Counted from the first letter of the stretch, positions 1-64,000 are shown. The stretch: 64,000 nt of DNA from a virus (IMGVR_UViG_3300032323_001205:26919-90918), one strand, 5' to 3'. Numbers and translations: made by a program. Notes: generated by a model from the letters alone, not told the origin.

Positions 1-1677
1 TAGAATCACTATCTTCAGCAGAGTCACCTGCATAGATATTAATGTCACCGCCTTCAGAGTTAGATCCTGTAGCACGATCACGAGCCTGTATCGTAATGTC
101 ATCGGCTGAATAGAGTTCTATGTCTGCGGAGTTGCCTGTGGCACGGTTGTCTATACCTATAGTAGCTGTACCAACAATACTACCAGGAATAGTCAAGTTG
201 CCGTTGGTATCAAAAGTCCAAGTTTCTAATCCTGCTACATCAATAGTAGCATTACCACCACTTGTAGCAATATTAAAGTTTGATGAACCATTGGCCAATG
301 GTAACCCACCAGCACCAGGAACAGGAGCAAATACTCCGTTGCCATATAATACATTGCTATTGCTACCAGTTAAGTTGATAGAAGCAATATTACCTATAGT
401 ACCAACATTTCCGTTATTAATTGTAATGCTATCAACAACAATACTATTACCATTGGCAGTTATAGTTGCATCACCTAAATAAAGTGTACTATTTGACAAA
501 TATAAATCTTGCCATGGGTTTGTAGCATTACCTAAACTTAGACCTAAACTATCAAATGGTATTAGATTAGTTATAACACTATTTTGAACTTCTAAGAAAT
601 CTGTGTCTACCCTGTTAACAGTCAATATACCATCTGCTGGGTTATATTGTAAATTATCGTCTGCGTCAATATGTAAACTTTTATCACCTGATCCAGCACT
701 CAGTGCTACGTGATATGAGAAGTTGTTATTAACGTCAGTAACATTGAGATACTGCGCTAAGTTAGCATTACCAACTGTACCTGATACATTAGCACCCGCT
801 ACTGCAAACGCAGTATTAGCAACATTGGCATTAGGTACAAAACCTGATATATTGGCACCTTGTATATTTGATAAACCGTTGCCATTACCGGCTAAGAAAG
901 GAGAGGCAAATACCCCTGTTGTCTTGTTAAATGTAAAACCTGCATTACCACCAAACGATCCGGCATCATTAAATTGAACCTGTGTATTAGCACCACCGAC
1001 AGTACCGTTACCACCGCCACCTGTTTGTGCAGTCCATGACAGATTACCTGTACCGTCTGTTTGTAATACATAGCCATCAGTACCACCGGTAATTTTAACA
1101 TTACCAACAGCACCTAAATTAGCAGTTGCTCCAACATTTAATGTTGTGATAGATGCTAACCCAGTCGTACTAATATTACCTACAAATGCAGTACCGTTAC
1201 TTGTTATATTTCCATTAACTGATGCATTACCTGATATTGCTAAGTTAGTCAAAGTGCCCACAGATGTAATATTTGGCTGCGCTGCCGTATAGACAGTACC
1301 GGTTACAAGTGCATTTGCTACTTGACCAGTTACATTACCACCTGCTATTGCACTTAAGCCACTACCATTACCAGTGAACACACCTGTGTTTGCGGTAATG
1401 TTTGCTGCTGTAAGATTGCCACTTATACTAAGACCAGTCAATGTACCAACACTAGTAATATTTGGTTGCGCCGCATTGGTTACTGTCTGTGCTAATATTG
1501 CTCTACCTGCAGGCGAATATGTATTGCCCGCTCCTGTCAATACCACATTAGCGATATTACCTAATAGTGTTTTTTCTGTTGTAGGTGTACCCGACATGTT
1601 TACTACAGGTATAACTGTAGAACTTGTTAGGTTTGCCCCTATGCTTGTTAACTCTGTTATTTTTATTGTTGCCATTT
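1..1677 (-). CDS. Tail fibre protein, partial (N-terminus at 1677, C-terminus beyond window start)
   Basis: Reverse complement from the ATG at 1677-1675 is open to position 1 (my translation MATIKITELTSIGANLTSSTVIPVV...). It carries repetitive G/N/T-rich fibre motifs (FTGNGSGLS, QPNITSVGTLT repeats, GTGNLSWTA). It is absent from the ORF track only because it is incomplete. The plus-strand ORFs 120..482, 723..977 and 1374..1688 are antisense to it. Confidence 0.75.
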
Positions 1678-1692
1678 TTATTTCCTAAATCC

Positions 1693-2790
1693 TTATGCAA
1701 ATACCACACCATTGTTACCGATACAAAACCATTTGTTAACGATATATTGTAGCGTACACGAATCACCTATTGTATCAAATGTCATTGTGCCTGTACCACT
1801 TGATTTCCAACCTGCATTAGTAACTGTGATAACCATATCACCACCGTCACCAACCATCATAAATGTTTTAACTTGTCCAGCAGTGCCTGCAGCCAATGTA
1901 GCAGTTTCTGCGGTTGTAGTAGTAAAGTAACTGGCAGTAAGCAATAAGTTTGCCGCACCACCATTAGCTAAATCTTCACTACCTGCAAGAACCATTGTGT
2001 TAGCAGTGATTCTACCTGATATCACTGTATTGGCAGGTAAATCTACTGATATAGTTCCGGTCGTTGTAACTGGGCTACCGGACACGGTCAATGTAGAACT
2101 AGAAACGCCCACACTGGTTACAGCAATAACTGGGGTTGTAGATATAGTTACGTCACCGTTGCTACTGCTTAAACTAATACCCGAACCTGAATTTAATCTA
2201 GTAACACCTGTATTAATTATATTGATATTACCTGATGTGGTAATAGGGCTTCCGGTGACTTGAATGCCTGCACCAGGTGTCACGCCTATACTAGATACAG
2301 TACCTACACTATTTGCATTAGCGATTTGGGTGACACGACCGTATGAGTCAACCGTGATTGTTGGATACGTATATGTACCTGCCAAATTCGCATATGTTGG
2401 TAAGTTAACTGTAATGTTTCCTGAACTAACTATTGGTGTTCCGGACACTGCAAGAGTAGATGATACTACACCTACACTAGTTACGCCCGCACCATTGCCG
2501 TTACCGCCGGTGTTAGTAATTGTTACTGCACCGTTACTGCTATCAATTGCTATTCCGGTACCTGCAATAATGCTGGTTACACCGGTATTTAATATGTTTA
2601 CAGTACCTAAATTTGCATTAGCAGTTATACCTATACCTACATTTGCTGTAAAAGTATTGTATGGGCTAGCATTATTAAATAAAGTATTGAAATTGGTCTT
2701 GGTTTTATTGAAAGCAGTATACAATGAATCACTACCCGTAGATTCATTCTGTAATCCTACATTAATTACTTGTATACCTGAAATTGCCAT
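1693..2790 (-). CDS. Tail fibre-like structural protein
   Basis: 365 aa, Gly/Thr/Asn/Ser-rich repeats (ITNTGGNG, VTSVGVSSSTLTVSGSP repeated). It lies adjacent to the partial tail-fibre gene. Confidence 0.6.
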   Translation of the reverse strand: MAISGIQVINVGLQNESTGSDSLYTAFNKTKTNFNTLFNNASPYNTFTANVGIGITANANLGTVNILNTGVTSIIAGTGIAIDSSNGAVTITNTGGNGNGAGVTSVGVVSSTLAVSGTPIVSSGNITVNLPTYANLAGTYTYPTITVDSYGRVTQIANANSVGTVSSIGVTPGAGIQVTGSPITTSGNINIINTGVTRLNSGSGISLSSSNGDVTISTTPVIAVTSVGVSSSTLTVSGSPVTTTGTISVDLPANTVISGRITANTMVLAGSEDLANGGAANLLLTASYFTTTTAETATLAAGTAGQVKTFMMVGDGGDMVITVTNAGWKSSGTGTMTFDTIGDSCTLQYIVNKWFCIGNNGVVFA

Positions 2791-2839
2791 AATTTAATCC
2801 TTATTGAGTATTTATCAATAAGGATTAAATGTAATGTCA

Positions 2840-3172
2840 TTAGTATGGGTTAAAACTTGAACCGCACCCGCATGTAGTCTGTGCGTTTGGATTATTGATT
2901 TTGAATCGTGCTCCGGTCAAGTCTTCTACATAGTCAATTTCCGCACTTTGTAAATATTGAGCCGACATACTGTCAATTAGCACAATTGTCGATCCGGCTG
3001 GGATTTCCCAGTCATCTTCGTTTTTTTCATCATCAAAGGTAAACCCGTATTCCATACCGGAACACCCGCCCCCTTGGACAAAAACTCTTACTTTTGTATT
3101 TGGTGAGCTGCCCTCATCTGCTAATAATACTGCTATTCTTGCAGCCGCTGATTCAGTGATATTTAAATTCAT
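2840..3172 (-). CDS. A-type Fe-S cluster carrier (IscA/ErpA/HesB family)
   Basis: 110 aa. It has the conserved Cys triad context ([11 protein letters not shown] ... CGCGSSF C-terminal signature) of IscA/ErpA. Confidence 0.85.
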
Positions 3173-3183
3173 GTATATATTTA

Positions 3184-3399
3184 TTATCGTCGGCGCACAA
3201 TACGTCCTTTAGTCAAATCGTACGGGCTGAACTCAACTTCTACTGTATCACCCAATAGAATTTTAATATCATGTTGACGCATTTTACCTGAGATATAACC
3301 AGTGACAGTAGGTCCACTGTTCAATGTTACTCTAAAGACAGCATTGGGTAATACATCGATTACCTTGCCGTCCATCCTAATACCTTCTTCTTTTGCCAT
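3184..3399 (-). CDS. infA: Translation initiation factor IF-1
   Basis: 71 aa. Near-collinear with bacterial IF-1 ([71 protein letters not shown] versus E. coli [24 protein letters not shown]...ISGKMRKNYIRILTGDKV...PYDLSKGRIV). S1-like OB fold. Confidence 0.9.
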
Positions 3400-3420
3400 A
3401 TGTGTTTCTATTATCTCCTA

Positions 3421-3816
3421 TCATCCACGGCGCATAGTGCTAATTTCTACCGCTTGCTCATCCGAAAAGATAGGCACGGCATTACTTTTGTGCATAGTAC
3501 CGATACCAATAATCTTAGTACCAGTATATTGTGGAATGTCTTTTGTGCGTACAGCACCTGAATGACCAGTATTTAAACTAGCAATATGTTTAGTCTCACG
3601 ACCAATAGGTGCAGACAATGTATATGATAAAGAACCTGCCGTCATTGCACGTTTGCGCTTTTTGTCATCGGCGTCTACTTCCCACTTTTTCTGAAGTTCT
3701 TTCCAGTCGGCTTCAAGCTGCCGAGCCTTTTGTGCCTCTGCACTATTACGAAATTTAACTTTACCTTTGCGTTTGCCACCCATAGATAGTGCGGGATGTG
3801 CTAGATGCATGGTCAT
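3421..3816 (-). CDS. Hypothetical basic protein (co-operonic with IF-1/IscA)
   Basis: 131 aa, Lys/Arg-rich N-terminus (GGKRKGKVKFRNSAEAQKARQ). Directly downstream of consensus promoter 3849-3877. Confidence 0.45.
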   Translation of the reverse strand: MTMHLAHPALSMGGKRKGKVKFRNSAEAQKARQLEADWKELQKKWEVDADDKKRKRAMTAGSLSYTLSAPIGRETKHIASLNTGHSGAVRTKDIPQYTGTKIIGIGTMHKSNAVPIFSDEQAVEISTMRRG

Positions 3817-3848
3817 GGTGTATATGTCATAGTTATAAAACAGTTATT

Positions 3849-3877
3849 ATTATACAGGATATGTGAGTTTTTGTCAA
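3849..3877 (-). promoter_or_regulatory. Sigma70 consensus promoter (TTGACA-N17-TATAAT, read on minus strand)
   Basis: Plus strand shows attata (3849-3854), a 17-nt spacer and tgtcaa (3872-3877). It sits upstream of the 3421..3816 / infA / iscA array. Confidence 0.6.
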
Positions 3878-3891
3878 GTATCACTAAAGTA

Positions 3892-4281
3892 TTACTTTTT
3901 AAGAATGCCCCACACCTTTTCTTTTTCAATGATTTCGGCTTCAAGTTCTAAGTAAGCATTACGCAAGGCACGTAAGTTATCCCATTTTTCTTCTAGTTCT
4001 GGATTTGGATGAAGAATTGCTAATCGTTCTTCAATCTTGTCTAACCGATCACTTAACTTGACACCCTGAACAGTTAGTTCACCTGTGATATCAGCATCAC
4101 CGTTAACTTGTAATGTTCTACCTTGCAAGTTTGGATCTGCTGAAAGAGTTGCCCATGATGTTGCACCGGTACCATTTGTTGTATATACTTGTCCAGACGC
4201 ACCAGTGTTGGCTATAGAAATGGTAGATAGTGGATCACCAATATAAGTGTTGTTCATTATGTTGTTTATTGAATAGCTCAT
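3892..4281 (-). CDS. Hypothetical fibre-like protein with C-terminal coiled coil
   Basis: 129 aa. G/T/N-rich N-terminal half (ANTGASGQVYTTNGTGATSWATL), then a coiled-coil-like C-terminus (KLSDRLDKIEERLAIL...ELEAEIIEKEK). Confidence 0.45.
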   Translation of the reverse strand: MSYSINNIMNNTYIGDPLSTISIANTGASGQVYTTNGTGATSWATLSADPNLQGRTLQVNGDADITGELTVQGVKLSDRLDKIEERLAILHPNPELEEKWDNLRALRNAYLELEAEIIEKEKVWGILKK

Positions 4282-4463
4282 TTGTCTTTTTTTGTTAAAA
4301 TATATCTACCATTCTCATCCAGACCTATTTCAACATTGTCGCCCTCTTTCCATCCTAGCTTTTGTAGCAATATGGGAGGGATAGGAACTAATACATCACC
4401 GTTGTTTTTATCTTCTTGTGATATGACTTCATATCGCATGTTATCTTGACCTGGTTTAGACAT
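4278..4463 (-). CDS. AbrB/MazE/SpoVT-type swapped-hairpin DNA-binding protein
   Basis: 61 aa. VLVPIPPILLQKLGWKEGDNVEIGLDENGRYILTK matches the AbrB/MazE beta-barrel pattern. Confidence 0.5.
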   Translation of the reverse strand: MSKPGQDNMRYEVISQEDKNNGDVLVPIPPILLQKLGWKEGDNVEIGLDENGRYILTKKDK

Positions 4464-4473
4464 ATTATACTTA

Positions 4474-5013
4474 TCAATTTAAATAGGGACTATAAATCTT
4501 TTCTAGTTGATTAATGGTGTTTTCAGTGTTGCTATCTTCATGTTTGATTGCAATTCCCCCTGCATTTGACCATGCAGTCAAATATTTTCCAAAGTCGTCA
4601 ACTAGTACATTAATATTATTGTTGGTTTTTGCATACTTGTACTTTGCACCTGTAAAAATAGCATTATTACTAGTGCCTGGATTGTATTTGTCTAACCAAT
4701 CACGCTTTGCTTGTTTACTGGCTTCAGCATAGGGCCCGCGCAACGGGGCACTCAATACAGTAAATGGAATTTTATGTTGGTGTAACCATTGAATGATTTT
4801 TAATCCGCCGAGCAATGGATCCAAATCAAAAAAGAAATTGTATACTTGTTCCGGGCTACTATTCGCTAACTTATTAATTGCATCTTCTGGATGAGGTATT
4901 TCTTTGTAATGTTTAAGACCTTGATGTTTTGCCCATGCTCCAAAAAAATCAGCCTGTACCCCATCCATATCCAAATATAAATGGGGCATTTTCTTAAATT
5001 CTGCTATTTTCAT
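4474..5013 (-). CDS. 5'(3')-deoxyribonucleotidase (NT5C-like HAD phosphatase)
   Basis: 179 aa. N-terminal HAD motif I LYLDMDGVQADF (DxDGV) typical of the phage NT5C family. Confidence 0.6.
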   Translation of the reverse strand: MKIAEFKKMPHLYLDMDGVQADFFGAWAKHQGLKHYKEIPHPEDAINKLANSSPEQVYNFFFDLDPLLGGLKIIQWLHQHKIPFTVLSAPLRGPYAEASKQAKRDWLDKYNPGTSNNAIFTGAKYKYAKTNNNINVLVDDFGKYLTAWSNAGGIAIKHEDSNTENTINQLEKIYSPYLN

Positions 5014-5022
5014 AGAATGATT

Positions 5023-5676
5023 TTACTTGTTTGCCAGTGGATTGTCAATAGCCTTTTGGATCTTATTGTCCACTTCTTTCTTTAGTGTTTCGATTTCACG
5101 GTTGATTTCTCTACGAGCCGCAGTAAATTCACTGCTAATTTCTCTACGAGCCGCAGTAAATTCAGAATTGATTTCCTTACGTGTTGATTCCATGTCTTTG
5201 CGAATTTGATTGGCTTCGTTTCTGGCTCGTTCCAAATCTTCTCGCACAGCCTTACGCATATCACGCATTTCATTTTCAGTTTCACGTTGGGCAGTCTTAA
5301 CACTACGTTCTACTTGTTCGGTTACAGTTTCATTACGGCGAATATCATTCTTCAAATCAGTTTTGATATCACGTGTATAGTCGCTTGTTTTGCTACTGTT
5401 TTCTTCAATGACTGCTAGTCGTTTGTCAAATCCAGATAGATCAGGCGCAGAATATTCAGCAATCTTTTTCTTCATACTTTGATAGTCTTTGTATACTTCA
5501 AAAGCACCGTACAGTCCTCCTAGTGTTGAACTTACCAGAGTGGCTGCCACCATGAGTTTGGCTGGAGTAAACTCATATCCACCGATACTGATAACAGTAT
5601 CTTTGCTGGCATATTTTTTCATAGCTGCTTCAGCTTCGTCAATCTTTGCGTTGACATTTTTAATTTCTTCTGTCAT
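5023..5676 (-). CDS. Membrane-anchored coiled-coil protein with 2x33-nt tandem repeat
   Basis: 217 aa, one hydrophobic segment (LMVAATLVSSTLGGLYGAF), heptad-rich remainder. The DNA repeat 5105-5170 encodes SEFTAARREI twice. Confidence 0.5.
   Translation of the reverse strand: MTEEIKNVNAKIDEAEAAMKKYASKDTVISIGGYEFTPAKLMVAATLVSSTLGGLYGAFEVYKDYQSMKKKIAEYSAPDLSGFDKRLAVIEENSSKTSDYTRDIKTDLKNDIRRNETVTEQVERSVKTAQRETENEMRDMRKAVREDLERARNEANQIRKDMESTRKEINSEFTAARREISSEFTAARREINREIETLKKEVDNKIQKAIDNPLANK
5105..5170. repeat. Perfect-ish 33-nt tandem duplication inside CDS 5023..5676
   Basis: atttctctacgagccgcagtaaattc(actgcta/agaattg) occurs twice in tandem. Confidence 0.8.
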
Positions 5677-5687
5677 ATTATTTTCCT

Positions 5688-5810
5688 TTAAAACAATGAA
5701 TTTTTTTTCTTACTGTCTGTTTTTTCAAACAACCTATTGATAATCTTTATTCCTATATAGGTAATTAAGATGTATGCTGAAATAATCAGTCCCTGTCCCC
5801 AATCTATCAT
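5688..5810 (-). CDS. Small single-TM protein (40 aa), below ORF-track size cutoff
   Basis: My translation is MIDWGQGLIISAYILITYIGIKIINRLFEKTDSKKKNSLF. An AGGA Shine-Dalgarno sits 7 nt upstream. Its stop lies immediately before the SD and ATG of 5023..5676, suggesting coupling. Confidence 0.35.
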   Translation of the reverse strand: MIDWGQGLIISAYILITYIGIKIINRLFEKTDSKKKNSLF

Positions 5811-5812
5811 AA

Positions 5813-8113
5813 TTAATTCCTTGGTCTATATTGCTGATTAACCATCTCTTGATGCAGTCTATCACTACCCAAACCTCGCAGTAATCTAGTATTATCAACA
5901 TTTACTTGATTTCTGTAAATCTCTCGAGGTGCGTAAAATGCTACATCAGGTATCATCATTGAGTATGCTTGATACCCTACAGGTTGTATTGCCATTGACG
6001 CAATATCTACTCGACCTGCCAATTCATTTGATTGTGCATTCTTGTTTACTGTGTCTGTTCTTTGCTCTTGTGTAGTTGCGTTTTGCAACACGGGACGTTG
6101 TTCTATTATGTCATTTAATGCTGAACGACCACCTATTTTAATTCCCTCAAATTGAGGAATTGGTTCAGGCTCTACTTGTGTACTTGAACGACCAGATTGT
6201 AACTGAAATCCAAAGTTTGTTAACGGGGATTCAACTGCCGATACTGCACTAAAAAACTGTGTTGAAGGTGAGGTAAACTGATGAGTCATTGAGGATACTA
6301 ACAATCCAGTACCCAAACTTTGTGAAGTCTCTGTGGTAGTCACTTGTATCGGAGTACGAATTGCTTCTATGCTTGTGGCAGTAGAGGTTTGACCCGTTAG
6401 TAACGAAAACGCATTTACTTGCGCTTGTGTGGATGTTACAGCAGTACCTGAAGATACACTCGTACCCATTGTACTACTAGATGTGCTCTGCATAACTGCG
6501 GCATTAGCTACAGTTTCAGCTTGTTGTTGTGCTGCTGTAGCAGCTTGCGCAGCAGCCGATTCAGCAGCCTGCACTACAGACCTAGCTTCATTGCCTATTC
6601 TAGCTTGATTACTGCTAATCATATTCAATACAGAACTCAATGATACAGGAGATGACGAGGAGCTCTTGTTCTCGCCGGCTATTCTCAATTCCCCTGCTTT
6701 TGGTTGTTGAGTGCTACCGCCTTGTGATAGAGGTTGATTTGCCGGTGAAGACGATACAGCATTACTAGATGCTGTATGTGTTGCTCCTGCTTGAGGTGTA
6801 GATTCGGATGGTTGAGTATTTCCCGGCGGTGTTGATGGACGAGTAGGATCTGCCACCATGCCTGTTGTAGTATCTAGTGTTTGCGTAGTATCACTGTAAG
6901 TTGCAGTTGTATTAGTTGAAGGAGCAAGTTGTTTTGACATAGCCAATGCATACCCCTTACAATCTGGACTATATAATGGATTTCTAGAACAAGGATCAGG
7001 AGTATAAATCATTGTTGCCCACGCACCTTCTATAGACGAACCTGTACCTGATGCTGAACCTGTTATTCTCCCTGTGCCCAATAATGATTGATTCATGCTT
7101 GATGGTAGTAAAAACTTTTCGCTTACTGATCCGCTAGTGTTATCGCCTGTAAAGCTGTAATTCTTTTGATGAATAACTTGATTTGAACTGTTAGTTAAAG
7201 AAACTGATGCAATAGCATATGAAGGGTTGTTCATAGTCCAACTACACGACCCATCTTGATTCCATGCAGTACATCCAAAAAAACCTGTACCCACTCTCCA
7301 GTTAAACCCATAATTAAATCCATGTATCATTGCTCCAATACCTGCATTCTCTAATGCAGTATTAATAGCAAATGCTTGATTTAAACTTGCACCACCTTTT
7401 GTTGAATCTAATAAGTTGTTTGTATTGAGTATGTTATTAAATCCTGCACATGTTGAACTATAAGCAGGATTAGTAGCACAAGGATCCACTTTGTATTTTA
7501 GATTAAAACTAACATCATAAATTTCTGGACCATAATTGCCTGCCCAGAAGTTATTATCCCTACCTACAAACCCTACTCGTGCCGTGCTCAGTGATGATGC
7601 TACGTATGGTGTAGCAAAAGTTTCGCTGAAGTTAAAATTAGTCCAATTATATTTTTGATTGGTTGCAGATGAGTAATCGTAATTTGCAATTTGATTGCCG
7701 CCTGAGCCATATAACTTTACATATGCTGCCAAATAGTCTTGTCTTCCGTCATCCCAACCATTGCCATTTTTAGCCATAAAGCCAAAGTTAAAGCCGCTAA
7801 GTTGTACCCCTGTACCACCGACTGATAGTGCTCGGTTTATGTTGATAACTTGATTAAGGTCTGCTGTGCCATAACTGAAGTTGATAGTGCCACCATTTCT
7901 AATACTGGGATTGGGACCGCAGTTGCCTGGTTGTCCAGCCTGAAAGCATAGTTGATTAACATACACGCCGTTGTTCCAAGTACTAGTTGTATCCGTAGGT
8001 GTAGTACCGTAATTTATTAAATTACCGGTAGTGTGATCTACTTGAGCATTAGAATAACTTGTGAACAAGGACGCCAAGCAAAGCGCCCAGGCCAATTTTC
8101 TTATAATTCTCAT
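5813..8113 (-). CDS. Secreted protein with duplicated N-terminal domain and long Ser/Thr/Gln-rich linker
   Basis: 766 aa. Signal peptide MRIIRKLAWALCLASLFTSYSNAQ. Two ~180-aa repeats each end in DPCxxNPxYSxxCxG (DPCATNPAYSSTCAGF; DPCSRNPLYSPDCKGYA) and carry GFNFGF / GFNYGFNW motifs. A low-complexity S/T/A/Q region follows. Confidence 0.65.
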   Translation of the reverse strand: MRIIRKLAWALCLASLFTSYSNAQVDHTTGNLINYGTTPTDTTSTWNNGVYVNQLCFQAGQPGNCGPNPSIRNGGTINFSYGTADLNQVININRALSVGGTGVQLSGFNFGFMAKNGNGWDDGRQDYLAAYVKLYGSGGNQIANYDYSSATNQKYNWTNFNFSETFATPYVASSLSTARVGFVGRDNNFWAGNYGPEIYDVSFNLKYKVDPCATNPAYSSTCAGFNNILNTNNLLDSTKGGASLNQAFAINTALENAGIGAMIHGFNYGFNWRVGTGFFGCTAWNQDGSCSWTMNNPSYAIASVSLTNSSNQVIHQKNYSFTGDNTSGSVSEKFLLPSSMNQSLLGTGRITGSASGTGSSIEGAWATMIYTPDPCSRNPLYSPDCKGYALAMSKQLAPSTNTTATYSDTTQTLDTTTGMVADPTRPSTPPGNTQPSESTPQAGATHTASSNAVSSSPANQPLSQGGSTQQPKAGELRIAGENKSSSSSPVSLSSVLNMISSNQARIGNEARSVVQAAESAAAQAATAAQQQAETVANAAVMQSTSSSTMGTSVSSGTAVTSTQAQVNAFSLLTGQTSTATSIEAIRTPIQVTTTETSQSLGTGLLVSSMTHQFTSPSTQFFSAVSAVESPLTNFGFQLQSGRSSTQVEPEPIPQFEGIKIGGRSALNDIIEQRPVLQNATTQEQRTDTVNKNAQSNELAGRVDIASMAIQPVGYQAYSMMIPDVAFYAPREIYRNQVNVDNTRLLRGLGSDRLHQEMVNQQYRPRN

Positions 8114-9260
8114 CTAGTTTTACCTTGTCTGGTGCAGGAATTTTGCTGGGGTTAGCGTTCCACTCAGCACGAGCTTGTTCGCCAATTTTGCCTTCGTATG
8201 GGCAAGGTGTGCCGGCTGCCATCATAGCATCAAACACACGGCGATCTTGACACATAGTTGCTACAGCAGCTACCTTCATACCCATGTCAAATAGAGTCTT
8301 GCTAAGTTTTAGTCTTTCGCAATTTAAGTCACGTATAGTGCCACCGCCTGATACACCAAATACCTGTGTCTGCACACCGCCTGAACTACCTGTACTACAT
8401 AAATCAGCATTGCCGCCGCTTATCATTGCAGGAGCTATAGCAGTTGGTGGCGGCTGTATTACTCGTTGTGTAATATTGGTTTCGTTAATATTGCGGTTGG
8501 TCATATCTCCAGTGTTGACGTTTTGATTCACATTGGTATTGGCGTTGACATTGTTGCTAGTGCTAGTACTACTAGATGTGTTGATATTGCGGTTGGTCAT
8601 GTCACCTGTATTGACATTGTTGTTGGTACTAGTGCTAGTGTTAACATTGTTATTGTTGTTAGTAGAAGTGCTGGTATTAACATTGTTGTTGTTATAGGTC
8701 ATTGTACCCGAATTAATATTGTGGTTTGTATTAACACTTGTACTAGAACTAGTATTAGTATTATTATTGTTATAGGTCATCGTACCCGAGTTAATATTGT
8801 TATTTGTGTTAACGTTTGCACTTGAACTAGTACTAGCATTGTTATTGTTATACGTGATTGTTCCAGAATTAACATTGTTGTTGTTATTATTATACGTCAT
8901 TGTTCCAGAATTAACATTGTTGTTGTTAATTGTACTAGTACCAGAATTTATATTATTGTTAGTGCTCACACTGGTACTAACGTTATTATTATTGTTAGTG
9001 TTGGTACTTGTGCTGTTAACTGTGGCTGTACTGGTGCTATTGTTGGTGCTATTAGTATTGCTGTTTGATATCACGGTGCTGGTACTATTGCTAGTACTAT
9101 TTGTATCAACTAGCGTACTGCTATCATAACTACCTTGATTAATCAATGAGGTGTTATTAGTGGTAGTTCCTCCCGTGGTACTACTCGTGCTAGTATTTGT
9201 AGTTTGAGCCATTGCACCCGTAACAAAAGCAATAGCCAATGCTATTATTGTTTTTTTCAT
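8049..9260 (-). CDS. Secreted Asn/Ser/Thr-rich tandem-repeat protein with Cys-containing C-terminal domain
   Basis: 403 aa. Signal peptide MKKTIIALAIAFVTGAMAQ. Degenerate repeats (NNNNVNSGTMTYNNNN...). C-terminal ~120 aa contain 6 Cys and a hydrophobic tail (GLGALLGVLVHKLF). The 3' end overlaps the start of 5813..8113 by 65 nt in another frame. Confidence 0.6.
   Translation of the reverse strand: MKKTIIALAIAFVTGAMAQTTNTSTSSTTGGTTTNNTSLINQGSYDSSTLVDTNSTSNSTSTVISNSNTNSTNNSTSTATVNSTSTNTNNNNNVSTSVSTNNNINSGTSTINNNNVNSGTMTYNNNNNNVNSGTITYNNNNASTSSSANVNTNNNINSGTMTYNNNNTNTSSSTSVNTNHNINSGTMTYNNNNVNTSTSTNNNNNVNTSTSTNNNVNTGDMTNRNINTSSSTSTSNNVNANTNVNQNVNTGDMTNRNINETNITQRVIQPPPTAIAPAMISGGNADLCSTGSSGGVQTQVFGVSGGGTIRDLNCERLKLSKTLFDMGMKVAAVATMCQDRRVFDAMMAAGTPCPYEGKIGEQARAEWNANPSKIPAPDKVKLDENYKKIGLGALLGVLVHKLF
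8466..9130. repeat. Degenerate tandem repeat tract (roughly 50-65-nt units) inside CDS 8049..9260
   Basis: Visible reiteration of gtattaacattgttgttgttataggtcattgtacccgaattaatatt-like units. Encodes the N-rich repeats. Confidence 0.7.
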
Positions 9261-9390
9261 CTTTTCTTTCCTTGTTTTTATTATTTTTGAGTAAAAGATG
9301 GTTTTTACTATTGATATTTATCAATAAACGGCTTAATAAAACTATGTAGATAAATAAAGTACAACTAATAAAAACTATAAGGAGAATGTT

Positions 9391-9933
9391 GTGTCAGAAG
9401 AAAAAAAACCATTATCACGCTCAGAACGTGAAGCACTTATTAAAGACAAGGCCGGATGGGTTATTGTTGTTTTTGCAGCACTATTGGCAATCAACACATA
9501 TATGGGCGGCAGCAACAGCAGTAAAGTATTAAACAATACTATTGAAGCGAACAATACTTGGGCATTCTATCAAGCCAAAAGTATCAAACAAACACTAGCA
9601 GAACAATCACTGGATGATGCTAAATTCCGTAACGATACAAGAAAAGTAGAGCAGTTACAACAAAAAATCGACCGTTATGAAAACGAACCAAAAGAGGGCA
9701 AGAAAGCATTAATAGAAAAAGCACGTGGTTTAGAAGCAGACCGGGCAGTAGCAAAACAACGTAGTCCATGGTATACTTTTGCTGGATCATTATTCCAAAT
9801 AGCAATTGTGTTATTGTCAGCTAGTATTTTAGCAGTTAATAATAAATTATATACTGCTAGTTTGTACGTAGGTGGGGTAGCAATTACATTAATGAGCCAA
9901 GCAATTTGGTTGTGGATACCTGCTGTGATATAA
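9391..9933 (+). CDS. Hypothetical inner-membrane protein (2 TM)
   Basis: 180 aa, GTG start 11 nt after an AAGGAGA Shine-Dalgarno. TM1 WVIVVFAALLAINTYMGG. C-terminal TM AGSLFQIAIVLLSASILAV ... IWLWIPAVI. Confidence 0.55.
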   Translation: MSEEKKPLSRSEREALIKDKAGWVIVVFAALLAINTYMGGSNSSKVLNNTIEANNTWAFYQAKSIKQTLAEQSLDDAKFRNDTRKVEQLQQKIDRYENEPKEGKKALIEKARGLEADRAVAKQRSPWYTFAGSLFQIAIVLLSASILAVNNKLYTASLYVGGVAITLMSQAIWLWIPAVI

Positions 9934-9940
9934 ATAATAG

Positions 9941-10267
9941 ATGAAAAAAACTATTATTATATTCGTAATGGCGCTTTTTGCGCCATTAATACATTCTAGT
10001 GCCCCGAATGTATCCGAAGAAATTGTAAATTTTGAAGCCCCGTGTTATAATACAAAGGTATTGCTTGATGCATTGAAAAACAACTATAAAGAAACACCCA
10101 TAGTAGTGGGTAAAGCAAATGATATAGCTGGATCTACTATGACACTTTGGGTTAATCCCTTGAATGATAGTTGGACAATCGTAGCAACAAAGAAAGATTT
10201 AAGTTGCGTAATTGGAACAGGTACACACTTTAAAATTATGCCAATGAAGAAATCAAACAACATATAA
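9941..10267 (+). CDS. Small secreted protein
   Basis: 108 aa. Signal peptide MKKTIIIFVMALFAPLIHSSAP. Confidence 0.5.
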   Translation: MKKTIIIFVMALFAPLIHSSAPNVSEEIVNFEAPCYNTKVLLDALKNNYKETPIVVGKANDIAGSTMTLWVNPLNDSWTIVATKKDLSCVIGTGTHFKIMPMKKSNNI

Positions 10268-11022
10268 TGATTGGATACAAACAAATGATTAGAATTTTTA
10301 TAATATTAGCTTGTCTGTTAAGTTTTAGTGCTAATGCACAGACAGTACCATTAACAGCACAAGCATGGTTAGTAGCTGATAGTAATGGAAGAATACTTGA
10401 AGGGTCTAACATGTCTGAAATACGCAGTATTGCAAGCATTACCAAACTAATGACTGCAATGGTTGTATTAGACAGCGGACAGTCATTGACTGAAATCATT
10501 CCAAAGAAACTATACAATAAACAATTGTCTAGACAGACACTAATTGATTTGGCAATTGTAAAAAGCGACAATAATGCTGCAAAAATGCTGTGCGATTACT
10601 ATCCCGGAGGATTCAAAGCTTGTGTAGAGGCAATGAATACCAAAGCAATATTATTACAAATGAATGATACTGTGTTTACAGATCCAACCGGTAGATATCA
10701 CACTAATGTAAGTACAGCAGAAGATTTGATTAAACTGGTATTTGCTGCAAGCAATTATCCATTGATTGTTGAAGCAAGTAACATGGATGCTGTACGTTGG
10801 CCTTTGAATAAAAAGAAGACAGCAGAGTTTAGAAATACTAATAGATTAGTGGGTAACGGTCACACGTTCTTAGTAAGCAAGACTGGTTTTATTAACAAAG
10901 CAGGCGGATGCATTGTTATGATGTTAGATACTGCAAATGGAATTAGGACCGTAGTCCTATTGGGTTCGAAAAATACTAAGACTCGTATCCCTGAAGCAAA
11001 AATGTTGTCAATGCTTCATTGA
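10267..11022 (+). CDS. D-alanyl-D-alanine endopeptidase/carboxypeptidase (PBP, peptidase S11 family)
   Basis: 251 aa. Signal peptide, then the three PBP active-site motifs in order: SITK (SxxK), SDN (SxN) and KTG (VSKTGFI). ATGA-type overlap with the preceding ORF. Confidence 0.8.
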   Translation: MIGYKQMIRIFIILACLLSFSANAQTVPLTAQAWLVADSNGRILEGSNMSEIRSIASITKLMTAMVVLDSGQSLTEIIPKKLYNKQLSRQTLIDLAIVKSDNNAAKMLCDYYPGGFKACVEAMNTKAILLQMNDTVFTDPTGRYHTNVSTAEDLIKLVFAASNYPLIVEASNMDAVRWPLNKKKTAEFRNTNRLVGNGHTFLVSKTGFINKAGGCIVMMLDTANGIRTVVLLGSKNTKTRIPEAKMLSMLH

Positions 11023-11037
11023 TCGGGTTACTAACCC

Positions 11038-11322
11038 TTATTCAATAATATTTCTATATTTAGAAATGTCTTGTTCAGGAGTATAATCTACTCCTGGTAT
11101 AGGACTGAAGTCTTTATTAATAGACTGTTGCATTTCATCCCCATATTTTAAAGTAATGTAGCTGAATGTTTGTTCATTCTTTTTTTCGTCATTGATACCT
11201 AAAATCAGATAGTTTGGAAATTGAATTTTTAAATCAACTACTTTTTTAAGTATAGGATCTTTTAGTATATCATCAAAGATATCGTTTTCTCTATAAAATT
11301 TATATATTTTCATGTTTTCCAA
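11038..11322 (-). CDS. Hypothetical protein
   Basis: 94 aa ORF in the minus-strand array. No recognisable motif. Confidence 0.4.
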   Translation of the reverse strand: MENMKIYKFYRENDIFDDILKDPILKKVVDLKIQFPNYLILGINDEKKNEQTFSYITLKYGDEMQQSINKDFSPIPGVDYTPEQDISKYRNIIE

Positions 11323-11516
11323 AGTGTAAAAGCTACATAATCTTGTTCTGATTCAAAACAAAAAATCCAACCACCTGACAAAAAATCGGCATTAGGATTT
11401 TCCATATACCTCCAATCATAACTACAATTTCGTTGACACCAATCAATAGTAGATTGCAGTTCACCGTGAGGTATACTAATTTTTATTTTGTATGACGTTG
11501 GAATGTTTATGGACAT
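11310..11516 (-). CDS. Hypothetical protein
   Basis: 68 aa ORF. Overlaps its neighbours by a few codons, typical of this array. Confidence 0.35.
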   Translation of the reverse strand: MSINIPTSYKIKISIPHGELQSTIDWCQRNCSYDWRYMENPNADFLSGGWIFCFESEQDYVAFTLWKT

Positions 11517-12099
11517 TTACCCCACCCTTTTTTTGAGTTTTTCCCTTTTGGAAACCTTCCGGTATGATCTCATCGGGGTTAATCATCATGTTAGTGATAC
11601 CATCAGTTAACCAAATTTTACCGGTCGATCTTTTGCTTAATGCGGAAATTCTTTTCAAGTGTCCTGTTTCTGCATTAACCTTTCCTTGAATCCGTCCGCC
11701 TTTGCGACATGATTCTAATCGTTGTATTGGATCACCAAACGCTCCTTTTCCAGAAGATATGGTCGCGGCACCACCTTTTTTACCTGCTTCGGACCAATTG
11801 GCTAATTTTTGAATTTTTCTCATGTGCCCGTTATTAGCATTTATTTTATCCCGAACAGTTCCTCCCAAAGAACTACTAATTTTTGCAGCCTTGTCTGTTT
11901 GACCAGTCAATAAGTAATAAGCTCCCAAATCTTCTTTCTTACCATATTGCTCATATAACTTCATATGTGCCATTGCATGTTCTTTTCTTGACAGTTCAAT
12001 TAAGTTTGATGGGTCATCAGTACCGCCCATATGTTTAGGAATAATGTGGTGTATATGCTTCATAGAAGTGCCTCTGCATGTTGTACTTCTATTTATCAT
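11476..12099 (-). CDS. HNH homing endonuclease
   Basis: HNH core HHIIPKHMGGTDDPSNLIELSRKEHAMAH. The track start at 12105 is TTG. In-frame ATGs exist at 12099 and 12063. The 12063 start has a GAGG Shine-Dalgarno and avoids overlap with the dCMP deaminase gene. Confidence 0.75.
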   Translation of the reverse strand: MINRSTTCRGTSMKHIHHIIPKHMGGTDDPSNLIELSRKEHAMAHMKLYEQYGKKEDLGAYYLLTGQTDKAAKISSSLGGTVRDKINANNGHMRKIQKLANWSEAGKKGGAATISSGKGAFGDPIQRLESCRKGGRIQGKVNAETGHLKRISALSKRSTGKIWLTDGITNMMINPDEIIPEGFQKGKTQKKGGVNVHKHSNVIQNKN

Positions 12100-12613
12100 C
12101 CCCAATTAGTTTTGTAAGTTTTACCCCACACTTTTCTAAAAAAAGCAGTCCTTCGTCAGTCCTATATACTTTTTTATATACTACTTCACTTACTCCCGCT
12201 TGATATATAGCCTTTGCACAATGTATACATGGGGCGTCAGTTGTAAATAAAGTTGATCCCGCGCTACTCTCAGTGCCCTGTGCTACCTTCATTAGGCAGT
12301 TCATTTCGGCGTGCAGTACCTCGTCCTTAGTCACTAATCGGTATCTGCGATTAGAACCCACTAGTGGATCAAATTCTGTATGCGGGAACTGTTCTACCTT
12401 CTCTGCGTCAGGTAAGAATCCAGCTTTCGCCGCGTTCATATATTCTTTGTACTCGCACTCGTTAGTCCATCCAGTGGGCATACCGTTGTATCCATAGCTA
12501 AGAATGCGATTCTCTTTTACAATAACAGCGCCTACTTGTCTACGAATTGCGCTTGATAGTTTGCTGGTAAGTTCTGCAACTTCCATATAGTAGTCAATAA
12601 ATTTTTGTTTCAT
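12089..12613 (-). CDS. dCMP deaminase (cytidine/deoxycytidylate deaminase zinc-binding family)
   Basis: 174 aa. Zinc-ligand motifs HAEMNCLM and PCIHCAKAI (H-x-E ... PCxxC). Confidence 0.85.
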   Translation of the reverse strand: MKQKFIDYYMEVAELTSKLSSAIRRQVGAVIVKENRILSYGYNGMPTGWTNECEYKEYMNAAKAGFLPDAEKVEQFPHTEFDPLVGSNRRYRLVTKDEVLHAEMNCLMKVAQGTESSAGSTLFTTDAPCIHCAKAIYQAGVSEVVYKKVYRTDEGLLFLEKCGVKLTKLIGDDK

Positions 12614-12849
12614 CTTACATAGAATTTTTTAATATGTGCTTTTGCTGAATTGTCTGGCAATATACTTAACACATAATTTGGTTCGTCATATTTTTTGCAA
12701 AAGGCTTGTCCTAGATTGCACTCACCCTTGATTTGTTCAAAGAGAAACCCTTTACAAAAATCTTCAAACTCTTGTTTAGTAATTGTAAAATTTTTCTTAC
12801 CTTTACCTAATGTTTGTAATTCTAGTTGTTGTACCATTTTATCAAACAT
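12610..12849 (-). CDS. Hypothetical protein
   Basis: 79 aa, 4-nt overlap with the upstream gene. Confidence 0.4.
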   Translation of the reverse strand: MFDKMVQQLELQTLGKGKKNFTITKQEFEDFCKGFLFEQIKGECNLGQAFCKKYDEPNYVLSILPDNSAKAHIKKFYVR

Positions 12850-12850
12850 T

Positions 12851-13387
12851 TTAATCCCACAGGTTGCGATAATACTTACCGAACAAATCTAGACCTTCTT
12901 GAATGCGTTCTTCATGCAATTCATATCCATCTTTGTCAAAGAAATGTTCGTCTGGATTTTTATCAACCATTTGATAAGTTTCTTCTACCTTACCAGTGAT
13001 GGGATTTGCAAATGTCTTGTTACTTTTTACCCAATCATATTCACTTTTACCATGATGGTATTTTTCACTGTAGTCTACTAAACATAGTTGTTCAAAAGAC
13101 CAGATCATTTTATCTAGAACTTCTTCCCATCTTTTTGCACCCTCGGTCCAAGCCTCATCATGACTTTCTTTATAAAACTCAAAACTTTCTTGTGGATCCC
13201 AATCTTCGCCACCCACTTCTACAAACTCTGCGGGTACACCTTGCTTATGCAGTCTTAAATGTATCAATGCAGGATATATGATGTGCGCCAAAGTGTTATC
13301 TAAGTTCCAACAGTCATAACTGTCAATCTTGATATCAATTTTTTTTCTATTACCCTTTTTAGGGTATGCACCTATTTTAATTTTCAT
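12851..13387 (-). CDS. Hypothetical protein
   Basis: 178 aa, Trp/acidic-rich. No motif recognised. Confidence 0.45.
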   Translation of the reverse strand: MKIKIGAYPKKGNRKKIDIKIDSYDCWNLDNTLAHIIYPALIHLRLHKQGVPAEFVEVGGEDWDPQESFEFYKESHDEAWTEGAKRWEEVLDKMIWSFEQLCLVDYSEKYHHGKSEYDWVKSNKTFANPITGKVEETYQMVDKNPDEHFFDKDGYELHEERIQEGLDLFGKYYRNLWD

Positions 13388-13746
13388 AATACTACTTTTA
13401 TTTTACCATCAACAAATGCTACCACATCATCTTCGTGCAATACAGCGGCATATTTAATGTTTTTATATTCTTTGGCTAATACTGCAAGTTCTTCCAATGA
13501 AGAACCTTGACAGACAAAAGTGTCATCTTCTCTGTTATAGAGGTATAAAATATTATTGGATTTTTCCACCATAAGTTGCGACACCGTCGGTTGTTCTTCT
13601 TCTAGAACATTGTCCTGGTATGGAATAGTTATACCTTGTTTTTTTGCTTCTTTATAAAGTAGATGACGCAACCTATGCGATAGAATAGCAAAGCCGGTTT
13701 GATATCCTAACCAAAAAACAAGACAGAGAATTATAAGTTCTAGCAT
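13384..13746 (-). CDS. Hypothetical membrane-anchored protein
   Basis: 120 aa. N-terminal TM MLELIILCLVFWLGYQTGFAIL. Confidence 0.45.
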   Translation of the reverse strand: MLELIILCLVFWLGYQTGFAILSHRLRHLLYKEAKKQGITIPYQDNVLEEEQPTVSQLMVEKSNNILYLYNREDDTFVCQGSSLEELAVLAKEYKNIKYAAVLHEDDVVAFVDGKIKVVL

Positions 13747-13752
13747 AGTATT

Positions 13753-14034
13753 TTATTTATTAATAATAAGATTAGACCATTGTTTTAATTTCTGAAACTT
13801 AGCTTTTTTGGCTTCCTTCAACCCTTGCACAGTAATACCGACTTTGTTATCCACTAACAATTCAATCATTGCTTGCAAGTCACCTAATTCTTTTTGTAGT
13901 CGTTGAATGTTTGTAACATCAACTCCCTCCATCATTTGGTCAGGGCCAAAGCGAAAGCATTTGCTAATTTCAACAATTACTTCAGCACATTCTTCTTGTA
14001 GAATGATTAGTATCTCTCTTGTATCTTCGTTCAT
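13753..14034 (-). CDS. MazG-like nucleoside triphosphate pyrophosphohydrolase (all-alpha NTP-PPase)
   Basis: 93 aa. EExxE-type motif ILQEECAEVIVEISK and a second helix LQKELGDLQAMIELL, like small phage MazG proteins. Confidence 0.5.
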   Translation of the reverse strand: MNEDTREILIILQEECAEVIVEISKCFRFGPDQMMEGVDVTNIQRLQKELGDLQAMIELLVDNKVGITVQGLKEAKKAKFQKLKQWSNLIINK

Positions 14035-14035
14035 A

Positions 14036-14566
14036 TTAATCTTTCTTTTTACTTGCCATTGATGTTATTTTAGGTTCAATATATCTTTTGTGATAATCTT
14101 TATAGTTATTGAGATAGTGTTCCCATTGAATCCAACGACTCTTTTTCTTTGTGTTGTCAACTAAAAATCCCCACTCACGCTGTTGAGGTCCCATGAAGAA
14201 CAATGTTGTTGCGGGACCCACACTTTCATCCATTTCGAGCCAATGATAATCTTTTGCTTTGCGAATGATTACTGATCCTGGACCACGCCACTTTTGAAAC
14301 TCTGCAATCTTTTTACCATCATTATTGAATACCGGAGTGTGTTCCCAATAACCACCCTTTAATATAATAGTCATGTAAGACCAGGGATGGTCGTGAAAGA
14401 TAGGATCGTCTGATTTGACAATCTTGTGTAATGTAACATTGAATGGGAACTTTGTGCGATCTTTTAAAAAGAGATAGTATCTATGCATATAGTCTTCACC
14501 TGTTTGACGATCAGGAATCAAACGATAACGACCTAGCTTGTTCATTAATGAGTGAAAGAATCCCAT
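14036..14566 (-). CDS. Hypothetical protein (possible cupin/His-rich metal-binding fold)
   Basis: 176 aa with HDHPW ... YHWLEM His-containing motifs. Family not identified. Confidence 0.4.
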   Translation of the reverse strand: MGFFHSLMNKLGRYRLIPDRQTGEDYMHRYYLFLKDRTKFPFNVTLHKIVKSDDPIFHDHPWSYMTIILKGGYWEHTPVFNNDGKKIAEFQKWRGPGSVIIRKAKDYHWLEMDESVGPATTLFFMGPQQREWGFLVDNTKKKSRWIQWEHYLNNYKDYHKRYIEPKITSMASKKKD

Positions 14567-14596
14567 ACAATGCTCCTAAAATATTTACAATGATAT

Positions 14597-14625
14597 ATTA
14601 TAACACATATTTGAATTAAATGCAA
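14597..14625 (-). promoter_or_regulatory. Sigma70-like promoter, class 2 (TTGCAT-N17-TATAAT); near-identical copy at 30427-30455
   Basis: A 34-nt block ttattataacacatatttgaattaaatgcaag is shared (about 30 of 34 identical) with 30425-30458. Both lie upstream of minus-strand genes. Confidence 0.5.
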
Positions 14626-14627
14626 GT

Positions 14628-14650
14628 AGGAAAAGGGCATTGCTGCCCTT
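14628..14650 (-). terminator. Intrinsic terminator after CDS 14670..14931
   Basis: Minus strand reads GGGCAGCAATGCCC followed by TTTT (plus aaaagggcattgctgccctttt). Confidence 0.5.
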
Positions 14651-14669
14651 TTATGTCATCTCACAGAGA

Positions 14670-14931
14670 TTAGACTGCGATGCCCAAAGACATTGCACGA
14701 TAACCTGCGGCTACTAACTCGCGGCTAGGTTGACCCAAACGGTACTTGGTAAAAGTACCACCAAGCTTGTTAGTACGCTTGTTAGCGTAAACTGCGAAAC
14801 CACTCAAACGAATGTTAGAGATAGTTGCTGTTGGGTTCTTAATACCAAAACGTGCAGAGATTTGCTTTGCGGTGAGTTCTTCACCAGACTGAAGTGCCTC
14901 TAGGACACGTGTTTGCTTAGTTACGTTCATT
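14670..14931 (-). CDS. Winged-helix/HTH DNA-binding protein
   Basis: Preferred start is MNVTKQTRVLEALQSG at 14931, with an AAGGAAA Shine-Dalgarno. The track start at 15026 lacks an SD. HTH-like LTAKQISARFGIKNPTATISNIR. Confidence 0.5.
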
Positions 14932-15026
14932 TTGTTTTCCTTTAAAAGTTCGTTGTTCTCACAACGTACATAGATTATACGATAGATTTTATCTTCGTAC
15001 AACACATTCTGGACACCTGTTTTCAT

Positions 15027-15875
15027 TTAGATATCCAAAAACTTTAGCTGAAATTCATCAGCCTGTTCATCCCATCCTGCATAACCTCTAGGATTACATA
15101 CCACTCTGGTTTCACCAACCATGTAATCAAATGGATCATGTGTATGACCATGAGTCCATAGTTTGATTTCTGGATGATCCAAAATGAATTCGCTCAAGTC
15201 ACTAGAATAACCACCGTTCATCAAATACTCATTCTGATATTTTGGATGTGTAGATAGTTTGCTAGGAGAATGATGTCCTGCAAATACAATCTTACGGTCC
15301 TTCATATCAGGAAGGATTGATTTAAGGTATGCAATAGTTTGTTGGTGACGATACATTGTATGTGCAGGGCGTAACTTAGTATACCCGTGTTCATCATTTC
15401 GGATAATACGATAGTCATTCATCATATCAGCCAATGCATGAAGTGTAAGAGGATCACCCTTATTACAATCAGTCCACAATGTAGCACCAATGAATGTTAC
15501 ATCATTGATAACCTTAACATCACGTTCCAAAAAGTAAACGTTGGTAAACTTTGCACATTCATCACGTAAATATTGTAGGCTAGCTTTCCACTTACCATGA
15601 TAGAATTCATGGTTACCGGCAATGTAAATAACATGCGGGAATTCAAAACTGCAACGCTTTAAAAAGTCACGGAAGCGAAGGGCAGTTTGTTGTCTACGAC
15701 CCAGGTCAGCAATGTTGACACTACTATACATTCCATAATCCATTTCAGGATGATTGTGCAGGTCCTCTGCAACCATAATGTCACCCGATAGGATGAGTAC
15801 CTCAGCACCTTCACTATTCGTGAGGTTGATGTCCTGAAACTCTAAGTGCAGGTCACTTGCTAGTGCGATTTTCAT
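15027..15875 (-). CDS. Calcineurin-like metallophosphoesterase
   Basis: 282 aa. MPE motifs LASDLH, SGDIMV (GD), IAGNHEF (GNHE), FAGHHSP, HGHTHD. Confidence 0.75.
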   Translation of the reverse strand: MKIALASDLHLEFQDINLTNSEGAEVLILSGDIMVAEDLHNHPEMDYGMYSSVNIADLGRRQQTALRFRDFLKRCSFEFPHVIYIAGNHEFYHGKWKASLQYLRDECAKFTNVYFLERDVKVINDVTFIGATLWTDCNKGDPLTLHALADMMNDYRIIRNDEHGYTKLRPAHTMYRHQQTIAYLKSILPDMKDRKIVFAGHHSPSKLSTHPKYQNEYLMNGGYSSDLSEFILDHPEIKLWTHGHTHDPFDYMVGETRVVCNPRGYAGWDEQADEFQLKFLDI

Positions 15876-16053
15876 TTAATAATTCTCTACATTTTTGTTT
15901 GACTGCCGCCGGGTAGTCGGGATGGAATTCTGCTATGTCGCAATTATAACGTATTACTCTTTCATTGTCAACCTCATAGTTGGCATATACAACGGTGATG
16001 GCAAGTATTATTACACAGACTATAACAATGATTGATTCGAATTTCATATCCAC
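15853..16053 (-). CDS. Small membrane protein
   Basis: 66 aa. TM segment IIVIVCVIILAITVVYA. Confidence 0.4.
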   Translation of the reverse strand: MDMKFESIIVIVCVIILAITVVYANYEVDNERVIRYNCDIAEFHPDYPAAVKQKCRELLNENRTSK

Positions 16054-16283
16054 TTCAATGCGAATATAACCGCATCCTTTTCTTTAGCAAACTTGAATTT
16101 AGCATGATCCCAATATGCATTGACCTCATAGGTGCCATCGCAATATTGCTTGCACCATTTACGTGCCTCTTCTACATCGTCATCATATTCAAAATAGCGC
16201 ACATTGTTAGGGAATAACTTAATTAGATAAGGGAATTCTCTTTTACTCTTCCGTCTTTGTGCGGAGTTCATCTTATTTCCCAC
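16044..16283 (-). CDS. Hypothetical protein
   Basis: 79 aa ORF in the array. Confidence 0.4.
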   Translation of the reverse strand: MGNKMNSAQRRKSKREFPYLIKLFPNNVRYFEYDDDVEEARKWCKQYCDGTYEVNAYWDHAKFKFAKEKDAVIFALKWI

Positions 16284-16486
16284 TTCTTTTGTTCAAATGC
16301 ATTGCAATGAACACAGAATCGATTTTGGCGCGCCCAGATTGAACTATTGTTACTTTCCACAGGACCCCACTTAGTCCAATTGTGAATATTAAAGCGACAC
16401 CAAAAGCTAGTTACCGCTGGTGGCAATTCTTGCAATGTTCTAAATGTATTTAATTTTTCGTTCATAACCAATTGTGGCATGACCAC
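16268..16486 (-). CDS. Hypothetical protein
   Basis: 72 aa ORF in the array. Confidence 0.35.
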   Translation of the reverse strand: MVMPQLVMNEKLNTFRTLQELPPAVTSFWCRFNIHNWTKWGPVESNNSSIWARQNRFCVHCNAFEQKKWEIR

Positions 16487-16809
16487 TTGTTGAGATATCG
16501 GATACTTGCCTTGAAAGAACCAAAGTGTTTTTTATGGAAGTTGTTATATGCCGCCTGCCACTTCTTTGTGATTGGTTCAGGGCTGTGAAAAGCTAGATAG
16601 TGAAGCTTACCAAACTGTTTAAAAATGATCTTGCGATTAAATTTATAACCGGCTGGATACCATTCAACACGGCTTTGCCAGTTGTAACTGCCTAGCAATG
16701 CACCGTGCTTACGGCGCTCACGCATGATACTTTTAGTAGTCATAGCCGAACTAGGACGAAACTTATTTGGGATATTTTTCATTTTACCAACTCGGTGATA
16801 TGCTTGCAA
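16462..16809 (-). CDS. Hypothetical basic protein
   Basis: 115 aa, Lys/Arg/His-rich. Confidence 0.4.
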   Translation of the reverse strand: MQAYHRVGKMKNIPNKFRPSSAMTTKSIMRERRKHGALLGSYNWQSRVEWYPAGYKFNRKIIFKQFGKLHYLAFHSPEPITKKWQAAYNNFHKKHFGSFKASIRYLNKWSCHNWL

Positions 16810-17111
16810 CTACCACGATACATGTAGCCGGGACACGTACATGTTTTGTCTTCGGTGTCGATAGAATAGACATTGCCTTTACTACCAGACACTTTGATGA
16901 TTGTACTCTTTTCTTTGACTGCCTTGAAAGGATTCGGCTTTACTGGAGCAAACTTACGACCACGCTTGTCGATTGTGATTGGGTTTTTGAAATAGAATGG
17001 AGTAGTAGAACCAACCTTGATGTACGCAACCATTTTGGATCCGTCAAGCAAGTATGTATGATTGGCATTGTTGCTATCATTCCAAACTGTTGTTTCTACT
17101 ACTGCTTCCAT
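16779..17111 (-). CDS. SWIM zinc-finger protein
   Basis: 110 aa. C-terminal CTCPGYMYRGSCKH fits the SWIM CxCxnCxH pattern. Confidence 0.5.
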   Translation of the reverse strand: MEAVVETTVWNDSNNANHTYLLDGSKMVAYIKVGSTTPFYFKNPITIDKRGRKFAPVKPNPFKAVKEKSTIIKVSGSKGNVYSIDTEDKTCTCPGYMYRGSCKHITELVK

Positions 17112-17120
17112 TCTTACTCC

Positions 17121-17375
17121 TTAATACATGTATGAACTATTTGCCAAATGATCCAACGCCATGTCACCCTTGTACATTGTGGACTGTACAATTGAACCGT
17201 CATTGAATGATTTGTATACTGTGCTGATATTGTCAACACAAATCAATTCATAACCTAATTTTTCTAGCACGACACGATCTGGCATACCATCTTTGAAACG
17301 ATAAACTAAACCATGCTTGCACCGCTTGTCTTGCACAAGACCAAATTTCTTAACTAATTTTTGTAACGAACTCAT
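17121..17375 (-). CDS. Hypothetical protein
   Basis: 84 aa ORF. Confidence 0.4.
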   Translation of the reverse strand: MSSLQKLVKKFGLVQDKRCKHGLVYRFKDGMPDRVVLEKLGYELICVDNISTVYKSFNDGSIVQSTMYKGDMALDHLANSSYMY

Positions 17376-17390
17376 TTTAATTCCTCTACT

Positions 17391-17876
17391 TTACAGGGGC
17401 AATTCTTCTTTTTCTGCTTCGGCTTCTTTAGCAAAAGCCGCTGTCAACAAAACAAAGTCATCACCGTTATAGGATACGAACCAAGTAGGAACACCATTTA
17501 CATTACGCAGGATGTATTCATACTCCTCATACTGGTGATTCTGTTTGTAGTCTGCAAAGTCCTTGAAGTATCTGGCATTCACACCTTTTTCGCCGCGGTC
17601 ACGACCATAGAATGTAGTCATGTCACGATACAGGTTATAGTATACATCCTGTGTCATACCTTCCACATCATAGTGACTAAAAGGGTGTTTTGTACCGATA
17701 GATTCCTTCAAAGAACTAACATCACCCAAGTCGATCAATTCACGCAGTTTGAACGGGTCCTGATAATTCTCAAACAGGATCTTGCCGTTGTTAGACAAGT
17801 AACCATCCCAGTGGCAGTACACTTGACCAACAGTACCGTCAGCAAATTCCAAAGCGATTGTAGAACGTGTTGCCAT
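17391..17876 (-). CDS. Hypothetical protein (first gene after promoter 17910-17938)
   Basis: 161 aa. Consensus promoter immediately upstream. Confidence 0.5.
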   Translation of the reverse strand: MATRSTIALEFADGTVGQVYCHWDGYLSNNGKILFENYQDPFKLRELIDLGDVSSLKESIGTKHPFSHYDVEGMTQDVYYNLYRDMTTFYGRDRGEKGVNARYFKDFADYKQNHQYEEYEYILRNVNGVPTWFVSYNGDDFVLLTAAFAKEAEAEKEELPL

Positions 17877-17909
17877 TTTGTAGTCCTTTATTTAACTGTT
17901 TAAGATTCT

Positions 17910-17938
17910 ATTATATATCCAAACCGATTTATTGTCAA
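17910..17938 (-). promoter_or_regulatory. Sigma70 consensus promoter TTGACA-N17-TATAAT
   Basis: Plus strand attata 17910-17915, spacer 17, tgtcaa 17933-17938. Member of the 13-copy family. Confidence 0.7.
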
Positions 17939-18123
17939 CCGCGCTGATAGCGAGATTGGCTGAGGTATTCAATATCCACATTGATATCCTCGATCATGCC
18001 GTCAATCTGATTAGCAGACATTTGGTAGGCGTCAGTATCACCCAAAGCTTCCTTGATCTGGAACTTTGCGTACTCCAGAGTGTTGATAGCCTGTTCCAAT
18101 TTTAGTACTTTTTGATTACGCAT
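17935..18123 (-). CDS. Small early protein
   Basis: The track start at 18144 has no SD and lies 12 nt from the -10 element. The ATG at 18123 (MRNQKVLKLEQ...) has a GGAG Shine-Dalgarno 7 nt upstream. Confidence 0.45.
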   Translation of the reverse strand: MRNQKVLKLEQAINTLEYAKFQIKEALGDTDAYQMSANQIDGMIEDINVDIEYLSQSRYQRG

Positions 18124-18155
18124 TCGGAGACTCCGTTTTGTCATTCAATACAAGT

Positions 18156-18184
18156 ATTATATACCCAAAACCATTTATTGTCAA
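18156..18184 (-). promoter_or_regulatory. Sigma70 consensus promoter TTGACA-N17-TATAAT
   Basis: attata 18156-18161, spacer 17, tgtcaa 18179-18184. Confidence 0.7.
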
Positions 18185-18187
18185 ATT

Positions 18188-18460
18188 TTACACCAAGTCA
18201 ACCTGGACTTGTTTGCCGCGAATAGTAGCGCCTAGACCAACTGGAGTGGGCTCATTGAATACTTTAGCATTATAACGCATGTGAGCCAGTTTAATCATAG
18301 CCTCCCAGCAAACTGCACGGGCGGTTGTGGTAGCAAACATTTCCGTCATTTGCTGGATAGTCATATACATACCGATATCGTTCTCGGATCCGTCACCTTT
18401 GAAAATTACACGGAATTTTTGTGAATTTTTGAAGCCATCGATGATAGTTTTTGTACGCAT
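18188..18460 (-). CDS. Small early protein
   Basis: 90 aa, downstream of promoter 18494-18522. Confidence 0.45.
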   Translation of the reverse strand: MRTKTIIDGFKNSQKFRVIFKGDGSENDIGMYMTIQQMTEMFATTTARAVCWEAMIKLAHMRYNAKVFNEPTPVGLGATIRGKQVQVDLV

Positions 18461-18493
18461 TTCCTAGTCCTCTTTATCAGTTTCAATACATGT

Positions 18494-18522
18494 ATTGTAG
18501 CACAATACCCATTTATTGTCAA
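18494..18522 (-). promoter_or_regulatory. Sigma70 consensus promoter TTGACA-N17-TACAAT
   Basis: attgta 18494-18499, spacer 17, tgtcaa 18517-18522. Confidence 0.65.
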
Positions 18523-18524
18523 AT

Positions 18525-18761
18525 TTAGGCTACTTTTTGATCCATCATTTCAGCAAGGATAAACTTGGCTACGTTCATTTGCTTACGAACATATTCAACT
18601 GAGTGAGGACCAGTACCCATTGCCATCATTTCTTGGCAGTCACTCATAATGCCCATCACGACCATTTCCAGCCCCGAACACTTAGCGGTAATACTTTCCA
18701 TGTACTGTGTACGGATTTCTTGTTCAGACATACCATAGCACTTAGATTCAAATTCAGTCAT
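18525..18761 (-). CDS. Small early Cys/Met-rich protein
   Basis: The track ORF (to 18830) reads through the promoter; its N-terminal residues IFDNKWIWAYNTCIES are simply the translation of TTGACAATAAATGG...TATAAT. The real start is MTEFESK at 18761, with an AAGGAA Shine-Dalgarno. Confidence 0.5.
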   Translation of the reverse strand: MTEFESKCYGMSEQEIRTQYMESITAKCSGLEMVVMGIMSDCQEMMAMGTGPHSVEYVRKQMNVAKFILAEMMDQKVA

Positions 18762-18791
18762 TTCAGTTCCTTTTATCGATTCAATACATGT

Positions 18792-18820
18792 ATTATAAGC
18801 CCAAATCCATTTATTGTCAA
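18792..18820 (-). promoter_or_regulatory. Sigma70 consensus promoter TTGACA-N17-TATAAT
   Basis: attata 18792-18797, spacer 17, tgtcaa 18815-18820. Confidence 0.7.
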
Positions 18821-18828
18821 ATATTGGC

Positions 18829-18879
18829 AAAATCGCTAGAGGTGTATCAAGATATGTTCCTGAAACCTCTAGCGATTTT
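18829..18879. repeat. 15-bp perfect inverted repeat with 21-nt loop, followed by a CCCCTGAGGGG hairpin (18884-18894); likely rIIB terminator / RNA processing structure
   Basis: aaaatcgctagaggt ... acctctagcgatttt. It lies between the rIIB stop (18939) and promoter 18792-18820. Confidence 0.5.
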
Positions 18880-18938
18880 GAAGCCCCTGAGGGGTGAAAA
18901 GTAATACTTTAGTTTACCTTTTTAGTACACAAAAGTAC

Positions 18939-19979
18939 TCATTTTTTGGGGAACGGCCATGCACTATCCTGTGCTGTAAAGACTGTTCCCGGGGGAGGAC
19001 TTACTTTGCCGTCACTATGTCGAGTCCAACCAGCTGGAGTGCTCACATACTGATAGCGAGGATCATATCCCCAATCCGCATCATCCTGACCCTTTTCGTA
19101 ACCTTCTTCGTAGTTTTTGTTCTGCAGGCTAGCTTGTCCTCGGTTACCAGGGGTGTATTCATTACCTTCATAACCATCAGTGTAGCCACGATAGAATTCC
19201 GTAGAACCAGTCTTTGGCTCAGTCTTCACACTGTTAGCATTATGTTGTACAGGCTTGTCAAACTCAACCTTATCGTCGGGGTTTGCACCCACTTCGCCGA
19301 TAACTTCATAACGACATGCACGACCCTTAGCGTTGTTGTAATCTGTTGGGATAGAAACAACATCACGTGGATTGATTTTAACAATCACAACACGACTATC
19401 ACTGCCACCAAAGTGAGGAAGATATTCTTGGCTACAGAAGTGCAGACCAGTACTGCAAGTTTGATCCTTGTTGTCGTCAACTTCGTTGCGTTCCATTTCA
19501 ACAATTTTACCAACACTGTTATCCATCTTGCCTGTATGACAGTCAAAATAGTTTTGACGTACTTTCTTGTAAGCCAAAAAATGACCATCAGGAGTAATTG
19601 GCAAACTGTTCTTTTCCAAGAAGCCATACAGTTCATCAACTGCACGTTTGCTTGGGTTAGTCATCAAGTTCTCCATGAATGCAACAAGAGGCTCGATAGG
19701 GAAACCATCTTGCAACATTGCAATCATTCGGTTACTCAATGCATTGTGCATCTCCTTACCCTTCCAGAACAACTTTTCGCCCTGGACACTCACGTTGCCT
19801 TGACCGTAATTCAAAACGACCTTAACAGGCTCAATGATATTCTTAACCAAGTCCCAATCACTAGCCTTGATAGCTTCCAACACTTTGTTATAAGTGATGT
19901 GTGATTTACTAATTGTGTGAGGCTTGTTGCCAATCACTACAGTAATGTTACTGCCCTGAACGATATACGGATAACTCAT
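18939..19979 (-). CDS. rIIB: rIIB protein
   Basis: Strong collinear similarity to T4 rIIB (ENLMTNPSKRAVDELYGFL, YFDCHTGKMDNSVGKIV, DQTCSTGLHFCS, FGGSDSRVVIVKINPRDVVSIPTDYNNAKGRACRYEV). The track start at 20003 is TTG. The ATG at 19979 has an AAGGTG Shine-Dalgarno and abuts the rIIA stop. There is a ~100-aa G/Y/E-rich C-terminal extension relative to T4. Confidence 0.85.
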   Translation of the reverse strand: MSYPYIVQGSNITVVIGNKPHTISKSHITYNKVLEAIKASDWDLVKNIIEPVKVVLNYGQGNVSVQGEKLFWKGKEMHNALSNRMIAMLQDGFPIEPLVAFMENLMTNPSKRAVDELYGFLEKNSLPITPDGHFLAYKKVRQNYFDCHTGKMDNSVGKIVEMERNEVDDNKDQTCSTGLHFCSQEYLPHFGGSDSRVVIVKINPRDVVSIPTDYNNAKGRACRYEVIGEVGANPDDKVEFDKPVQHNANSVKTEPKTGSTEFYRGYTDGYEGNEYTPGNRGQASLQNKNYEEGYEKGQDDADWGYDPRYQYVSTPAGWTRHSDGKVSPPPGTVFTAQDSAWPFPKK

Positions 19980-19980
19980 T

Positions 19981-22143
19981 TTAAACACCTTTTGAAGAAT
20001 CAATCAAATTAATATACTCGGCAACATACATGCCGTGTGCGCTGTGTTTGCTGATGCTCTTAATCAACGGGTAACGTTGAAAAATTGCTTCAACCTCTTT
20101 GTTGTATTTGTCAATCAATGTAGCAGGGTCAACTGTTGTTGCTGTTACTACTTTGTACTGACGACACAACCATTCCAAACTCATTCTAACCTTATGGTCA
20201 CTTTCTTTCACATCCTTGAATGTGTTGAACAATGTCAAGTAAGGGCTGTGAGGATTTGTCACATGCTTAGTAGCATTATACTGATAAATCTCTTTCCAGT
20301 CAATACTTTGTTTGACCAAACCCATCACATCATTTTGACCCAACTTAGACAATTTCTCAGTCACAAATGTATCCAGATTGATCCAGTTCTTTTGTGTCTT
20401 GACCCAATCCAAATCACTTTTACGAACACCGTAAATTTCATTAGTGAAAATGTAACTATCACGCAAGTGTTGTTCCAAACTCTTGATATTTTCAACAGTA
20501 CCAAGGTTCTTGTAACCACTTAGTGGCAAGTAGTAATACGTTTCAGTAGCATCAAAACTGTTTGCTTTGCCACCATCACGCCATACCATATCAGCACGAT
20601 TGCGCCAACCACGACTACGACCTTCTTCCAATCGCATGATAGTAACATTCGCACCCATGCCGCCCTTACGATCCTTCTCAAGCAATTCACTTGCTTTGGC
20701 GATGCGATTAGTGGGAGGCATCATCAATTCAGCCAAGAAAGCAACCTTCTCAACCATCTTAGATTTATCAGCAGGCTCAATCACATACACATTTGATGTG
20801 TGTGTATCTGTCTTGATATTCTTCCAGTGATGTTTAGCACGTTCCAACGCACCAACCTTAGTGTCGTTGAACACAAAGTATGTTTCGTTACCTACACGGA
20901 TATCCCATTCTTCAAACAACACCTCAGTGTTATTTACAGTCTTGCGAGACTTAGTTGGCTTGTTATTAGAACAAGCCGCATAACTATTGGTCTTAGTAAA
21001 ACTACGAATTACAATGTTATACTTGCTAGCCAAGTCCTTAGTATCAAACTTGAATGTTTTGAATGCGTTCCAACGATTGGTACCTGGATCATACAATTCA
21101 AACTTAGTATCAGCCGCATACTTAATCACCGCACCCTTGAACAAGGTACCTTCGTCATAACGCTTTGCCAAGTAGATAGCACGTTCCCACAAGTTGTCAA
21201 TCTTATCTGCCTCTTGTGCCACGTGAATTGCCAATTGACTATTCAGCGCCATCAATTTGTTTTTGATAGCTTCGATTGTTTGTGGAATATAACTCAGACC
21301 TTCACGGCTTGCTTGAAAGTCAAGTTCACCGATCTTGAATTCCATCACAAGACCGCAACCCAACAAGCCATGCATACCACCAAGCACTTTGTCAGCATTA
21401 GGGATGTCAATAGGATACTTGATATTACCCATGATAGCATAACTGCTACGGGCATAACTATCGTTCGAATAGTGAACACCGGGGATGATGTTTTCTTCTT
21501 TATAATCGGGATCCTTGAATGTAAAATCAGCATTACCTGAAATTACAGGACGCAGTTTGAAATACTCATACACATAGCGAGCCTCGTCACGGAACTTGCC
21601 AAAGTCATACCGATCTGCTACTGCAAAGCGAACCTCAACACCGTTAGGGTCTGTAGTTTCTTCATCCATCATCAATGCGATAGATGGAACGCCTTGCTCA
21701 TTAATGAAGGCAGAGTAGATTCCCTTCTTACCGTTCTGTACCGCGGTAACCGTAAAATTGTCTGTATAAGAGAAGGGTGACTTTGAACCAAGACCAAGCG
21801 CACCGATAAATTCATTGCTTGCGGTCTTAGTGGATTCGAAATATGTAGTGTAGATATTAGTGACTTGGTCATGGCTCAGACCAGTGCCATAGTCACGAAT
21901 CGAAAAATAGGGTTCGATACTGTTAGGCAAGTGAACATCGAAGGGTGTATTTTGTTTGCCTGCCGCAACATGGCTGTCCACAGCATTGCAAGAAAGTTCA
22001 CGGATGATAGCACGAACCTTGTTCGCATACAGACCGGAACTTAGAATGCTAAAAGCCTTAGCACTATTGCGAATACGAAATTCACCAACGTCACTTACGT
22101 TGGAGATGATTGCTTCGTTTTGTGGTGCGTGATTGATAATCAT
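19981..22143 (-). CDS. rIIA: rIIA protein (GHKL-type ATPase N-terminal domain)
   Basis: 720 aa (T4 rIIA is 725). N-terminus aligns with T4 rIIA: KAFSILSSGLYANKVRAIIRELSCNAVDSH (N box), IRDYGTGL (G1), FIGALGLGSKSPFSYTDNF (G2). Confidence 0.9.
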   Translation of the reverse strand: MIINHAPQNEAIISNVSDVGEFRIRNSAKAFSILSSGLYANKVRAIIRELSCNAVDSHVAAGKQNTPFDVHLPNSIEPYFSIRDYGTGLSHDQVTNIYTTYFESTKTASNEFIGALGLGSKSPFSYTDNFTVTAVQNGKKGIYSAFINEQGVPSIALMMDEETTDPNGVEVRFAVADRYDFGKFRDEARYVYEYFKLRPVISGNADFTFKDPDYKEENIIPGVHYSNDSYARSSYAIMGNIKYPIDIPNADKVLGGMHGLLGCGLVMEFKIGELDFQASREGLSYIPQTIEAIKNKLMALNSQLAIHVAQEADKIDNLWERAIYLAKRYDEGTLFKGAVIKYAADTKFELYDPGTNRWNAFKTFKFDTKDLASKYNIVIRSFTKTNSYAACSNNKPTKSRKTVNNTEVLFEEWDIRVGNETYFVFNDTKVGALERAKHHWKNIKTDTHTSNVYVIEPADKSKMVEKVAFLAELMMPPTNRIAKASELLEKDRKGGMGANVTIMRLEEGRSRGWRNRADMVWRDGGKANSFDATETYYYLPLSGYKNLGTVENIKSLEQHLRDSYIFTNEIYGVRKSDLDWVKTQKNWINLDTFVTEKLSKLGQNDVMGLVKQSIDWKEIYQYNATKHVTNPHSPYLTLFNTFKDVKESDHKVRMSLEWLCRQYKVVTATTVDPATLIDKYNKEVEAIFQRYPLIKSISKHSAHGMYVAEYINLIDSSKGV

Positions 22144-22149
22144 AATATA

Positions 22150-22350
22150 TTAAACTGTTTGAGTTTGGATTGCTTCATAGACCATTTCGCGGACTACAGT
22201 ATCAGTTGCTTCCTCGAATCCATTCAATGTAGCGATATCATATAACACATCAACCACTTGGTCCCAATCCAAGTTATTTGCTTTTGCTGTCATAACAACA
22301 CCTTGAATCATTGCATTACCTGCATCCGAGAACATACCAAATCGTGTCAT
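22150..22350 (-). CDS. Small early protein, paralog of 22408..22623
   Basis: 66 aa. Shares ...EATDTVVREMVYEA with its neighbour (...EATDTAVRECVYDA). Own consensus promoter. Confidence 0.5.
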   Translation of the reverse strand: MTRFGMFSDAGNAMIQGVVMTAKANNLDWDQVVDVLYDIATLNGFEEATDTVVREMVYEAIQTQTV

Positions 22351-22382
22351 TTCAAGTCCTTTTCTTTACTATCTAAGATTCT

Positions 22383-22411
22383 ATTATAGCAGAAAGCCCA
22401 TTTATTGTCAA
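22383..22411 (-). promoter_or_regulatory. Sigma70 consensus promoter TTGACA-N17-TATAAT
   Basis: attata 22383-22388, spacer 17, tgtcaa 22406-22411. Confidence 0.7.
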
Positions 22412-22623
22412 ATATAGAAAGGAGTGTCAAAGCCAAGGGCGTCATAGACACACTCACGGACTGCGGTGTCAGTAGCCTCGCCAAAGTCTTCGGGGAAACG
22501 CTCAGCCAAACTTTGGAGTTCAGCAAGAACTTGGGGCCAATCCATTTTGAGTACTTTAGCACTACGCACGATTGCGTCAATTGCATCATCACCAAACTCT
22601 GTGTACATTGCGTATTTGGACAT
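22408..22623 (-). CDS. Small early protein, paralog of 22150..22350
   Basis: 71 aa. See the paralog evidence above. Confidence 0.5.
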   Translation of the reverse strand: MSKYAMYTEFGDDAIDAIVRSAKVLKMDWPQVLAELQSLAERFPEDFGEATDTAVRECVYDALGFDTPFYI

Positions 22624-22655
22624 TTTGTTTCCTTTACTTGACTGTCTAAGATTCT

Positions 22656-22684
22656 ATTATAGCAGAAAGCCCATTTATTGTCAA
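22656..22684 (-). promoter_or_regulatory. Sigma70 consensus promoter TTGACA-N17-TATAAT
   Basis: attata 22656-22661, spacer 17, tgtcaa 22679-22684. Confidence 0.7.
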
Positions 22685-22686
22685 AT

Positions 22687-22911
22687 TTAGGCGAACAAGT
22701 CGCCGTACATTTCTTCTTCCACAGCATCAAAATCATTGCGGATCCATTCGATAGAATAACCCTTAGATGCATACTCGTCGGCTAACACCTGCAATTCACG
22801 CAGGGCTTGCACAGCAGTCAGTCCATCATTTGCCATGAGGCTCAGATTGCTACAGTACATGAAATTGTTGCTGTCTTTGCGGGCACTAACTTGAACAAAT
22901 TGCTTAGTCAT
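22687..22911 (-). CDS. Small early acidic protein
   Basis: 74 aa with its own promoter. Confidence 0.45.
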   Translation of the reverse strand: MTKQFVQVSARKDSNNFMYCSNLSLMANDGLTAVQALRELQVLADEYASKGYSIEWIRNDFDAVEEEMYGDLFA

Positions 22912-22943
22912 TTCGAGTCCTTTAGTTAACTGTCTATGTATGT

Positions 22944-22972
22944 ATTATATACCCAAAACGATTTATTGTCAA
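22944..22972 (-). promoter_or_regulatory. Sigma70 consensus promoter TTGACA-N17-TATAAT
   Basis: attata 22944-22949, spacer 17, tgtcaa 22967-22972. Confidence 0.7.
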
Positions 22973-22985
22973 ATTTTGGAAACCG

Positions 22986-23008
22986 TAAAAAAGCCCCAAA
23001 CTCGGGGC
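22986..23008 (-). terminator. Intrinsic terminator downstream of clpP
   Basis: Minus strand reads GCCCCGAGTTTGGGGC followed by TTTTTT. Confidence 0.6.
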
Positions 23009-23022
23009 AAAAAGTAGTACTT

Positions 23023-23613
23023 TTATAGTCGTTTATCAATGATTTTGTCAATCAAGCCATACTCTAGTGCTTGCTGTGCTGACATAAAATTATCACGTTC
23101 CATATCATTGGTTAATTGTTCAAACGTTTTCCCGGCACTATTATGCTTAACATAAATTTCAGTAAGATTCTTTTTCATAGCAAGAATTTCTTCTACTTGA
23201 ATCAACATATCAGTTGCCTGACCTCGGGCACCGCCACTTGGCTGGTGAATCATGTGTCGTGCGTTTGGCAGCATAAAACGTTTACTAGTAGCACCTGCTT
23301 GAGCAAGCAAACTACCCATGCTACAGGCTTGACCCATTACAATTGTATTAATGTCGGGCTTGATAAACTGCATAGTGTCATAGATTGCCATACCAGCAGT
23401 AACACTACCACCGGGGCTATTGATATACATACTGATATCTTTTCCACTGTCCTCACTCTCTAGGAATAGTAGTTGTGCAACAATCAAATTTGCCATTTGG
23501 TCATGTACTTCTCCCTCAAGCAAAATGACCCGGTCACGTAATAACCGACTATAAATATCATAACTCCGTTCACCCTTACTTGTGTGTTCGATGACGATTG
23601 GGACTAGACTCAT
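23023..23613 (-). CDS. clpP: ATP-dependent Clp protease proteolytic subunit ClpP (canonical cellular type)
   Basis: 196 aa. Catalytic-triad context [10 protein letters not shown] (Ser), MIHQPSGG (His), plus the [19 protein letters not shown] box. Confidence 0.9.
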
Positions 23614-23695
23614 AAGTTTCCTTTTTAAAAAATTTGCGATAAATACTGAATCGGTGCTATAATTAGCACTTCATCAACTTTTTGAGATATTATAT

Positions 23696-24799
23696 ATGAG
23701 ATACAACGAATTTGCAATAACTTTGGCTGAACGTGCTGCCCAACCAATAGCCGGTAAAGTTGATATTCAACCCCAATCTGTGACTAAGGGCCAAGTCGAA
23801 CAGGTGCTCCGTAAGAATGGTTATGAGGATTTGAAACCAAACGGAAACAAAATTAACGTATTGGTTCAAATTCCAGCTGGACAAAAGAAAAATGAGTTCC
23901 GTGCCGCTATTCTCAATGAAATTCTAGCGGTCTTAAAACAACAAATGCCAGAAGCTGACCCAGAATATAGTGCTGATCCAGGTATCAGTAGTTTGGGCGG
24001 CGTTGTATTCAGTAATAGCCCGGTAACAGTTGTGGTTAAAGACACTGGCAAACAAGGTGATAATAGTGCTGGTGTTGCTAACGAATTAGAATTGGCTAGT
24101 TTGTTACAGTCATTGATTCAGAAATATGGTTCAGCCAATGTTACATTTGTTGATCCGCGCGGTAAGAAAATGACTATTCGTAATTGTACAAACGTTGAAG
24201 TTGCTGGTCGTGACACAAGTGACCGCAAGAAAGCAGACGTTGTACTAACCAGTGGTCGTGGTTCGTTGCCAATCAGTATTAAGAAACTTGATGCTGACAT
24301 GTGGGAAAGTGCTGATAACTTGTTTGGTGAACGTGCCCGTGCTGTTTTAGATAAACTAATTAAAAACGGTGTTGTAGAATTGAATCAGATTGGTGAACGC
24401 AAAATGAAAACAGGTACTGTTCCTGTATATGCACTAAGCAAAGAGATTGTTATGGAACCAACTGAATCAGAGGCGTTAAGTGCTGTATTTGGCAATGACT
24501 TGAACCCTAAGGGAGGAGTCGTTGTTCAAACGTTTAAGCCTGAGCATTTCAAGCAAGTTGATAATAACGTAACAGTCGAATGTCACGCAGTTATTACTAA
24601 TGCCGCAGAGATTCCAGAAAGTCATATGATGGTTTGGTTACTACGCAATGACAGTACACGCAATGGTGGCTCATTAGGTATTGCTGGTATTCGCCCACTG
24701 GGTGTCACATTAACACGCGGTATTGGTAAAAAGGGTAACAAGGATGTTATTCTTGTTGACCAATTTGGTAATGTTGTCAATAATCCTAATCTTGGCTAA
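23696..24799 (+). CDS. Predicted capsid-targeted internal protein (CTS-like N-terminus MRYNEFAITLAE)
   Basis: 367 aa. N-terminus matches the MR-x-NEF-I/V-x-E family shared with the 51347-57046 genes. No catalytic motif recognised. A possible TTGCGA-N18-TATAAT promoter lies at 23634-23663. Confidence 0.5.
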   Translation: MRYNEFAITLAERAAQPIAGKVDIQPQSVTKGQVEQVLRKNGYEDLKPNGNKINVLVQIPAGQKKNEFRAAILNEILAVLKQQMPEADPEYSADPGISSLGGVVFSNSPVTVVVKDTGKQGDNSAGVANELELASLLQSLIQKYGSANVTFVDPRGKKMTIRNCTNVEVAGRDTSDRKKADVVLTSGRGSLPISIKKLDADMWESADNLFGERARAVLDKLIKNGVVELNQIGERKMKTGTVPVYALSKEIVMEPTESEALSAVFGNDLNPKGGVVVQTFKPEHFKQVDNNVTVECHAVITNAAEIPESHMMVWLLRNDSTRNGGSLGIAGIRPLGVTLTRGIGKKGNKDVILVDQFGNVVNNPNLG

Positions 24800-25291
24800 T
24801 TAGCATTTAAAAACGTCTTGTGTTTTAAACCACTTACGCATTCTCTGCCATTTTTTTAAAGGAACGCCGTTTCTTGCTAGTTTTTCTCTGAATATAAAAA
24901 AGCTAGGACCATGACTCATAATAGGGTCTTTTCCTAGCTTTATTCTTTTCTCACCTTCAATATCCCATTGATACTGATGGCACATTTCATGCGCTAGTAC
25001 TATTATCAGCCATTGACGACAGTACCATTTGTCCATTAATCGTATCTTGCAATTTGATTTACGGCTTGTGGGCCTGACAAATGACCCAAAACATAAGCCC
25101 CAATAATCTCTACAACGAGGAACCACTTCCAGTTCCGGAGTAGCTAACTTGTTGTTGAATATTGTTTTGTTAATTAACTTGTACAGTTCGGCAACTTCTT
25201 TCGGAGTGGTTCTGTACACAAGCCGCTTTTGCTTACTAATGCTAGGGAGATCCTCTAACATCAATTCGTGTAAAGACTTGTTTTTAAACAT
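24800..25291 (-). CDS. SprT-like zinc metallopeptidase
   Basis: 163 aa. HExxH in VLAHEMCHQYQWD. Confidence 0.5.
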   Translation of the reverse strand: MFKNKSLHELMLEDLPSISKQKRLVYRTTPKEVAELYKLINKTIFNNKLATPELEVVPRCRDYWGLCFGSFVRPTSRKSNCKIRLMDKWYCRQWLIIVLAHEMCHQYQWDIEGEKRIKLGKDPIMSHGPSFFIFREKLARNGVPLKKWQRMRKWFKTQDVFKC

Positions 25292-25344
25292 GTAGTATTT
25301 ATATCTTTGGAAAAAAAGTTTAATGTATTATTCCGATTAAATAT

Positions 25345-25692
25345 ATGTTTAGGAGAAATCAAATGGAAATTATTATAGCAGTTTTAGTACTTGGCGTTGC
25401 ACTTTGGTGGTTCTTTGTCCGTGAAGACAAGAAAACAGAAGATGTTGCACCTTACAAGATAGAAACACCGCCAGTTCAACTAGGTAGCCCTATTGCTGAC
25501 AGAGTAGAAACATCTGCCCCGGTTGCAACTGAAACTCCGGTTGAGGCACCAGCTAAAGCCCCAGTAAAAGCTAAGGCTCCGGCAAAAGCTAAAGCCCCAG
25601 TAAAAGTCAAAGCACCAACAAAAGCTAAGACTCCAGCTAAAACTAGAGCACCGGCAAAGCCTAGAGCAACAAAGACTAAACCCCAAACCTGA
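25345..25692 (+). CDS. Membrane-anchored Ala/Lys/Pro-repeat (histone H1/AlgP-like) protein
   Basis: 115 aa. TM IIIAVLVLGVALWWFFV, then PAKAPVKAKAPAKAKAPVKVKAPTKAKTPAK repeats. Confidence 0.5.
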   Translation: MFRRNQMEIIIAVLVLGVALWWFFVREDKKTEDVAPYKIETPPVQLGSPIADRVETSAPVATETPVEAPAKAPVKAKAPAKAKAPVKVKAPTKAKTPAKTRAPAKPRATKTKPQT

Positions 25693-26396
25693 TGAAAATA
25701 GGGTTTGATGTATTAAGTGATTTAAATCTAACCCCTGATGAAAATTTTAACTGGGAAAACAAAGCAACTAGCTTGTACTGTATAATCGCAGGAAATATCA
25801 GTGATGATTTGCGAACTATACATCAAACGCTTATGCACCTGTCAAGATTTTATCAGGGAATATTTTATATTCCGGGCTCGTTAGAGCTAAAGGATATTGA
25901 TCGTATTCCTGATAGGTTAGATGACCTTCACAAAATTTGTTCTTCGGTGAAGACAGTTGCATTATTACACAATCATGTTGTGGTAGTAGATGGTACTGCA
26001 ATTATGGGTGCCACATGCTGGTACGGTAATACCGCTGAACAAGATGCATTCACTGAATTAAAAAAAGATACTTATAGATATGAAGACATATCCTATATGA
26101 GTATGACTTTAGAAAGATTGCAATTACATTTAGATGTAAAAAAGATTATAATCGTTACTCACGCTGTACCTAGCGAGGAGTTATTTTTTGGAGAACTTCC
26201 AAACAATATTAAAGACCAAATGTCGGCTTCTGGAATATTAACTAGAGACAGTGAGCAGAAAGTGACTCACTGGGTTTACGGAAGCTATAATAAAACAGTT
26301 GATACTACCATAGATAATATCAACTATATTAACAATTCATATTATAAAAGAAAGCCCTATTGGGCTAAACGAATTGATATAGATTTAAGCCTCTGA
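25692..26396 (+). CDS. Degenerate metallophosphoesterase-like protein
   Basis: 234 aa. Ordered MPE-like blocks (FDVLSDLNL, IIAGNISDD, IPGSLE, IIVTHAVP) with non-canonical residues. Confidence 0.4.
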   Translation: MKIGFDVLSDLNLTPDENFNWENKATSLYCIIAGNISDDLRTIHQTLMHLSRFYQGIFYIPGSLELKDIDRIPDRLDDLHKICSSVKTVALLHNHVVVVDGTAIMGATCWYGNTAEQDAFTELKKDTYRYEDISYMSMTLERLQLHLDVKKIIIVTHAVPSEELFFGELPNNIKDQMSASGILTRDSEQKVTHWVYGSYNKTVDTTIDNINYINNSYYKRKPYWAKRIDIDLSL

Positions 26397-26690
26397 TTCT
26401 ACCTTAACCTGCAAAGGATATCCTTGACTACGTGCAGACACAGTTACTTCGATTCCCTTTTGTTCTGCAATCTCATAAGGTAAAACTGCTACTACGGCAC
26501 TACCTTGGTCATGAATATTATGTGTAATATTAGTAGCGGTGTCTTCTGTGTATTGAAAATACTCAATTAAGCTATTTACTACAAATTCCATGCTAGTAAC
26601 GTCATCATTCATATAGATGATTTTAAACATAGGAGGTTCTGCGAGTGCAAGATTTGGTTTGATTTTAATTTTAGTATCAGCTTTAGACAT
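26385..26690 (-). CDS. clpS: Clp protease adaptor ClpS
   Basis: 101 aa. Collinear with E. coli ClpS core (PPMFKIIYMNDDVTSMEFVVNSL...ATNITHNIHDQGSAVVAV versus [24 protein letters not shown]...ATQLMLAVHYQGKAICGV). Confidence 0.85.
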   Translation of the reverse strand: MSKADTKIKIKPNLALAEPPMFKIIYMNDDVTSMEFVVNSLIEYFQYTEDTATNITHNIHDQGSAVVAVLPYEIAEQKGIEVTVSARSQGYPLQVKVESEA

Positions 26691-26752
26691 AATTTTTCTT
26701 TAGTAATGTGTGCGAGTTCCCCCGCACACTTATTTATTGAACTTCTATTATA

Positions 26753-27196
26753 TTACTTAGTGTAAGTAATAGCAATAGTCTTGGGTTTTTGTTCTTCAGG
26801 GACTTTACGCTCTAAAGAAATTGTCAAAATCCCATTCTCAGACTTGGCTCCTGCAACTTCAACATGATCAGCTAGTGTCCATGTGCGTGAGAAACTACGT
26901 GCAGAGATACCACGATGTAGATATTCAACTTGGTTATCTAAATCAACAGATTGTTCGCCCTTAACTGTAAGTTGATTACGCTCAACTTGAATGTTAATTT
27001 CACCATCTTTAAAGCCAGCAACAGCTAACTCAATAGCAAAATTGTCATCACCGTGTTTGACAATGTTGTATGGGGGATAGTTTGTATTAGCTTGGGATGT
27101 TCGTAGTAGTTCGTCAAACATGTTGTCGAAACCTACTGCAAATTTGTGAATAGACGGAATGTCTAAGGAACGAAGGGTTAGTGTGTTGTTTGTCAT
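26753..27196 (-). CDS. Small heat-shock protein (Hsp20/alpha-crystallin)
   Basis: The ATG at 27196 has an AAAGGAGA Shine-Dalgarno (the track start at 27256 is GTG). The alpha-crystallin domain runs from NYPPYNIVKHGDDNFAIELAVAGFKDGEINIQVERNQLTVKG to TISLERK. Confidence 0.85.
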   Translation of the reverse strand: MTNNTLTLRSLDIPSIHKFAVGFDNMFDELLRTSQANTNYPPYNIVKHGDDNFAIELAVAGFKDGEINIQVERNQLTVKGEQSVDLDNQVEYLHRGISARSFSRTWTLADHVEVAGAKSENGILTISLERKVPEEQKPKTIAITYTK

Positions 27197-27303
27197 TTTT
27201 TTTCTCCTTTTAAGCAAGATGACATATTTCAGACCCGACCATCGGCATCTGAACACGTATTTATTACAGTAAAAATACGCAAAAAAATCTATTATTTTGT
27301 AAT

Positions 27304-27522
27304 TTAAAAGTTTTTCTTTGGAAGACTTTGGTCACGCAAATATTTTTGCCATCTACGTTTAGCCTGGCTTTTTGCCACCTTACGCCTTACCGTCGGTTTA
27401 ATAAACTCTTGCCGGTCACGGACTTCCTGAAGCAAGCCTACGTCATTGATTAATTTCTTAAACTTGCGTAGTGCTTTCTCAGTGTTACCGTCTACAACAA
27501 TTATTTTTCTTCCTCGTATCAT
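27304..27522 (-). CDS. rpsU: 30S ribosomal protein S21
   Basis: 72 aa. [32 protein letters not shown] aligns with E. coli S21 [32 protein letters not shown]. Confidence 0.85.
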
Positions 27523-28718
27523 AGTAAAGTTTTGGGCTGTAATATTTGAGCTTGATTAATATTTATCTTTTTGATATTATTTTCTCTATATTTCTTGGTA
27601 TGATACATGTGCGGCATAAGCACTTTCTCAATTTCAGTATGCAATCCTCGTGCTCCAGTCTTTAACTTCATGGTATTTTCAGCTAACTGTTCAATTGCAT
27701 CTTCTGTAAATTCTAAGTCGATTCCATCCAAGCTTAACAAGTATTTGTACTGGTCAATATAATTATTTTTTACTCCAGTCAATACTTCAATCATTTCTTC
27801 TTTAGACAAATTAGAAACACTAACTGTTGTAGTAAAACGACCGATAAACTCAGGAATCATACCAAACTTAGTTAGGTCATCAGGGGTAACATTCGTTAAT
27901 CCTATTTCTTTGCGATTGTCTTTGATTTCAGCGCCAAAACCAATACTAGTACCGTGTTCTCTGTTATTAATTATTTCTTTGAGTCCAACGAATGCGCCGC
28001 CGCCAATAAACAATATGTTTTTTGTGTTTATTTCTAGCATGTCTCCACCGGGATGCTTTCGCCCACCGCTAGCAGGTATACGGCATACAGTTCCTTCAAC
28101 TAGCTTAAGTAGTGCTTGCTGAACGCCCTCACCGGACACATCCCGTGTTATGCTAGCACTCTCACTTTTACGTGCAATCTTGTCAATTTCGTCAACAAAA
28201 ACAATTCCACGTTCTGCTAATTTCGGGTCTCCGCCGGCAGCATTAACTAGCATACTAATCATAGATTCAACATCGTCACCAACATATCCTGCTTCAGTCA
28301 AGCTTGTAGCATCGGCCACTACAAAAGGCACGTTGAGATATTTTGCTACTGTTTTTGCTAATAGTGTTTTACCTGAACCTGTAGGACCAATCAACAACAC
28401 GTTACCTTTAGAGATTTCCAAGTCTTTTGGCGGTTTATTGATACGCTTATAGTGATTAGCAATTGCAACACTTAGCACCATTTTTGCATTGTCTTGGCCT
28501 ATGATATGATTATCTAAATACTCTTTGATAGACTCGGGGTCATATACTATTCCGTCTCCTTTGTTTTCAATTTCAGAAACATCGTCTACAATTAGTTGGT
28601 TACATAATTCTATGCAAGCACTGCATATAGCTACATTCTCACTTACAATTAATTTTTTTACTACGTCTTTGTGGTTACCACAAAAGGAGCAATGATTTAG
28701 TTTTGTATCATTTGACAT
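27519..28718 (-). CDS. clpX: ATP-dependent Clp protease ATP-binding subunit ClpX
   Basis: 399 aa. N-terminal C4 zinc finger ([30 protein letters not shown]), Walker [17 protein letters not shown], Walker [11 protein letters not shown], and a GF loop. Confidence 0.9.
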
Positions 28719-28733
28719 GTTTATACTTATCTC

Positions 28734-29738
28734 CTAGTGTCTTGTCGAACATTTTTCTAATTTAACAACTGATAATTCTACTCTATATGCATCCTTAAGT
28801 ACAGCACTTAACACTGAGTTAGGTGAAATAGGTAGAGTTATTAGTCCTTGATCTTGCTGGTTACCGTATAAAACAAAGTTATTACCCAATACATAGTACG
28901 ACGGTTTCTTTCCATTAATAGAATTACTCTCATAGCAATTTCGATATACTTCTACCAGCTGTTTGTTTTTTATGGATAGTTGAATTCTAGCTTCATTGTA
29001 ACCAGTAAATGAATCATTAATTTTATGAACACGCAGAATGTCATTAAATTTATAAACTTCTTTTTTACCAATCAACAAATTGTTAGGGTCCTTAGCCATG
29101 ACAGTAACTGTACCCGATGATGGCTGCATGAATCCATTGCTACCATCTTGTAAAAGACCCAATACTTCATTAAGTGATACTATGTAATTGTAGTTCCAAT
29201 TCATTGAGTATGGGATTCGCAATAACATGTTTCTATGTGCATCTAGTCTAACTTCGTGCATACCTTGACGGATAGAGTATGCCTTCGTAGGATAATCATT
29301 TAAAACAGTGTCGAGAATCCTGTCACCTTGAAGTCTATCTCGGATATAAGATGAATGCTGAACTGTGTGCCGATGTCCTTCTAATTCTTTTATATTCGTA
29401 CCTGACCCTAACAATCTATTTTTAATCTTGCTATCAGAAACAGTAACGTCAACAGTGACCACTATATTCTTTCCGTTAGTAGATTCGGATACAATATTGT
29501 ACTTGTCAATGTAGCCAGAACTAAACACGGAAATTTCGTTCTTCATTAATTTGAGGTTATGCGATTCTCGTTCACTTAAGACAAGACTTCCCATCTTATA
29601 CTCAATAGCTTTAATGAAGGCATTGTGCCTAGCCTGTTCAGATGTAGCACCTACACCAGATACTCTAATAATGTCACTATTAGAGGTAGTAGCGCAACCC
29701 CCAAGCAAAAAGCTTGCCAATAGTATAATAAATTTCAT
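28734..29738 (-). CDS. Lipoprotein with LPP20-like N-terminal domain
   Basis: 334 aa. Lipobox LLGGC at the signal-peptide end. IRVSGVGATSEQARHNAFIKAIEY resembles the LPP20/FlgO-type VxGxG...A...A pattern. Confidence 0.55.
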   Translation of the reverse strand: MKFIILLASFLLGGCATTSNSDIIRVSGVGATSEQARHNAFIKAIEYKMGSLVLSERESHNLKLMKNEISVFSSGYIDKYNIVSESTNGKNIVVTVDVTVSDSKIKNRLLGSGTNIKELEGHRHTVQHSSYIRDRLQGDRILDTVLNDYPTKAYSIRQGMHEVRLDAHRNMLLRIPYSMNWNYNYIVSLNEVLGLLQDGSNGFMQPSSGTVTVMAKDPNNLLIGKKEVYKFNDILRVHKINDSFTGYNEARIQLSIKNKQLVEVYRNCYESNSINGKKPSYYVLGNNFVLYGNQQDQGLITLPISPNSVLSAVLKDAYRVELSVVKLEKCSTRH

Positions 29739-30397
29739 TATTGTTGAATGAAACGACTACGCAAGTAATTGCTTGCCCGTTCACTATTAGTATCCCATCT
29801 GATAACAACTTTAACAGTTTGTGGGCCTACAATTTCTTCATTGATGGTTCTAGCACCTTTGACGATGCCTTGTGCGTTAGTACGTACCGTGTCAGTCATT
29901 GTTCTAACTGTATCACTGGTATTTTTGCGTACAGCAATGTTGGTATCCTTCATTGCTTCTTCGTCAGTCATTTCGAATTCTTCATCACGCTTGATACGGC
30001 GTTTGATATTATCTTCTGCCTTCTCAATATTCTTAGCAATAGTGGTAGTTACTCTAGTTGATGAAATATCTTGTTTTACAAAACGAATCAACTTATCAAG
30101 TGCTTGGTCGTGTGCTACTTTGAATGCAGTCTCACGCATGACCTCACTAGCACCAAATGAAGGCGCATAACCTGTTACTTCGATTGCTTTGATATCACTC
30201 TTAATGCATGTTGCATCAAATACACCGGTAAAATATTTACAGTCCCATTCGATTTTGATACCTTGCCGTTTGAAACTAGAACTTAGTTTTTGCGCATTCA
30301 GTGCTTCGATGGGTGCCGATTCCACTGTTGCTTTTTTAGCAGATGAACATCCTGCCAAAGCAATAACTGTTGCAATAGCAATTAACGTGAGTTTCAT
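29738..30397 (-). CDS. Lipoprotein with LPP20-like N-terminal domain
   Basis: 219 aa. Lipobox ALAGC. IEVTGYAPSFGASEVMRETAFKVAHDQALDKL. Driven by class-2 promoter 30427-30455. Confidence 0.55.
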   Translation of the reverse strand: MKLTLIAIATVIALAGCSSAKKATVESAPIEALNAQKLSSSFKRQGIKIEWDCKYFTGVFDATCIKSDIKAIEVTGYAPSFGASEVMRETAFKVAHDQALDKLIRFVKQDISSTRVTTTIAKNIEKAEDNIKRRIKRDEEFEMTDEEAMKDTNIAVRKNTSDTVRTMTDTVRTNAQGIVKGARTINEEIVGPQTVKVVIRWDTNSERASNYLRSRFIQQ

Positions 30398-30426
30398 TTA
30401 AATCTCCAAATAGTTGATAATAGTTT

Positions 30427-30455
30427 ATTATAACGTATATTTGAATTTAAATCAA
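30427..30455 (-). promoter_or_regulatory. Sigma70-like promoter, class 2 (TTGATT-N17-TATAAT)
   Basis: Near-identical 34-nt copy of the 14597 element. Confidence 0.5.
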
Positions 30456-32074
30456 GATTTTTGGTTCTGTAAGTGTTGTTCTATTTGGGCACGTTCGTTG
30501 TCAGACAGTAACTCAACATCGTATTCGCCCTTTTCTAGTTTCTCAACCAAATATTGTATGTACTTTTGATCATGCAAATAGGTATCAGATTGGTTCTTGT
30601 TGACCTCGATCCATCTAGCACCGTCAAATTTAAACACTCGGTTCGGCAACACATCCACGCGGGTGAATACATCACCTTTTCTAGATTGCTCAGGAAATTT
30701 AATTCCAAATCCCGTGCTTATTCCGGTAGTATCCGGTGATAGTCTAAACAACTCTGGGTGTAAACTTTTTAATGCATCAATATGAATAGATTTTCCATCA
30801 TACAACACATAGTCACCTTCTGATTCCTTGTACAGTTTTTCAGGAGCCTTCTTCTCAACAGTGACACCATCCGTAACAATCTCTATGTTATCAGCAGTTA
30901 CAGTTTGGTCAACTTTAGGTTCAACTATAACTTCAGGTTTGTACACTATTGGAATTAAATCTTTAAAGTGGCTAAACGGTTGATTCAAATAAGGATGTAG
31001 TTCTGCTAGTGTCTTTTCAGGCTGCACGATTGGTTCAGGTGCAACAAATTTCCAAACTACTCCCTCAATATTATCTATTACATCACATTGTTTGTTAGGA
31101 CAGAACAGTCCGATACCAGGAGCATCCATTAATATTGTACCACATTTATGACACTCGATAGGCTCATCTGGAAGTAACTCTGATTTAGTAATTAACTCGC
31201 CAGTGGGCAAATCTTCCTTAGCAGTTTCTTGAACTTGTACAAGTTGTTTATCGGTTAGTGGCCCGTCATCGGGCTCGTATACTGGTTCGTCTTTAACAGG
31301 TTCTTCTTTATCCCATTTTTTACTTGCATTAGCCGCAAGTACAAGTGCGATAGCTAATGGATCAAACACAACAACTAATAATATAATAACCCATCTAACA
31401 GCAGATTCTAGTGTATTGTTGTCACTAGTGTCTCCGTAAATCAATGCGGCAATGTACTTAATAGGTCCAACTTCTGCTTCTACTTTACGATTCTCAGCCG
31501 CAATAGGTGCTCGTTCTTCATTTAGTTTAGCGATCTCTTTTTGAGCATCACTAATATCTTTTTGTAATTTACTACGTTCACCGGCTTGCTGTCTACGAAT
31601 CTGTACAGCACGTTCGGCACTAGTTTCACTATCACCGCGACTTAAACGTTGATCAACTTGGTTGTCCATTTGAGTCAATGCTTTACGTGCTAGTTCAATG
31701 TTGTCTCTTTGTGTTTTTATTTTTTCATCATATAGACTTAGTTTAGCTTGCACATCCCCGGATACCAATCCACTATCCATGTGTGCCTTACTTAAGAAGC
31801 CAAAAATGCCCATACTAGTAAGCAGAGCAAGTGCAATAACAGCGGGAACTAGATAGAGTTTAAGTAACCAACTAGCACGATGCCAATATTTATGTAACCA
31901 TACTGTGGTTGTGATCTTACCTATTTCAAGGATACCACCCATAATGATAACAGGAATAACCGCACCTGCAAAGATAGCGGTTAAACCTATAATACTATAC
32001 CATGCCGCTACTGAACTAAGTGATAGTGCAACAAGTAATGTAATATTAGAAAATGATAAAAATTTAAGGCGCAT
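30452..32074 (-). CDS. Polytopic membrane protein with central coiled coil and C-terminal Cys-motif domain
   Basis: 540 aa. Three N-terminal TM segments, a ~150-aa heptad region, another TM, then CHKCG...CPNKQC. Confidence 0.55.
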   Translation of the reverse strand: MRLKFLSFSNITLLVALSLSSVAAWYSIIGLTAIFAGAVIPVIIMGGILEIGKITTTVWLHKYWHRASWLLKLYLVPAVIALALLTSMGIFGFLSKAHMDSGLVSGDVQAKLSLYDEKIKTQRDNIELARKALTQMDNQVDQRLSRGDSETSAERAVQIRRQQAGERSKLQKDISDAQKEIAKLNEERAPIAAENRKVEAEVGPIKYIAALIYGDTSDNNTLESAVRWVIILLVVVFDPLAIALVLAANASKKWDKEEPVKDEPVYEPDDGPLTDKQLVQVQETAKEDLPTGELITKSELLPDEPIECHKCGTILMDAPGIGLFCPNKQCDVIDNIEGVVWKFVAPEPIVQPEKTLAELHPYLNQPFSHFKDLIPIVYKPEVIVEPKVDQTVTADNIEIVTDGVTVEKKAPEKLYKESEGDYVLYDGKSIHIDALKSLHPELFRLSPDTTGISTGFGIKFPEQSRKGDVFTRVDVLPNRVFKFDGARWIEVNKNQSDTYLHDQKYIQYLVEKLEKGEYDVELLSDNERAQIEQHLQNQKS

Positions 32075-32081
32075 CTAATAT

Positions 32082-32291
32082 TTAGTCTGTGTCTACGTCA
32101 AATAAATGACTATAATATTCCATAAATTCACGAATAGCCATTACTTGTTTTCTAGGAACACTAGGACCAATTGTCACATGAAACGTAACTAATTTATCAC
32201 CCCTGTCCTCATCGGTATCTTTAACTTGAATAACTTCAATCTTGGCGCCGTCTTCAAATGTAAATGATTTACCTACTAATTCATGTGTCAT
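32082..32291 (-). CDS. Hypothetical protein
   Basis: 69 aa ORF. Confidence 0.4.
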   Translation of the reverse strand: MTHELVGKSFTFEDGAKIEVIQVKDTDEDRGDKLVTFHVTIGPSVPRKQVMAIREFMEYYSHLFDVDTD

Positions 32292-32296
32292 AGTTA

Positions 32297-33571
32297 TTAT
32301 TTATTGTTATGGTATACATCAAATTGTGACCACTGACCACGCCAGTTGTCATGCTCACTATCCATACCTTCGTCATCAAGTTCAACACCGTCATACACTA
32401 ATCGTGTAGTGACTGATGTACCTTGAACATCCCAGTATAATGCTTTAAGTTTCTTAGGTTCAAACACACCTTCAATAGTTGTTTGAATACAACTACCCTT
32501 GCCACCTTGTGTCCACATCAACCAATAACCCTTACCTAGATACTCTGGATATAGTTCTTCCTGTTCTTCTGTAGCATCATAAAGACTATCTTCTTCACCG
32601 TGTGCTTCACTAAAGAATGATTCTAAATCACCCTCATAGATAGTCTCACCTTCGCTATTCTCAATAGTCATGTGAGTATCATCTTGGTCAAATCCCCAGA
32701 GTGAAATCTTGTCTTGGTACTCATAATAAGGCAGATCAAATCGTGCCGCTTTAGGAGTCTCGTTATCATCGTAATCGTAATTCTCATTAAGGGCATCGCT
32801 CAAATCACCTTCGTGTTCTTCACTACTCCAATATTCGTATTGTGCTTTCTTAATCTTATGTACGCCAATCTCACGGGTACGACCCCAGATACGAATTGTA
32901 TATGTATCTTCGGGATAACTTTCTTTCAATGAACTCTCATCTTCGCCATATTCAAAGGGCCATTTAGCAGAGGGAGTGGCCACCGGTAGTTGTTCAAACT
33001 CACGTTTAAGTTCTTCCAAATCTGCTTCTAAATCAGCCCCAACAACCAATTCTTCATCTTCTGAAGCTTCTTTAGCCCAACGTGCCGTACGTTCAGCACT
33101 TTCTTTTTCTTTCTGAATACCAAACTCAGTTAGTTCAGTATCACTCTCGCAATACTTGCACACCTTTCTAGGTTCATCTATCTCATTTCCGTCTTTATCT
33201 TCCCACGACCAATCAGCTTCGTATTCACTGCCTTCCCACTTGCAATTGGTACACTTGTGTGTTGGTGGGTCGGGTTCAGGTTCGTGATGCCAGCTGTTTT
33301 CGTCGCCTAGTTCGTATGTAACATCGTAACCGCCTTTGCGATCAGTCCAGCAGTCATCATACTGGAAGTCCCACTCAATCTCTACATCATTTTCGTAAGC
33401 ATCATTAAGTACATCTTCAAAGTCATAGGTACCATCAGCAATACCATCTAGTATTACTTTAATCTCATCTTCATCCTTATCAGGATAGATTTCACTTAAT
33501 AGTGCTTCATCAAGTTCAATTGCGTATTGGCGATCATGTTGATGCCATTCATGTTTTACAATTGTTACCAT
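32297..33571 (-). CDS. Highly acidic Trp-rich protein with CxxC zinc-ribbon
   Basis: 424 aa, about 30 percent D/E. CTNCKWEG...CKYCESD. Strong AAGGAGG Shine-Dalgarno. Confidence 0.55.
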   Translation of the reverse strand: MVTIVKHEWHQHDRQYAIELDEALLSEIYPDKDEDEIKVILDGIADGTYDFEDVLNDAYENDVEIEWDFQYDDCWTDRKGGYDVTYELGDENSWHHEPEPDPPTHKCTNCKWEGSEYEADWSWEDKDGNEIDEPRKVCKYCESDTELTEFGIQKEKESAERTARWAKEASEDEELVVGADLEADLEELKREFEQLPVATPSAKWPFEYGEDESSLKESYPEDTYTIRIWGRTREIGVHKIKKAQYEYWSSEEHEGDLSDALNENYDYDDNETPKAARFDLPYYEYQDKISLWGFDQDDTHMTIENSEGETIYEGDLESFFSEAHGEEDSLYDATEEQEELYPEYLGKGYWLMWTQGGKGSCIQTTIEGVFEPKKLKALYWDVQGTSVTTRLVYDGVELDDEGMDSEHDNWRGQWSQFDVYHNNK

Positions 33572-33686
33572 TATGCGCCTCCTTAGCGTTCTGATAAATT
33601 TTCTTTATTAAATCTACAATAGGGCGTATGATCCATACTCCCCATATGATGCCACATATAAAATATGCAAACTCGTTGAATGTCAT
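33549..33686 (-). CDS. Possible 45-aa single-TM micro-ORF overlapping the start of 32297..33571
   Basis: My translation is MTFNEFAYFICGIIWGVWIIRPIVDLIKKIYQNAKEAHNGNNCKT. Its ATG overlaps the stop of the SPFH gene as ATGA. Confidence 0.25.
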   Translation of the reverse strand: MTFNEFAYFICGIIWGVWIIRPIVDLIKKIYQNAKEAHNGNNCKT

Positions 33687-34480
33687 TTTGGTAGCATCAA
33701 ACTAGTCATATTGCTAGGAACAACAATGGTCTGCACTTTGCCGTTCTTGATACCTTCACTGATATTGAGAGCGGCTTGAGCATTCATGAATGCAATAGAA
33801 CTAGCTGAGTTATTAGCTAGAGCAGCCATACGGCGTGCTTCTGCTTCAGCAGTTTTAACTTCGATTTCTTTCTGCTTGAGTTCGTTCTTGCTACGAACCA
33901 GTTCGTTAGCACTTGCAACAACACTATCAGCAGGAGTGATATTACGAATCATAACCTGTGTGATAGTAATACTACCATCTAGCTTTTCTTCAGCAAGGTT
34001 CTTGGTGATTTCTTCCTTGATCATGTTCTCCATCTCAGTGCGATTGTCTGCCATGTCAAGTGCTTCATATTTACGTGCAGCCTTGTAGATAGCATTACGG
34101 GCATTCTGGACAACATAGTTGTACATCAAGTACACATCACCTTTGTGTTCTGCGTGGAAGCTACGATTCTTGCTACTGTAGAGTTCAGCGGCTTGATTCT
34201 TGTTGATGTTGTAGACAATCACAGCATCCACATCTTTCATGGTACTGTTGTCTTTAGCCACGGGAGTCATGTTGTCAATAGACACGTTGACATCCTTGTA
34301 GGGGAAAGTAAGAACATCACCGATGATAACCTGATTGAATGTGCCAGGCTCTAGTTCACCGGGTTTAACCTGCTTATCAAAGCCCACACGCACACCAACC
34401 TCACCAGTTTCAATGCGGGTACAAGCAGAAGTAAGTGCAACTGCGGCAGCAACAATAGAAAGTTTAATAACACGATTCAT
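33683..34480 (-). CDS. SPFH/band-7 (stomatin/prohibitin-like) protein with signal peptide
   Basis: 265 aa. Signal peptide/anchor MNRVIKLSIVAAAVALTSAC. SPFH-like block TGEVGVRVGFDKQVKPGELEPGTFNQVIIGDVLTFPYKDVNVSI and a C-terminal coiled coil. Confidence 0.5.
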   Translation of the reverse strand: MNRVIKLSIVAAAVALTSACTRIETGEVGVRVGFDKQVKPGELEPGTFNQVIIGDVLTFPYKDVNVSIDNMTPVAKDNSTMKDVDAVIVYNINKNQAAELYSSKNRSFHAEHKGDVYLMYNYVVQNARNAIYKAARKYEALDMADNRTEMENMIKEEITKNLAEEKLDGSITITQVMIRNITPADSVVASANELVRSKNELKQKEIEVKTAEAEARRMAALANNSASSIAFMNAQAALNISEGIKNGKVQTIVVPSNMTSLMLPK

Positions 34481-34575
34481 TTAAATAACTCCAGTAGAAA
34501 AAAGTAAAAAACACACAACAAAGCCCAAAGCAAAATACAAGGGCCTTAGCCAACGATCATTAAGCATATGATTCC

Positions 34576-34752
34576 TTAAAAAATAACAACGATTGAAATT
34601 AATACCGCAACCGTCAGTATAGCACATAGTATACTATACCCTACAATTTTTGTCAAGGCTAATGCCTCTTTACCTGTAATATTTCTTAGGGTTTTGATAC
34701 CCAAAAAGAATAGTACAAAAATTAATACAAAAAATAGCAAAACTTTAATCAT
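34576..34752 (-). CDS. 58-aa two-TM micro-protein (below track cutoff)
   Basis: My translation is MIKVLLFFVLIFVLFFLGIKTLRNITGKEALALTKIVGYSILCAILTVAVLISIVVIF. Its ATG overlaps the stop of 34749..35015 as ATGA. Confidence 0.4.
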   Translation of the reverse strand: MIKVLLFFVLIFVLFFLGIKTLRNITGKEALALTKIVGYSILCAILTVAVLISIVVIF

Positions 34753-35015
34753 TCTTCAACTCCGAAATGTTCTAAAATCAATTCTCTCGCTTGGTTCAAA
34801 CCACCAAGATTAGTTGTAACGCCTTCACTAAACTGTAACTCACAGTCTTTGTTAATAACTGCGGCACATTCACGCACAATCTTCTCAGCGAAACGCTCCA
34901 AATCAACCATTACACTACTGTATGGATCACCATTCTTTAACTTATCGTAAGGATCTGTGATACAATCATATATGCCACCTGTGATGGCTAAATCTCTAAT
35001 CAGTTGTTTGTTCAT
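34749..35015 (-). CDS. Small protein, HFGVEE paralog family (copy A)
   Basis: 88 aa. Shares ...FAEKIVRECA... and C-terminal LEHFGVEE with 35012..35233 and 38583..38786. Confidence 0.55.
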   Translation of the reverse strand: MNKQLIRDLAITGGIYDCITDPYDKLKNGDPYSSVMVDLERFAEKIVRECAAVINKDCELQFSEGVTTNLGGLNQARELILEHFGVEE

Positions 35016-35233
35016 TCTTCAACTCCAAAATGTTCTTTAATCAATACAGGCACTCGATTAATAGTGGAATCCACGCTGATTGCCCATTCAACAACAGTCT
35101 GACATTCCTGCACAATCAACTCGGCGAACTTTTCCAGTCTTTCATGATGACGCCAAATATTAATATTATTGTCGTGTGGATATGCCTGTTCAGCAAGTTC
35201 TTTAATTCGTTCGTTCATCTGGATCTTTCTCAT
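35012..35233 (-). CDS. Small protein, HFGVEE paralog family (copy B)
   Basis: 73 aa. ...KFAELIVQEC... KEHFGVEE. Confidence 0.55.
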   Translation of the reverse strand: MRKIQMNERIKELAEQAYPHDNNINIWRHHERLEKFAELIVQECQTVVEWAISVDSTINRVPVLIKEHFGVEE

Positions 35234-35405
35234 AACAGGTTAAACATACAGCATCATGGCGTGGACCCATACAATGATAGACGGCGCCGTTACAATACTT
35301 ACAAAGAATAAACGCATGGGTGACAATATAACCTTCGCCAGGCGCATACAAAGGATAAAATCCTTCTTCCCGTTCTGTATAACCAATTAGTTTACGGTCG
35401 GTCAT
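35202..35405 (-). CDS. Cys-rich zinc-ribbon protein
   Basis: 67 aa. CKYCNGAVYHC ... CLTC. Confidence 0.4.
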   Translation of the reverse strand: MTDRKLIGYTEREEGFYPLYAPGEGYIVTHAFILCKYCNGAVYHCMGPRHDAVCLTCYEKDPDERTN

Positions 35406-36751
35406 TTGTCATCACGAAACCGAACAAAGCGAGGGAAACGCAAGCTATAAGTACCATCTTGGTTCTGTGTAATCACATCACACAAGACCTCAGCAGTTCG
35501 ACCAATAACCAAATTGCGATTAGTCCAATAGTCATCTCTATCATCGTCACTGAAACCACTACCAACATTGACTGAGATTTCTTTCCCATCATCTACTCCT
35601 GCACAAACAAGTGCTCCCAGACGTCCAACATTACGACCAGTACCTTCTTCAACACCCACGACTTCCAAGTCTACAGTAATAGTGGGCTTCCACTTCATCC
35701 AATCAGTGCTACGCTTACACTGATATGGGGCTTCCAACTCTTTAATCATGATGCCTTCGAAACCTGCATTCACATTGTCTTTGGCATAACGCATCAATCG
35801 ATCCTTACCTGCCGCAGTATCGAGGTCTACCATGATATGTGGCAGTAGTTCAACGTTAGGCATATTGTGAATCACAGGTCGCATATTATCTAATAGTGCA
35901 ATACGCTTACGCAATTGAGCATTCCAATGACCACGACGGAAGTCTTGTAGTGGAATAATGTCAAAGATATTAAACACACTGTCATCGGCTTGAACGTCAC
36001 TCTTACGGCGTGCTTGTCGCATAAGTTCTTGGAATGTATTACCAATTACTTCACCGTCAAGTACAAAACCATCGACTAGACTACGACCTTGATCTACTCC
36101 TGCACATGCACGAACCAACGTCAAAAAGTTACTGCGAATTTGTTCTTCAATGTGACCAAAGTTATCAAACTGTTTGCCGTTACGACTAAAACAAATAGTA
36201 GTTATGTCACCATCGTCACTAGGAATTACCATAAACAATGCACGAACACCATCTAGTTTAGGTTCAAGACGTTTGATACCCTTCATTTCAGGGCGACCTT
36301 CACTATTAGTTGCCAGTTGACAGCCAAAGATTGGAATCTCGTAATCAGTACCTTTACAAATTTTGTTGATTGTTTTATCACTAATACCTGCCCGCATGTC
36401 TCTACGCAATACAGGAGCAAGGAATTTATTCCATTCATTGCTATCAAAACGTTCTGCCATTTCCTGAATAGCATCACGTGCGGCATGACCTGTCAATCTA
36501 CGTTGACTTAGTTGTAGCATCAATTCGTTGAATTCACTCCATGGATTTTCTGCATCAGTGATACCAACTGTGTCAGGAATTTGCTTGACACCGAAAGTTA
36601 CATAGGGGTTATAACAGGCTTTGAGAAAGCCTAGAAATACTTGACTGTTTGTACTACCTAGGACGCTTGCCTCTAATGCTTGTTTGATAACATCTTCCTT
36701 GTGCAGGCGGCTATCTGATTCATTTAATTTATTAATCCAACTTGCTGACAT
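35402..36751 (-). CDS. ATP-dependent DNA ligase
   Basis: 449 aa. Motif I EPKLDGVRAL (KxDG) with adenylation-domain context. Confidence 0.8.
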   Translation of the reverse strand: MSASWINKLNESDSRLHKEDVIKQALEASVLGSTNSQVFLGFLKACYNPYVTFGVKQIPDTVGITDAENPWSEFNELMLQLSQRRLTGHAARDAIQEMAERFDSNEWNKFLAPVLRRDMRAGISDKTINKICKGTDYEIPIFGCQLATNSEGRPEMKGIKRLEPKLDGVRALFMVIPSDDGDITTICFSRNGKQFDNFGHIEEQIRSNFLTLVRACAGVDQGRSLVDGFVLDGEVIGNTFQELMRQARRKSDVQADDSVFNIFDIIPLQDFRRGHWNAQLRKRIALLDNMRPVIHNMPNVELLPHIMVDLDTAAGKDRLMRYAKDNVNAGFEGIMIKELEAPYQCKRSTDWMKWKPTITVDLEVVGVEEGTGRNVGRLGALVCAGVDDGKEISVNVGSGFSDDDRDDYWTNRNLVIGRTAEVLCDVITQNQDGTYSLRFPRFVRFRDDK

Positions 36752-36754
36752 ATT

Positions 36755-37267
36755 TTATCCTGAGAATGGCCACGCTATTGTTGCTTCAAAAGGTGGACGG
36801 GGTTTTAATTCAACTTCTTCAATAGATTCATTATACTCGTTTTCGTCAATTTTGTCAACCTTATAAGGACCATATATAGTTACACTATCATAGTCAACTT
36901 GCCAATTATGGTCACCATCATATAACCAGGCTGCACCCGATCTTTCATACTCATCATTTGGGTTACCGTCATTCCAGAAATTTTCAATTTGTTCTTTTTC
37001 TTCTTCTGTAAAACTATCATCAAACTCAAAATCTACTGAACAAAGGTCCTCAAGTTCACAACCCCAACCAATTTGAGGATCAACCGAATGTTCTCTGTCA
37101 TCGCTATATGGAAGTTCATCTTCGTTCTCAACAAATCCTTGACCCCAACGATATAGTTCGGTGACACTCCAACTACGAATGTTACCCTGTTCGTCTTTGC
37201 TGTAAACATCATAAAATGCTTCAATAGATTTCTTATCTACTGGTCTAATACGATATAGTATTGCCAT
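36755..37267 (-). CDS. Hypothetical acidic protein
   Basis: 170 aa, D/E/W-rich. Confidence 0.45.
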   Translation of the reverse strand: MAILYRIRPVDKKSIEAFYDVYSKDEQGNIRSWSVTELYRWGQGFVENEDELPYSDDREHSVDPQIGWGCELEDLCSVDFEFDDSFTEEEKEQIENFWNDGNPNDEYERSGAAWLYDGDHNWQVDYDSVTIYGPYKVDKIDENEYNESIEEVELKPRPPFEATIAWPFSG

Positions 37268-37275
37268 ATATTTCC

Positions 37276-37671
37276 TTAATATAAATGAGGTTCGGTTGAA
37301 GGCTCATCCTTCAATATCTTTACAATTTCTTCTTTGCTAGTAAAGACTAAACCAGTGTGCTCTAAAATAATTCTACGCTGTTCTGGGTTGATTCCAGCCC
37401 AAGCCTTGACCTTTTCATAACTACCATACGCTTCTTCTGGCATAGTATCACGCATCCAACCTACCAAAGCCTTGAATGCATTGATAGTATTACTGGGGTG
37501 ACTGCGTGAGATTGCACTTACAAAATCATTAGCCAGGACACTTGTGAAACAACTGCCCGGAGTGTAACCAAACACAAGATAGTTGTAGAAAGGTTCAGCA
37601 AACTCCTTAGGAACATCCCAACGTGCAAATGTTTGCATTAGTTTATGTTTACTGTATTTTGACAGGTTCAT
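37276..37671 (-). CDS. Hypothetical protein
   Basis: 131 aa. Confidence 0.45.
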   Translation of the reverse strand: MNLSKYSKHKLMQTFARWDVPKEFAEPFYNYLVFGYTPGSCFTSVLANDFVSAISRSHPSNTINAFKALVGWMRDTMPEEAYGSYEKVKAWAGINPEQRRIILEHTGLVFTSKEEIVKILKDEPSTEPHLY

Positions 37672-37774
37672 TCTACTACTCTATATTCTGATTTAGGATA
37701 AGTTGCCAATAACCATTCTAACATTTTTTCGCTGTAGGGCAGTCTGATTGAATCGTATTTGTTTGTAATGTATT

Positions 37775-37966
37775 TTACAACCATCTTAGACTAAACCATT
37801 CGAAATTCTTTTTAATGCTGAATCCATAACCATGAAGGCTGCTGGATTCATGCAGATAAACTACATCGTTCTTATTCATCCAACCCATTATGTTCAGAAA
37901 CTCTTGAAAGTCTTTGACAAAATAATGACTCTTGGGATAACCCGCAACTTGATATACTTTCATCAC
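37775..37966 (-). CDS. Hypothetical protein
   Basis: 63 aa. Confidence 0.35.
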   Translation of the reverse strand: MMKVYQVAGYPKSHYFVKDFQEFLNIMGWMNKNDVVYLHESSSLHGYGFSIKKNFEWFSLRWL

Positions 37967-38370
37967 CAGCTACTGTTGTAAAACACTTTAAGACCTAGAA
38001 ACAATTCTGCTTTAGCATTAACACAAAATTTGAGGTCTTCTTCATAGTAAACATTGTCAGCGGGCTTACCGAAAAAGAATCCTTCAGTGAATGGAAGCTG
38101 ACCATGACGAATCGCTTGTTCAAGTTCATCAATATCTTCCCAAGTTAGTTCAAGTTCAACACCGTTGAAACTGTTGTATTTTACATTTTTTCGTTCCGCA
38201 AGTTTCTCCATCCAACCATGTAATGAAGGATGTTTACGCCAATAAGCAATTTCTACTGGCCTACTTACCGGGCCTACCAACTCATTGGTCTTTTCATCCC
38301 AATTAGCCTTTTCATAAAATTCATCACGTTGACCGGGACGACCAACATAAGCATACATATCAAGTCCCAT
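37963..38370 (-). CDS. Hypothetical protein
   Basis: 135 aa. Confidence 0.45.
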   Translation of the reverse strand: MGLDMYAYVGRPGQRDEFYEKANWDEKTNELVGPVSRPVEIAYWRKHPSLHGWMEKLAERKNVKYNSFNGVELELTWEDIDELEQAIRHGQLPFTEGFFFGKPADNVYYEEDLKFCVNAKAELFLGLKVFYNSSW

Positions 38371-38499
38371 TTACTTCACCTGTTCCTGTGTTACTTCTTT
38401 AACTTTGTTTACACCATTGTCAGCCATTTTAGCGATACCACTAAAGCCAACTGTCGATACGACAATACCAAGAATAAAACCTACTAGAAATTTAGTCAT
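38371..38499 (-). CDS. 42-aa single-TM micro-protein (below track cutoff)
   Basis: My translation is MTKFLVGFILGIVVSTVGFSGIAKMADNGVNKVKEVTQEQVK. A GGAG Shine-Dalgarno sits 9 nt upstream. Its stop abuts the next start. A further 21-aa hydrophobic ORF (38520-38586, MIELLALVCLIGPTIVVHYLGK) is ATGA-coupled to paralog C. Confidence 0.35.
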   Translation of the reverse strand: MTKFLVGFILGIVVSTVGFSGIAKMADNGVNKVKEVTQEQVK

Positions 38500-38582
38500 T
38501 TTTTTAACTCCAAAATATTACTTGCCCAAATAGTGAACAACTATTGTGGGACCAATAAGACATACAAGTGCCAATAATTCAA

Positions 38583-38786
38583 TCATTCTTCAACTCCGAA
38601 ATGTTTCTTTAGCGCCTTAACATACTCACCGTGTATTTCACTGTCATCAATATTCCAATACACACGAGCACATTCCCTGACAATCAACTCGGCGAACTTT
38701 TCCATTTTATACACATACTTTGGACCGCAATCTTCAAACGGTTGCAGTCCAGCCTCGTTGGCAAGTTGGTTAATTCGTTCGTTCAT
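38583..38786 (-). CDS. Small protein, HFGVEE paralog family (copy C)
   Basis: 67 aa. ...KFAELIVRECARV... KKHFGVEE. Confidence 0.55.
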   Translation of the reverse strand: MNERINQLANEAGLQPFEDCGPKYVYKMEKFAELIVRECARVYWNIDDSEIHGEYVKALKKHFGVEE

Positions 38787-39442
38787 ACAATAACCTTTAC
38801 ACGATTGAATTGGGTTGTATTAGGATTGCGCTGTGCCTTTACAGTGCCTTGAATAGAAATTGTATTACCAACTTCAAGTTTATTTTTAATAGCAAAGAAC
38901 AACACTTGGTCTTCACCAGTGATACAAGTAGCAAAATGTGTTCCCCACTTTTCCGAATATACACATTTCAATACTTCAACATTGGCAACTTGAATTTTAT
39001 TGCCAACTGTACCGACATAACCACCACGTGCAAAATTAATACGCTGTTCTATTGTTTGTTGTTTAACGCCACGCTCATAGCTTGATGGCAAACTAGTAAT
39101 GACGGCTACATCATAATCACTGGTAATCACATCACGATTGGCAATCAACATTGCAGTGTTATTGAATTCGCTCAGTGCCTTGCCTTGCAAAATTTTGAAG
39201 GTGTATGCTTGAAAGAAAGCACGAACCTTTTTACCTTGTTCACGATACTCGTCTGTGATAGTGAATGGATCAGCCAAGAGACTGTTCACAATCTGTCGGT
39301 TAGATTGTTGATTGATAGCAGGATCTGATTCGGAGATCATGCTCAGTTTAACATACCTACCATTGATGCGTTGTGCCTGAACAGCCGCGGCCCACACATC
39401 ATCGGCATTGAAATTGACTACGGGTTTCTGATAGCGAGCCAT
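38783..39442 (-). CDS. Hypothetical protein
   Basis: 219 aa. No motif recognised. Confidence 0.45.
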   Translation of the reverse strand: MARYQKPVVNFNADDVWAAAVQAQRINGRYVKLSMISESDPAINQQSNRQIVNSLLADPFTITDEYREQGKKVRAFFQAYTFKILQGKALSEFNNTAMLIANRDVITSDYDVAVITSLPSSYERGVKQQTIEQRINFARGGYVGTVGNKIQVANVEVLKCVYSEKWGTHFATCITGEDQVLFFAIKNKLEVGNTISIQGTVKAQRNPNTTQFNRVKVIV

Positions 39443-39451
39443 GACTACTCC

Positions 39452-39709
39452 TTAGGCGAATTCGTAAAACTTAACAGATGGATCCAACTTTTGCAAATCA
39501 CGTGCCGCACTAGTCAATGCACGATAGCGGGCTTGAACCTGACTACGTGGCAGTTCACCATCACAAGTCAAATTCTCAGGACTCAAATCAGCATCCAAAC
39601 TGTCAGCAACTTCCTGGCGACCTTTAGCAGTTTTGACTTCATATTGACGACCTTTAAAGATAGCGTTCCATTTGTTCTTCTGGTCGATATATGCTTGAAG
39701 TGCTTTCAT
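39452..39709 (-). CDS. Small early protein
   Basis: 85 aa, downstream of promoter 39744-39772. Confidence 0.45.
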   Translation of the reverse strand: MKALQAYIDQKNKWNAIFKGRQYEVKTAKGRQEVADSLDADLSPENLTCDGELPRSQVQARYRALTSAARDLQKLDPSVKFYEFA

Positions 39710-39743
39710 GTTTAACTCCTGTTGTTTGACTGTCTAAGACTCT

Positions 39744-39772
39744 ATTATATACCCAAAGTGATTTATTGTCAA
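39744..39772 (-). promoter_or_regulatory. Sigma70 consensus promoter TTGACA-N17-TATAAT
   Basis: attata 39744-39749, spacer 17, tgtcaa 39767-39772. Shares the GACTGTCTAAGA(T/C)TC leader with 22641 and 22371. Confidence 0.7.
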
Positions 39773-39784
39773 CCTTTTAAAGAT

Positions 39785-40015
39785 TTATCCGTGCTTGATT
39801 TTGTCAAGCACATCTCCTGAGAGGTACACTTTTCCCGACAGGGTTTGCCGAATATCTTGTAGTTCAAATGTGTATAGATTTATCAAATCCAGCATATAGT
39901 CTTGGATAAATTTTTCTTGCCCATCGAACCAACGCTTAAGACCCGGAACACCTTCGTTAAGAAGTTTTTCCTGTAAGAAACGCAAATTGTTTTCATTAAT
40001 TTCAGGCTTGTTCAT
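39785..40015 (-). CDS. Small early protein
   Basis: 76 aa, downstream of promoter 40039-40067. Confidence 0.45.
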   Translation of the reverse strand: MNKPEINENNLRFLQEKLLNEGVPGLKRWFDGQEKFIQDYMLDLINLYTFELQDIRQTLSGKVYLSGDVLDKIKHG

Positions 40016-40038
40016 ATAATCTCCGTCTAAGAATATCT

Positions 40039-40067
40039 ATTATAACACCAATTTTGTTTATTGTCAA
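40039..40067 (-). promoter_or_regulatory. Sigma70 consensus promoter TTGACA-N17-TATAAT
   Basis: attata 40039-40044, spacer 17, tgtcaa 40062-40067. Confidence 0.7.
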
Positions 40068-40072
40068 TCCAC

Positions 40073-40094
40073 AAAAAAGCCCCAATTAAGGGGC
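40073..40094 (-). terminator. Intrinsic terminator after 40116..40388
   Basis: Minus strand reads GCCCCTTAATTGGGGC followed by TTTTTT. Confidence 0.55.
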
Positions 40095-40115
40095 TTTTTA
40101 TTAGAACTGAAAGTA

Positions 40116-40388
40116 TTACTTTTTAGACTGTGTACTTTGATTAACAAATCCGTACATCTTTTCAGCAGTCTCTAGGATTTTGTCTAGACCGGGGAATTCT
40201 GGCATAGCAACGGTACTTACAAGTTGACCAGTTTTTTCATCACGCTTTGCTGACATTTCCCAGCCGTGAAATTTCATAGAGTATTCTTGCTGAACCATGT
40301 CTTTAGCCATTGCTAAGATATCAGTGCGTAGCTCATAACCATTTTTATTAAATTTAACTTCGGGTAGTTTTGGTGTAAAATCTGACAT
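40116..40388 (-). CDS. Hypothetical protein
   Basis: 90 aa. Confidence 0.45.
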   Translation of the reverse strand: MSDFTPKLPEVKFNKNGYELRTDILAMAKDMVQQEYSMKFHGWEMSAKRDEKTGQLVSTVAMPEFPGLDKILETAEKMYGFVNQSTQSKK

Positions 40389-40449
40389 GTTGTATTTCCT
40401 TAAAAGTGTTTGTGTGTGTTTAGTATAACATGTTTGAAACGTTATACAA

Positions 40450-41028
40450 TTATTTTGGTAACATAGTAGGGATAGCCCACAATTCGGTCAATCTATTTCG
40501 TAGTTTAATATACTCTTTCATGATTTCATTGTGCTCTTTCCATAGTTGGCTATTAACTTCATATGGACTAGGTGGCGGAACTTCTATAGAACTAGTTCGT
40601 TCCCCACCACCACGTGATTTAGTTTTCATATTATTTTTTGAAGCTAAATGCTGGATAACACGATTATCCTCAATGCAATTCATATAAATCTCAGAAATAG
40701 AATGAAATTTGGCAAACGCTAACATTTCAGTAATTATCTGATTTCCAATGCCTTGACGCTGATAATCACGTTGTACACTGACGGCAAGTTCCCAACTACC
40801 GTCATTGTTTTTTGCTAAATGTCCCCAACCCACACGTTGATTTTCAGTCCTTGCATACCATAGTTCATGGTCTTTGGGATTGTAGCACATACTTAAAATC
40901 ATTTGATCTATTGAGTGATCGGACACTGGATAACCAAAACGACTTATCTTATCTTCATTAGTCAACGTTTTCAAATGTTGACTGTAATCATGAATTTTGT
41001 ATATGTTAGTGTGGTGAACGTAGATCAT
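40450..41028 (-). CDS. GNAT family N-acetyltransferase
   Basis: 192 aa. Acetyl-CoA-binding motif A QRQGIGNQIITEMLAF. ATGA-coupled to two upstream micro-ORFs. Confidence 0.65.
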   Translation of the reverse strand: MIYVHHTNIYKIHDYSQHLKTLTNEDKISRFGYPVSDHSIDQMILSMCYNPKDHELWYARTENQRVGWGHLAKNNDGSWELAVSVQRDYQRQGIGNQIITEMLAFAKFHSISEIYMNCIEDNRVIQHLASKNNMKTKSRGGGERTSSIEVPPPSPYEVNSQLWKEHNEIMKEYIKLRNRLTELWAIPTMLPK

Positions 41029-41104
41029 TTCATCTTACTTGCTTTGTATTCTTTAATAGATTGAATAGCTTCAAGTATACTGAATAAAAATTCTTTGATT
41101 TTGT

Positions 41105-41269
41105 TCATAGAAATCTCCAATCAGATTGATTGCGATGGAACTCGTGAGTCAATCGCTCTATGTCACCTACACATTGTGGGTTTCGCCCGACTATATATTT
41201 TTCTAATTCTGTTCCGTAGGTATCTGTAGAGAAACCTAGGAACGCCATTAACATTCCTAAAAGTTTCAT
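41105..41269 (-). CDS. 54-aa micro-protein (below track cutoff)
   Basis: My translation is MKLLGMLMAFLGFSTDTYGTELEKYIVGRNPQCVGDIERLTHEFHRNQSDWRFL. ATGA-coupled to a 27-aa ORF (41025-41108), which in turn is ATGA-coupled to the GNAT gene. Confidence 0.3.
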   Translation of the reverse strand: MKLLGMLMAFLGFSTDTYGTELEKYIVGRNPQCVGDIERLTHEFHRNQSDWRFL

Positions 41270-41271
41270 AA

Positions 41272-41547
41272 TTACTTAGCCTTTGATTTTGTAGTATTGA
41301 AAGCTGGAACCATTGCTTTATATTGGTCAGCTAAGCCTGTGTAGAATTCTTTGCTTGTGAAAATCATACCCAAAGCCATTGCGGATTGCATTCCTGCGTC
41401 TGCGGCTGCTTTAGTATATTTTGTTTGTGCATCGATGAAACCGTTTAATGCTGTTTTGATGCCTTCGTGTTGAACTGTTGTCTCTACGAATTTCTTTTTG
41501 AAGTCTGAAACGCCATCGATAACGGCGTAAGTTGCTGTGTTAAACAT
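41272..41547 (-). CDS. Hypothetical protein
   Basis: 91 aa. Confidence 0.45.
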   Translation of the reverse strand: MFNTATYAVIDGVSDFKKKFVETTVQHEGIKTALNGFIDAQTKYTKAAADAGMQSAMALGMIFTSKEFYTGLADQYKAMVPAFNTTKSKAK

Positions 41548-41815
41548 TTTATATCTCCTATGTGTGTGTTTAAAAATTGGGTTTTTATGAAGAACCCTAA
41601 CTTCACAAGTATTTATTACCTGATGAAAGTATTATATCATATTTTCACGATATTTTCGTAGAGCCTTGTCTCTAATCTCAGCTAATCTTTTGGTTATACG
41701 TTCGGGTAATTCCTGATCATCTTCCCAAAAATTTTTGGCTTTAATTAGCTTTGGACGACTATAACTACGATGTAAGTCTAGGATGATTATCTCGTAAATA
41801 TCGTCATCATCTACC

Positions 41816-42094
41816 TCACTTGCTAGCTGGCTTGGCGTCTGTCTTAGGAGCAGTTGCTGCTGGAGCCTTTTCTGTCTTGGCAGTGGAACTTTTGGTGGCG
41901 TCTGCTTTGGGTGCAGCCTTGTCCTCCTTTTTCTTAGCCAACTTCATTTCAGTCTTTGGTGCTTCAGCTTTTGCAGGAGCTGCAGGAGTCGCTGCCGGTG
42001 CTGTTTTACCAATATTTTCTGGTTGCTTGGCAGCTTGTGCGAAGGCAGTAGCGACACTGAAAGAGGCGATAAGGGCAATTGCGATATTTTTCAT
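41816..42094 (-). CDS. Secreted Ala/Lys/Pro-rich protein
   Basis: 92 aa. Signal peptide MKNIAIALIASFSVATAFAQA, then APAKAEAPKTEMK...AAPKADATK repeats. Confidence 0.5.
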   Translation of the reverse strand: MKNIAIALIASFSVATAFAQAAKQPENIGKTAPAATPAAPAKAEAPKTEMKLAKKKEDKAAPKADATKSSTAKTEKAPAATAPKTDAKPASK

Positions 42095-42186
42095 TTTAAG
42101 TTTCCTTTATGTTAATGAAGTAGATTTTATGTCTACATATATATAACGCGGCATCTATTGATTCTGTTGACATAAATATATATATT

Positions 42187-42675
42187 ATGTTATATATATC
42201 TTATCAAGGAATCTACGATGGGCAAAATTTTGAGAATGCCAATACTACCGGTCAGATCGGGAAAGCATTAGACAATGGTTATTCTTGTTTGATTGACGTA
42301 TGGAGGATGGATGATAAGCTTTATGTAGGTTATGAGCAACCTACTGAAGAAGTTTCAGCGACTTATTTGCGAGGTAATAAGTTTTGGATCAATGCAAGAA
42401 ATACTGATATGCAAACATGGATTTCTGGGCAATCTACTTCACTATATCCAAATTACTTTTGGTTCAATAGCGACACCGAAAGTAACAATGCTACTACGAG
42501 TGGTGGCCAAATCATTACACCAGGCACAGTGCCCGTAAATAATAATAGCATAATATTTCTTCCGGAAATACAGGATAGAGGGCTATTCAGCACTGTAAAA
42601 TTAAAGTGCTATGGAATATGTAGCAGTTATTTAACCTTTGTTAGACGAATGCGCAACGAAGGTGTTTGGTATTAA
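42187..42675 (+). CDS. Hypothetical protein
   Basis: 162 aa. Divergently arranged versus 41816..42094. Confidence 0.4.
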   Translation: MLYISYQGIYDGQNFENANTTGQIGKALDNGYSCLIDVWRMDDKLYVGYEQPTEEVSATYLRGNKFWINARNTDMQTWISGQSTSLYPNYFWFNSDTESNNATTSGGQIITPGTVPVNNNSIIFLPEIQDRGLFSTVKLKCYGICSSYLTFVRRMRNEGVWY

Positions 42676-42816
42676 CCGCATCGACCAGTTCTACGAACCA
42701 CACTAGAACCACCAAAACCCTTATTTGGTTTAGGTGCCTTCTTCTCATTTTTTTTACCAGTGATAAACGCTGGATTATTCTTCTTCGCTTCATTAGCCAT
42801 GTTAATGAATGGGTTT

Positions 42817-43245
42817 TTACTTTTCTTGTCTTCTGTCATGTTTACTCCGTGTAGCAGTTAAATATTCTTCTAATGAACCATATAGATTTATAAGCATAGC
42901 AATCTTGCTATCATACAATCTTATGTATGCATTCTTGTTACCAGTTTTTAATTTTTTTCCAGAACCTAAATAATAAGGACAATTGATTTTATTATTTACT
43001 TCTATCAAAAAACTATACCAGCTACTGCCCTGTTGTTTGAATTCGATATCATAGAATTCTATCTGCGCCAACTGAAAGGCTGTAGCTCCTACGTCAGTCA
43101 ATCTTAACCCTTCATTCCTACCAGTAAACCACCATTTAGGTAATAGTTCATCAATGGTATACTCAATCCAAATATTGTTTTCTTTGGGTATCTCTGCAAA
43201 AACTACTTCTGTTATAGTTTCTTTAATTGATTTACGTTTGGTCAT
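42817..43245 (-). CDS. Hypothetical protein
   Basis: 142 aa. Confidence 0.45.
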   Translation of the reverse strand: MTKRKSIKETITEVVFAEIPKENNIWIEYTIDELLPKWWFTGRNEGLRLTDVGATAFQLAQIEFYDIEFKQQGSSWYSFLIEVNNKINCPYYLGSGKKLKTGNKNAYIRLYDSKIAMLINLYGSLEEYLTATRSKHDRRQEK

Positions 43246-43531
43246 CTGGATATACGCAACTTCCAGAATTCATAAAGATAACAGTAAACTTATCTGTTTT
43301 AAACTGTGCGTTTAACTTACGACAGAGGTTACGGGCGTGACCAGGATTACTAAAACTAGTCTTTTTATATTTAGGCGTTGCTTCGTTATCTAAGTAATGC
43401 TGTGATTTCAAGTTGATAGGTTGGTTATCATAAAACACAGCCCATATTCCTGCTGCCTCAACAATTTGATCGCATTTATATGTTTGCTTATCTACTAACT
43501 CTAACAATATTTTTGGTTGTGTTCTACTCAT
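43232..43531 (-). CDS. Hypothetical protein
   Basis: 99 aa. Confidence 0.4.
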   Translation of the reverse strand: MSRTQPKILLELVDKQTYKCDQIVEAAGIWAVFYDNQPINLKSQHYLDNEATPKYKKTSFSNPGHARNLCRKLNAQFKTDKFTVIFMNSGSCVYPDDQT

Positions 43532-43731
43532 TTAAATGTCCCGCCTTTTACTTCAACTTGAAAGACAGGTTCAGTAATCGGTTGTTCTTGTTTTAAATCA
43601 TAATTGTCTGCTAATAATTTAACTAACTCGTCCCTTAATCCTCTGGCATCAATAATTGGCAGGACTACGTCTTTGCCTTGTTTACCTTCCATATAGGAAA
43701 TTTTATCAATGAATCTTTTAATGTGTATCAT
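43528..43731 (-). CDS. Hypothetical protein
   Basis: 67 aa. Confidence 0.35.
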   Translation of the reverse strand: MIHIKRFIDKISYMEGKQGKDVVLPIIDARGLRDELVKLLADNYDLKQEQPITEPVFQVEVKGGTFK

Positions 43732-44195
43732 GCACTATTTATCATCTTTTTTGCGTCTTCTTCAGATTTAAAAGGGCCTTGATATGGATAGCGTTGTATA
43801 AAAATATACTTAGGACAAAATATTACTTTAGGATCATTGCCTTGATTTATTACATACCATCCTGCCGCATGATAGCATTTACTATTGGGTGAAGTAGTGA
43901 ATAAATGTATCTTTCGTTTAATGTCTAGTATAGAGTTATAAACTTTACTGGTAGTGGGATATACTTTAAAAGGTAAATTATGTGTAGACTTGTCAACCTT
44001 CTTAGTAGACTCAAACTCTATGTTTGTTATTTTTTTAATAATGTTTGTGTTTTTGTAATGCGTTTTATTACCATTCAATTTAACTTCAAATCCAGACCCG
44101 TCTGCGATTACATTACCTACTTTTTCTTTACCATCCGTTACAATCCAAAATTGATTTTTAACTACTGGTTTTGCTATTAGTGTTTTATTAGTCAT
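43728..44195 (-). CDS. Hypothetical protein
   Basis: 155 aa. Confidence 0.45.
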   Translation of the reverse strand: MTNKTLIAKPVVKNQFWIVTDGKEKVGNVIADGSGFEVKLNGNKTHYKNTNIIKKITNIEFESTKKVDKSTHNLPFKVYPTTSKVYNSILDIKRKIHLFTTSPNSKCYHAAGWYVINQGNDPKVIFCPKYIFIQRYPYQGPFKSEEDAKKMINSA

Positions 44196-44198
44196 AGT

Positions 44199-44474
44199 TT
44201 ATTTCCTTTTCTTTGATACGATTTCGCCATCAAAATTTGTTAATCGTGTCACACCCTTATGCTTACATATTAACACATAAGTATACTTGCCGTCAATCTT
44301 TAATGGCAAATCCAAATGAATATGTAGTTCGGGACCGTTTAATTCACTAATAACAGTATCGTTACCTACACTGCCTACCCAACGAATCTTGCCATACATA
44401 CCCGTTACCCTAGCCATAAACTCAAACTTAGGCTTATAACGATTCTTTTCAAAATATTCAGCTAGACTTGCCAT
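44199..44474 (-). CDS. Hypothetical protein
   Basis: 91 aa. Confidence 0.4.
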   Translation of the reverse strand: MASLAEYFEKNRYKPKFEFMARVTGMYGKIRWVGSVGNDTVISELNGPELHIHLDLPLKIDGKYTYVLICKHKGVTRLTNFDGEIVSKKRK

Positions 44475-44655
44475 TTTTTAAAATCATATTCGGTGCAATA
44501 TTATTGTCATAGATTTGTGCCATTGTATCCCACAAACCTTTACGTTCCTCAGGCGTCATGCCGGCGACCCATGGGGCATCGTCGGGTTTTCTATCAAGCC
44601 CATAATCATGTCGATATGATATACACATATCAGTAATGATTTGTTCACGTGTCAT
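44458..44655 (-). CDS. Hypothetical protein
   Basis: 65 aa. Confidence 0.35.
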   Translation of the reverse strand: MTREQIITDMCISYRHDYGLDRKPDDAPWVAGMTPEERKGLWDTMAQIYDNNIAPNMILKNGKSS

Positions 44656-45106
44656 TATGTTCCCTTGTCAACTCACACATTAATTGAAATTGCTCATACG
44701 CTTTCTTTACTGCTGGATTCGTCATTAGTTTATCAGCTTCTTCCTGCATAGCCTTTACTCCTGCTTCGGCACAGTCATGAATGCTAAGACCATATAGGGT
44801 GCATAGTTCATCACCCATTTCTTTAGCTAACTTAGCCCATGCCTTTTTTTGTGCTTCTGTAATAGGAGTACTCTTTGGACGTAGTTCTGCGGCTTTGCTG
44901 ATAGCACGACAAATAGCATCCTCAGCAACGCGACCAGCGGCAATCATCGCGGCATAGTTAGGTTCCACGTTAAACCGGCGGCTGGTTCCCCCAGGGTAAC
45001 ACATGACCAAGTGATTACCTTTAGGGAAACTGTCCATGTAATCACTATCATACTCAGCAACAGGATAGTATTTACGACCTCTTTTTTCATAATAAACTTT
45101 CTTCAT
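44645..45106 (-). CDS. Hypothetical protein
   Basis: 153 aa. Confidence 0.45.
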   Translation of the reverse strand: MKKVYYEKRGRKYYPVAEYDSDYMDSFPKGNHLVMCYPGGTSRRFNVEPNYAAMIAAGRVAEDAICRAISKAAELRPKSTPITEAQKKAWAKLAKEMGDELCTLYGLSIHDCAEAGVKAMQEEADKLMTNPAVKKAYEQFQLMCELTREHNDT

Positions 45107-45336
45107 AGCTGAAACTTTTTCAAATATTCTTTTGCCAGTGTTAAATCTTGTTTCTTATCCATTGGACATAGGTCTTCATACGTTTCTTGCATACGTACTA
45201 GTTCTTCCCGATATGCTTTGATAATCCACATAGCGTATTCACGATCCTCTTGATCCATGCTATTCCACCAAATTTCTAATTCTTCTTGGCTTCTGTTGAG
45301 AATAAACAGAATGTTGTTCATATCTTTATCGTTCAT
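45103..45336 (-). CDS. Hypothetical protein
   Basis: 77 aa. Confidence 0.4.
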   Translation of the reverse strand: MNDKDMNNILFILNRSQEELEIWWNSMDQEDREYAMWIIKAYREELVRMQETYEDLCPMDKKQDLTLAKEYLKKFQL

Positions 45337-45337
45337 A

Positions 45338-45568
45338 TCAATCTCCTAGTTTTTCCCAAACATAATCTGATTCTTTAACATATGCGACAGGCTTTAGCCA
45401 ACCATGATTGATACACTCAGCAATCAAACTTGCATAATTGTCAGGACAACGTTGACTAATTTTAAATGCCGCACGTGGTACTAATTTGATGCCATCAGTC
45501 ATTATAAAGTCTGGATCACGTTGTTGTATTTCTTTAAAAATTGTACCAGTAGTAGTAAAAGTTGTCAT
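45338..45568 (-). CDS. Hypothetical protein
   Basis: 76 aa. Confidence 0.4.
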   Translation of the reverse strand: MTTFTTTGTIFKEIQQRDPDFIMTDGIKLVPRAAFKISQRCPDNYASLIAECINHGWLKPVAYVKESDYVWEKLGD

Positions 45569-46572
45569 ACTAGATTACCTGTATAAGGACTGTTCAACCA
45601 TTTACTATATGTTTCTGCTTGTTCTGAAATTTTTGTTAACTCATAGCGTCCACAGAATTTCATAAAGTGAATTCCCACTTGAGGAATACTTGTTACACGG
45701 ACACTTTCACGAATGCGCTGGTCAACTGCATCTTTGATTTCTTGCGGCTGTGCCTTCAAGTCAATAAGAGTTTTGTTACGCTCAAATGCATCTTTAACAC
45801 GAATCTCATTGCCCTCATGGTCTGTGTAACGTTGCAACATAAAATTGTTGTAGGCGAAGCCCATCTTGTGGCGATCTTCAAATGCTTCAAGGATACCTAC
45901 TTTGTTCTTAGTACCTTTTTCACGACAGCCCGGAAAAGCACTGAATACGTTGTCGCCCGAATCGCCGCGGATAATTTTTTTGAATAATCCGTACTCAGGG
46001 TCTTCCAAAAGTTTTGGTTCTTTAGTTTTCTTGTCCAGTACGGGCTTGCCCGATTCTTTAAAATAGCCCTTCAATGTGATTAATTCGTTAGTCACACCAT
46101 TATACTGATTGACGTTTTCACTGATTAATTGTGCGTAGTCGCCATCCGTTGAAATTATCCAGTGGTGGTCAGATGGATGCAAGTGAATGAATCTTGCAAT
46201 CATGTCGTCAGCCTCAGCACGTTCATGTCGCAATACAGTTACATTAGTCTTCTCTTTAATGAAAGTTGTAAATTTCTCATACGTGTCCCAGAAAAGTTTT
46301 GACTCTTCGGCTTCTTCCTCAGTAATAGACATAGCATCAACCACACGATTCCTTTTGTATGGAGCATACAAATCTTTGCGAAAACTGCGCCCCTCTAAAC
46401 AGAATACGCAGTGATCAATGCCGTAACGTTTTACTGCCTGATTGACACTAGCCAATGTTAGATGAAGGGCCATGCCTATCTTCTCTTCCGGTGTGCTGTT
46501 GCGTGATGCAACATGACGAGCACGGAAGAAAGTATTTGCAGTATCGATGAGGGCGTAATTTTGGTGTGTCAT
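45565..46572 (-). CDS. rnh: Flap endonuclease / 5'-3' exonuclease (T4 RNase H homolog)
   Basis: 335 aa. Collinear with T4 RNase H (ALIDTANTFFRA versus CLIDFSQIALST; RAEADDMIARFIHL...IISTDGDYAQL versus KYEADDHIAVLV...IISSDGDFTQL). Confidence 0.85.
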   Translation of the reverse strand: MTHQNYALIDTANTFFRARHVASRNSTPEEKIGMALHLTLASVNQAVKRYGIDHCVFCLEGRSFRKDLYAPYKRNRVVDAMSITEEEAEESKLFWDTYEKFTTFIKEKTNVTVLRHERAEADDMIARFIHLHPSDHHWIISTDGDYAQLISENVNQYNGVTNELITLKGYFKESGKPVLDKKTKEPKLLEDPEYGLFKKIIRGDSGDNVFSAFPGCREKGTKNKVGILEAFEDRHKMGFAYNNFMLQRYTDHEGNEIRVKDAFERNKTLIDLKAQPQEIKDAVDQRIRESVRVTSIPQVGIHFMKFCGRYELTKISEQAETYSKWLNSPYTGNLV

Positions 46573-46578
46573 GTGTCT

Positions 46579-46607
46579 ATTATATACTACTATTTAGTTT
46601 TTGTCAA
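46579..46607 (-). promoter_or_regulatory. Sigma70 consensus promoter squeezed between helicase stop and rnh start
   Basis: attata 46579-46584, spacer 17, tgtcaa 46602-46607. The -10 element ends about 7 nt from the rnh ATG (46572), predicting a leaderless or near-leaderless transcript. Confidence 0.55.
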
Positions 46608-46609
46608 TT

Positions 46610-48496
46610 TCAATCGTACCGTTTATTAGCATGATCCTCAATGATACTAATTGCCATATGCATATTTGGACAAGCAGTAATCAAATTGTCTGGATTATAG
46701 TTATGATGATTTACATCATCGTGGTGCAAGTTCAATACCTTAAACCAAACCTTATTCCACACCTCATCGGTCATGGGACCTTTTCTCTTTTCAAGATTTG
46801 CCCTAATATCACGCTCACAAGTTGTCGTACCAATATCATCAATAACTTCACAACATTCACAGTGCTGTTTCTTATATGTTGAATTTAGGGCACTTGCGTC
46901 ATACTTCAATTTATATGAGGGTTTAGCAATAGGTTTAGTATATGAAGGTGAGCTAGGTGTAAAGTGACTCATGTAGTATTGAAGACCCTCATCAAAAGTC
47001 ATTGTTTTCTTTGAATACTCGAAATATGCTTGTTCCATCAATGATGTTCGTACTGCAAAAATATGAGTTTCGCATTTATGTACAACATACTGGGCCAAAG
47101 CATATTTTTGACTGAGAGAAATATTCAAACTATTAATAAGTTGACGCATTTGTTCGTGACTACGCATTCCTTTAAAAGGGAAACGATTGCCACGTCCCAT
47201 AGTTTGGACTTGTGATGCTACAACTTCACCGGGGTTATTAGGTGAGGTCAAATACACAACACAGTCAATATCCAAGATACTAATACCGACATTACCCATA
47301 TTCATTACTGACAGAACTGCAGGATACATCCCGTTAATCGGGTCATTCAGTTTCTCAATAACATGTTCTAATTTTCGCTTATTGTCAACTTTTTCCGGCT
47401 TGTAATAAGAAGAAACAATCTTTTCAAACTTAATATAATTTGACGTAGTTACTGCAAAGATGCCTGGATTAGATAATGACTTTACGTGGTCACGTAGTTC
47501 ATCATGTAACCACTTGTTGTCATCAAATAATGAAATACCAGTTGTTGCACCTTTCTGCCCTGCTTTAGTTAGTACACGACCTAGCAAAGGAAAGATATTA
47601 ATCTTTTCTGCTTCTTCCCAAGTTTTTTCTTCGATTGCACTGATTAATTGTAGTGTCTCTGCTAAACGAGTGTGATGAAAAGTTTTAAACTTATCAAGTA
47701 CGGAGTACACATCGTTGGCAAAATGAGCCTTAGGGAAAGATTGCTTTTCCTCACGCTTTGGCATTTCGGGCAGTGGGAGAAAAGTATTTGCACCACCTGG
47801 TGTTCTTGCCAATTGACTTTTTGACAATGTTGCACTGATAGCTAATACTTTAGTGCCATTCCGGGCTAATTCTTCTGCCATTGGCTTCCAAGAAGGATCG
47901 TAGTCAGATGGTAAGTATCTACCAGAGTCGGGATTAACCATACCCTGGGTCACCTCACCGATTTGCAATCCAATATGCGCTTCATCAAAAAACGCATAAT
48001 CAATCTTGAGCAACTTGTTCATACGTTGCTTGTGTGTCATAAACCACTGAATAGTTACAGACAACACAATTACCATGTTACCTATTACCTGTTTGGCAGT
48101 CTTGCCACGCTTCGCAGCCTTCTCAATGTCATCAAGTAGGGCACTCATTGCTTCACCATCGTATACTACAAATGCCTTGACTTCTCCATTTACACACTTA
48201 ACGTCTTTGAAGTCCAGATAATCTACCATGTCTTGATAGAATATTTTAGTCAAGTCTCCTCTAGGCGAAGAGTACATGAACACATTTGCTGATGGGTTTT
48301 GTTGTGCAAGACAAGGGATAGTAGCACGTCCGATTGCATATGTCTTACCCGCTGACATAGGTGCTGTCAATGTTCGAATAAGAAATCCAGGACCAGTGTC
48401 CCATGCGCTAAGAATGTTTGTTAGTAGATAATCATACTGGTCCTGATCTAGACTAGCATCAGACAAAATATCGTCAAAAGTCAATGGTGTTGTCAT
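46610..48496 (-). CDS. SF2 (DEAH-type) helicase fused to C-terminal HNH endonuclease domain
   Basis: Walker A TAPMSAGKTYAIG, DEAH FFDEAHIG, motif III AISATL, motif VI QTMGRGNRF. C-terminal CxxC...HHDDVNHHNYNPDNLITACPNMH HNH motif. The track start at 48550 is TTG, which is the TTGACA -35 box of promoter 48522-48550. The real ATG at 48496 has a GAGGA Shine-Dalgarno. Confidence 0.75.
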   Translation of the reverse strand: MTTPLTFDDILSDASLDQDQYDYLLTNILSAWDTGPGFLIRTLTAPMSAGKTYAIGRATIPCLAQQNPSANVFMYSSPRGDLTKIFYQDMVDYLDFKDVKCVNGEVKAFVVYDGEAMSALLDDIEKAAKRGKTAKQVIGNMVIVLSVTIQWFMTHKQRMNKLLKIDYAFFDEAHIGLQIGEVTQGMVNPDSGRYLPSDYDPSWKPMAEELARNGTKVLAISATLSKSQLARTPGGANTFLPLPEMPKREEKQSFPKAHFANDVYSVLDKFKTFHHTRLAETLQLISAIEEKTWEEAEKINIFPLLGRVLTKAGQKGATTGISLFDDNKWLHDELRDHVKSLSNPGIFAVTTSNYIKFEKIVSSYYKPEKVDNKRKLEHVIEKLNDPINGMYPAVLSVMNMGNVGISILDIDCVVYLTSPNNPGEVVASQVQTMGRGNRFPFKGMRSHEQMRQLINSLNISLSQKYALAQYVVHKCETHIFAVRTSLMEQAYFEYSKKTMTFDEGLQYYMSHFTPSSPSYTKPIAKPSYKLKYDASALNSTYKKQHCECCEVIDDIGTTTCERDIRANLEKRKGPMTDEVWNKVWFKVLNLHHDDVNHHNYNPDNLITACPNMHMAISIIEDHANKRYD

Positions 48497-48521
48497 ATAT
48501 CCTCGCTGTTGTAAAAGTATA

Positions 48522-48550
48522 ATTATACTATACTTTTGTATTGTTGTCAA
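48522..48550 (-). promoter_or_regulatory. Sigma70 consensus promoter TTGACA-N17-TATAAT
   Basis: attata 48522-48527, spacer 17, tgtcaa 48545-48550. Confidence 0.65.
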
Positions 48551-48551
48551 A

Positions 48552-49343
48552 TTATTTCAATTTAATGCCGGCAGTCTCAAGCCTAGCAAAAACGCTATCA
48601 CCAAACTTCCAATTTTCGGGCATACTTGTTTGCATGTCCAATTCATTGTCTAGTAATTCGGCTTCTTCGTTTGTAATCAATACAATAGCCAAATTGTTTT
48701 TAATCATTTGTGCTATTTCAGTTACGCTACGTTTTTCTATAGTCATATTAACCGCTTGATTATAAATCATAATGCAGGGAACAATGTGTTCCCGATATGT
48801 GTTTTCTTTAGTACGCTTTACTGATTCACCAATAGTAATTAGGTGATCGATACTATCCCCTTCAAGTAATGCTCGGGTATTCTCTAGACCGAAACCATCT
48901 TCATTATCGATAAAGTATTTGAAACGCTTGGCAATCTTTTCAAAGATATTACGCTCTGATACTTCACGTGGGATGGGCTTGATAGCTTGTCCACGAATCT
49001 TGCGTACAATAGTTGTAATAGATTCAATGGTACCGACAATGATCCAAAAGTTCTCAAGTACATCCCCGTCAAAAGGAATATTCATAAAGTCTTTTGCATC
49101 TTTGCGAGATTCAGAACGCTTACCAATTTTCTCAGTAAAGCCTTGGCCCAAAAGTTGCTTACGCATTTCGGCTACGTCTTCGGGTCGTGCAAGCCAACCT
49201 ATAGTGTAGTGATTCTTCTTAATTTCACACTTTACACCATTGTTAGTATAAAGTACACAGTTATTTTGTTCTTCGTAGACACGGTCCGTGTAGCCGCGTT
49301 CCTCACATGAGTTCTTAAAAAGATTAAATGAGATAGCTGCCAT
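48552..49343 (-). CDS. Hypothetical protein
   Basis: 263 aa, downstream of promoter 49374-49402. Confidence 0.5.
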   Translation of the reverse strand: MAAISFNLFKNSCEERGYTDRVYEEQNNCVLYTNNGVKCEIKKNHYTIGWLARPEDVAEMRKQLLGQGFTEKIGKRSESRKDAKDFMNIPFDGDVLENFWIIVGTIESITTIVRKIRGQAIKPIPREVSERNIFEKIAKRFKYFIDNEDGFGLENTRALLEGDSIDHLITIGESVKRTKENTYREHIVPCIMIYNQAVNMTIEKRSVTEIAQMIKNNLAIVLITNEEAELLDNELDMQTSMPENWKFGDSVFARLETAGIKLK

Positions 49344-49373
49344 AATTGATCCGTTATTCTATTGAATACGTTT

Positions 49374-49402
49374 ATTATAGCATATATCCCATTTATTGTC
49401 AA
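49374..49402 (-). promoter_or_regulatory. Sigma70 consensus promoter TTGACA-N17-TATAAT
   Basis: attata 49374-49379, spacer 17, tgtcaa 49397-49402. Confidence 0.7.
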
Positions 49403-49438
49403 CCAGTAACTTGTTGTGTTTTTCAACACTTTGTAGTG

Positions 49439-49828
49439 TCACCCAAACTCAAATAAACCGGTGTCTGCCACCTTTAATCTACGGTCAGGTCTAGCCTGCT
49501 TGTGATGTTCATTTCTGATAGTAACTACTGAGTGGCACATCTTACATAAAACTTCAATATTACTAGAATTTCTGTTGCCATTGTCACCGTCAATATGATT
49601 AATATCAAGTGTACATGGATCTAGTATAGATGTGCATACACAAGGAAATCCATAATGACCATCCTTATTAGCACACCCTTGATTAGTTTTCCATTTATCT
49701 ACCTCTGCTTTTCGGTGTGTTCTATGGGCTGAACAAACTTGCTTGTTAGTATTTTTTGTTTTACTGTGTTGTCCTACGGTGTTAGAACAACTTGGAATAG
49801 AACATTTTAAATAACCTAATGTTGTCAT
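49439..49828 (-). CDS. HNH endonuclease
   Basis: 129 aa. Cys-rich, with INHIDGDNGNRNSSNIEVLCKMCH HNH core. Confidence 0.7.
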   Translation of the reverse strand: MTTLGYLKCSIPSCSNTVGQHSKTKNTNKQVCSAHRTHRKAEVDKWKTNQGCANKDGHYGFPCVCTSILDPCTLDINHIDGDNGNRNSSNIEVLCKMCHSVVTIRNEHHKQARPDRRLKVADTGLFEFG

Positions 49829-50254
49829 TTAACTTACCTCAGTACGACCATCGCCTAAATCTCTAGTCCTAACATTTCGCATGTCGCTACTTACTCTTTT
49901 TTCCGGATCAGCCATTTGTTGTTCAAAGGTTTCTAGAACAGTCGCTCTGCACAAATTAGTCCACCAGCGGTCTACTATATCATTATCTGTATCAGTGTCT
50001 TTCATCTTATACCCTGCACGAATAAGATTCAACACAAACTTATCATTGAAATCAAGTTCTACTGAACCGCTATTGATATCATTAGGGTCTATATCCATTC
50101 TAAGAATGTTCACATAAGGTTCCCCTGCCGCAGTAGCTTTTTCTTTTTCTGTAAGTTCAGGTGCAACTTTCTTTTCTTTAGTCTTGCGCGGTTTCTTTTC
50201 TTTCTGTACTACAGGTTCAGGTTTCTTAAATAAATTCTTTAACTTGTCAAACAT
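49829..50254 (-). CDS. Hypothetical protein with Lys-rich N-terminus
   Basis: 141 aa. Confidence 0.45.
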   Translation of the reverse strand: MFDKLKNLFKKPEPVVQKEKKPRKTKEKKVAPELTEKEKATAAGEPYVNILRMDIDPNDINSGSVELDFNDKFVLNLIRAGYKMKDTDTDNDIVDRWWTNLCRATVLETFEQQMADPEKRVSSDMRNVRTRDLGDGRTEVS

Positions 50255-51270
50255 TTGTATCTTTCGTATAGTTTAAAGCTGGCAAGATTCTTTGCCTTCG
50301 ATTCGCACATCATATCAAAGTTCTCACAGAATGTCAATGCCCAATCGTTTACTGCTTCATTCCAATAGTAATCACTATGTGCCCGAAGCTTCTGTTTACT
50401 GTACCCCGCTTCAATCAAAGTTGCCTGGTCGGGTAATTGATTGCAGTCGTGTCCGGTAAGTACGTCCTCCCGAGAAACACTGTAGTGCATAGCAGGGCGA
50501 ACACCGCGCCAACTATCAATAACCTTTTTAACAAGATCATCATTACAGTCAATATAGGTTCCTTCACGTACCCAATTATGGTGAATGTCCATGACCGTAG
50601 GTACGAGGTCAGATAATGATAAGCAGTCAGTAAGTCCATGTGTATATTCCTCATTCTCTAGTGTTAGTGTGTTTCTGGCTTCGGGGCTGAGTCTTCCGTA
50701 GACTTCTCTGATTCCGTCGGGACCTTTTCGTCCTGAGATGTGGACGTTGGTTTTGAAGTCCTGAAACTGTTTGCCATAACCCATCCATCGAACCATGTCT
50801 GCATGATACTCGAACTCCTCTATACTCTTATTTACTACTTCTTCACGGTCACTCGCTAAAACAACGAATTGGTCAGGGTGAAAACTTAGACGAACATTAT
50901 TGGCCCGTGCAGTTTCACCGATTGGAGCAAACCATCGTTCTAAACTGTTTTGTACATCAGTTGAATGCCAAAAGTCTTTGTACTCATCCATAGTGTAGAA
51001 ACTAAGCATGTCGCTGGTAAGACGAACCATACGCAGTCCTGGCTCTAGTGTAGCAACACGCTTAACTAGAGCATGAGTATTCATAATGTTGCGTTTAGCA
51101 ACATCCATAATCTTTTCTTCTACAACATTACGCTTATTGCGCTTTGCCCAAGCTTGTGTAGTGCCACCGGTATTAAGACCCTCGGCTGAGACAATCTCAC
51201 CTTTTTTGTTGATTTCCACCCATTTACACGCAAAACCGATACGTTTAGTAGTAATGTCAAAAGAGTGCAT
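50239..51270 (-). CDS. UV DNA damage endonuclease (UvdE/UvsE family)
   Basis: 343 aa. Collinear motifs with B. subtilis UvsE: RLSFHPDQFVVLAS versus RTSFHPNQFTLFTS; TLENEE versus TLENDD; VMDIHHNWV versus VFDFHHFYA; AHSDYY versus SHADYV. Confidence 0.75.
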   Translation of the reverse strand: MHSFDITTKRIGFACKWVEINKKGEIVSAEGLNTGGTTQAWAKRNKRNVVEEKIMDVAKRNIMNTHALVKRVATLEPGLRMVRLTSDMLSFYTMDEYKDFWHSTDVQNSLERWFAPIGETARANNVRLSFHPDQFVVLASDREEVVNKSIEEFEYHADMVRWMGYGKQFQDFKTNVHISGRKGPDGIREVYGRLSPEARNTLTLENEEYTHGLTDCLSLSDLVPTVMDIHHNWVREGTYIDCNDDLVKKVIDSWRGVRPAMHYSVSREDVLTGHDCNQLPDQATLIEAGYSKQKLRAHSDYYWNEAVNDWALTFCENFDMMCESKAKNLASFKLYERYKCLTS

Positions 51271-51346
51271 AGATAGTCCAAAGTGATAAATAATAGATGT
51301 AGTGTAGCATACCTACGCAATAAAGTCAACTATTTAGGATACCAAA

Positions 51347-51715
51347 ATGAAAGTGAATGAAATCATTAATGAAGATTGGCAAAAAGTCAATAAAAAAGAT
51401 AAAACTGATGGTATGAGCCGTAAAGCCGTCAAAGCATACCGTAGAGAGAATCCGGGTAGTAAACTAAAGACTGCGGTAACTACTAAGCCTAGTAAGTTAA
51501 AAAAGGGTAGTAAGGCTGCAAAACGCCGTAAATCATTCTGTGCTAGAATGAGCGGTATGAAGAAGGCACACGCAAGTGCCAAGACCAAACGAGATCCGGA
51601 TAGCCCAATCAATAAGGCATTACGCCGTTGGAACTGCGAATCAATCGAACAACTACAAGAATTAGTTGTGTTAGCTGAACAACTGGTAGCTAAACACAAG
51701 AAGGAAGTATTATGA
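51347..51715 (+). CDS. Small highly basic predicted internal protein (CTS-like N-terminus MKVNEIINE)
   Basis: 122 aa, about 30 percent K/R, analogous to T4 IPI-III. First gene of the ATGA-coupled plus-strand operon. Confidence 0.55.
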   Translation: MKVNEIINEDWQKVNKKDKTDGMSRKAVKAYRRENPGSKLKTAVTTKPSKLKKGSKAAKRRKSFCARMSGMKKAHASAKTKRDPDSPINKALRRWNCESIEQLQELVVLAEQLVAKHKKEVL

Positions 51716-53229
51716 ACTTTAAAGAATTAATGGAAGGTGTCGAACCATCAATGCCGGGAGCCCCAGAAGGCATTCAAATTATGACACCTCAGCAATTCGT
51801 TGCTAAAGCTGGCGACATGCCCGGTGAAAAAGAAGTTGATGAAGGTGAAGTTATTCCTATAGGTAAAAAACATAAGGGCGGTTTAGAAGATACACATGAT
51901 TGTCCTAAGTGCGGAGGTGACTTACAAGGTGGCAAGTATATGGGACATCAAGTAAAAGTCTGTATGCCATGTAAACAAGTTTATCTACCACCCAACTCCG
52001 GTATTGACCAAAAAGGTAATCCAATACAGAATGAAAGTGAAGAACACTTAGCAAGAATTCGTAGACTATCTGGTTTAGATGAAGCTACCAAACTACCAGC
52101 ACAAAGCCGTGAGTTTGGTGGTGACGAGTTCCAAGACTACATGAATCGTATCAAAGGAACTGATGATATTGATAAGAAGACTGGTCAAGTTAAGTTAGAC
52201 AAAAAGGGCAATGAGAAGTATGTCTCTGGTAAAACAAAATCAGACAAGTACAAGATGCCCTATATCCATCGTTCAAGTATCATTGAATACTTAGGTCCAG
52301 ATGGTAAGACTTATGATGAAGATAAGATTAAGCAATCATTATCACAGCGTCCAAAATCATTACTAAAGCAAAATGAAAAGATGAAGCACTCAAACGGAGA
52401 GTTTGAACAGTTCTTTAACGTTGGCTTTGCCGCACTGACTGGTATCGCAGTAGACGAACAAACTGATAATCTAATCATTGTCAATACATGTCCGGGTGCT
52501 GGTTCATGTAAAGTAGATTGTTTCGCTATGAAAGGTGGCAAAGTTCAGTTCAAAGCCGCATGGCAAAGTGATGGAAGAATACTAACATACTTATTGAATG
52601 ATCCAGATGGTTTCTTCAATCAGTTAAGTGCAGAGATTAGTAAAGAAGAAGCAGCAGGTAAAAAAGGCGACAAGAAATTCCCTAATGGTTGGCAAACAAC
52701 TGTTCGCTGGCATGATGCTGGTGACTTCTTTAGTCCAGAATATTTAGACATGGCATTGAAGATGGCTGCAAAGCATCCTGATGTTAAGTTCTATGCTTAC
52801 ACAAAGATGGCAGGTGCCGCACTTGCACAGAAACCACCTAACTTCATTATCAACTGGAGTGAAGGTGCTAATACGGGACAAGAGAAACAAGTTAAAGCTA
52901 AAGACGCTAACTTAGACACAACCAAGAACAGTCGTATTGTTCCAGATGAAATGTTCCAAGATTTGTTAGTTAAGGATGAAAAGAAAAACTTAGTTAAGGG
53001 GGCAAGTGGCCAATGGCAAGTTCAACCTGACAAGTTACCTGAACTAAAACAACGTCTTGCTAAAGAATATGGACTAAGTGCTAATAGTATTCTATCTTAT
53101 GATGAATATATGGCAAAGCGCAAGAGTATTCCTGCAGGTATGAAGTACAATGTTATCGTTGCTCCGGGCGAAGGTGATATCAGTGCTAATGACCCTAACA
53201 TCATATCAACATTGTTACTAAGACACTAA
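51712..53229 (+). CDS. Predicted internal protein with zinc-ribbon (N-terminus MNFKELME)
   Basis: 505 aa. CPKCGG...CMPCKQ zinc-ribbon. ATGA overlap at both ends. Confidence 0.5.
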   Translation: MNFKELMEGVEPSMPGAPEGIQIMTPQQFVAKAGDMPGEKEVDEGEVIPIGKKHKGGLEDTHDCPKCGGDLQGGKYMGHQVKVCMPCKQVYLPPNSGIDQKGNPIQNESEEHLARIRRLSGLDEATKLPAQSREFGGDEFQDYMNRIKGTDDIDKKTGQVKLDKKGNEKYVSGKTKSDKYKMPYIHRSSIIEYLGPDGKTYDEDKIKQSLSQRPKSLLKQNEKMKHSNGEFEQFFNVGFAALTGIAVDEQTDNLIIVNTCPGAGSCKVDCFAMKGGKVQFKAAWQSDGRILTYLLNDPDGFFNQLSAEISKEEAAGKKGDKKFPNGWQTTVRWHDAGDFFSPEYLDMALKMAAKHPDVKFYAYTKMAGAALAQKPPNFIINWSEGANTGQEKQVKAKDANLDTTKNSRIVPDEMFQDLLVKDEKKNLVKGASGQWQVQPDKLPELKQRLAKEYGLSANSILSYDEYMAKRKSIPAGMKYNVIVAPGEGDISANDPNIISTLLLRH

Positions 53230-53230
53230 A

Positions 53231-53785
53231 ATGCGTGATATCATTCAGTTACTTGAGGATAAGTCAAAGCCTCAAGATATAGAAATCATTCAGCTTAACT
53301 TTGAGCCAAGTGAAGTAAGTCCGGTTATATCAAAAGATACATTGGACTTACACTATGGCAAGTTAGCGCATGGTTATGCTGAACGATATAACAACAAAGA
53401 AGGTGACAGAGAATTTAATTATGCAGGAGCATTCTTACATAACACATTGTTCCCTCAGTTCCGTGAAGTAAGAAACAACAATAAACCAAATGGTCCTATG
53501 ATGGGCTTTATCAACAAACACTATGGATCATACGATAATATGAAGTCAGAGTTTGAAGTTGAAGCAATGAAGATTCAAGGTAGTGGTTGGATATACTTAG
53601 CGACTGATGGTAGGATTAAAACAATACCAAATCATCAAGTACGCAATGACATATTGTTATTAGTTGATTGGTGGGAACATGCTTTTATATTAGACTATGG
53701 TAGTGACAAGAAAAAGTATTTGAAAGAACAGTGGAAGATTATTAATTGGAATGTAATTAATACACGTTGGGGTAAGAGTCTATGA
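53231..53785 (+). CDS. Fe/Mn superoxide dismutase-like protein (N-terminus MRDIIQLLED)
   Basis: 184 aa. SOD-like N-terminal LDLHYGKLAHGY (compare HYGKHH) and C-terminal DWWEHAFILDYG (compare DxWEHAYY). One conserved His of the HH pair is missing. Confidence 0.5.
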   Translation: MRDIIQLLEDKSKPQDIEIIQLNFEPSEVSPVISKDTLDLHYGKLAHGYAERYNNKEGDREFNYAGAFLHNTLFPQFREVRNNNKPNGPMMGFINKHYGSYDNMKSEFEVEAMKIQGSGWIYLATDGRIKTIPNHQVRNDILLLVDWWEHAFILDYGSDKKKYLKEQWKIINWNVINTRWGKSL

Positions 53786-54648
53786 GAGCAAATGAATTTA
53801 TAAACGAAACACAAGAACTTGACGAAATAGAACGCCTGAGTAAAAGCGGCTACGAGGGCGGCAAGTACGCCTTGTATGACAAACAGATTGGTAAGCAACT
53901 AAAGAAACTCCCCGGTGGTAGTGGATTACTTTACTCTACTAGTGAAGGTAGATTCGGTGGCACTGATATCAAACTCTGGGATCCAAACGGTGCAGATTAC
54001 ATTGCTCAAAAAGAAAGAGGTGTTCAACCCAAACCAGTTCGTGGCCGAGGAGAGTCACGCTTCGTGTACGACCGTAGACTTTGGGATTGGCAAAGAGCAC
54101 AACGTGATTTAAATGCTAATTTAAATGCTCCGGGGCAATTGATAGGCAAATTATCAGTTAGTACTGTCTACGGATTCCCGCTTAAAGGTGCAGTACAAGT
54201 TGATACTATCACAGTAGATGAAGACTATCGCGGAGTGGGCCTGGCCAAAGCATTGTATGGAATTGTACTAACTATTATGAAACGTCCATTACTTGCTGGA
54301 AGTAGTCAAACACCAGGTGGTCGCAAGAACTGGGTAAGTCTTGCTGGTATCCCCGGAGTTGAAATGAAGGGCTACATTAGTTTTGATGAAGACGATTTAG
54401 ACACTAAACGCAGTCCATACAGTATGACTACACCAGCAAAGGCTAACAAGAATATTGATACTATCATGGGTGAATTAGGTGGACAACACATTGGTCGTGG
54501 ACGATACGGTGATGAATACTTTGCATTTGATGTTAAACCAAATACAACAGGTACAGAATTAGAAGCATACGTTGATACGAAACTAAGCAAAGTATACGGC
54601 GGATACGATTCATCTTCTGGCTTATATGCGGTGTGGACGGGGCAATAA
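53782..54648 (+). CDS. Predicted internal protein with GNAT-like motif (N-terminus MRANEFINE)
   Basis: 288 aa. VDEDYRGVGLAKALYGIVL fits GNAT motif A (R-x-x-G-x-G/A). Confidence 0.5.
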   Translation: MRANEFINETQELDEIERLSKSGYEGGKYALYDKQIGKQLKKLPGGSGLLYSTSEGRFGGTDIKLWDPNGADYIAQKERGVQPKPVRGRGESRFVYDRRLWDWQRAQRDLNANLNAPGQLIGKLSVSTVYGFPLKGAVQVDTITVDEDYRGVGLAKALYGIVLTIMKRPLLAGSSQTPGGRKNWVSLAGIPGVEMKGYISFDEDDLDTKRSPYSMTTPAKANKNIDTIMGELGGQHIGRGRYGDEYFAFDVKPNTTGTELEAYVDTKLSKVYGGYDSSSGLYAVWTGQ

Positions 54649-55202
54649 TGAGAGTGCATGAGTTTATAACAGAAGTCAAAGTATCTGTTAAGGATCAAAT
54701 CATTAATACTGTCCGCAAGAACGGCGGAAATCCCAATGAATACTTTGTTCGCTTTACTGATATTGACAAATTAGGCTTTAGTGCTAAACAACAATTTGGT
54801 CGTAGTTTAGATGTTGACCACCCAGATTATTATCCAGACTATATTGGTGCGGGTAAAGGTAATCCTGCATTGTGGTTCTATCCATTAAAAACTTATATAA
54901 ATGACAATGACTTATATGCTATAGAAAAACCTTATGTTTGGTTAGTTAAATTAAAACCTAATGCATGGTTACAACAGGTTGACAGAAAAACTAAAACTAA
55001 ACAAGAGGCACCTCAGGGTAAAGAACGTGTGGGTATGATGAAGAATGTTAGTCCTTTTCCGGCTGCAATATTCTTTAAGCCGGGGTTTGATGTGGTGGGT
55101 AAATACTATGACTATGGTAGTCAACATAAACGTCACGGAGAAGTTAAAGGTCCTTCACAAGGTAAGCCAACATTCTTTGACAAAGTTAGAGGTCACGCAT
55201 GA
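54648..55202 (+). CDS. Predicted internal protein (N-terminus MRVHEFITE)
   Basis: Start taken at the ATG overlapping the upstream stop (TAATG). 184 aa from that start. Confidence 0.5.
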   Translation: MRVHEFITEVKVSVKDQIINTVRKNGGNPNEYFVRFTDIDKLGFSAKQQFGRSLDVDHPDYYPDYIGAGKGNPALWFYPLKTYINDNDLYAIEKPYVWLVKLKPNAWLQQVDRKTKTKQEAPQGKERVGMMKNVSPFPAAIFFKPGFDVVGKYYDYGSQHKRHGEVKGPSQGKPTFFDKVRGHA

Positions 55203-57046
55203 GAGCCAATGAATTCGTTACTGAAGTATTTCAACCAGGTAAAACAAACTGGAAGTGGTCTCGCCTAGGCGCTACCATAGCCTCTGCATATTTTAAAGTA
55301 GGTGATAGAGAATATCTTTGGCAAGCATTTACAGGTAGTAATCGTAAGAAGTGGGAAATACAATTTCGTTTAGTAAGAAATCCTGAAGTAGATCCAGATA
55401 ATTTAGACTTGTACGGTAAAACTGGTACGGGCAATTCAGCACAAGTACTAAGCACTGCTGTTGATATCACCCGCGCATTCATCAAAGAATATGGTATTGA
55501 TAGAGTAGAAGAAATTACATTTAACGCAAAAGAAGATAGTCGTATTGGATTGTACGCTAAAATGATTCAACGATTGTTACCTAATTGGGATTTATATCAG
55601 AAATATACTAAAGACAACGGTATGGAATATCATTTAACCGATCGCAGAGCATATGATAAACCTGAAAATAAACTAAGTGAGGAAGCCAAAGCTAGTAAAT
55701 ACAAAGGCTTGGTTATGAAGTATGCTTTCAATCAAAGTGCATTGATACTCAAAGCATTTGAACAAGGTAATCCTATAGCGTATGTTAAGTTTGTCAAAGA
55801 AAACAAAGAACTATACCCTCAGGACCTTTGGGTGAATGATGACTATCGCAATAGAGGTATCGCTAAAGCAATGTACGATTATCTAAAGGGTGAAGGCTAC
55901 ATTATTAACAGAAGCCATGACCAAACTAAAGCTGGTTCAGGCTTCTGGGATAAGCATCGTGGTGAAGATGAGTATGTTTGGGAAGAACAGAAGATTACAC
56001 TTTCAGGTAATCAACCTGCTAAAGCATGGATTGAGAAAGTCTATACTAAGTATCCACATACCATGCAGAACAATCATGTTATGGTTTGGGGTGAAGGCGA
56101 CGAACAACAGTTTGCAGTGTTTGAACTAACTCCAAGTTTCAGTAAGCGTGGTGCTGTAGAAGTTAAATGGTTCCAAGCATATCCATTGCGTCAAGGTGTC
56201 GGCAGTCGTGCTATGAAAGAACTTCAAGCATTGGCTAAAGAAGATGGCATTACACTTACATTGTTCCCGTGGGATAAAGGACAAGTTAGTCAAAGTAAAC
56301 TAACTAAGTTTTATAAGGGGCAAGGGTTCAAACCAACACAAAAGGGTGCTAAGACTATGTTCTGGGATCCTAGTGTGAATGAAGAAATTATTGACGAGAT
56401 GCCTCTACCTGCTGACTGGGATCCTCAACAGATGCGTCAGCAAAGCACTTCATTCAAGTCAAGACTTGCTTATGCTTTAGAAAGAGCAAAGAAGTTGGGC
56501 ACTGGATCTAGTCGTGTCGCTACTACAATTGAATATCAAGGCCGCCCTACAGTATTGAAAATTGCTAAAAATGCTAAAGGTCTAGCACAGAACAGTGTTG
56601 AGGCAGACATACTAAGTGACGGTTACGCTAGTCAAATGGGAATACTAATTCCTATTATTGACTATGATACACAGAATCGTGAACCTAGTTGGGTACATAC
56701 TGAGTTAGCACAGAAAGCAAACGAAAAGCAATTGTGTAGTTTAATGAAGTGCCAGTCACTTAATGATTTAATTAGAGCGGCACAAGCCCAACTCAATGAA
56801 TATGGTACTAGGTCTAGAACTATACTAAATGACATTATTGACAAGAACGAACATTTTGGTGTTAGTGAGCAGGATGCAGATACATTCTTAGAATATGTTA
56901 ACAGACTTGCAGAATTAAAAAGTTCATTTGACGTAGAATTGGCCGATTTTCATAGACCAGCCAATTGGGGATTATATCAAGGCAAACCAGTCATCATTGA
57001 TGTTGGATTTAATAGCAATGTATTAAATCAGTACTATAGTCGTTAA
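55199..57046 (+). CDS. Predicted internal protein with two GNAT-like acetyltransferase motifs (N-terminus MRANEFVTE)
   Basis: 615 aa. DDYRNRGIAKAMYDYL and LRQGVGSRAMKEL both match GNAT motif A. Confidence 0.5.
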   Translation: MRANEFVTEVFQPGKTNWKWSRLGATIASAYFKVGDREYLWQAFTGSNRKKWEIQFRLVRNPEVDPDNLDLYGKTGTGNSAQVLSTAVDITRAFIKEYGIDRVEEITFNAKEDSRIGLYAKMIQRLLPNWDLYQKYTKDNGMEYHLTDRRAYDKPENKLSEEAKASKYKGLVMKYAFNQSALILKAFEQGNPIAYVKFVKENKELYPQDLWVNDDYRNRGIAKAMYDYLKGEGYIINRSHDQTKAGSGFWDKHRGEDEYVWEEQKITLSGNQPAKAWIEKVYTKYPHTMQNNHVMVWGEGDEQQFAVFELTPSFSKRGAVEVKWFQAYPLRQGVGSRAMKELQALAKEDGITLTLFPWDKGQVSQSKLTKFYKGQGFKPTQKGAKTMFWDPSVNEEIIDEMPLPADWDPQQMRQQSTSFKSRLAYALERAKKLGTGSSRVATTIEYQGRPTVLKIAKNAKGLAQNSVEADILSDGYASQMGILIPIIDYDTQNREPSWVHTELAQKANEKQLCSLMKCQSLNDLIRAAQAQLNEYGTRSRTILNDIIDKNEHFGVSEQDADTFLEYVNRLAELKSSFDVELADFHRPANWGLYQGKPVIIDVGFNSNVLNQYYSR

Positions 57047-57879
57047 ACTTTCAGTAAATCTTCTATTGTATATAGATTACGCATATAAGGTGACACATCT
57101 TCTAATACACTGCTAGCAAGGTCACCCTTTCTTCTTGGACCGTATTTTACTTCAAAGTCAGTATCATTGACTTGCTGAAATAAACTTATAATCTCGTTAA
57201 CTGTATACCCTACACCATGTCCTAATGATTCAATACTATTACTTGGCTTCTCGATAGCTTGCATTAATGCATCACATATTTCATTTACATGCACATAATC
57301 ACGCACACATGTACCGTCAGGTGATACATCATAGTCATCACCGAATACAGTGAACTCACCTGTCTCACGTGCTTTCATTAAATTGTACATTAATCCATCG
57401 GGGTTAGTGGGAGCTACGACGGTGCTTCCAATAACGTTATAAAATCTAAAGATTGTATATGGTGTTTCTCGATGGTTTGTACAAAATTCTTTTACTACAT
57501 CTTCTGCTGCACGTTTACTAATACCATATGCACTTTCACAATCTTGTGCAGCTCCTGTACTAGCAAAGATAAAGTTTTTAGTTTTAATCTTGTTTATAAC
57601 ATTCATTGTGCCATTCAAATTAGTTATGTAATAACTGATTGGTTTTTGTTCGCTTTCACCTACACGAACTAATGCAGCTAGATGAATTACAGCATCAAAT
57701 TCAATGTCACCAGGAACTAAGAATGGTTTTCTAATATCACATCTATAGAATTCGTTTAACGGTACATGTGGATCGACCATATCTAGTCCATGAACCTCGT
57801 ATTGTTCACCTAGCATTTCACATAGGTGTGATCCTATGTACCCTGAGCTACCTGTAATTAATATTTTTTTCTTTACCAT
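57043..57879 (-). CDS. NAD-dependent epimerase/dehydratase (SDR, short form)
   Basis: 278 aa. N-terminal Rossmann ILITGSSGYIGSHL, plus a YxxxK-like region. Confidence 0.7.
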   Translation of the reverse strand: MVKKKILITGSSGYIGSHLCEMLGEQYEVHGLDMVDPHVPLNEFYRCDIRKPFLVPGDIEFDAVIHLAALVRVGESEQKPISYYITNLNGTMNVINKIKTKNFIFASTGAAQDCESAYGISKRAAEDVVKEFCTNHRETPYTIFRFYNVIGSTVVAPTNPDGLMYNLMKARETGEFTVFGDDYDVSPDGTCVRDYVHVNEICDALMQAIEKPSNSIESLGHGVGYTVNEIISLFQQVNDTDFEVKYGPRRKGDLASSVLEDVSPYMRNLYTIEDLLKV

Positions 57880-59201
57880 GAGAATAAACTTTCTTCTTGA
57901 TCTTTGGGTTCATATGAAGGATCCTTTGTCAAATAAGTATCTTCATCAGTATAAATGACCCTAAATTTATGTTTGTTTGTTAGTACACTACGAATGTCAT
58001 CAATACAGATAATCTTTCTACCCAATGCAGTAATATAATCCCTTAGCTTTACTGTAGTTTCGTTGCAAATCTTTGCTGTGTTACTGTTTGAATTTCTAGG
58101 TACAAAGTTTTGGAAGCAATCATTCCATTTATGAAACACTTGCTTTTCCATAAAATTAAAATGTTTCAATGCTCCCAAGTTGTAATAAGTTTCTGCTTTT
58201 TCAAAACTATCATACAATTCTTTTGCTCGTTCAGCCATAGTTTTCTTGTTGCAAGTATAGAAGAAATCTTCATTGAAGTTCTTTGTCCAGCGTTGATTCT
58301 CTAATACAAGTGTTGGTAATTGAATATGTTGCTCGTAGAATGCCATACCATATGATTCTACTACACTAGGGTTGAATGCGATTCTACTAGACTTAATAAA
58401 GTCTACTTTCTCTTGTCCAACTATACTAGCACGAACATCATATTTGACACTTAGTTTGGATAGTCTATCTTCAAACTTCTTAACACCGTTGGGACTAGTC
58501 ATTACTTTAGCAGGTAGACCTGTCTGCTCAATCAAGTTAATAAACAATTCAGGATTTTTACCTTCTTCCCAACGACCAACAAACAATACACCTTCACGGT
58601 CACCGTTGTATTCAGTTAACAACTCTTGTTCAGTGATAGGAATAGGTAAGTGATATGAAGATTCATCTAAGTGTAGTTGATTGAATTTACTTTGCGTTCC
58701 TATATCAATGTTCGTTGTGCTTAATTGTTGACGCATCATCACATTGGTATTGAACAAGAAGGGATTCTTAGTGTCTTTGAATATCTGACTTTCTAAATGA
58801 GTATAGGCAATGATTTGAATTACATCTTCTAATCCCATTGTACTAGCTACTTGCACTGTTTCATACGTGTTGCAAACGAATGCATCATATAGGTTGTGTT
58901 CTAGTGCTTCTACAATAGCATTACGGAAGTTAGCCATACGCTCATAGCAGAATGTATCGCCATACATAAAGATATTTGAATGATCGGTATACTTGAGTGG
59001 TTCAAGTGGTGCAATTACATTTGCTTTTAATGACTTGACAAACTCGGTGTCTTGTGGTTCTTTATCAGTAATAATATCAACTTTGATATTGTGACTATCC
59101 ATTAACTCACAGAAGCTTTTAGCAAATTGCCCTATACCACCGTGTGGTATTAATGTTTGATAGCTTACCAAAAAGCCAATTCGTTTATCGTATACTCTCA
59201 T
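57873..59201 (-). CDS. Glycosyltransferase family 4 (GT-B)
   Basis: 442 aa. N-terminal HGGIGQF glycine loop and a C-terminal EX7E motif (VVESYGMAFYEQ). Confidence 0.55.
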   Translation of the reverse strand: MRVYDKRIGFLVSYQTLIPHGGIGQFAKSFCELMDSHNIKVDIITDKEPQDTEFVKSLKANVIAPLEPLKYTDHSNIFMYGDTFCYERMANFRNAIVEALEHNLYDAFVCNTYETVQVASTMGLEDVIQIIAYTHLESQIFKDTKNPFLFNTNVMMRQQLSTTNIDIGTQSKFNQLHLDESSYHLPIPITEQELLTEYNGDREGVLFVGRWEEGKNPELFINLIEQTGLPAKVMTSPNGVKKFEDRLSKLSVKYDVRASIVGQEKVDFIKSSRIAFNPSVVESYGMAFYEQHIQLPTLVLENQRWTKNFNEDFFYTCNKKTMAERAKELYDSFEKAETYYNLGALKHFNFMEKQVFHKWNDCFQNFVPRNSNSNTAKICNETTVKLRDYITALGRKIICIDDIRSVLTNKHKFRVIYTDEDTYLTKDPSYEPKDQEESLFSW

Positions 59202-59440
59202 GTGATATCAAAGTGAGTTTTTAATGTCTCTATACTTTTTTCAATAGTGCATTCCACAATTTTTTCTTGAAATGTAGTAAACGCACAGTGCTTGGGTGTA
59301 TTTTTTACTACCTCAATTACTTCTATCAATAACAGGTCTGCAAACTTTTGCAATAAATCACCGCCTACTTCAGGGTAATGACTGCCTCCTGCTTGAAGTG
59401 CAATTTCTTTAATCTTTTCCTTCATCTTTTCAAACTCCAT
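59198..59440 (-). CDS. Hypothetical protein
   Basis: 80 aa. Confidence 0.4.
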   Translation of the reverse strand: MEFEKMKEKIKEIALQAGGSHYPEVGGDLLQKFADLLLIEVIEVVKNTPKHCAFTTFQEKIVECTIEKSIETLKTHFDIT

Positions 59441-59664
59441 ATAATATGGGCATTCTTATCGTGCCATCTATGTTCAAATATTGTATCACCGGGACCAGTG
59501 ATTAGTCTAGTCAAGCGGTATCCATACTTTAACCAAATTCTTTTTCCTGATATATAACAAGTCTCAGGGAGCCAAGCAAATTTAAGTTCTGCTCCCAGAG
59601 ACCATCTATAAAATGAATCTTGTACTTGTGTCTGTGGCATCAGAACAAATCTACCTTTTCCCAT
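59422..59664 (-). CDS. Hypothetical protein
   Basis: 80 aa. Overlaps the metK 3' end by 25 nt. Confidence 0.35.
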   Translation of the reverse strand: MGKGRFVLMPQTQVQDSFYRWSLGAELKFAWLPETCYISGKRIWLKYGYRLTRLITGPGDTIFEHRWHDKNAHIIWSLKR

Positions 59665-60740
59665 GGCATGCCAGTCTTACCAAAATGACCATAATTAGTA
59701 GTTGCACTATAAATAGGTCTAAACAAATCAAATCTATCAATGATACCTTTGGGTGTCAAGTCAACATTGTTCTGAATCCATTTAGTTAACTCACGACTTT
59801 GTGGTCTGTGATCGGTTTCAACATAAAAACTCATTGGTTGTTCTAATCCAATAGCATAGCTAATCTGTACAGTGGCCCAATCTGCCCTACCACTTGCCAC
59901 AATATTCTTAGCCAAGTAGCGTGTCATATAAGCTGCTGATCGATCTACTTTAGTAGGATCTTTTCCACTGAAAGCACCGCCACCATGAGGACTATAACCA
60001 CCGTAGGTGTCCACAATAATTTTTCTTCCAGTGAGCCCAGTGTCGCCATCAGGACCACCAATAACGAAACGCCCAGTAGGATTAATATAAAATTCAGTAT
60101 CATTGTCTATAAATTTTGTTGGTAGTATTCCTCGAATTACTTCTTCTACGGCTCTACGTAGTGTTTCAATATTAATATCTTCAGCGTGTTGAGTAGAGCA
60201 CACAACTTTGGCAATACGTTTGGGAAAATTATTGTCATTGTATTCAAATGTTACTTGGCTCTTTGCATCAGGACCTAGCCATTCTACCGTTTTTGATTTA
60301 CGAACTTTGGTCAATTCTTCTACAATTCGATGACTCCAGTAAATTGCACTTGGCATATGTACATCTGTTTCATTACATGCGTAACCAAACATCAACCCCT
60401 GATCACCTGCACCAAATGTATCTGTTCCTAATGCAATATCTACACTCTGATTGTGCAACAGATTAGTAATCTCCGCTGTTCTCCAATCAAAACCTTTTTG
60501 TTCATACCCGACATTCTTGATAACTCGGCGTACAGCACTCTCAACATCCTCATCGTGTAATACACCTTTGTATTCACCTGCTACGATAACACGGTTAGTG
60601 GTAACCAGTGTTTCACATGCGCAACGTAACGATGAATTTTGTTGCGCCATAACTAAGTCCAATACTGAATCACTAATAGCATCTGCTATTTTATCAGGAT
60701 GACCTTCTGAAACACTCTCGCTTGTAAATAAATAACTCAT
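59640..60740 (-). CDS. metK: S-adenosylmethionine synthetase
   Basis: 366 aa. Near-collinear with E. coli MetK: FTSESVSEGHPDKIAD, GAGDQGLMFGYA, INPTGRFVIGGP, GLTGRKIIVDTYGG, HGGGAFSGKDPTKVDRSAAY. Confidence 0.95.
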   Translation of the reverse strand: MSYLFTSESVSEGHPDKIADAISDSVLDLVMAQQNSSLRCACETLVTTNRVIVAGEYKGVLHDEDVESAVRRVIKNVGYEQKGFDWRTAEITNLLHNQSVDIALGTDTFGAGDQGLMFGYACNETDVHMPSAIYWSHRIVEELTKVRKSKTVEWLGPDAKSQVTFEYNDNNFPKRIAKVVCSTQHAEDINIETLRRAVEEVIRGILPTKFIDNDTEFYINPTGRFVIGGPDGDTGLTGRKIIVDTYGGYSPHGGGAFSGKDPTKVDRSAAYMTRYLAKNIVASGRADWATVQISYAIGLEQPMSFYVETDHRPQSRELTKWIQNNVDLTPKGIIDRFDLFRPIYSATTNYGHFGKTGMPWEKVDLF

Positions 60741-60755
60741 TAATTTCCTTTTAAA

Positions 60756-61604
60756 TTAGGTACCCCACTCATTTTTAAAGAGTGGTACTTGTAGCCTATC
60801 GCTATAACGATATCCACGTTTCATTGATGCCATTGCAACATTTCTAGCATTCATACTATAAACACTTTCAACGCCACCGCATGGCATTAAGTACACAGGA
60901 CCTCTAAAGCCACCGGCCCGATATTCTTTAACTGCTTGGTCTGCTTCTAATACATCTTCTTCTGTAGCAACAACAAACTTAAGATATGCAAAGCCAACAC
61001 TTTCATATTGACGAATAATATCTGGTCTAATTGCGTCTTCCCAATCTTCACCACTAATACTAAGTTTAGGACTTACACTAAAGGTTAATGCGTTCTTTTC
61101 TCGGTGCATTTTCCATTTAGATAGATAGTCTTTAAACTCCATATTCAATTCTTGTGTACCATTAGTTTCAAAAGTAATTTCTTTTAATGAACTCATTTTA
61201 GAGTTTGAAAGTAAATCAGGATACGCTCTTTGCCATCCAAGTAGAGGTTCACCACCTGTGATAACCAAGTGCTCATCTACCCAACGATTGTGAGGAAGTA
61301 TATCCATAATACTGTCAACAATAGAATCGGTGGTGATAACAGGACTAAGATGTTTGAAACGAGGGTCCCAAGATGCATAACTATCACAACCAGTGGAAAC
61401 TAGTGGTAGTTTCTTGTAATCATCATAGTAATGAACTCTTGCGGCAATGTCTTCTACTTCCTTGCTCAGTTGACCTTTAGGCATGCCGAAACCCGCACAT
61501 GTAAAGTTACAACCAAATGTTCTAAGAAAGACTGAGGGTACACCCATGTATCTACCCTCACCTTGAATACTGTAGAATAATTCTGAAATTTTAAGTTGAC
61601 TCAT
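60756..61604 (-). CDS. QueE-like radical SAM enzyme (7-carboxy-7-deazaguanine synthase family) with atypical Cys spacing
   Basis: 282 aa. QueE hallmark N-terminus ELFYSIQGEGRYMGVPSVFLRTFGCNFTC, GGEP box (ITGGEPLLGW). The third cluster Cys is displaced about 38 residues (STGCDSYASWD). Confidence 0.65.
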   Translation of the reverse strand: MSQLKISELFYSIQGEGRYMGVPSVFLRTFGCNFTCAGFGMPKGQLSKEVEDIAARVHYYDDYKKLPLVSTGCDSYASWDPRFKHLSPVITTDSIVDSIMDILPHNRWVDEHLVITGGEPLLGWQRAYPDLLSNSKMSSLKEITFETNGTQELNMEFKDYLSKWKMHREKNALTFSVSPKLSISGEDWEDAIRPDIIRQYESVGFAYLKFVVATEEDVLEADQAVKEYRAGGFRGPVYLMPCGGVESVYSMNARNVAMASMKRGYRYSDRLQVPLFKNEWGT

Positions 61605-62679
61605 AATTTTTTATACTGTGTAAATTTCCCAAGATAATTCTAGGGCTGTTAAAGATTGGATCTTGTAATAAATCCCGCAATTCTTTCTTTTCTGATTCCG
61701 ACATTTCAAAGCCTGTGTGAAATACAAAGTCAGACAAGTGACCCCATTGTACTACTAAATTAAAGTAAATACTAGTCAAATGGCTATACTCAAGTTGCCA
61801 TTTTGCAAAATCTACTATCTCTTTATAGTTGTTGCGCTGTACCGTGAAGTTGGTTTGGAACTGTTTTAAATTTTTAAATGACCCATTCTTTATGATTTCA
61901 TTTAGAGATTCTAAGTTCCTTTTCACTTTATCCAGTGATCCGTTTTTTCGTACAACTGAATAAGTATCGTTGGTTGCAGCATCAATACTGATATTGAGGT
62001 GACTGATGTTATCCCATATATGGGTTATATCATTCAATCGTGCATCTGTCATTAAGATACCGTTAGTTAATAATTTCAATGAAAGATTTTGATTAGGATC
62101 TAAATTCTTAATATAGTTCCAATATATAGGGCTAGCAAACGCATCTCCACTACCTGTTATATTCAAGACCAACTGTTCACCTTTGTCTAGTAAGTACTGG
62201 ACCAACTCTTTAACTTTATTATGTACTCTACTTAACTGCGTGTTCTCATTTAACCCATATAGAATTAATTCATTTCTACAACTGGGGCATTGTAAGTTAC
62301 ACGACTGGTCATAACTGAAGTTTATAACTATAGGCTGACGAATCTTTTCTTGCGGTAATAAGACTAAAGGAACTATATATCCGGGTATACGCTTTCCATT
62401 AAGTATAGTATTGATGAATGGGCAATGATCATTACATTCTGTAAATTTTCCATTGTCCATGTCATTTACTAATGCAACTCTATTAACGTTATGTAAGATT
62501 TCTTCGGGAGTATCGGATAATACGTTCCCGAAGAATTTAGGTAGCCATGAAAAGCAACAAATAGATATGTCACCCGAAGGATGTATCTCAAAATACGTTG
62601 ATATACGATAACATCCGTAGTTTTTTAACTTAGACTCAGGGTATATGTATTGATCCGCGGACTTTATCACATATTGCAT
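61591..62679 (-). CDS. Radical SAM enzyme with N-terminal Cys-rich extension
   Basis: 362 aa. CNLQCPSC (CxxxCxxC) at about residue 127. It is preceded by ICCFSW / ECNDHCPF Cys clusters. Confidence 0.6.
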   Translation of the reverse strand: MQYVIKSADQYIYPESKLKNYGCYRISTYFEIHPSGDISICCFSWLPKFFGNVLSDTPEEILHNVNRVALVNDMDNGKFTECNDHCPFINTILNGKRIPGYIVPLVLLPQEKIRQPIVINFSYDQSCNLQCPSCRNELILYGLNENTQLSRVHNKVKELVQYLLDKGEQLVLNITGSGDAFASPIYWNYIKNLDPNQNLSLKLLTNGILMTDARLNDITHIWDNISHLNISIDAATNDTYSVVRKNGSLDKVKRNLESLNEIIKNGSFKNLKQFQTNFTVQRNNYKEIVDFAKWQLEYSHLTSIYFNLVVQWGHLSDFVFHTGFEMSESEKKELRDLLQDPIFNSPRIILGNLHSIKNYEST

Positions 62680-62693
62680 TAGTATGTCCTAGA

Positions 62694-63863
62694 TCAAATC
62701 ATTTCTGAAAGTTGTTTTGCCGTGTATGGTGCTAATGTCCAGCCTAAATGACCGTGTCCTGTATTATAATATACTTTACTATTTTTGTCACTCTGTTTGG
62801 TAATAGGCATCATATTAGGAGTCATTGGTCTGAGACATGCCCAACTACTATAATCATGTGTATTAATATCAGGAAAGTTAGTGTGAACCCATTTTAAAAG
62901 AGGTTTAATTCTATCTGATACTATGTCATAGTTTTCACCATTTAATTCAGCGGTCCCTGCAACACGAAATCTATTGCCTAAAGTTGATGTGACTATCTTA
63001 GCTTGGTCGTCTAGTAAACTTACTTTAGGTAAGTATTTAGGGTCAACGTTATTAATCGTAATAGAATATCCCTTTACCGGGTAAATATTCAAACTATCAC
63101 CGACACCGTTAGCTAGTTTCTCAGAACCCACACCAGCTGAAATGATCACCGCATCATAAGTGTTAGATAGATAATCTATTAATGATACGTCACAATTGTA
63201 GCAAAAAACAACGTTGTATTTCTTTTTTAAAATTTCAGCCAGTTCATAACAGAATTTGTGAATATCACCCACCCAATCACCAGGAGTCCAAGCACCTCCC
63301 ACTATACCTTTTATACTGCCTAATGCAGGATCCATGCTGAGAGTCTTCGTCGGAGATAGCAAATCCCATTCACAACCATTGGCATTATACAGGCCTTTTA
63401 CTTCAACTGCATTTTGAAAATAATTATCATCTTTATAAAAGTGTAAGATACCAGAATCGCTTCTGTCAAATTTAATGTTTTCTTCTTGACATATTTCATC
63501 GTACAACTTACGAGATTCCACACCCATTTGAATAGTGTTCGCGGTATTTCTACCATAATCACCCATAAGAGTGTGATATAAAAACTTTGCCATCCACTTG
63601 AACAATTTATAATCTAAACGTGGTCGGATTAATAACGGGGCATCTTTAGTGAACATCCACTTAATACCCTTTTCAACATTACTCCAAGTAGTCCATACTT
63701 CACTGTTACTGACACTGATCTGACCGCCATTAGCAAAACTGGTTCTCATAGCAGGATAGCGTTCCTGCTCATAAACAGTTACTTGATAACCCTTTTTAGC
63801 AAGGTAATATGCTGTCGTAATGCCTGTAATGCCGGCGCCAATCACTGCTATGTTTTTATTCAT
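62694..63863 (-). CDS. FAD-dependent oxidoreductase (DAO/glycine-oxidase-like)
   Basis: 389 aa. N-terminal dinucleotide fold KNIAVIGAGITGITTAYYLAKKGYQVTVYEQE. The reading frame stays open upstream to the window end, so a longer start cannot be excluded. Confidence 0.7.
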   Translation of the reverse strand: MNKNIAVIGAGITGITTAYYLAKKGYQVTVYEQERYPAMRTSFANGGQISVSNSEVWTTWSNVEKGIKWMFTKDAPLLIRPRLDYKLFKWMAKFLYHTLMGDYGRNTANTIQMGVESRKLYDEICQEENIKFDRSDSGILHFYKDDNYFQNAVEVKGLYNANGCEWDLLSPTKTLSMDPALGSIKGIVGGAWTPGDWVGDIHKFCYELAEILKKKYNVVFCYNCDVSLIDYLSNTYDAVIISAGVGSEKLANGVGDSLNIYPVKGYSITINNVDPKYLPKVSLLDDQAKIVTSTLGNRFRVAGTAELNGENYDIVSDRIKPLLKWVHTNFPDINTHDYSSWACLRPMTPNMMPITKQSDKNSKVYYNTGHGHLGWTLAPYTAKQLSEMI

Positions 63864-64000
63864 TCATTCTCCATTTATTTTCTGGCAATCCATAGTCCCA
63901 TTTTGGATCCATCTCAACGTTCCATCTGGTAGTAGCAACGTGGAAGTCTGGTATCTTCATTTCTTTAGGATTGCTTGCTGGTTCTAAAATAACAATTCGG

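Follow-up and report, generated by a model that had tools for sequence, protein, structure and literature searches.

Replacement of guanine by 7-deazaguanine in a phage's own DNA is a known anti-restriction strategy. In Cellulophaga phage phiST, full replacement by dDG goes with FolE, QueD, QueE, DpdL, and DpdA3 (Cui et al. 2023, PMC10516641). DpdL is a QueD paralog in which an LxxxHRHxF motif replaces CxxxHGH; it is a candidate CDG decarboxylase and has so far been linked only to dDG in DNA (Cui et al. 2023, PMC10516641). The decarboxylase activity is a proposal, and DpdL plus DpdA of phiST or ACP17 yielded no dDG in Escherichia coli (PMC10516641). In PA5oct (Wroclawvirus), which carries a module of DpdA-like, GT-B, DpdL-like, PRT-like, and QueE genes, the DNA is restriction-resistant and a modified G is suspected (PMC12191111). 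In Acidovorax phage ACP17, Xanthomonas phage X1, and Synechococcus phage BUCT-ZZ01, a single block combines FolE, QueD, QueE, DpdL, and DpdA with a GT-B of the GT-B395 family; X1 has, in addition, a possibly QueC-like PP-loop gene ("PAPS reductase family"). Bacterial Dpd and phage DpdA1/DpdA2 systems (dPreQ0, dADG, dG+, dPreQ1) likewise exchange G for a 7-deazaguanine post-replicatively by means of a TGT-fold enzyme, and use QueC (and QueF, ArcS, or Gat-QueC) to reach preQ0-derived bases.

We analyzed a 64,000-nucleotide stretch of viral DNA (the window), corresponding to positions 28193-92192 of a 348,244-bp scaffold, together with a locus, L003, that is sequence-identical to the window tail, and further sister loci. 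All six genes named by a first-pass annotation in the last 7 kb are present on the minus strand where it placed them, as is an IscA-like carrier near the other end; it had overlooked two 80-aa ORFs and the beginning of a ninth gene (Table 1). Neighboring genes in this cluster overlap or are separated by at most 15 nt. The annotation had set the cluster apart from the canonical 7-deazaguanine set on the grounds that no FolE, QueD, or DpdA was in view. That is literally true within the window but is an edge artefact: inspection of the flank, which it had proposed, revealed FolE, QueD-like, and DpdA-like genes on the same strand 1.8-9.9 kb beyond position 64000, and these genes, with DpdL, lie directly upstream in the same gene array. 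The contrast with the canonical set is thus not supported, although QueC was not seen. The cluster is the 3' half of a tightly packed, single-strand island of ~17 kb in a jumbo phage of ~348 kb, and the same core gene order recurs in eight sister loci at rSAM2 identities down to 49%. In five of them (L006, L007, L009, L011, and L012), copies of SDR278, the last island gene (70-77% identical), and of s80a (41-66% identical) occupy the same positions; s80b has no detectable conservation in the sister loci.

Table 1. Features of the 3' half of the island and the distant IscA-like gene, in window coordinates
Feature	Position	Strand	Support
IscA-like	2840-3172		PF01521 (E = 6e-18)
SDR278, short GalE-like, putative NAD-dependent nucleotide-sugar epimerase/dehydratase	57043-57879	-	PF01370, motifs, phrog_540
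GTl442, GT4-like GT-B glycosyltransferase, second GT of the island (442 aa)	57873-59201	-	Family-level support
s80b, 80-aa ORF	59198-59440	-	No family match
s80a, 80-aa ORF, lineage-conserved	59422-59664	-	No family match
MetK, S-adenosylmethionine synthetase, accessory	59640-60740	-	TIGR01034 and three Pfam MetK domains
Phage-type QueE, 7-carboxy-7-deazaguanine synthase family radical SAM	60756-61604	-	phrog_2076, motifs
rSAM2, radical SAM with N-terminal twitch/SPASM-like auxiliary-cluster domain	61591-62679	-	PF04055, PF13186
DadA-like FAD-dependent D-amino-acid dehydrogenase (DAO-type)	62694-63863	-	PF01266
Cyanophage/pelagiphage "PurM/ferredoxin"-annotated gene, 3' end (210 aa, runs to ~64488)	63856-64000	-	phrog_3704

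The core enzymes are recognizable to differing degrees. FolE (L003:4121-4807), kept in all sister loci, clears the cut-offs of NF006824 (320 bits versus 202) and TIGR00063 (243 bits versus 182). The QueD-like protein matches PF01242 (49 bits; cut-off 22.4) and phrog_2389 (E = 1.9e-32) and scores 37 bits against TIGR03367, under its cut-off of 89; its CSLLHGY motif reads CxxxHGY versus CxxxHGH, keeping the Cys and first His while the last His is Tyr, a change also found in BUCT-ZZ01 QueD. In DpdL (L003:1745-2200), the sequence LGTPHRHIF fits the published LxxxHRHxF motif. The protein is 34% identical to CGPG_00067 of phiST (E = 4e-8) and 54% to ACP17 DpdL, and tblastn finds matches where DpdL lies in phiST, phi13:1, and phi19:2; a DpdL match occurs in just 28 of 50,697 records. 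The phage-type QueE, assigned to that family by the first-pass annotation, stays there: phrog_2076 matches at E = 4.8e-53, the sole PDB matches are the QueE structures 6nhl, 4njg, and 5tgs, and the Cys triad, N-terminal substrate motif, and SAM-binding GGE motif are all in place. The family invariants (E8, F10, G15-E16 of "QGEG", R28, C32-x3-C36...G-C73-DS, and TGGE(P/S)) are common to the QueE proteins of KVP40, PA5oct, X1, 2.275.O, and BUCT-ZZ01. GTl442, SDR278, rSAM2, and this QueE each score under curated family cut-offs, in the last case under every NCBIfam QueE cut-off.

At the island head, the conserved 512-530-aa DpdA-like protein bears the hallmarks of a TGT-fold DNA-guanine transglycosylase. 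Its GDSGGFQ motif is invariant and is found too in DpdA of ACP17, X1, and BUCT-ZZ01, and the closest structural match of its predicted model (pLDDT 63.6, moderate confidence) is Salmonella DpdA, 7ui4; neither an hhalign comparison with the X1/ZZ01 pair nor a phmmer search of the PDB gave a match. Homologs adjoin QueF, YhhQ, QueC, and FolE in Vibrio phage 2.275.O and QueE in PA5oct. The window, L003, and the sister loci show no homolog of QueC, QueF, or Gat. Because this covers 74 kb of the 348-kb scaffold, QueC or further tailoring genes may lie elsewhere on it.

Compared with the described systems, the island shares with phiST FolE, a QueD or QueD-like protein, QueE, a DpdL with the HRH motif, a TGT-fold transglycosylase, the lack of a visible QueC, and a place beside replication genes. 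It differs in having a GT-B, a second radical SAM enzyme, an SDR, and a nucleotidyltransferase that phiST lacks, and phiST DpdA3 (259 aa, no DSG motif) has no BLAST similarity to the DpdA-like protein here. PA5oct has a DpdA-like protein of the same family (about 33-35% identical), a DpdL-like protein 62% identical, and GT-B and QueE of the same families, placed downstream of DNA polymerase in both; its region lacks homologs of rSAM2, GTl442, SDR278, and NTase155, and its DpdL-like motif is HFH versus HRH here. The ACP17, X1, and BUCT-ZZ01 blocks match the island in gene content from FolE to GT-B, and BUCT-ZZ01 also has a GTl442 homolog and a GT-B 62.5% identical to the island's, whereas their DpdA proteins (416-437 aa) form another sequence group and all three phages lack rSAM2, SDR278, and NTase155. 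Unlike the QueC-dependent bacterial Dpd and DpdA1/DpdA2 systems, the island has DpdL.

We judge it likely (probability roughly 0.7) that the island swaps guanine in phage DNA for a 7-deazaguanine-type base, with further decoration that is most likely sugar-bearing. For a 7-deazaguanine nucleoside in the virion DNA, the support is indirect, namely the restriction-resistant DNA of the relative PA5oct. By homology, fold, or motif, GTP would pass through FolE, the QueD-like T-fold enzyme, and phage-type QueE to 7-carboxy-7-deazaguanine; the DpdL homolog would take this towards 7-deazaguanine with no QueC seen, and the DpdA-like transglycosylase would, once the DNA is replicated, put the base in place of G. 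Two GT4-like glycosyltransferases, a cytidylyl/adenylyl-transferase-like enzyme, and the GalE-like SDR may then build and transfer an activated sugar, and rSAM2 may alter base or sugar, giving a final base more elaborate than plain dDG and most likely sugar-bearing. The extra sugar-transfer genes and the new radical-SAM gene suggest such additional decoration. The DNA base hypermodification and the sugar involvement that the first-pass annotation suspected are both supported.

The second radical SAM enzyme appears to belong to an uncharacterized N-terminal-twitch family and is a lineage-specific addition between QueD and QueE. Matches to PF04055 (34.4 bits) and PF13186 (25.6 bits, residues 23-87) exceed their cut-offs, and the protein has five invariant N-terminal Cys as well as a CX3CX2C motif (C127x3C131x2C134); alignment with the BtrN twitch domain is weak, and NF033640 (N_Twi_rSAM) gives 44.8 bits versus a cut-off of 170. 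The QueE, viperin-like, and NrdG-activase clades raised for it initially were rejected, as it neither passes a family cut-off nor has a clearly best structural match among them. Relatives at 41-45% identity lie in multi-rSAM arrays, one with a PTPS gene nearby, and no FolE or QueE homolog was found within 10 kb of them. In eight of eight sister loci, the rSAM2 and QueE genes are adjacent or nearly so, at odds with separate acquisition from unrelated housekeeping families.

Self-supply of SAM and Fe-S clusters, once proposed as the defining trait, is not supported in that role: MetK occurs in only two, L003 and L011, of the six sister loci whose sequence spans that position, and the IscA-like gene lies 55 kb away. 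MetK itself is a genuine family member (TIGR01034, 480 bits over a cut-off of 309; PF00438, PF02772, and PF02773 all match) and is likely a SAM supply that, where present, would top up both radical SAM enzymes. The DAO-type flavoprotein, previously counted in the pathway, is probably a sporadic auxiliary gene instead. It has a full-length DAO domain (PF01266, E = 5e-60) and scores 455.6 bits against the DadA equivalog NF009074, under the 494 cut-off; among eight sister loci only L003 and L009 have it, placed differently with respect to rSAM2, and no genuine cultured-phage homolog was found. The PurM-like gene, Bax1-I, and a class II aldolase are one inserted block, and DAO came along with them here; all four would be unrelated auxiliary insertions. 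The PurM-like gene matches phrog_3704 (E = 2e-77) and 114 cultured aquatic phage records whose annotations vary; it has no Pfam match and no ferredoxin Cys motif, and it was not found in the sister loci.

Among the sugar genes, SDR278 matches PF01370 (E = 1.8e-33) and the nucleotide-sugar epimerase family phrog_540 (E = 1.7e-41). Assignment as the UDP-glucose 4-epimerase GalE was rejected (TIGR01179, 160 bits versus a 262 cut-off; 278 aa versus ~330). Because it falls under that cut-off and is short, yet has the GxxGxxG and YxxxK motifs, SDR278 is predicted to be an extended-SDR sugar-nucleotide enzyme of unspecified substrate. GTl442 taken alone is weakly GT-like (PF00534, E = 0.0039, 17.2 bits, under the 26.4 cut-off), and its GT4-type assignment is supported at the family level. 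Homologs number 1574, and the JGI name is "glycosyltransferase involved in cell wall biosynthesis"; the homolog in BUCT-ZZ01 (38% identity), between FolE and DpdA, matches Glyco_trans_1_4 (E = 3.4e-5, 24.6 bits versus a cut-off of 27). PDB matches of the family profile are weak (E ≥ 0.014), led by the GT4-type TreT (E = 0.014) and WlaC, and an unrelated phosphodiesterase also matches at E of 0.3-0.4. GT-B395 itself scores 22.3 bits, under the 26.4 cut-off that its X1 homolog passes at 45.5 bits, and its family profile matches PglH/WlaC (E = 1.6e-4). 7-Deazaguanine offers no obvious C7 hydroxyl or amine for a sugar, which counts against decoration, as does the production of dDG by phiST without any GT.

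How these genes are distributed bears on the strongest alternative, plain dDG as in phiST, with the GT4-like pair, SDR, nucleotidyltransferases, and rSAM2 as neighbors serving another purpose such as virion-protein or host-envelope glycosylation or small-peptide maturation. phiST needs just its five genes, GT-B is not nearby in 4 of 10 DpdL lineages, and the island evidently accommodates genes unrelated to it, DAO and the PurM-like gene among them; distant GTl442 homologs occur in Erwinia jumbo phages with no DpdL match and, in X1, apart beside NAD-salvage genes, and distant rSAM2 relatives sit in RiPP-like arrays. Yet all five cultured-phage matches of GT-B395 are in DpdL phages, and the family stays by DpdA or DpdL across genomes with otherwise different gene orders: directly beside one or both in ACP17, X1, and PA5oct, beside DpdL in Phosso and BUCT-ZZ01, and at most two genes from it in the present lineage. 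In every sister locus that shows both its flanks, rSAM2 is bracketed by QueD and QueE. We regard plain dDG as unlikely.

Far less probable as the product is a modified nucleotide-sugar or a toyocamycin/huimycin-like small molecule (a 7-deazapurine in free nucleoside, nucleotide, or N-glycoside form), which might be built in as a nucleotide and not by base exchange. Actinomycete 7-deazapurine glycosides exist, the island holds kinase and nucleotidyltransferase genes, the structural neighbors of rSAM2 include viperin, BlsE, DesII, and MoaA, which act on nucleotides or nucleotide-sugars, and QueE has a phosphoribosyltransferase gene as its neighbor in BUCT-ZZ01 and PA5oct, while in L008 and L010 such a gene separates rSAM2 from QueE. 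That gene is missing from the present contig, however, and its role may be no more than salvage of the guanine set free; no modified-base-specific dNTP-level enzymes were recognized, and the DpdA-like base-exchange enzyme is conserved. Queuosine-type tRNA modification, or a boosted or altered host 7-deazaguanine pool as auxiliary metabolism with phage DNA unmodified, is very improbable: FolE, QueD, and QueE are the opening steps of queuosine synthesis, but with no QueC, QueF, or QueA seen there is no route to preQ1 or Q, the 74 kb hold no tRNA genes or preQ1 riboswitch, the closest structural match of the transglycosylase is a DNA enzyme, DpdL is tied so far only to dDG in DNA, the relative PA5oct has restriction-resistant DNA, and every phage carrying these genes has a DpdA (Cui et al.).

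Base exchange in phage DNA remains our preferred reading, and the island's role is likely to shield that DNA from restriction and other DNA-targeting defenses. A more specific version is tentative: the DNA might carry a sugar-decorated 7-deazaguanine, with GT-B the enzyme missing in the failed dDG reconstitutions, and rSAM2 and a phage-made NDP-sugar creating or tailoring the attachment. In T-even phages, GT-B alpha- and beta-glucosyltransferases put sugar on a modified phage DNA base, glucosyl-hydroxymethylcytosine, and so evade restriction, using a pyrimidine, a hydroxymethyl acceptor, and host UDP-glucose as donor. The island may work alike, with a purine analogue, GT4-like enzymes from GT families other than those of the T-even phages, and phage-encoded sugar-activation genes. 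To our knowledge, no glycosylated purine analogue has yet been described in any genome, and a sugar-decorated 7-deazaguanine would be the first; if it exists, the same GT-B-dependent chemistry would be at work in the cultured phages ACP17, X1, PA5oct, Phosso, and BUCT-ZZ01.

From 57043 to the window edge, ORF listing revealed an unbroken array of minus-strand genes, and all six genes that the first-pass annotation had described there were confirmed in strand and coordinates; profile searches upheld their families, that of the glycosyltransferase by a weak signal. Neighboring genes of the cluster overlap or are separated by at most 15 nt. A promoter and terminator scan of 56500-64000 returned site counts equal to those in shuffled sequence, so the scan is uninformative on co-transcription. 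In the source annotation, the island proteins bear generic names or "hypothetical" only.

Genes of the island in the window and, in order outward from its edge, in the following 10 kb of the same scaffold (L003), with the distant IscA-like gene
Feature	Position	Strand	Match or remark
IscA-like gene	2840-3172		Presence confirmed
SDR278, extended-SDR epimerase/dehydratase	57043-57879	-	PF01370, E=1.8e-33
GTl442, 442 aa, weak GT1 signal	57873-59201	-	PF00534, E=0.0039, under Pfam cut-off
80-aa ORF	59198-59440	-	Absent from first-pass annotation
80-aa ORF (s80a)	59422-59664	-	Absent from first-pass annotation
MetK	59640-60740	-	TIGR01034, 480 bits (cut-off 309)
QueE-like radical SAM protein	60756-61604	-	phrog_2076, E=4.8e-53
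rSAM2, second radical SAM protein	61591-62679	-	N-terminal residues 23-87 fit SPASM/twitch model
DAO-family flavoprotein	62694-63863	-	PF01266, E=5e-60; just short of D-amino-acid dehydrogenase equivalog score
210-aa gene	across 64000		
Bax1-I membrane protein			
Class II aldolase			
QueD/PTPS-like protein	L003:7491-8018		
252-aa protein			
P-loop kinase/HxGH nucleotidyltransferase fusion			
NTase155, 155-aa nucleotidyltransferase			RfaE-domain-II/TagD-like
FolE			Over curated cut-offs
Hc1 histone-like protein, chlamydial type	L003:3616-3810		PF07432
GT-B395, 395-aa GT-B			
151-aa protein			
530-aa protein			

Facing the island on the plus strand, three consecutive genes (53782-57046) with near-identical N termini (MRANEFINE, (MDGAI)MRVHEFITE and MRANEFVTE) look like a small paralogous family, the third encoding a GNAT acetyltransferase domain. 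Elsewhere, the window holds a near-complete proteolysis/chaperone set at 23023-28718 (ClpP, 23023-23613; ClpS, 26385-26690; Hsp20/IbpA-like, 26753-27256; ClpX, 27519-28718) and host-like genes for a D-Ala-D-Ala carboxypeptidase (S11; 10267-11022), a dCMP deaminase (12089-12613), a UvdE UV endonuclease (50239-51270), and an Fe/Mn superoxide-dismutase-like protein (53231-53785). Two large minus-strand ORFs at 5813-9260 translate to proteins of 766 and 403 aa with signal peptides and extremely Asn/Ser/Thr-rich low complexity, for which no family match was found.

By exact-protein look-up, the window corresponds to 28193-92192 of a 348,244-bp metagenomic scaffold (ENA ERZ28594331, KRAE22-1_SAMEA4981841_METAG-scaffold_7), from which we retrieved the following 10 kb; this sequence is identical to the window tail (window position = 73864 minus L003 coordinate). 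Upstream of the DAO gene, the array runs on without a change of strand, its intergenic distances ranging from -14 to +129 nt. The first-pass annotation had read the lack of FolE and QueD in view as the sign of a noncanonical set and proposed inspecting the flank beyond 64000, where genes for FolE, a QueD-like protein, DpdL, and a DpdA-like protein in fact lie in the same array. The absence of FolE and QueD from the window is therefore merely an artefact of where the sequence was cut. Neither the window nor L003 yielded a homolog of QueC, QueF, or Gat proteins, nor did any sister locus, as we call the eight metagenomic loci that share the island order; Pfam scans across the whole window detected no QueC, second TGT, or hydroxymethylase. 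We conclude that the island is probably a DpdA/DpdL-type 7-deazaguanine DNA-modification system, a known kind, to which undescribed genes have been added.

As defined by Cui et al. (PMC10516641), DpdL is a paralog of QueD in which CxxxHGH is changed to LxxxHRHxF; they proposed that it decarboxylates 7-carboxy-7-deazaguanine (CDG) to give 7-deazaguanine; in their DpdL phages, DpdA, FolE, QueD, and QueE are present and QueC is absent. Judged by its sequence, the 151-aa island protein is DpdL. It contains the motif LGTPHRHIF, the DpdL of ACP17 matches it at 54% (tblastn), and its tblastn matches in Cellulophaga phages phiST, phi13:1, and phi19:2, in which 2'-deoxy-7-deazaguanosine (dDG) has been measured (PMC10516641), fall precisely at the DpdL position beside MazG. 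In gp176 of Vibrio phage Bakedbeans (L025:8221-9372), a DpdL-like domain makes up the last third of the 383 aa and is thus fused to an N-terminal domain of ≈260 aa.

The assignment of 60756-61604 to the QueE family held, with three QueE structures as its only solved relatives and the QueE motifs conserved, at a score under every NCBIfam QueE cut-off. Aligned with QueE of BUCT-ZZ01, KVP40, PA5oct, X1, and 2.275.O, the protein shares with all of them E8, F10, G15-E16 of "QGEG," and R28 in the N-terminal part and, further on, C32-x3-C36, an insert of ≈36 residues, G-C73-D-S, and TGGE(P/S). The odd cysteine spacing occurs in all aligned phage QueE proteins and so characterizes the phage family. 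In the QueD-like protein, the catalytic Cys, the DH pair, the Glu, and one His are retained, but CxxxHGY stands where solved QueD has CxxxHGH, so that one zinc-binding His is replaced; the copy in the cultured cyanophage BUCT-ZZ01 (L001:11652-12119) also has CxxxHGY. A small phosphoribosyltransferase gene adjoins QueE in BUCT-ZZ01 (L001:10861-11322) and PA5oct (L016:12946-13380) and, in two sister loci (L008:11088-11582 and L010:11091-11567), separates rSAM2 from QueE; its product may salvage guanine freed by base exchange or ribosylate the deazapurine.

We assign the 530-aa protein, on homology, fold, or motif, to transglycosylases resembling DpdA, the DNA-guanine transglycosylase. It has no sequence match in Pfam, PHROG, or PDB, and neither does the protein annotated as DpdA in Xanthomonas phage X1, our positive control. 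Its family is strongly conserved and counts at least 6,801 proteins in databases, with an invariant GDSGGFQ that is also present in this contig's copy; DSGG(F/L)Q stands at a similar position in DpdA of ACP17, X1, and BUCT-ZZ01. These motifs resemble the one that bears the catalytic Asp in tRNA-guanine transglycosylases. Genes for QueF, YhhQ, QueC, an amidotransferase, and FolE come after the DpdA-like homologs in Vibrio phage 2.275.O, and in PA5oct the homolog lies immediately upstream of QueE. The 469-kb Sinorhizobium phage Phosso has a block of DpdL, GT-B, FolE, and QueE ≈170 kb from its DpdA-like gene (L022 and PV764938.1:323249-324772), and the island can therefore be split.

We compared the island with eight more loci, drawn from metagenomes of IMG/VR, ENA, and JGI, whose rSAM2 proteins are 86% to 49% identical to the one here; a megablast search of 50,697 phage records with the region as query gave no match. 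The order kept is DpdA-like, small ORF, DpdL, small ORF, (nucleotidyltransferase-cupin fusion), GT-B395, (Hc1), FolE, NTase155, (kinase-NTase), QueD, rSAM2, QueE, (MetK), s80a, GTl442, SDR278. Only two of the eight loci have the DAO gene, which precedes rSAM2 in one and follows it in the other; MetK is present in two of the six that cover its position, and the aldolase, Bax1-I, and 210-aa genes in this contig alone. Given this patchy occurrence, we regard the aldolase, Bax1-I, PurM-like (210-aa), and DAO genes as inserted auxiliary genes and MetK as a source of SAM that the island can do without. The IscA-like gene, 55 kb distant, was ruled out as a cluster member, and the self-supplied radical-SAM pathway proposed in the first-pass annotation gives way to the DpdA/DpdL-type island. 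Sporadic, variable in position, and co-inserted with unrelated auxiliary genes, DAO was also ruled out as a pathway tailoring enzyme; it has no genuine homolog among cultured phages.

Between QueD and DAO lies the block of aldolase, Bax1-I/YccA-like, and "PurM"/"ferredoxin" genes (window 63856-64000, L003:8020-10008). The last of these, the 210-aa gene, is common in cyanophages and pelagiphages and is inconsistently labeled PurM or ferredoxin; the annotation of this widespread aquatic-phage gene looks unreliable. The product lacks a ferredoxin motif and the gene, so variously labeled, is absent from the sister loci; we therefore rejected the idea that the product donates electrons to the radical SAM enzymes. 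Further variation surrounds FolE: the Hc1 gene between GT-B and FolE is kept in three sister loci (L006, L009, and L011), and one sister contig has in that interval an IMPDH-family gene and a GIY-YIG endonuclease (L012:5955-7820), which may be a guanine-nucleotide supply gene and a homing element. At L003:5926-7472 (about window 66392-67938), an APS-kinase-like P-loop/HxGH nucleotidyltransferase fusion, detected in L003, L007, and L011 only, is followed by the 252-aa protein, which has an N-terminal "LPRTGSQ" loop and was detected in L003 only; together, the two could form a PAPS-making and sulfotransfer branch.

In cultured phages, homologs of GT-B395 adjoin DpdL and/or DpdA in BUCT-ZZ01 (62.5% identity), ACP17 (between DpdA and DpdL), X1 (beside DpdA, and passing the Pfam Glycos_transf_1 threshold), PA5oct (between the DpdA-like protein and DpdL), and Phosso (beside DpdL). 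The only PDB matches of the GT-B395 family profile are GT4-type enzymes. All five of its cultured-phage tblastn matches are in DpdL phages, and DpdL itself matches only 28 of 50,697 records. Six of the 10 independent DpdL lineages inspected have an adjacent GT-B; in the other four (the phiST group, RHph_I1_18, Ahp1, and Bakedbeans), none lies within ±7-9 kb of DpdL. GT-B is thus a recurrent partner of DpdL/DpdA in six phage lineages, undescribed before and unmentioned by Cui et al. (PMC10516641). GTl442 has homologs in BUCT-ZZ01 (38%, between FolE and DpdA), in X1 (29%, elsewhere in the genome), and in Erwinia jumbo phages with no DpdL match (23-26%), and is therefore less firmly tied to the pathway than GT-B395. 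Conservation of SDR278 and NTase155 is restricted to this lineage.

The profile search that had been proposed for rSAM2 (61591-62679) placed it nearest to the N-terminal-twitch radical SAM family of NCBIfam, far under the cut-off. More than 500 metagenomic homologs were found, and tblastn against cultured phages returned none. Relatives with at least 49% identity always lie between QueD and QueE. At 41-45% identity, relatives are found on related jumbo-phage backbones, grouped with other radical SAM genes into arrays of two to six (L018:820-11125, L019:8712-14132, and L013:8769-11128), near which no FolE or QueE homolog was found; one of these distant arrays includes an Asp/Arg hydroxylase and another a B12-binding radical SAM protein.

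Homology, fold, or motif suggests that FolE, the QueD-like protein, and QueE would produce CDG, that DpdL would act on it, by decarboxylation to 7-deazaguanine according to the published proposal, and that the DpdA-like enzyme would exchange the resulting base into DNA. NTase155 and SDR278 may then supply an NDP-sugar, and the GT4-like enzymes and rSAM2 may elaborate the base further, as their conserved co-location suggests. Of the sugar-containing DNA hypermodification envisaged in the first-pass annotation, the DNA modification is thus the probable reading, and the sugar is possible on the grounds of that co-location. The main rival is plain dDG amid functionally unrelated neighbors: 7-deazaguanine lacks an obvious site to accept a sugar, phiST manages without a GT, and the activity of DpdL is itself a proposal, points to be weighed against the recurrence of GT-B beside DpdL. 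A role in tRNA or the metabolite pool and a free deazapurine glycoside are minor alternatives; tRNA and Rfam scans across 74 kb detected neither tRNA genes nor riboswitches.

Modification of DNA with 7-deazaguanines is a major route by which phages escape restriction enzymes and CRISPR, and to our knowledge its chemistry ends at small C7 substituents. The island and its GT-B partner point to an undescribed extension of this chemistry, possibly with sugars; literature searches found no paper on glycosylated 7-deazaguanine in phage or other DNA, and a 2026 review calls deazaguanine incorporation in jumbo phages only "predicted." When DpdL and DpdA failed in Escherichia coli, Cui et al. suspected an "unknown enzyme" (PMC10516641), for which GT-B is a candidate. 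PA5oct, a therapeutic jumbo phage that has the DpdA-like family, DpdL, GT-B, and QueE in common with the island, has restriction-resistant DNA, yet nucleases that recognize hypermodified DNA do restrict it, one of them specific for modified-G phages, the base not being named (PMC12191111); GT-B chemistry may account for its modified G. Since several cultured phages carry the GT-B module, the idea is testable now. The DpdA-like family is very abundant, and so far unannotated, in environmental jumbo phages, and new DNA bases with the enzymes that install them would be of use for nuclease-resistant DNA and for insight into modification-sensing defence.
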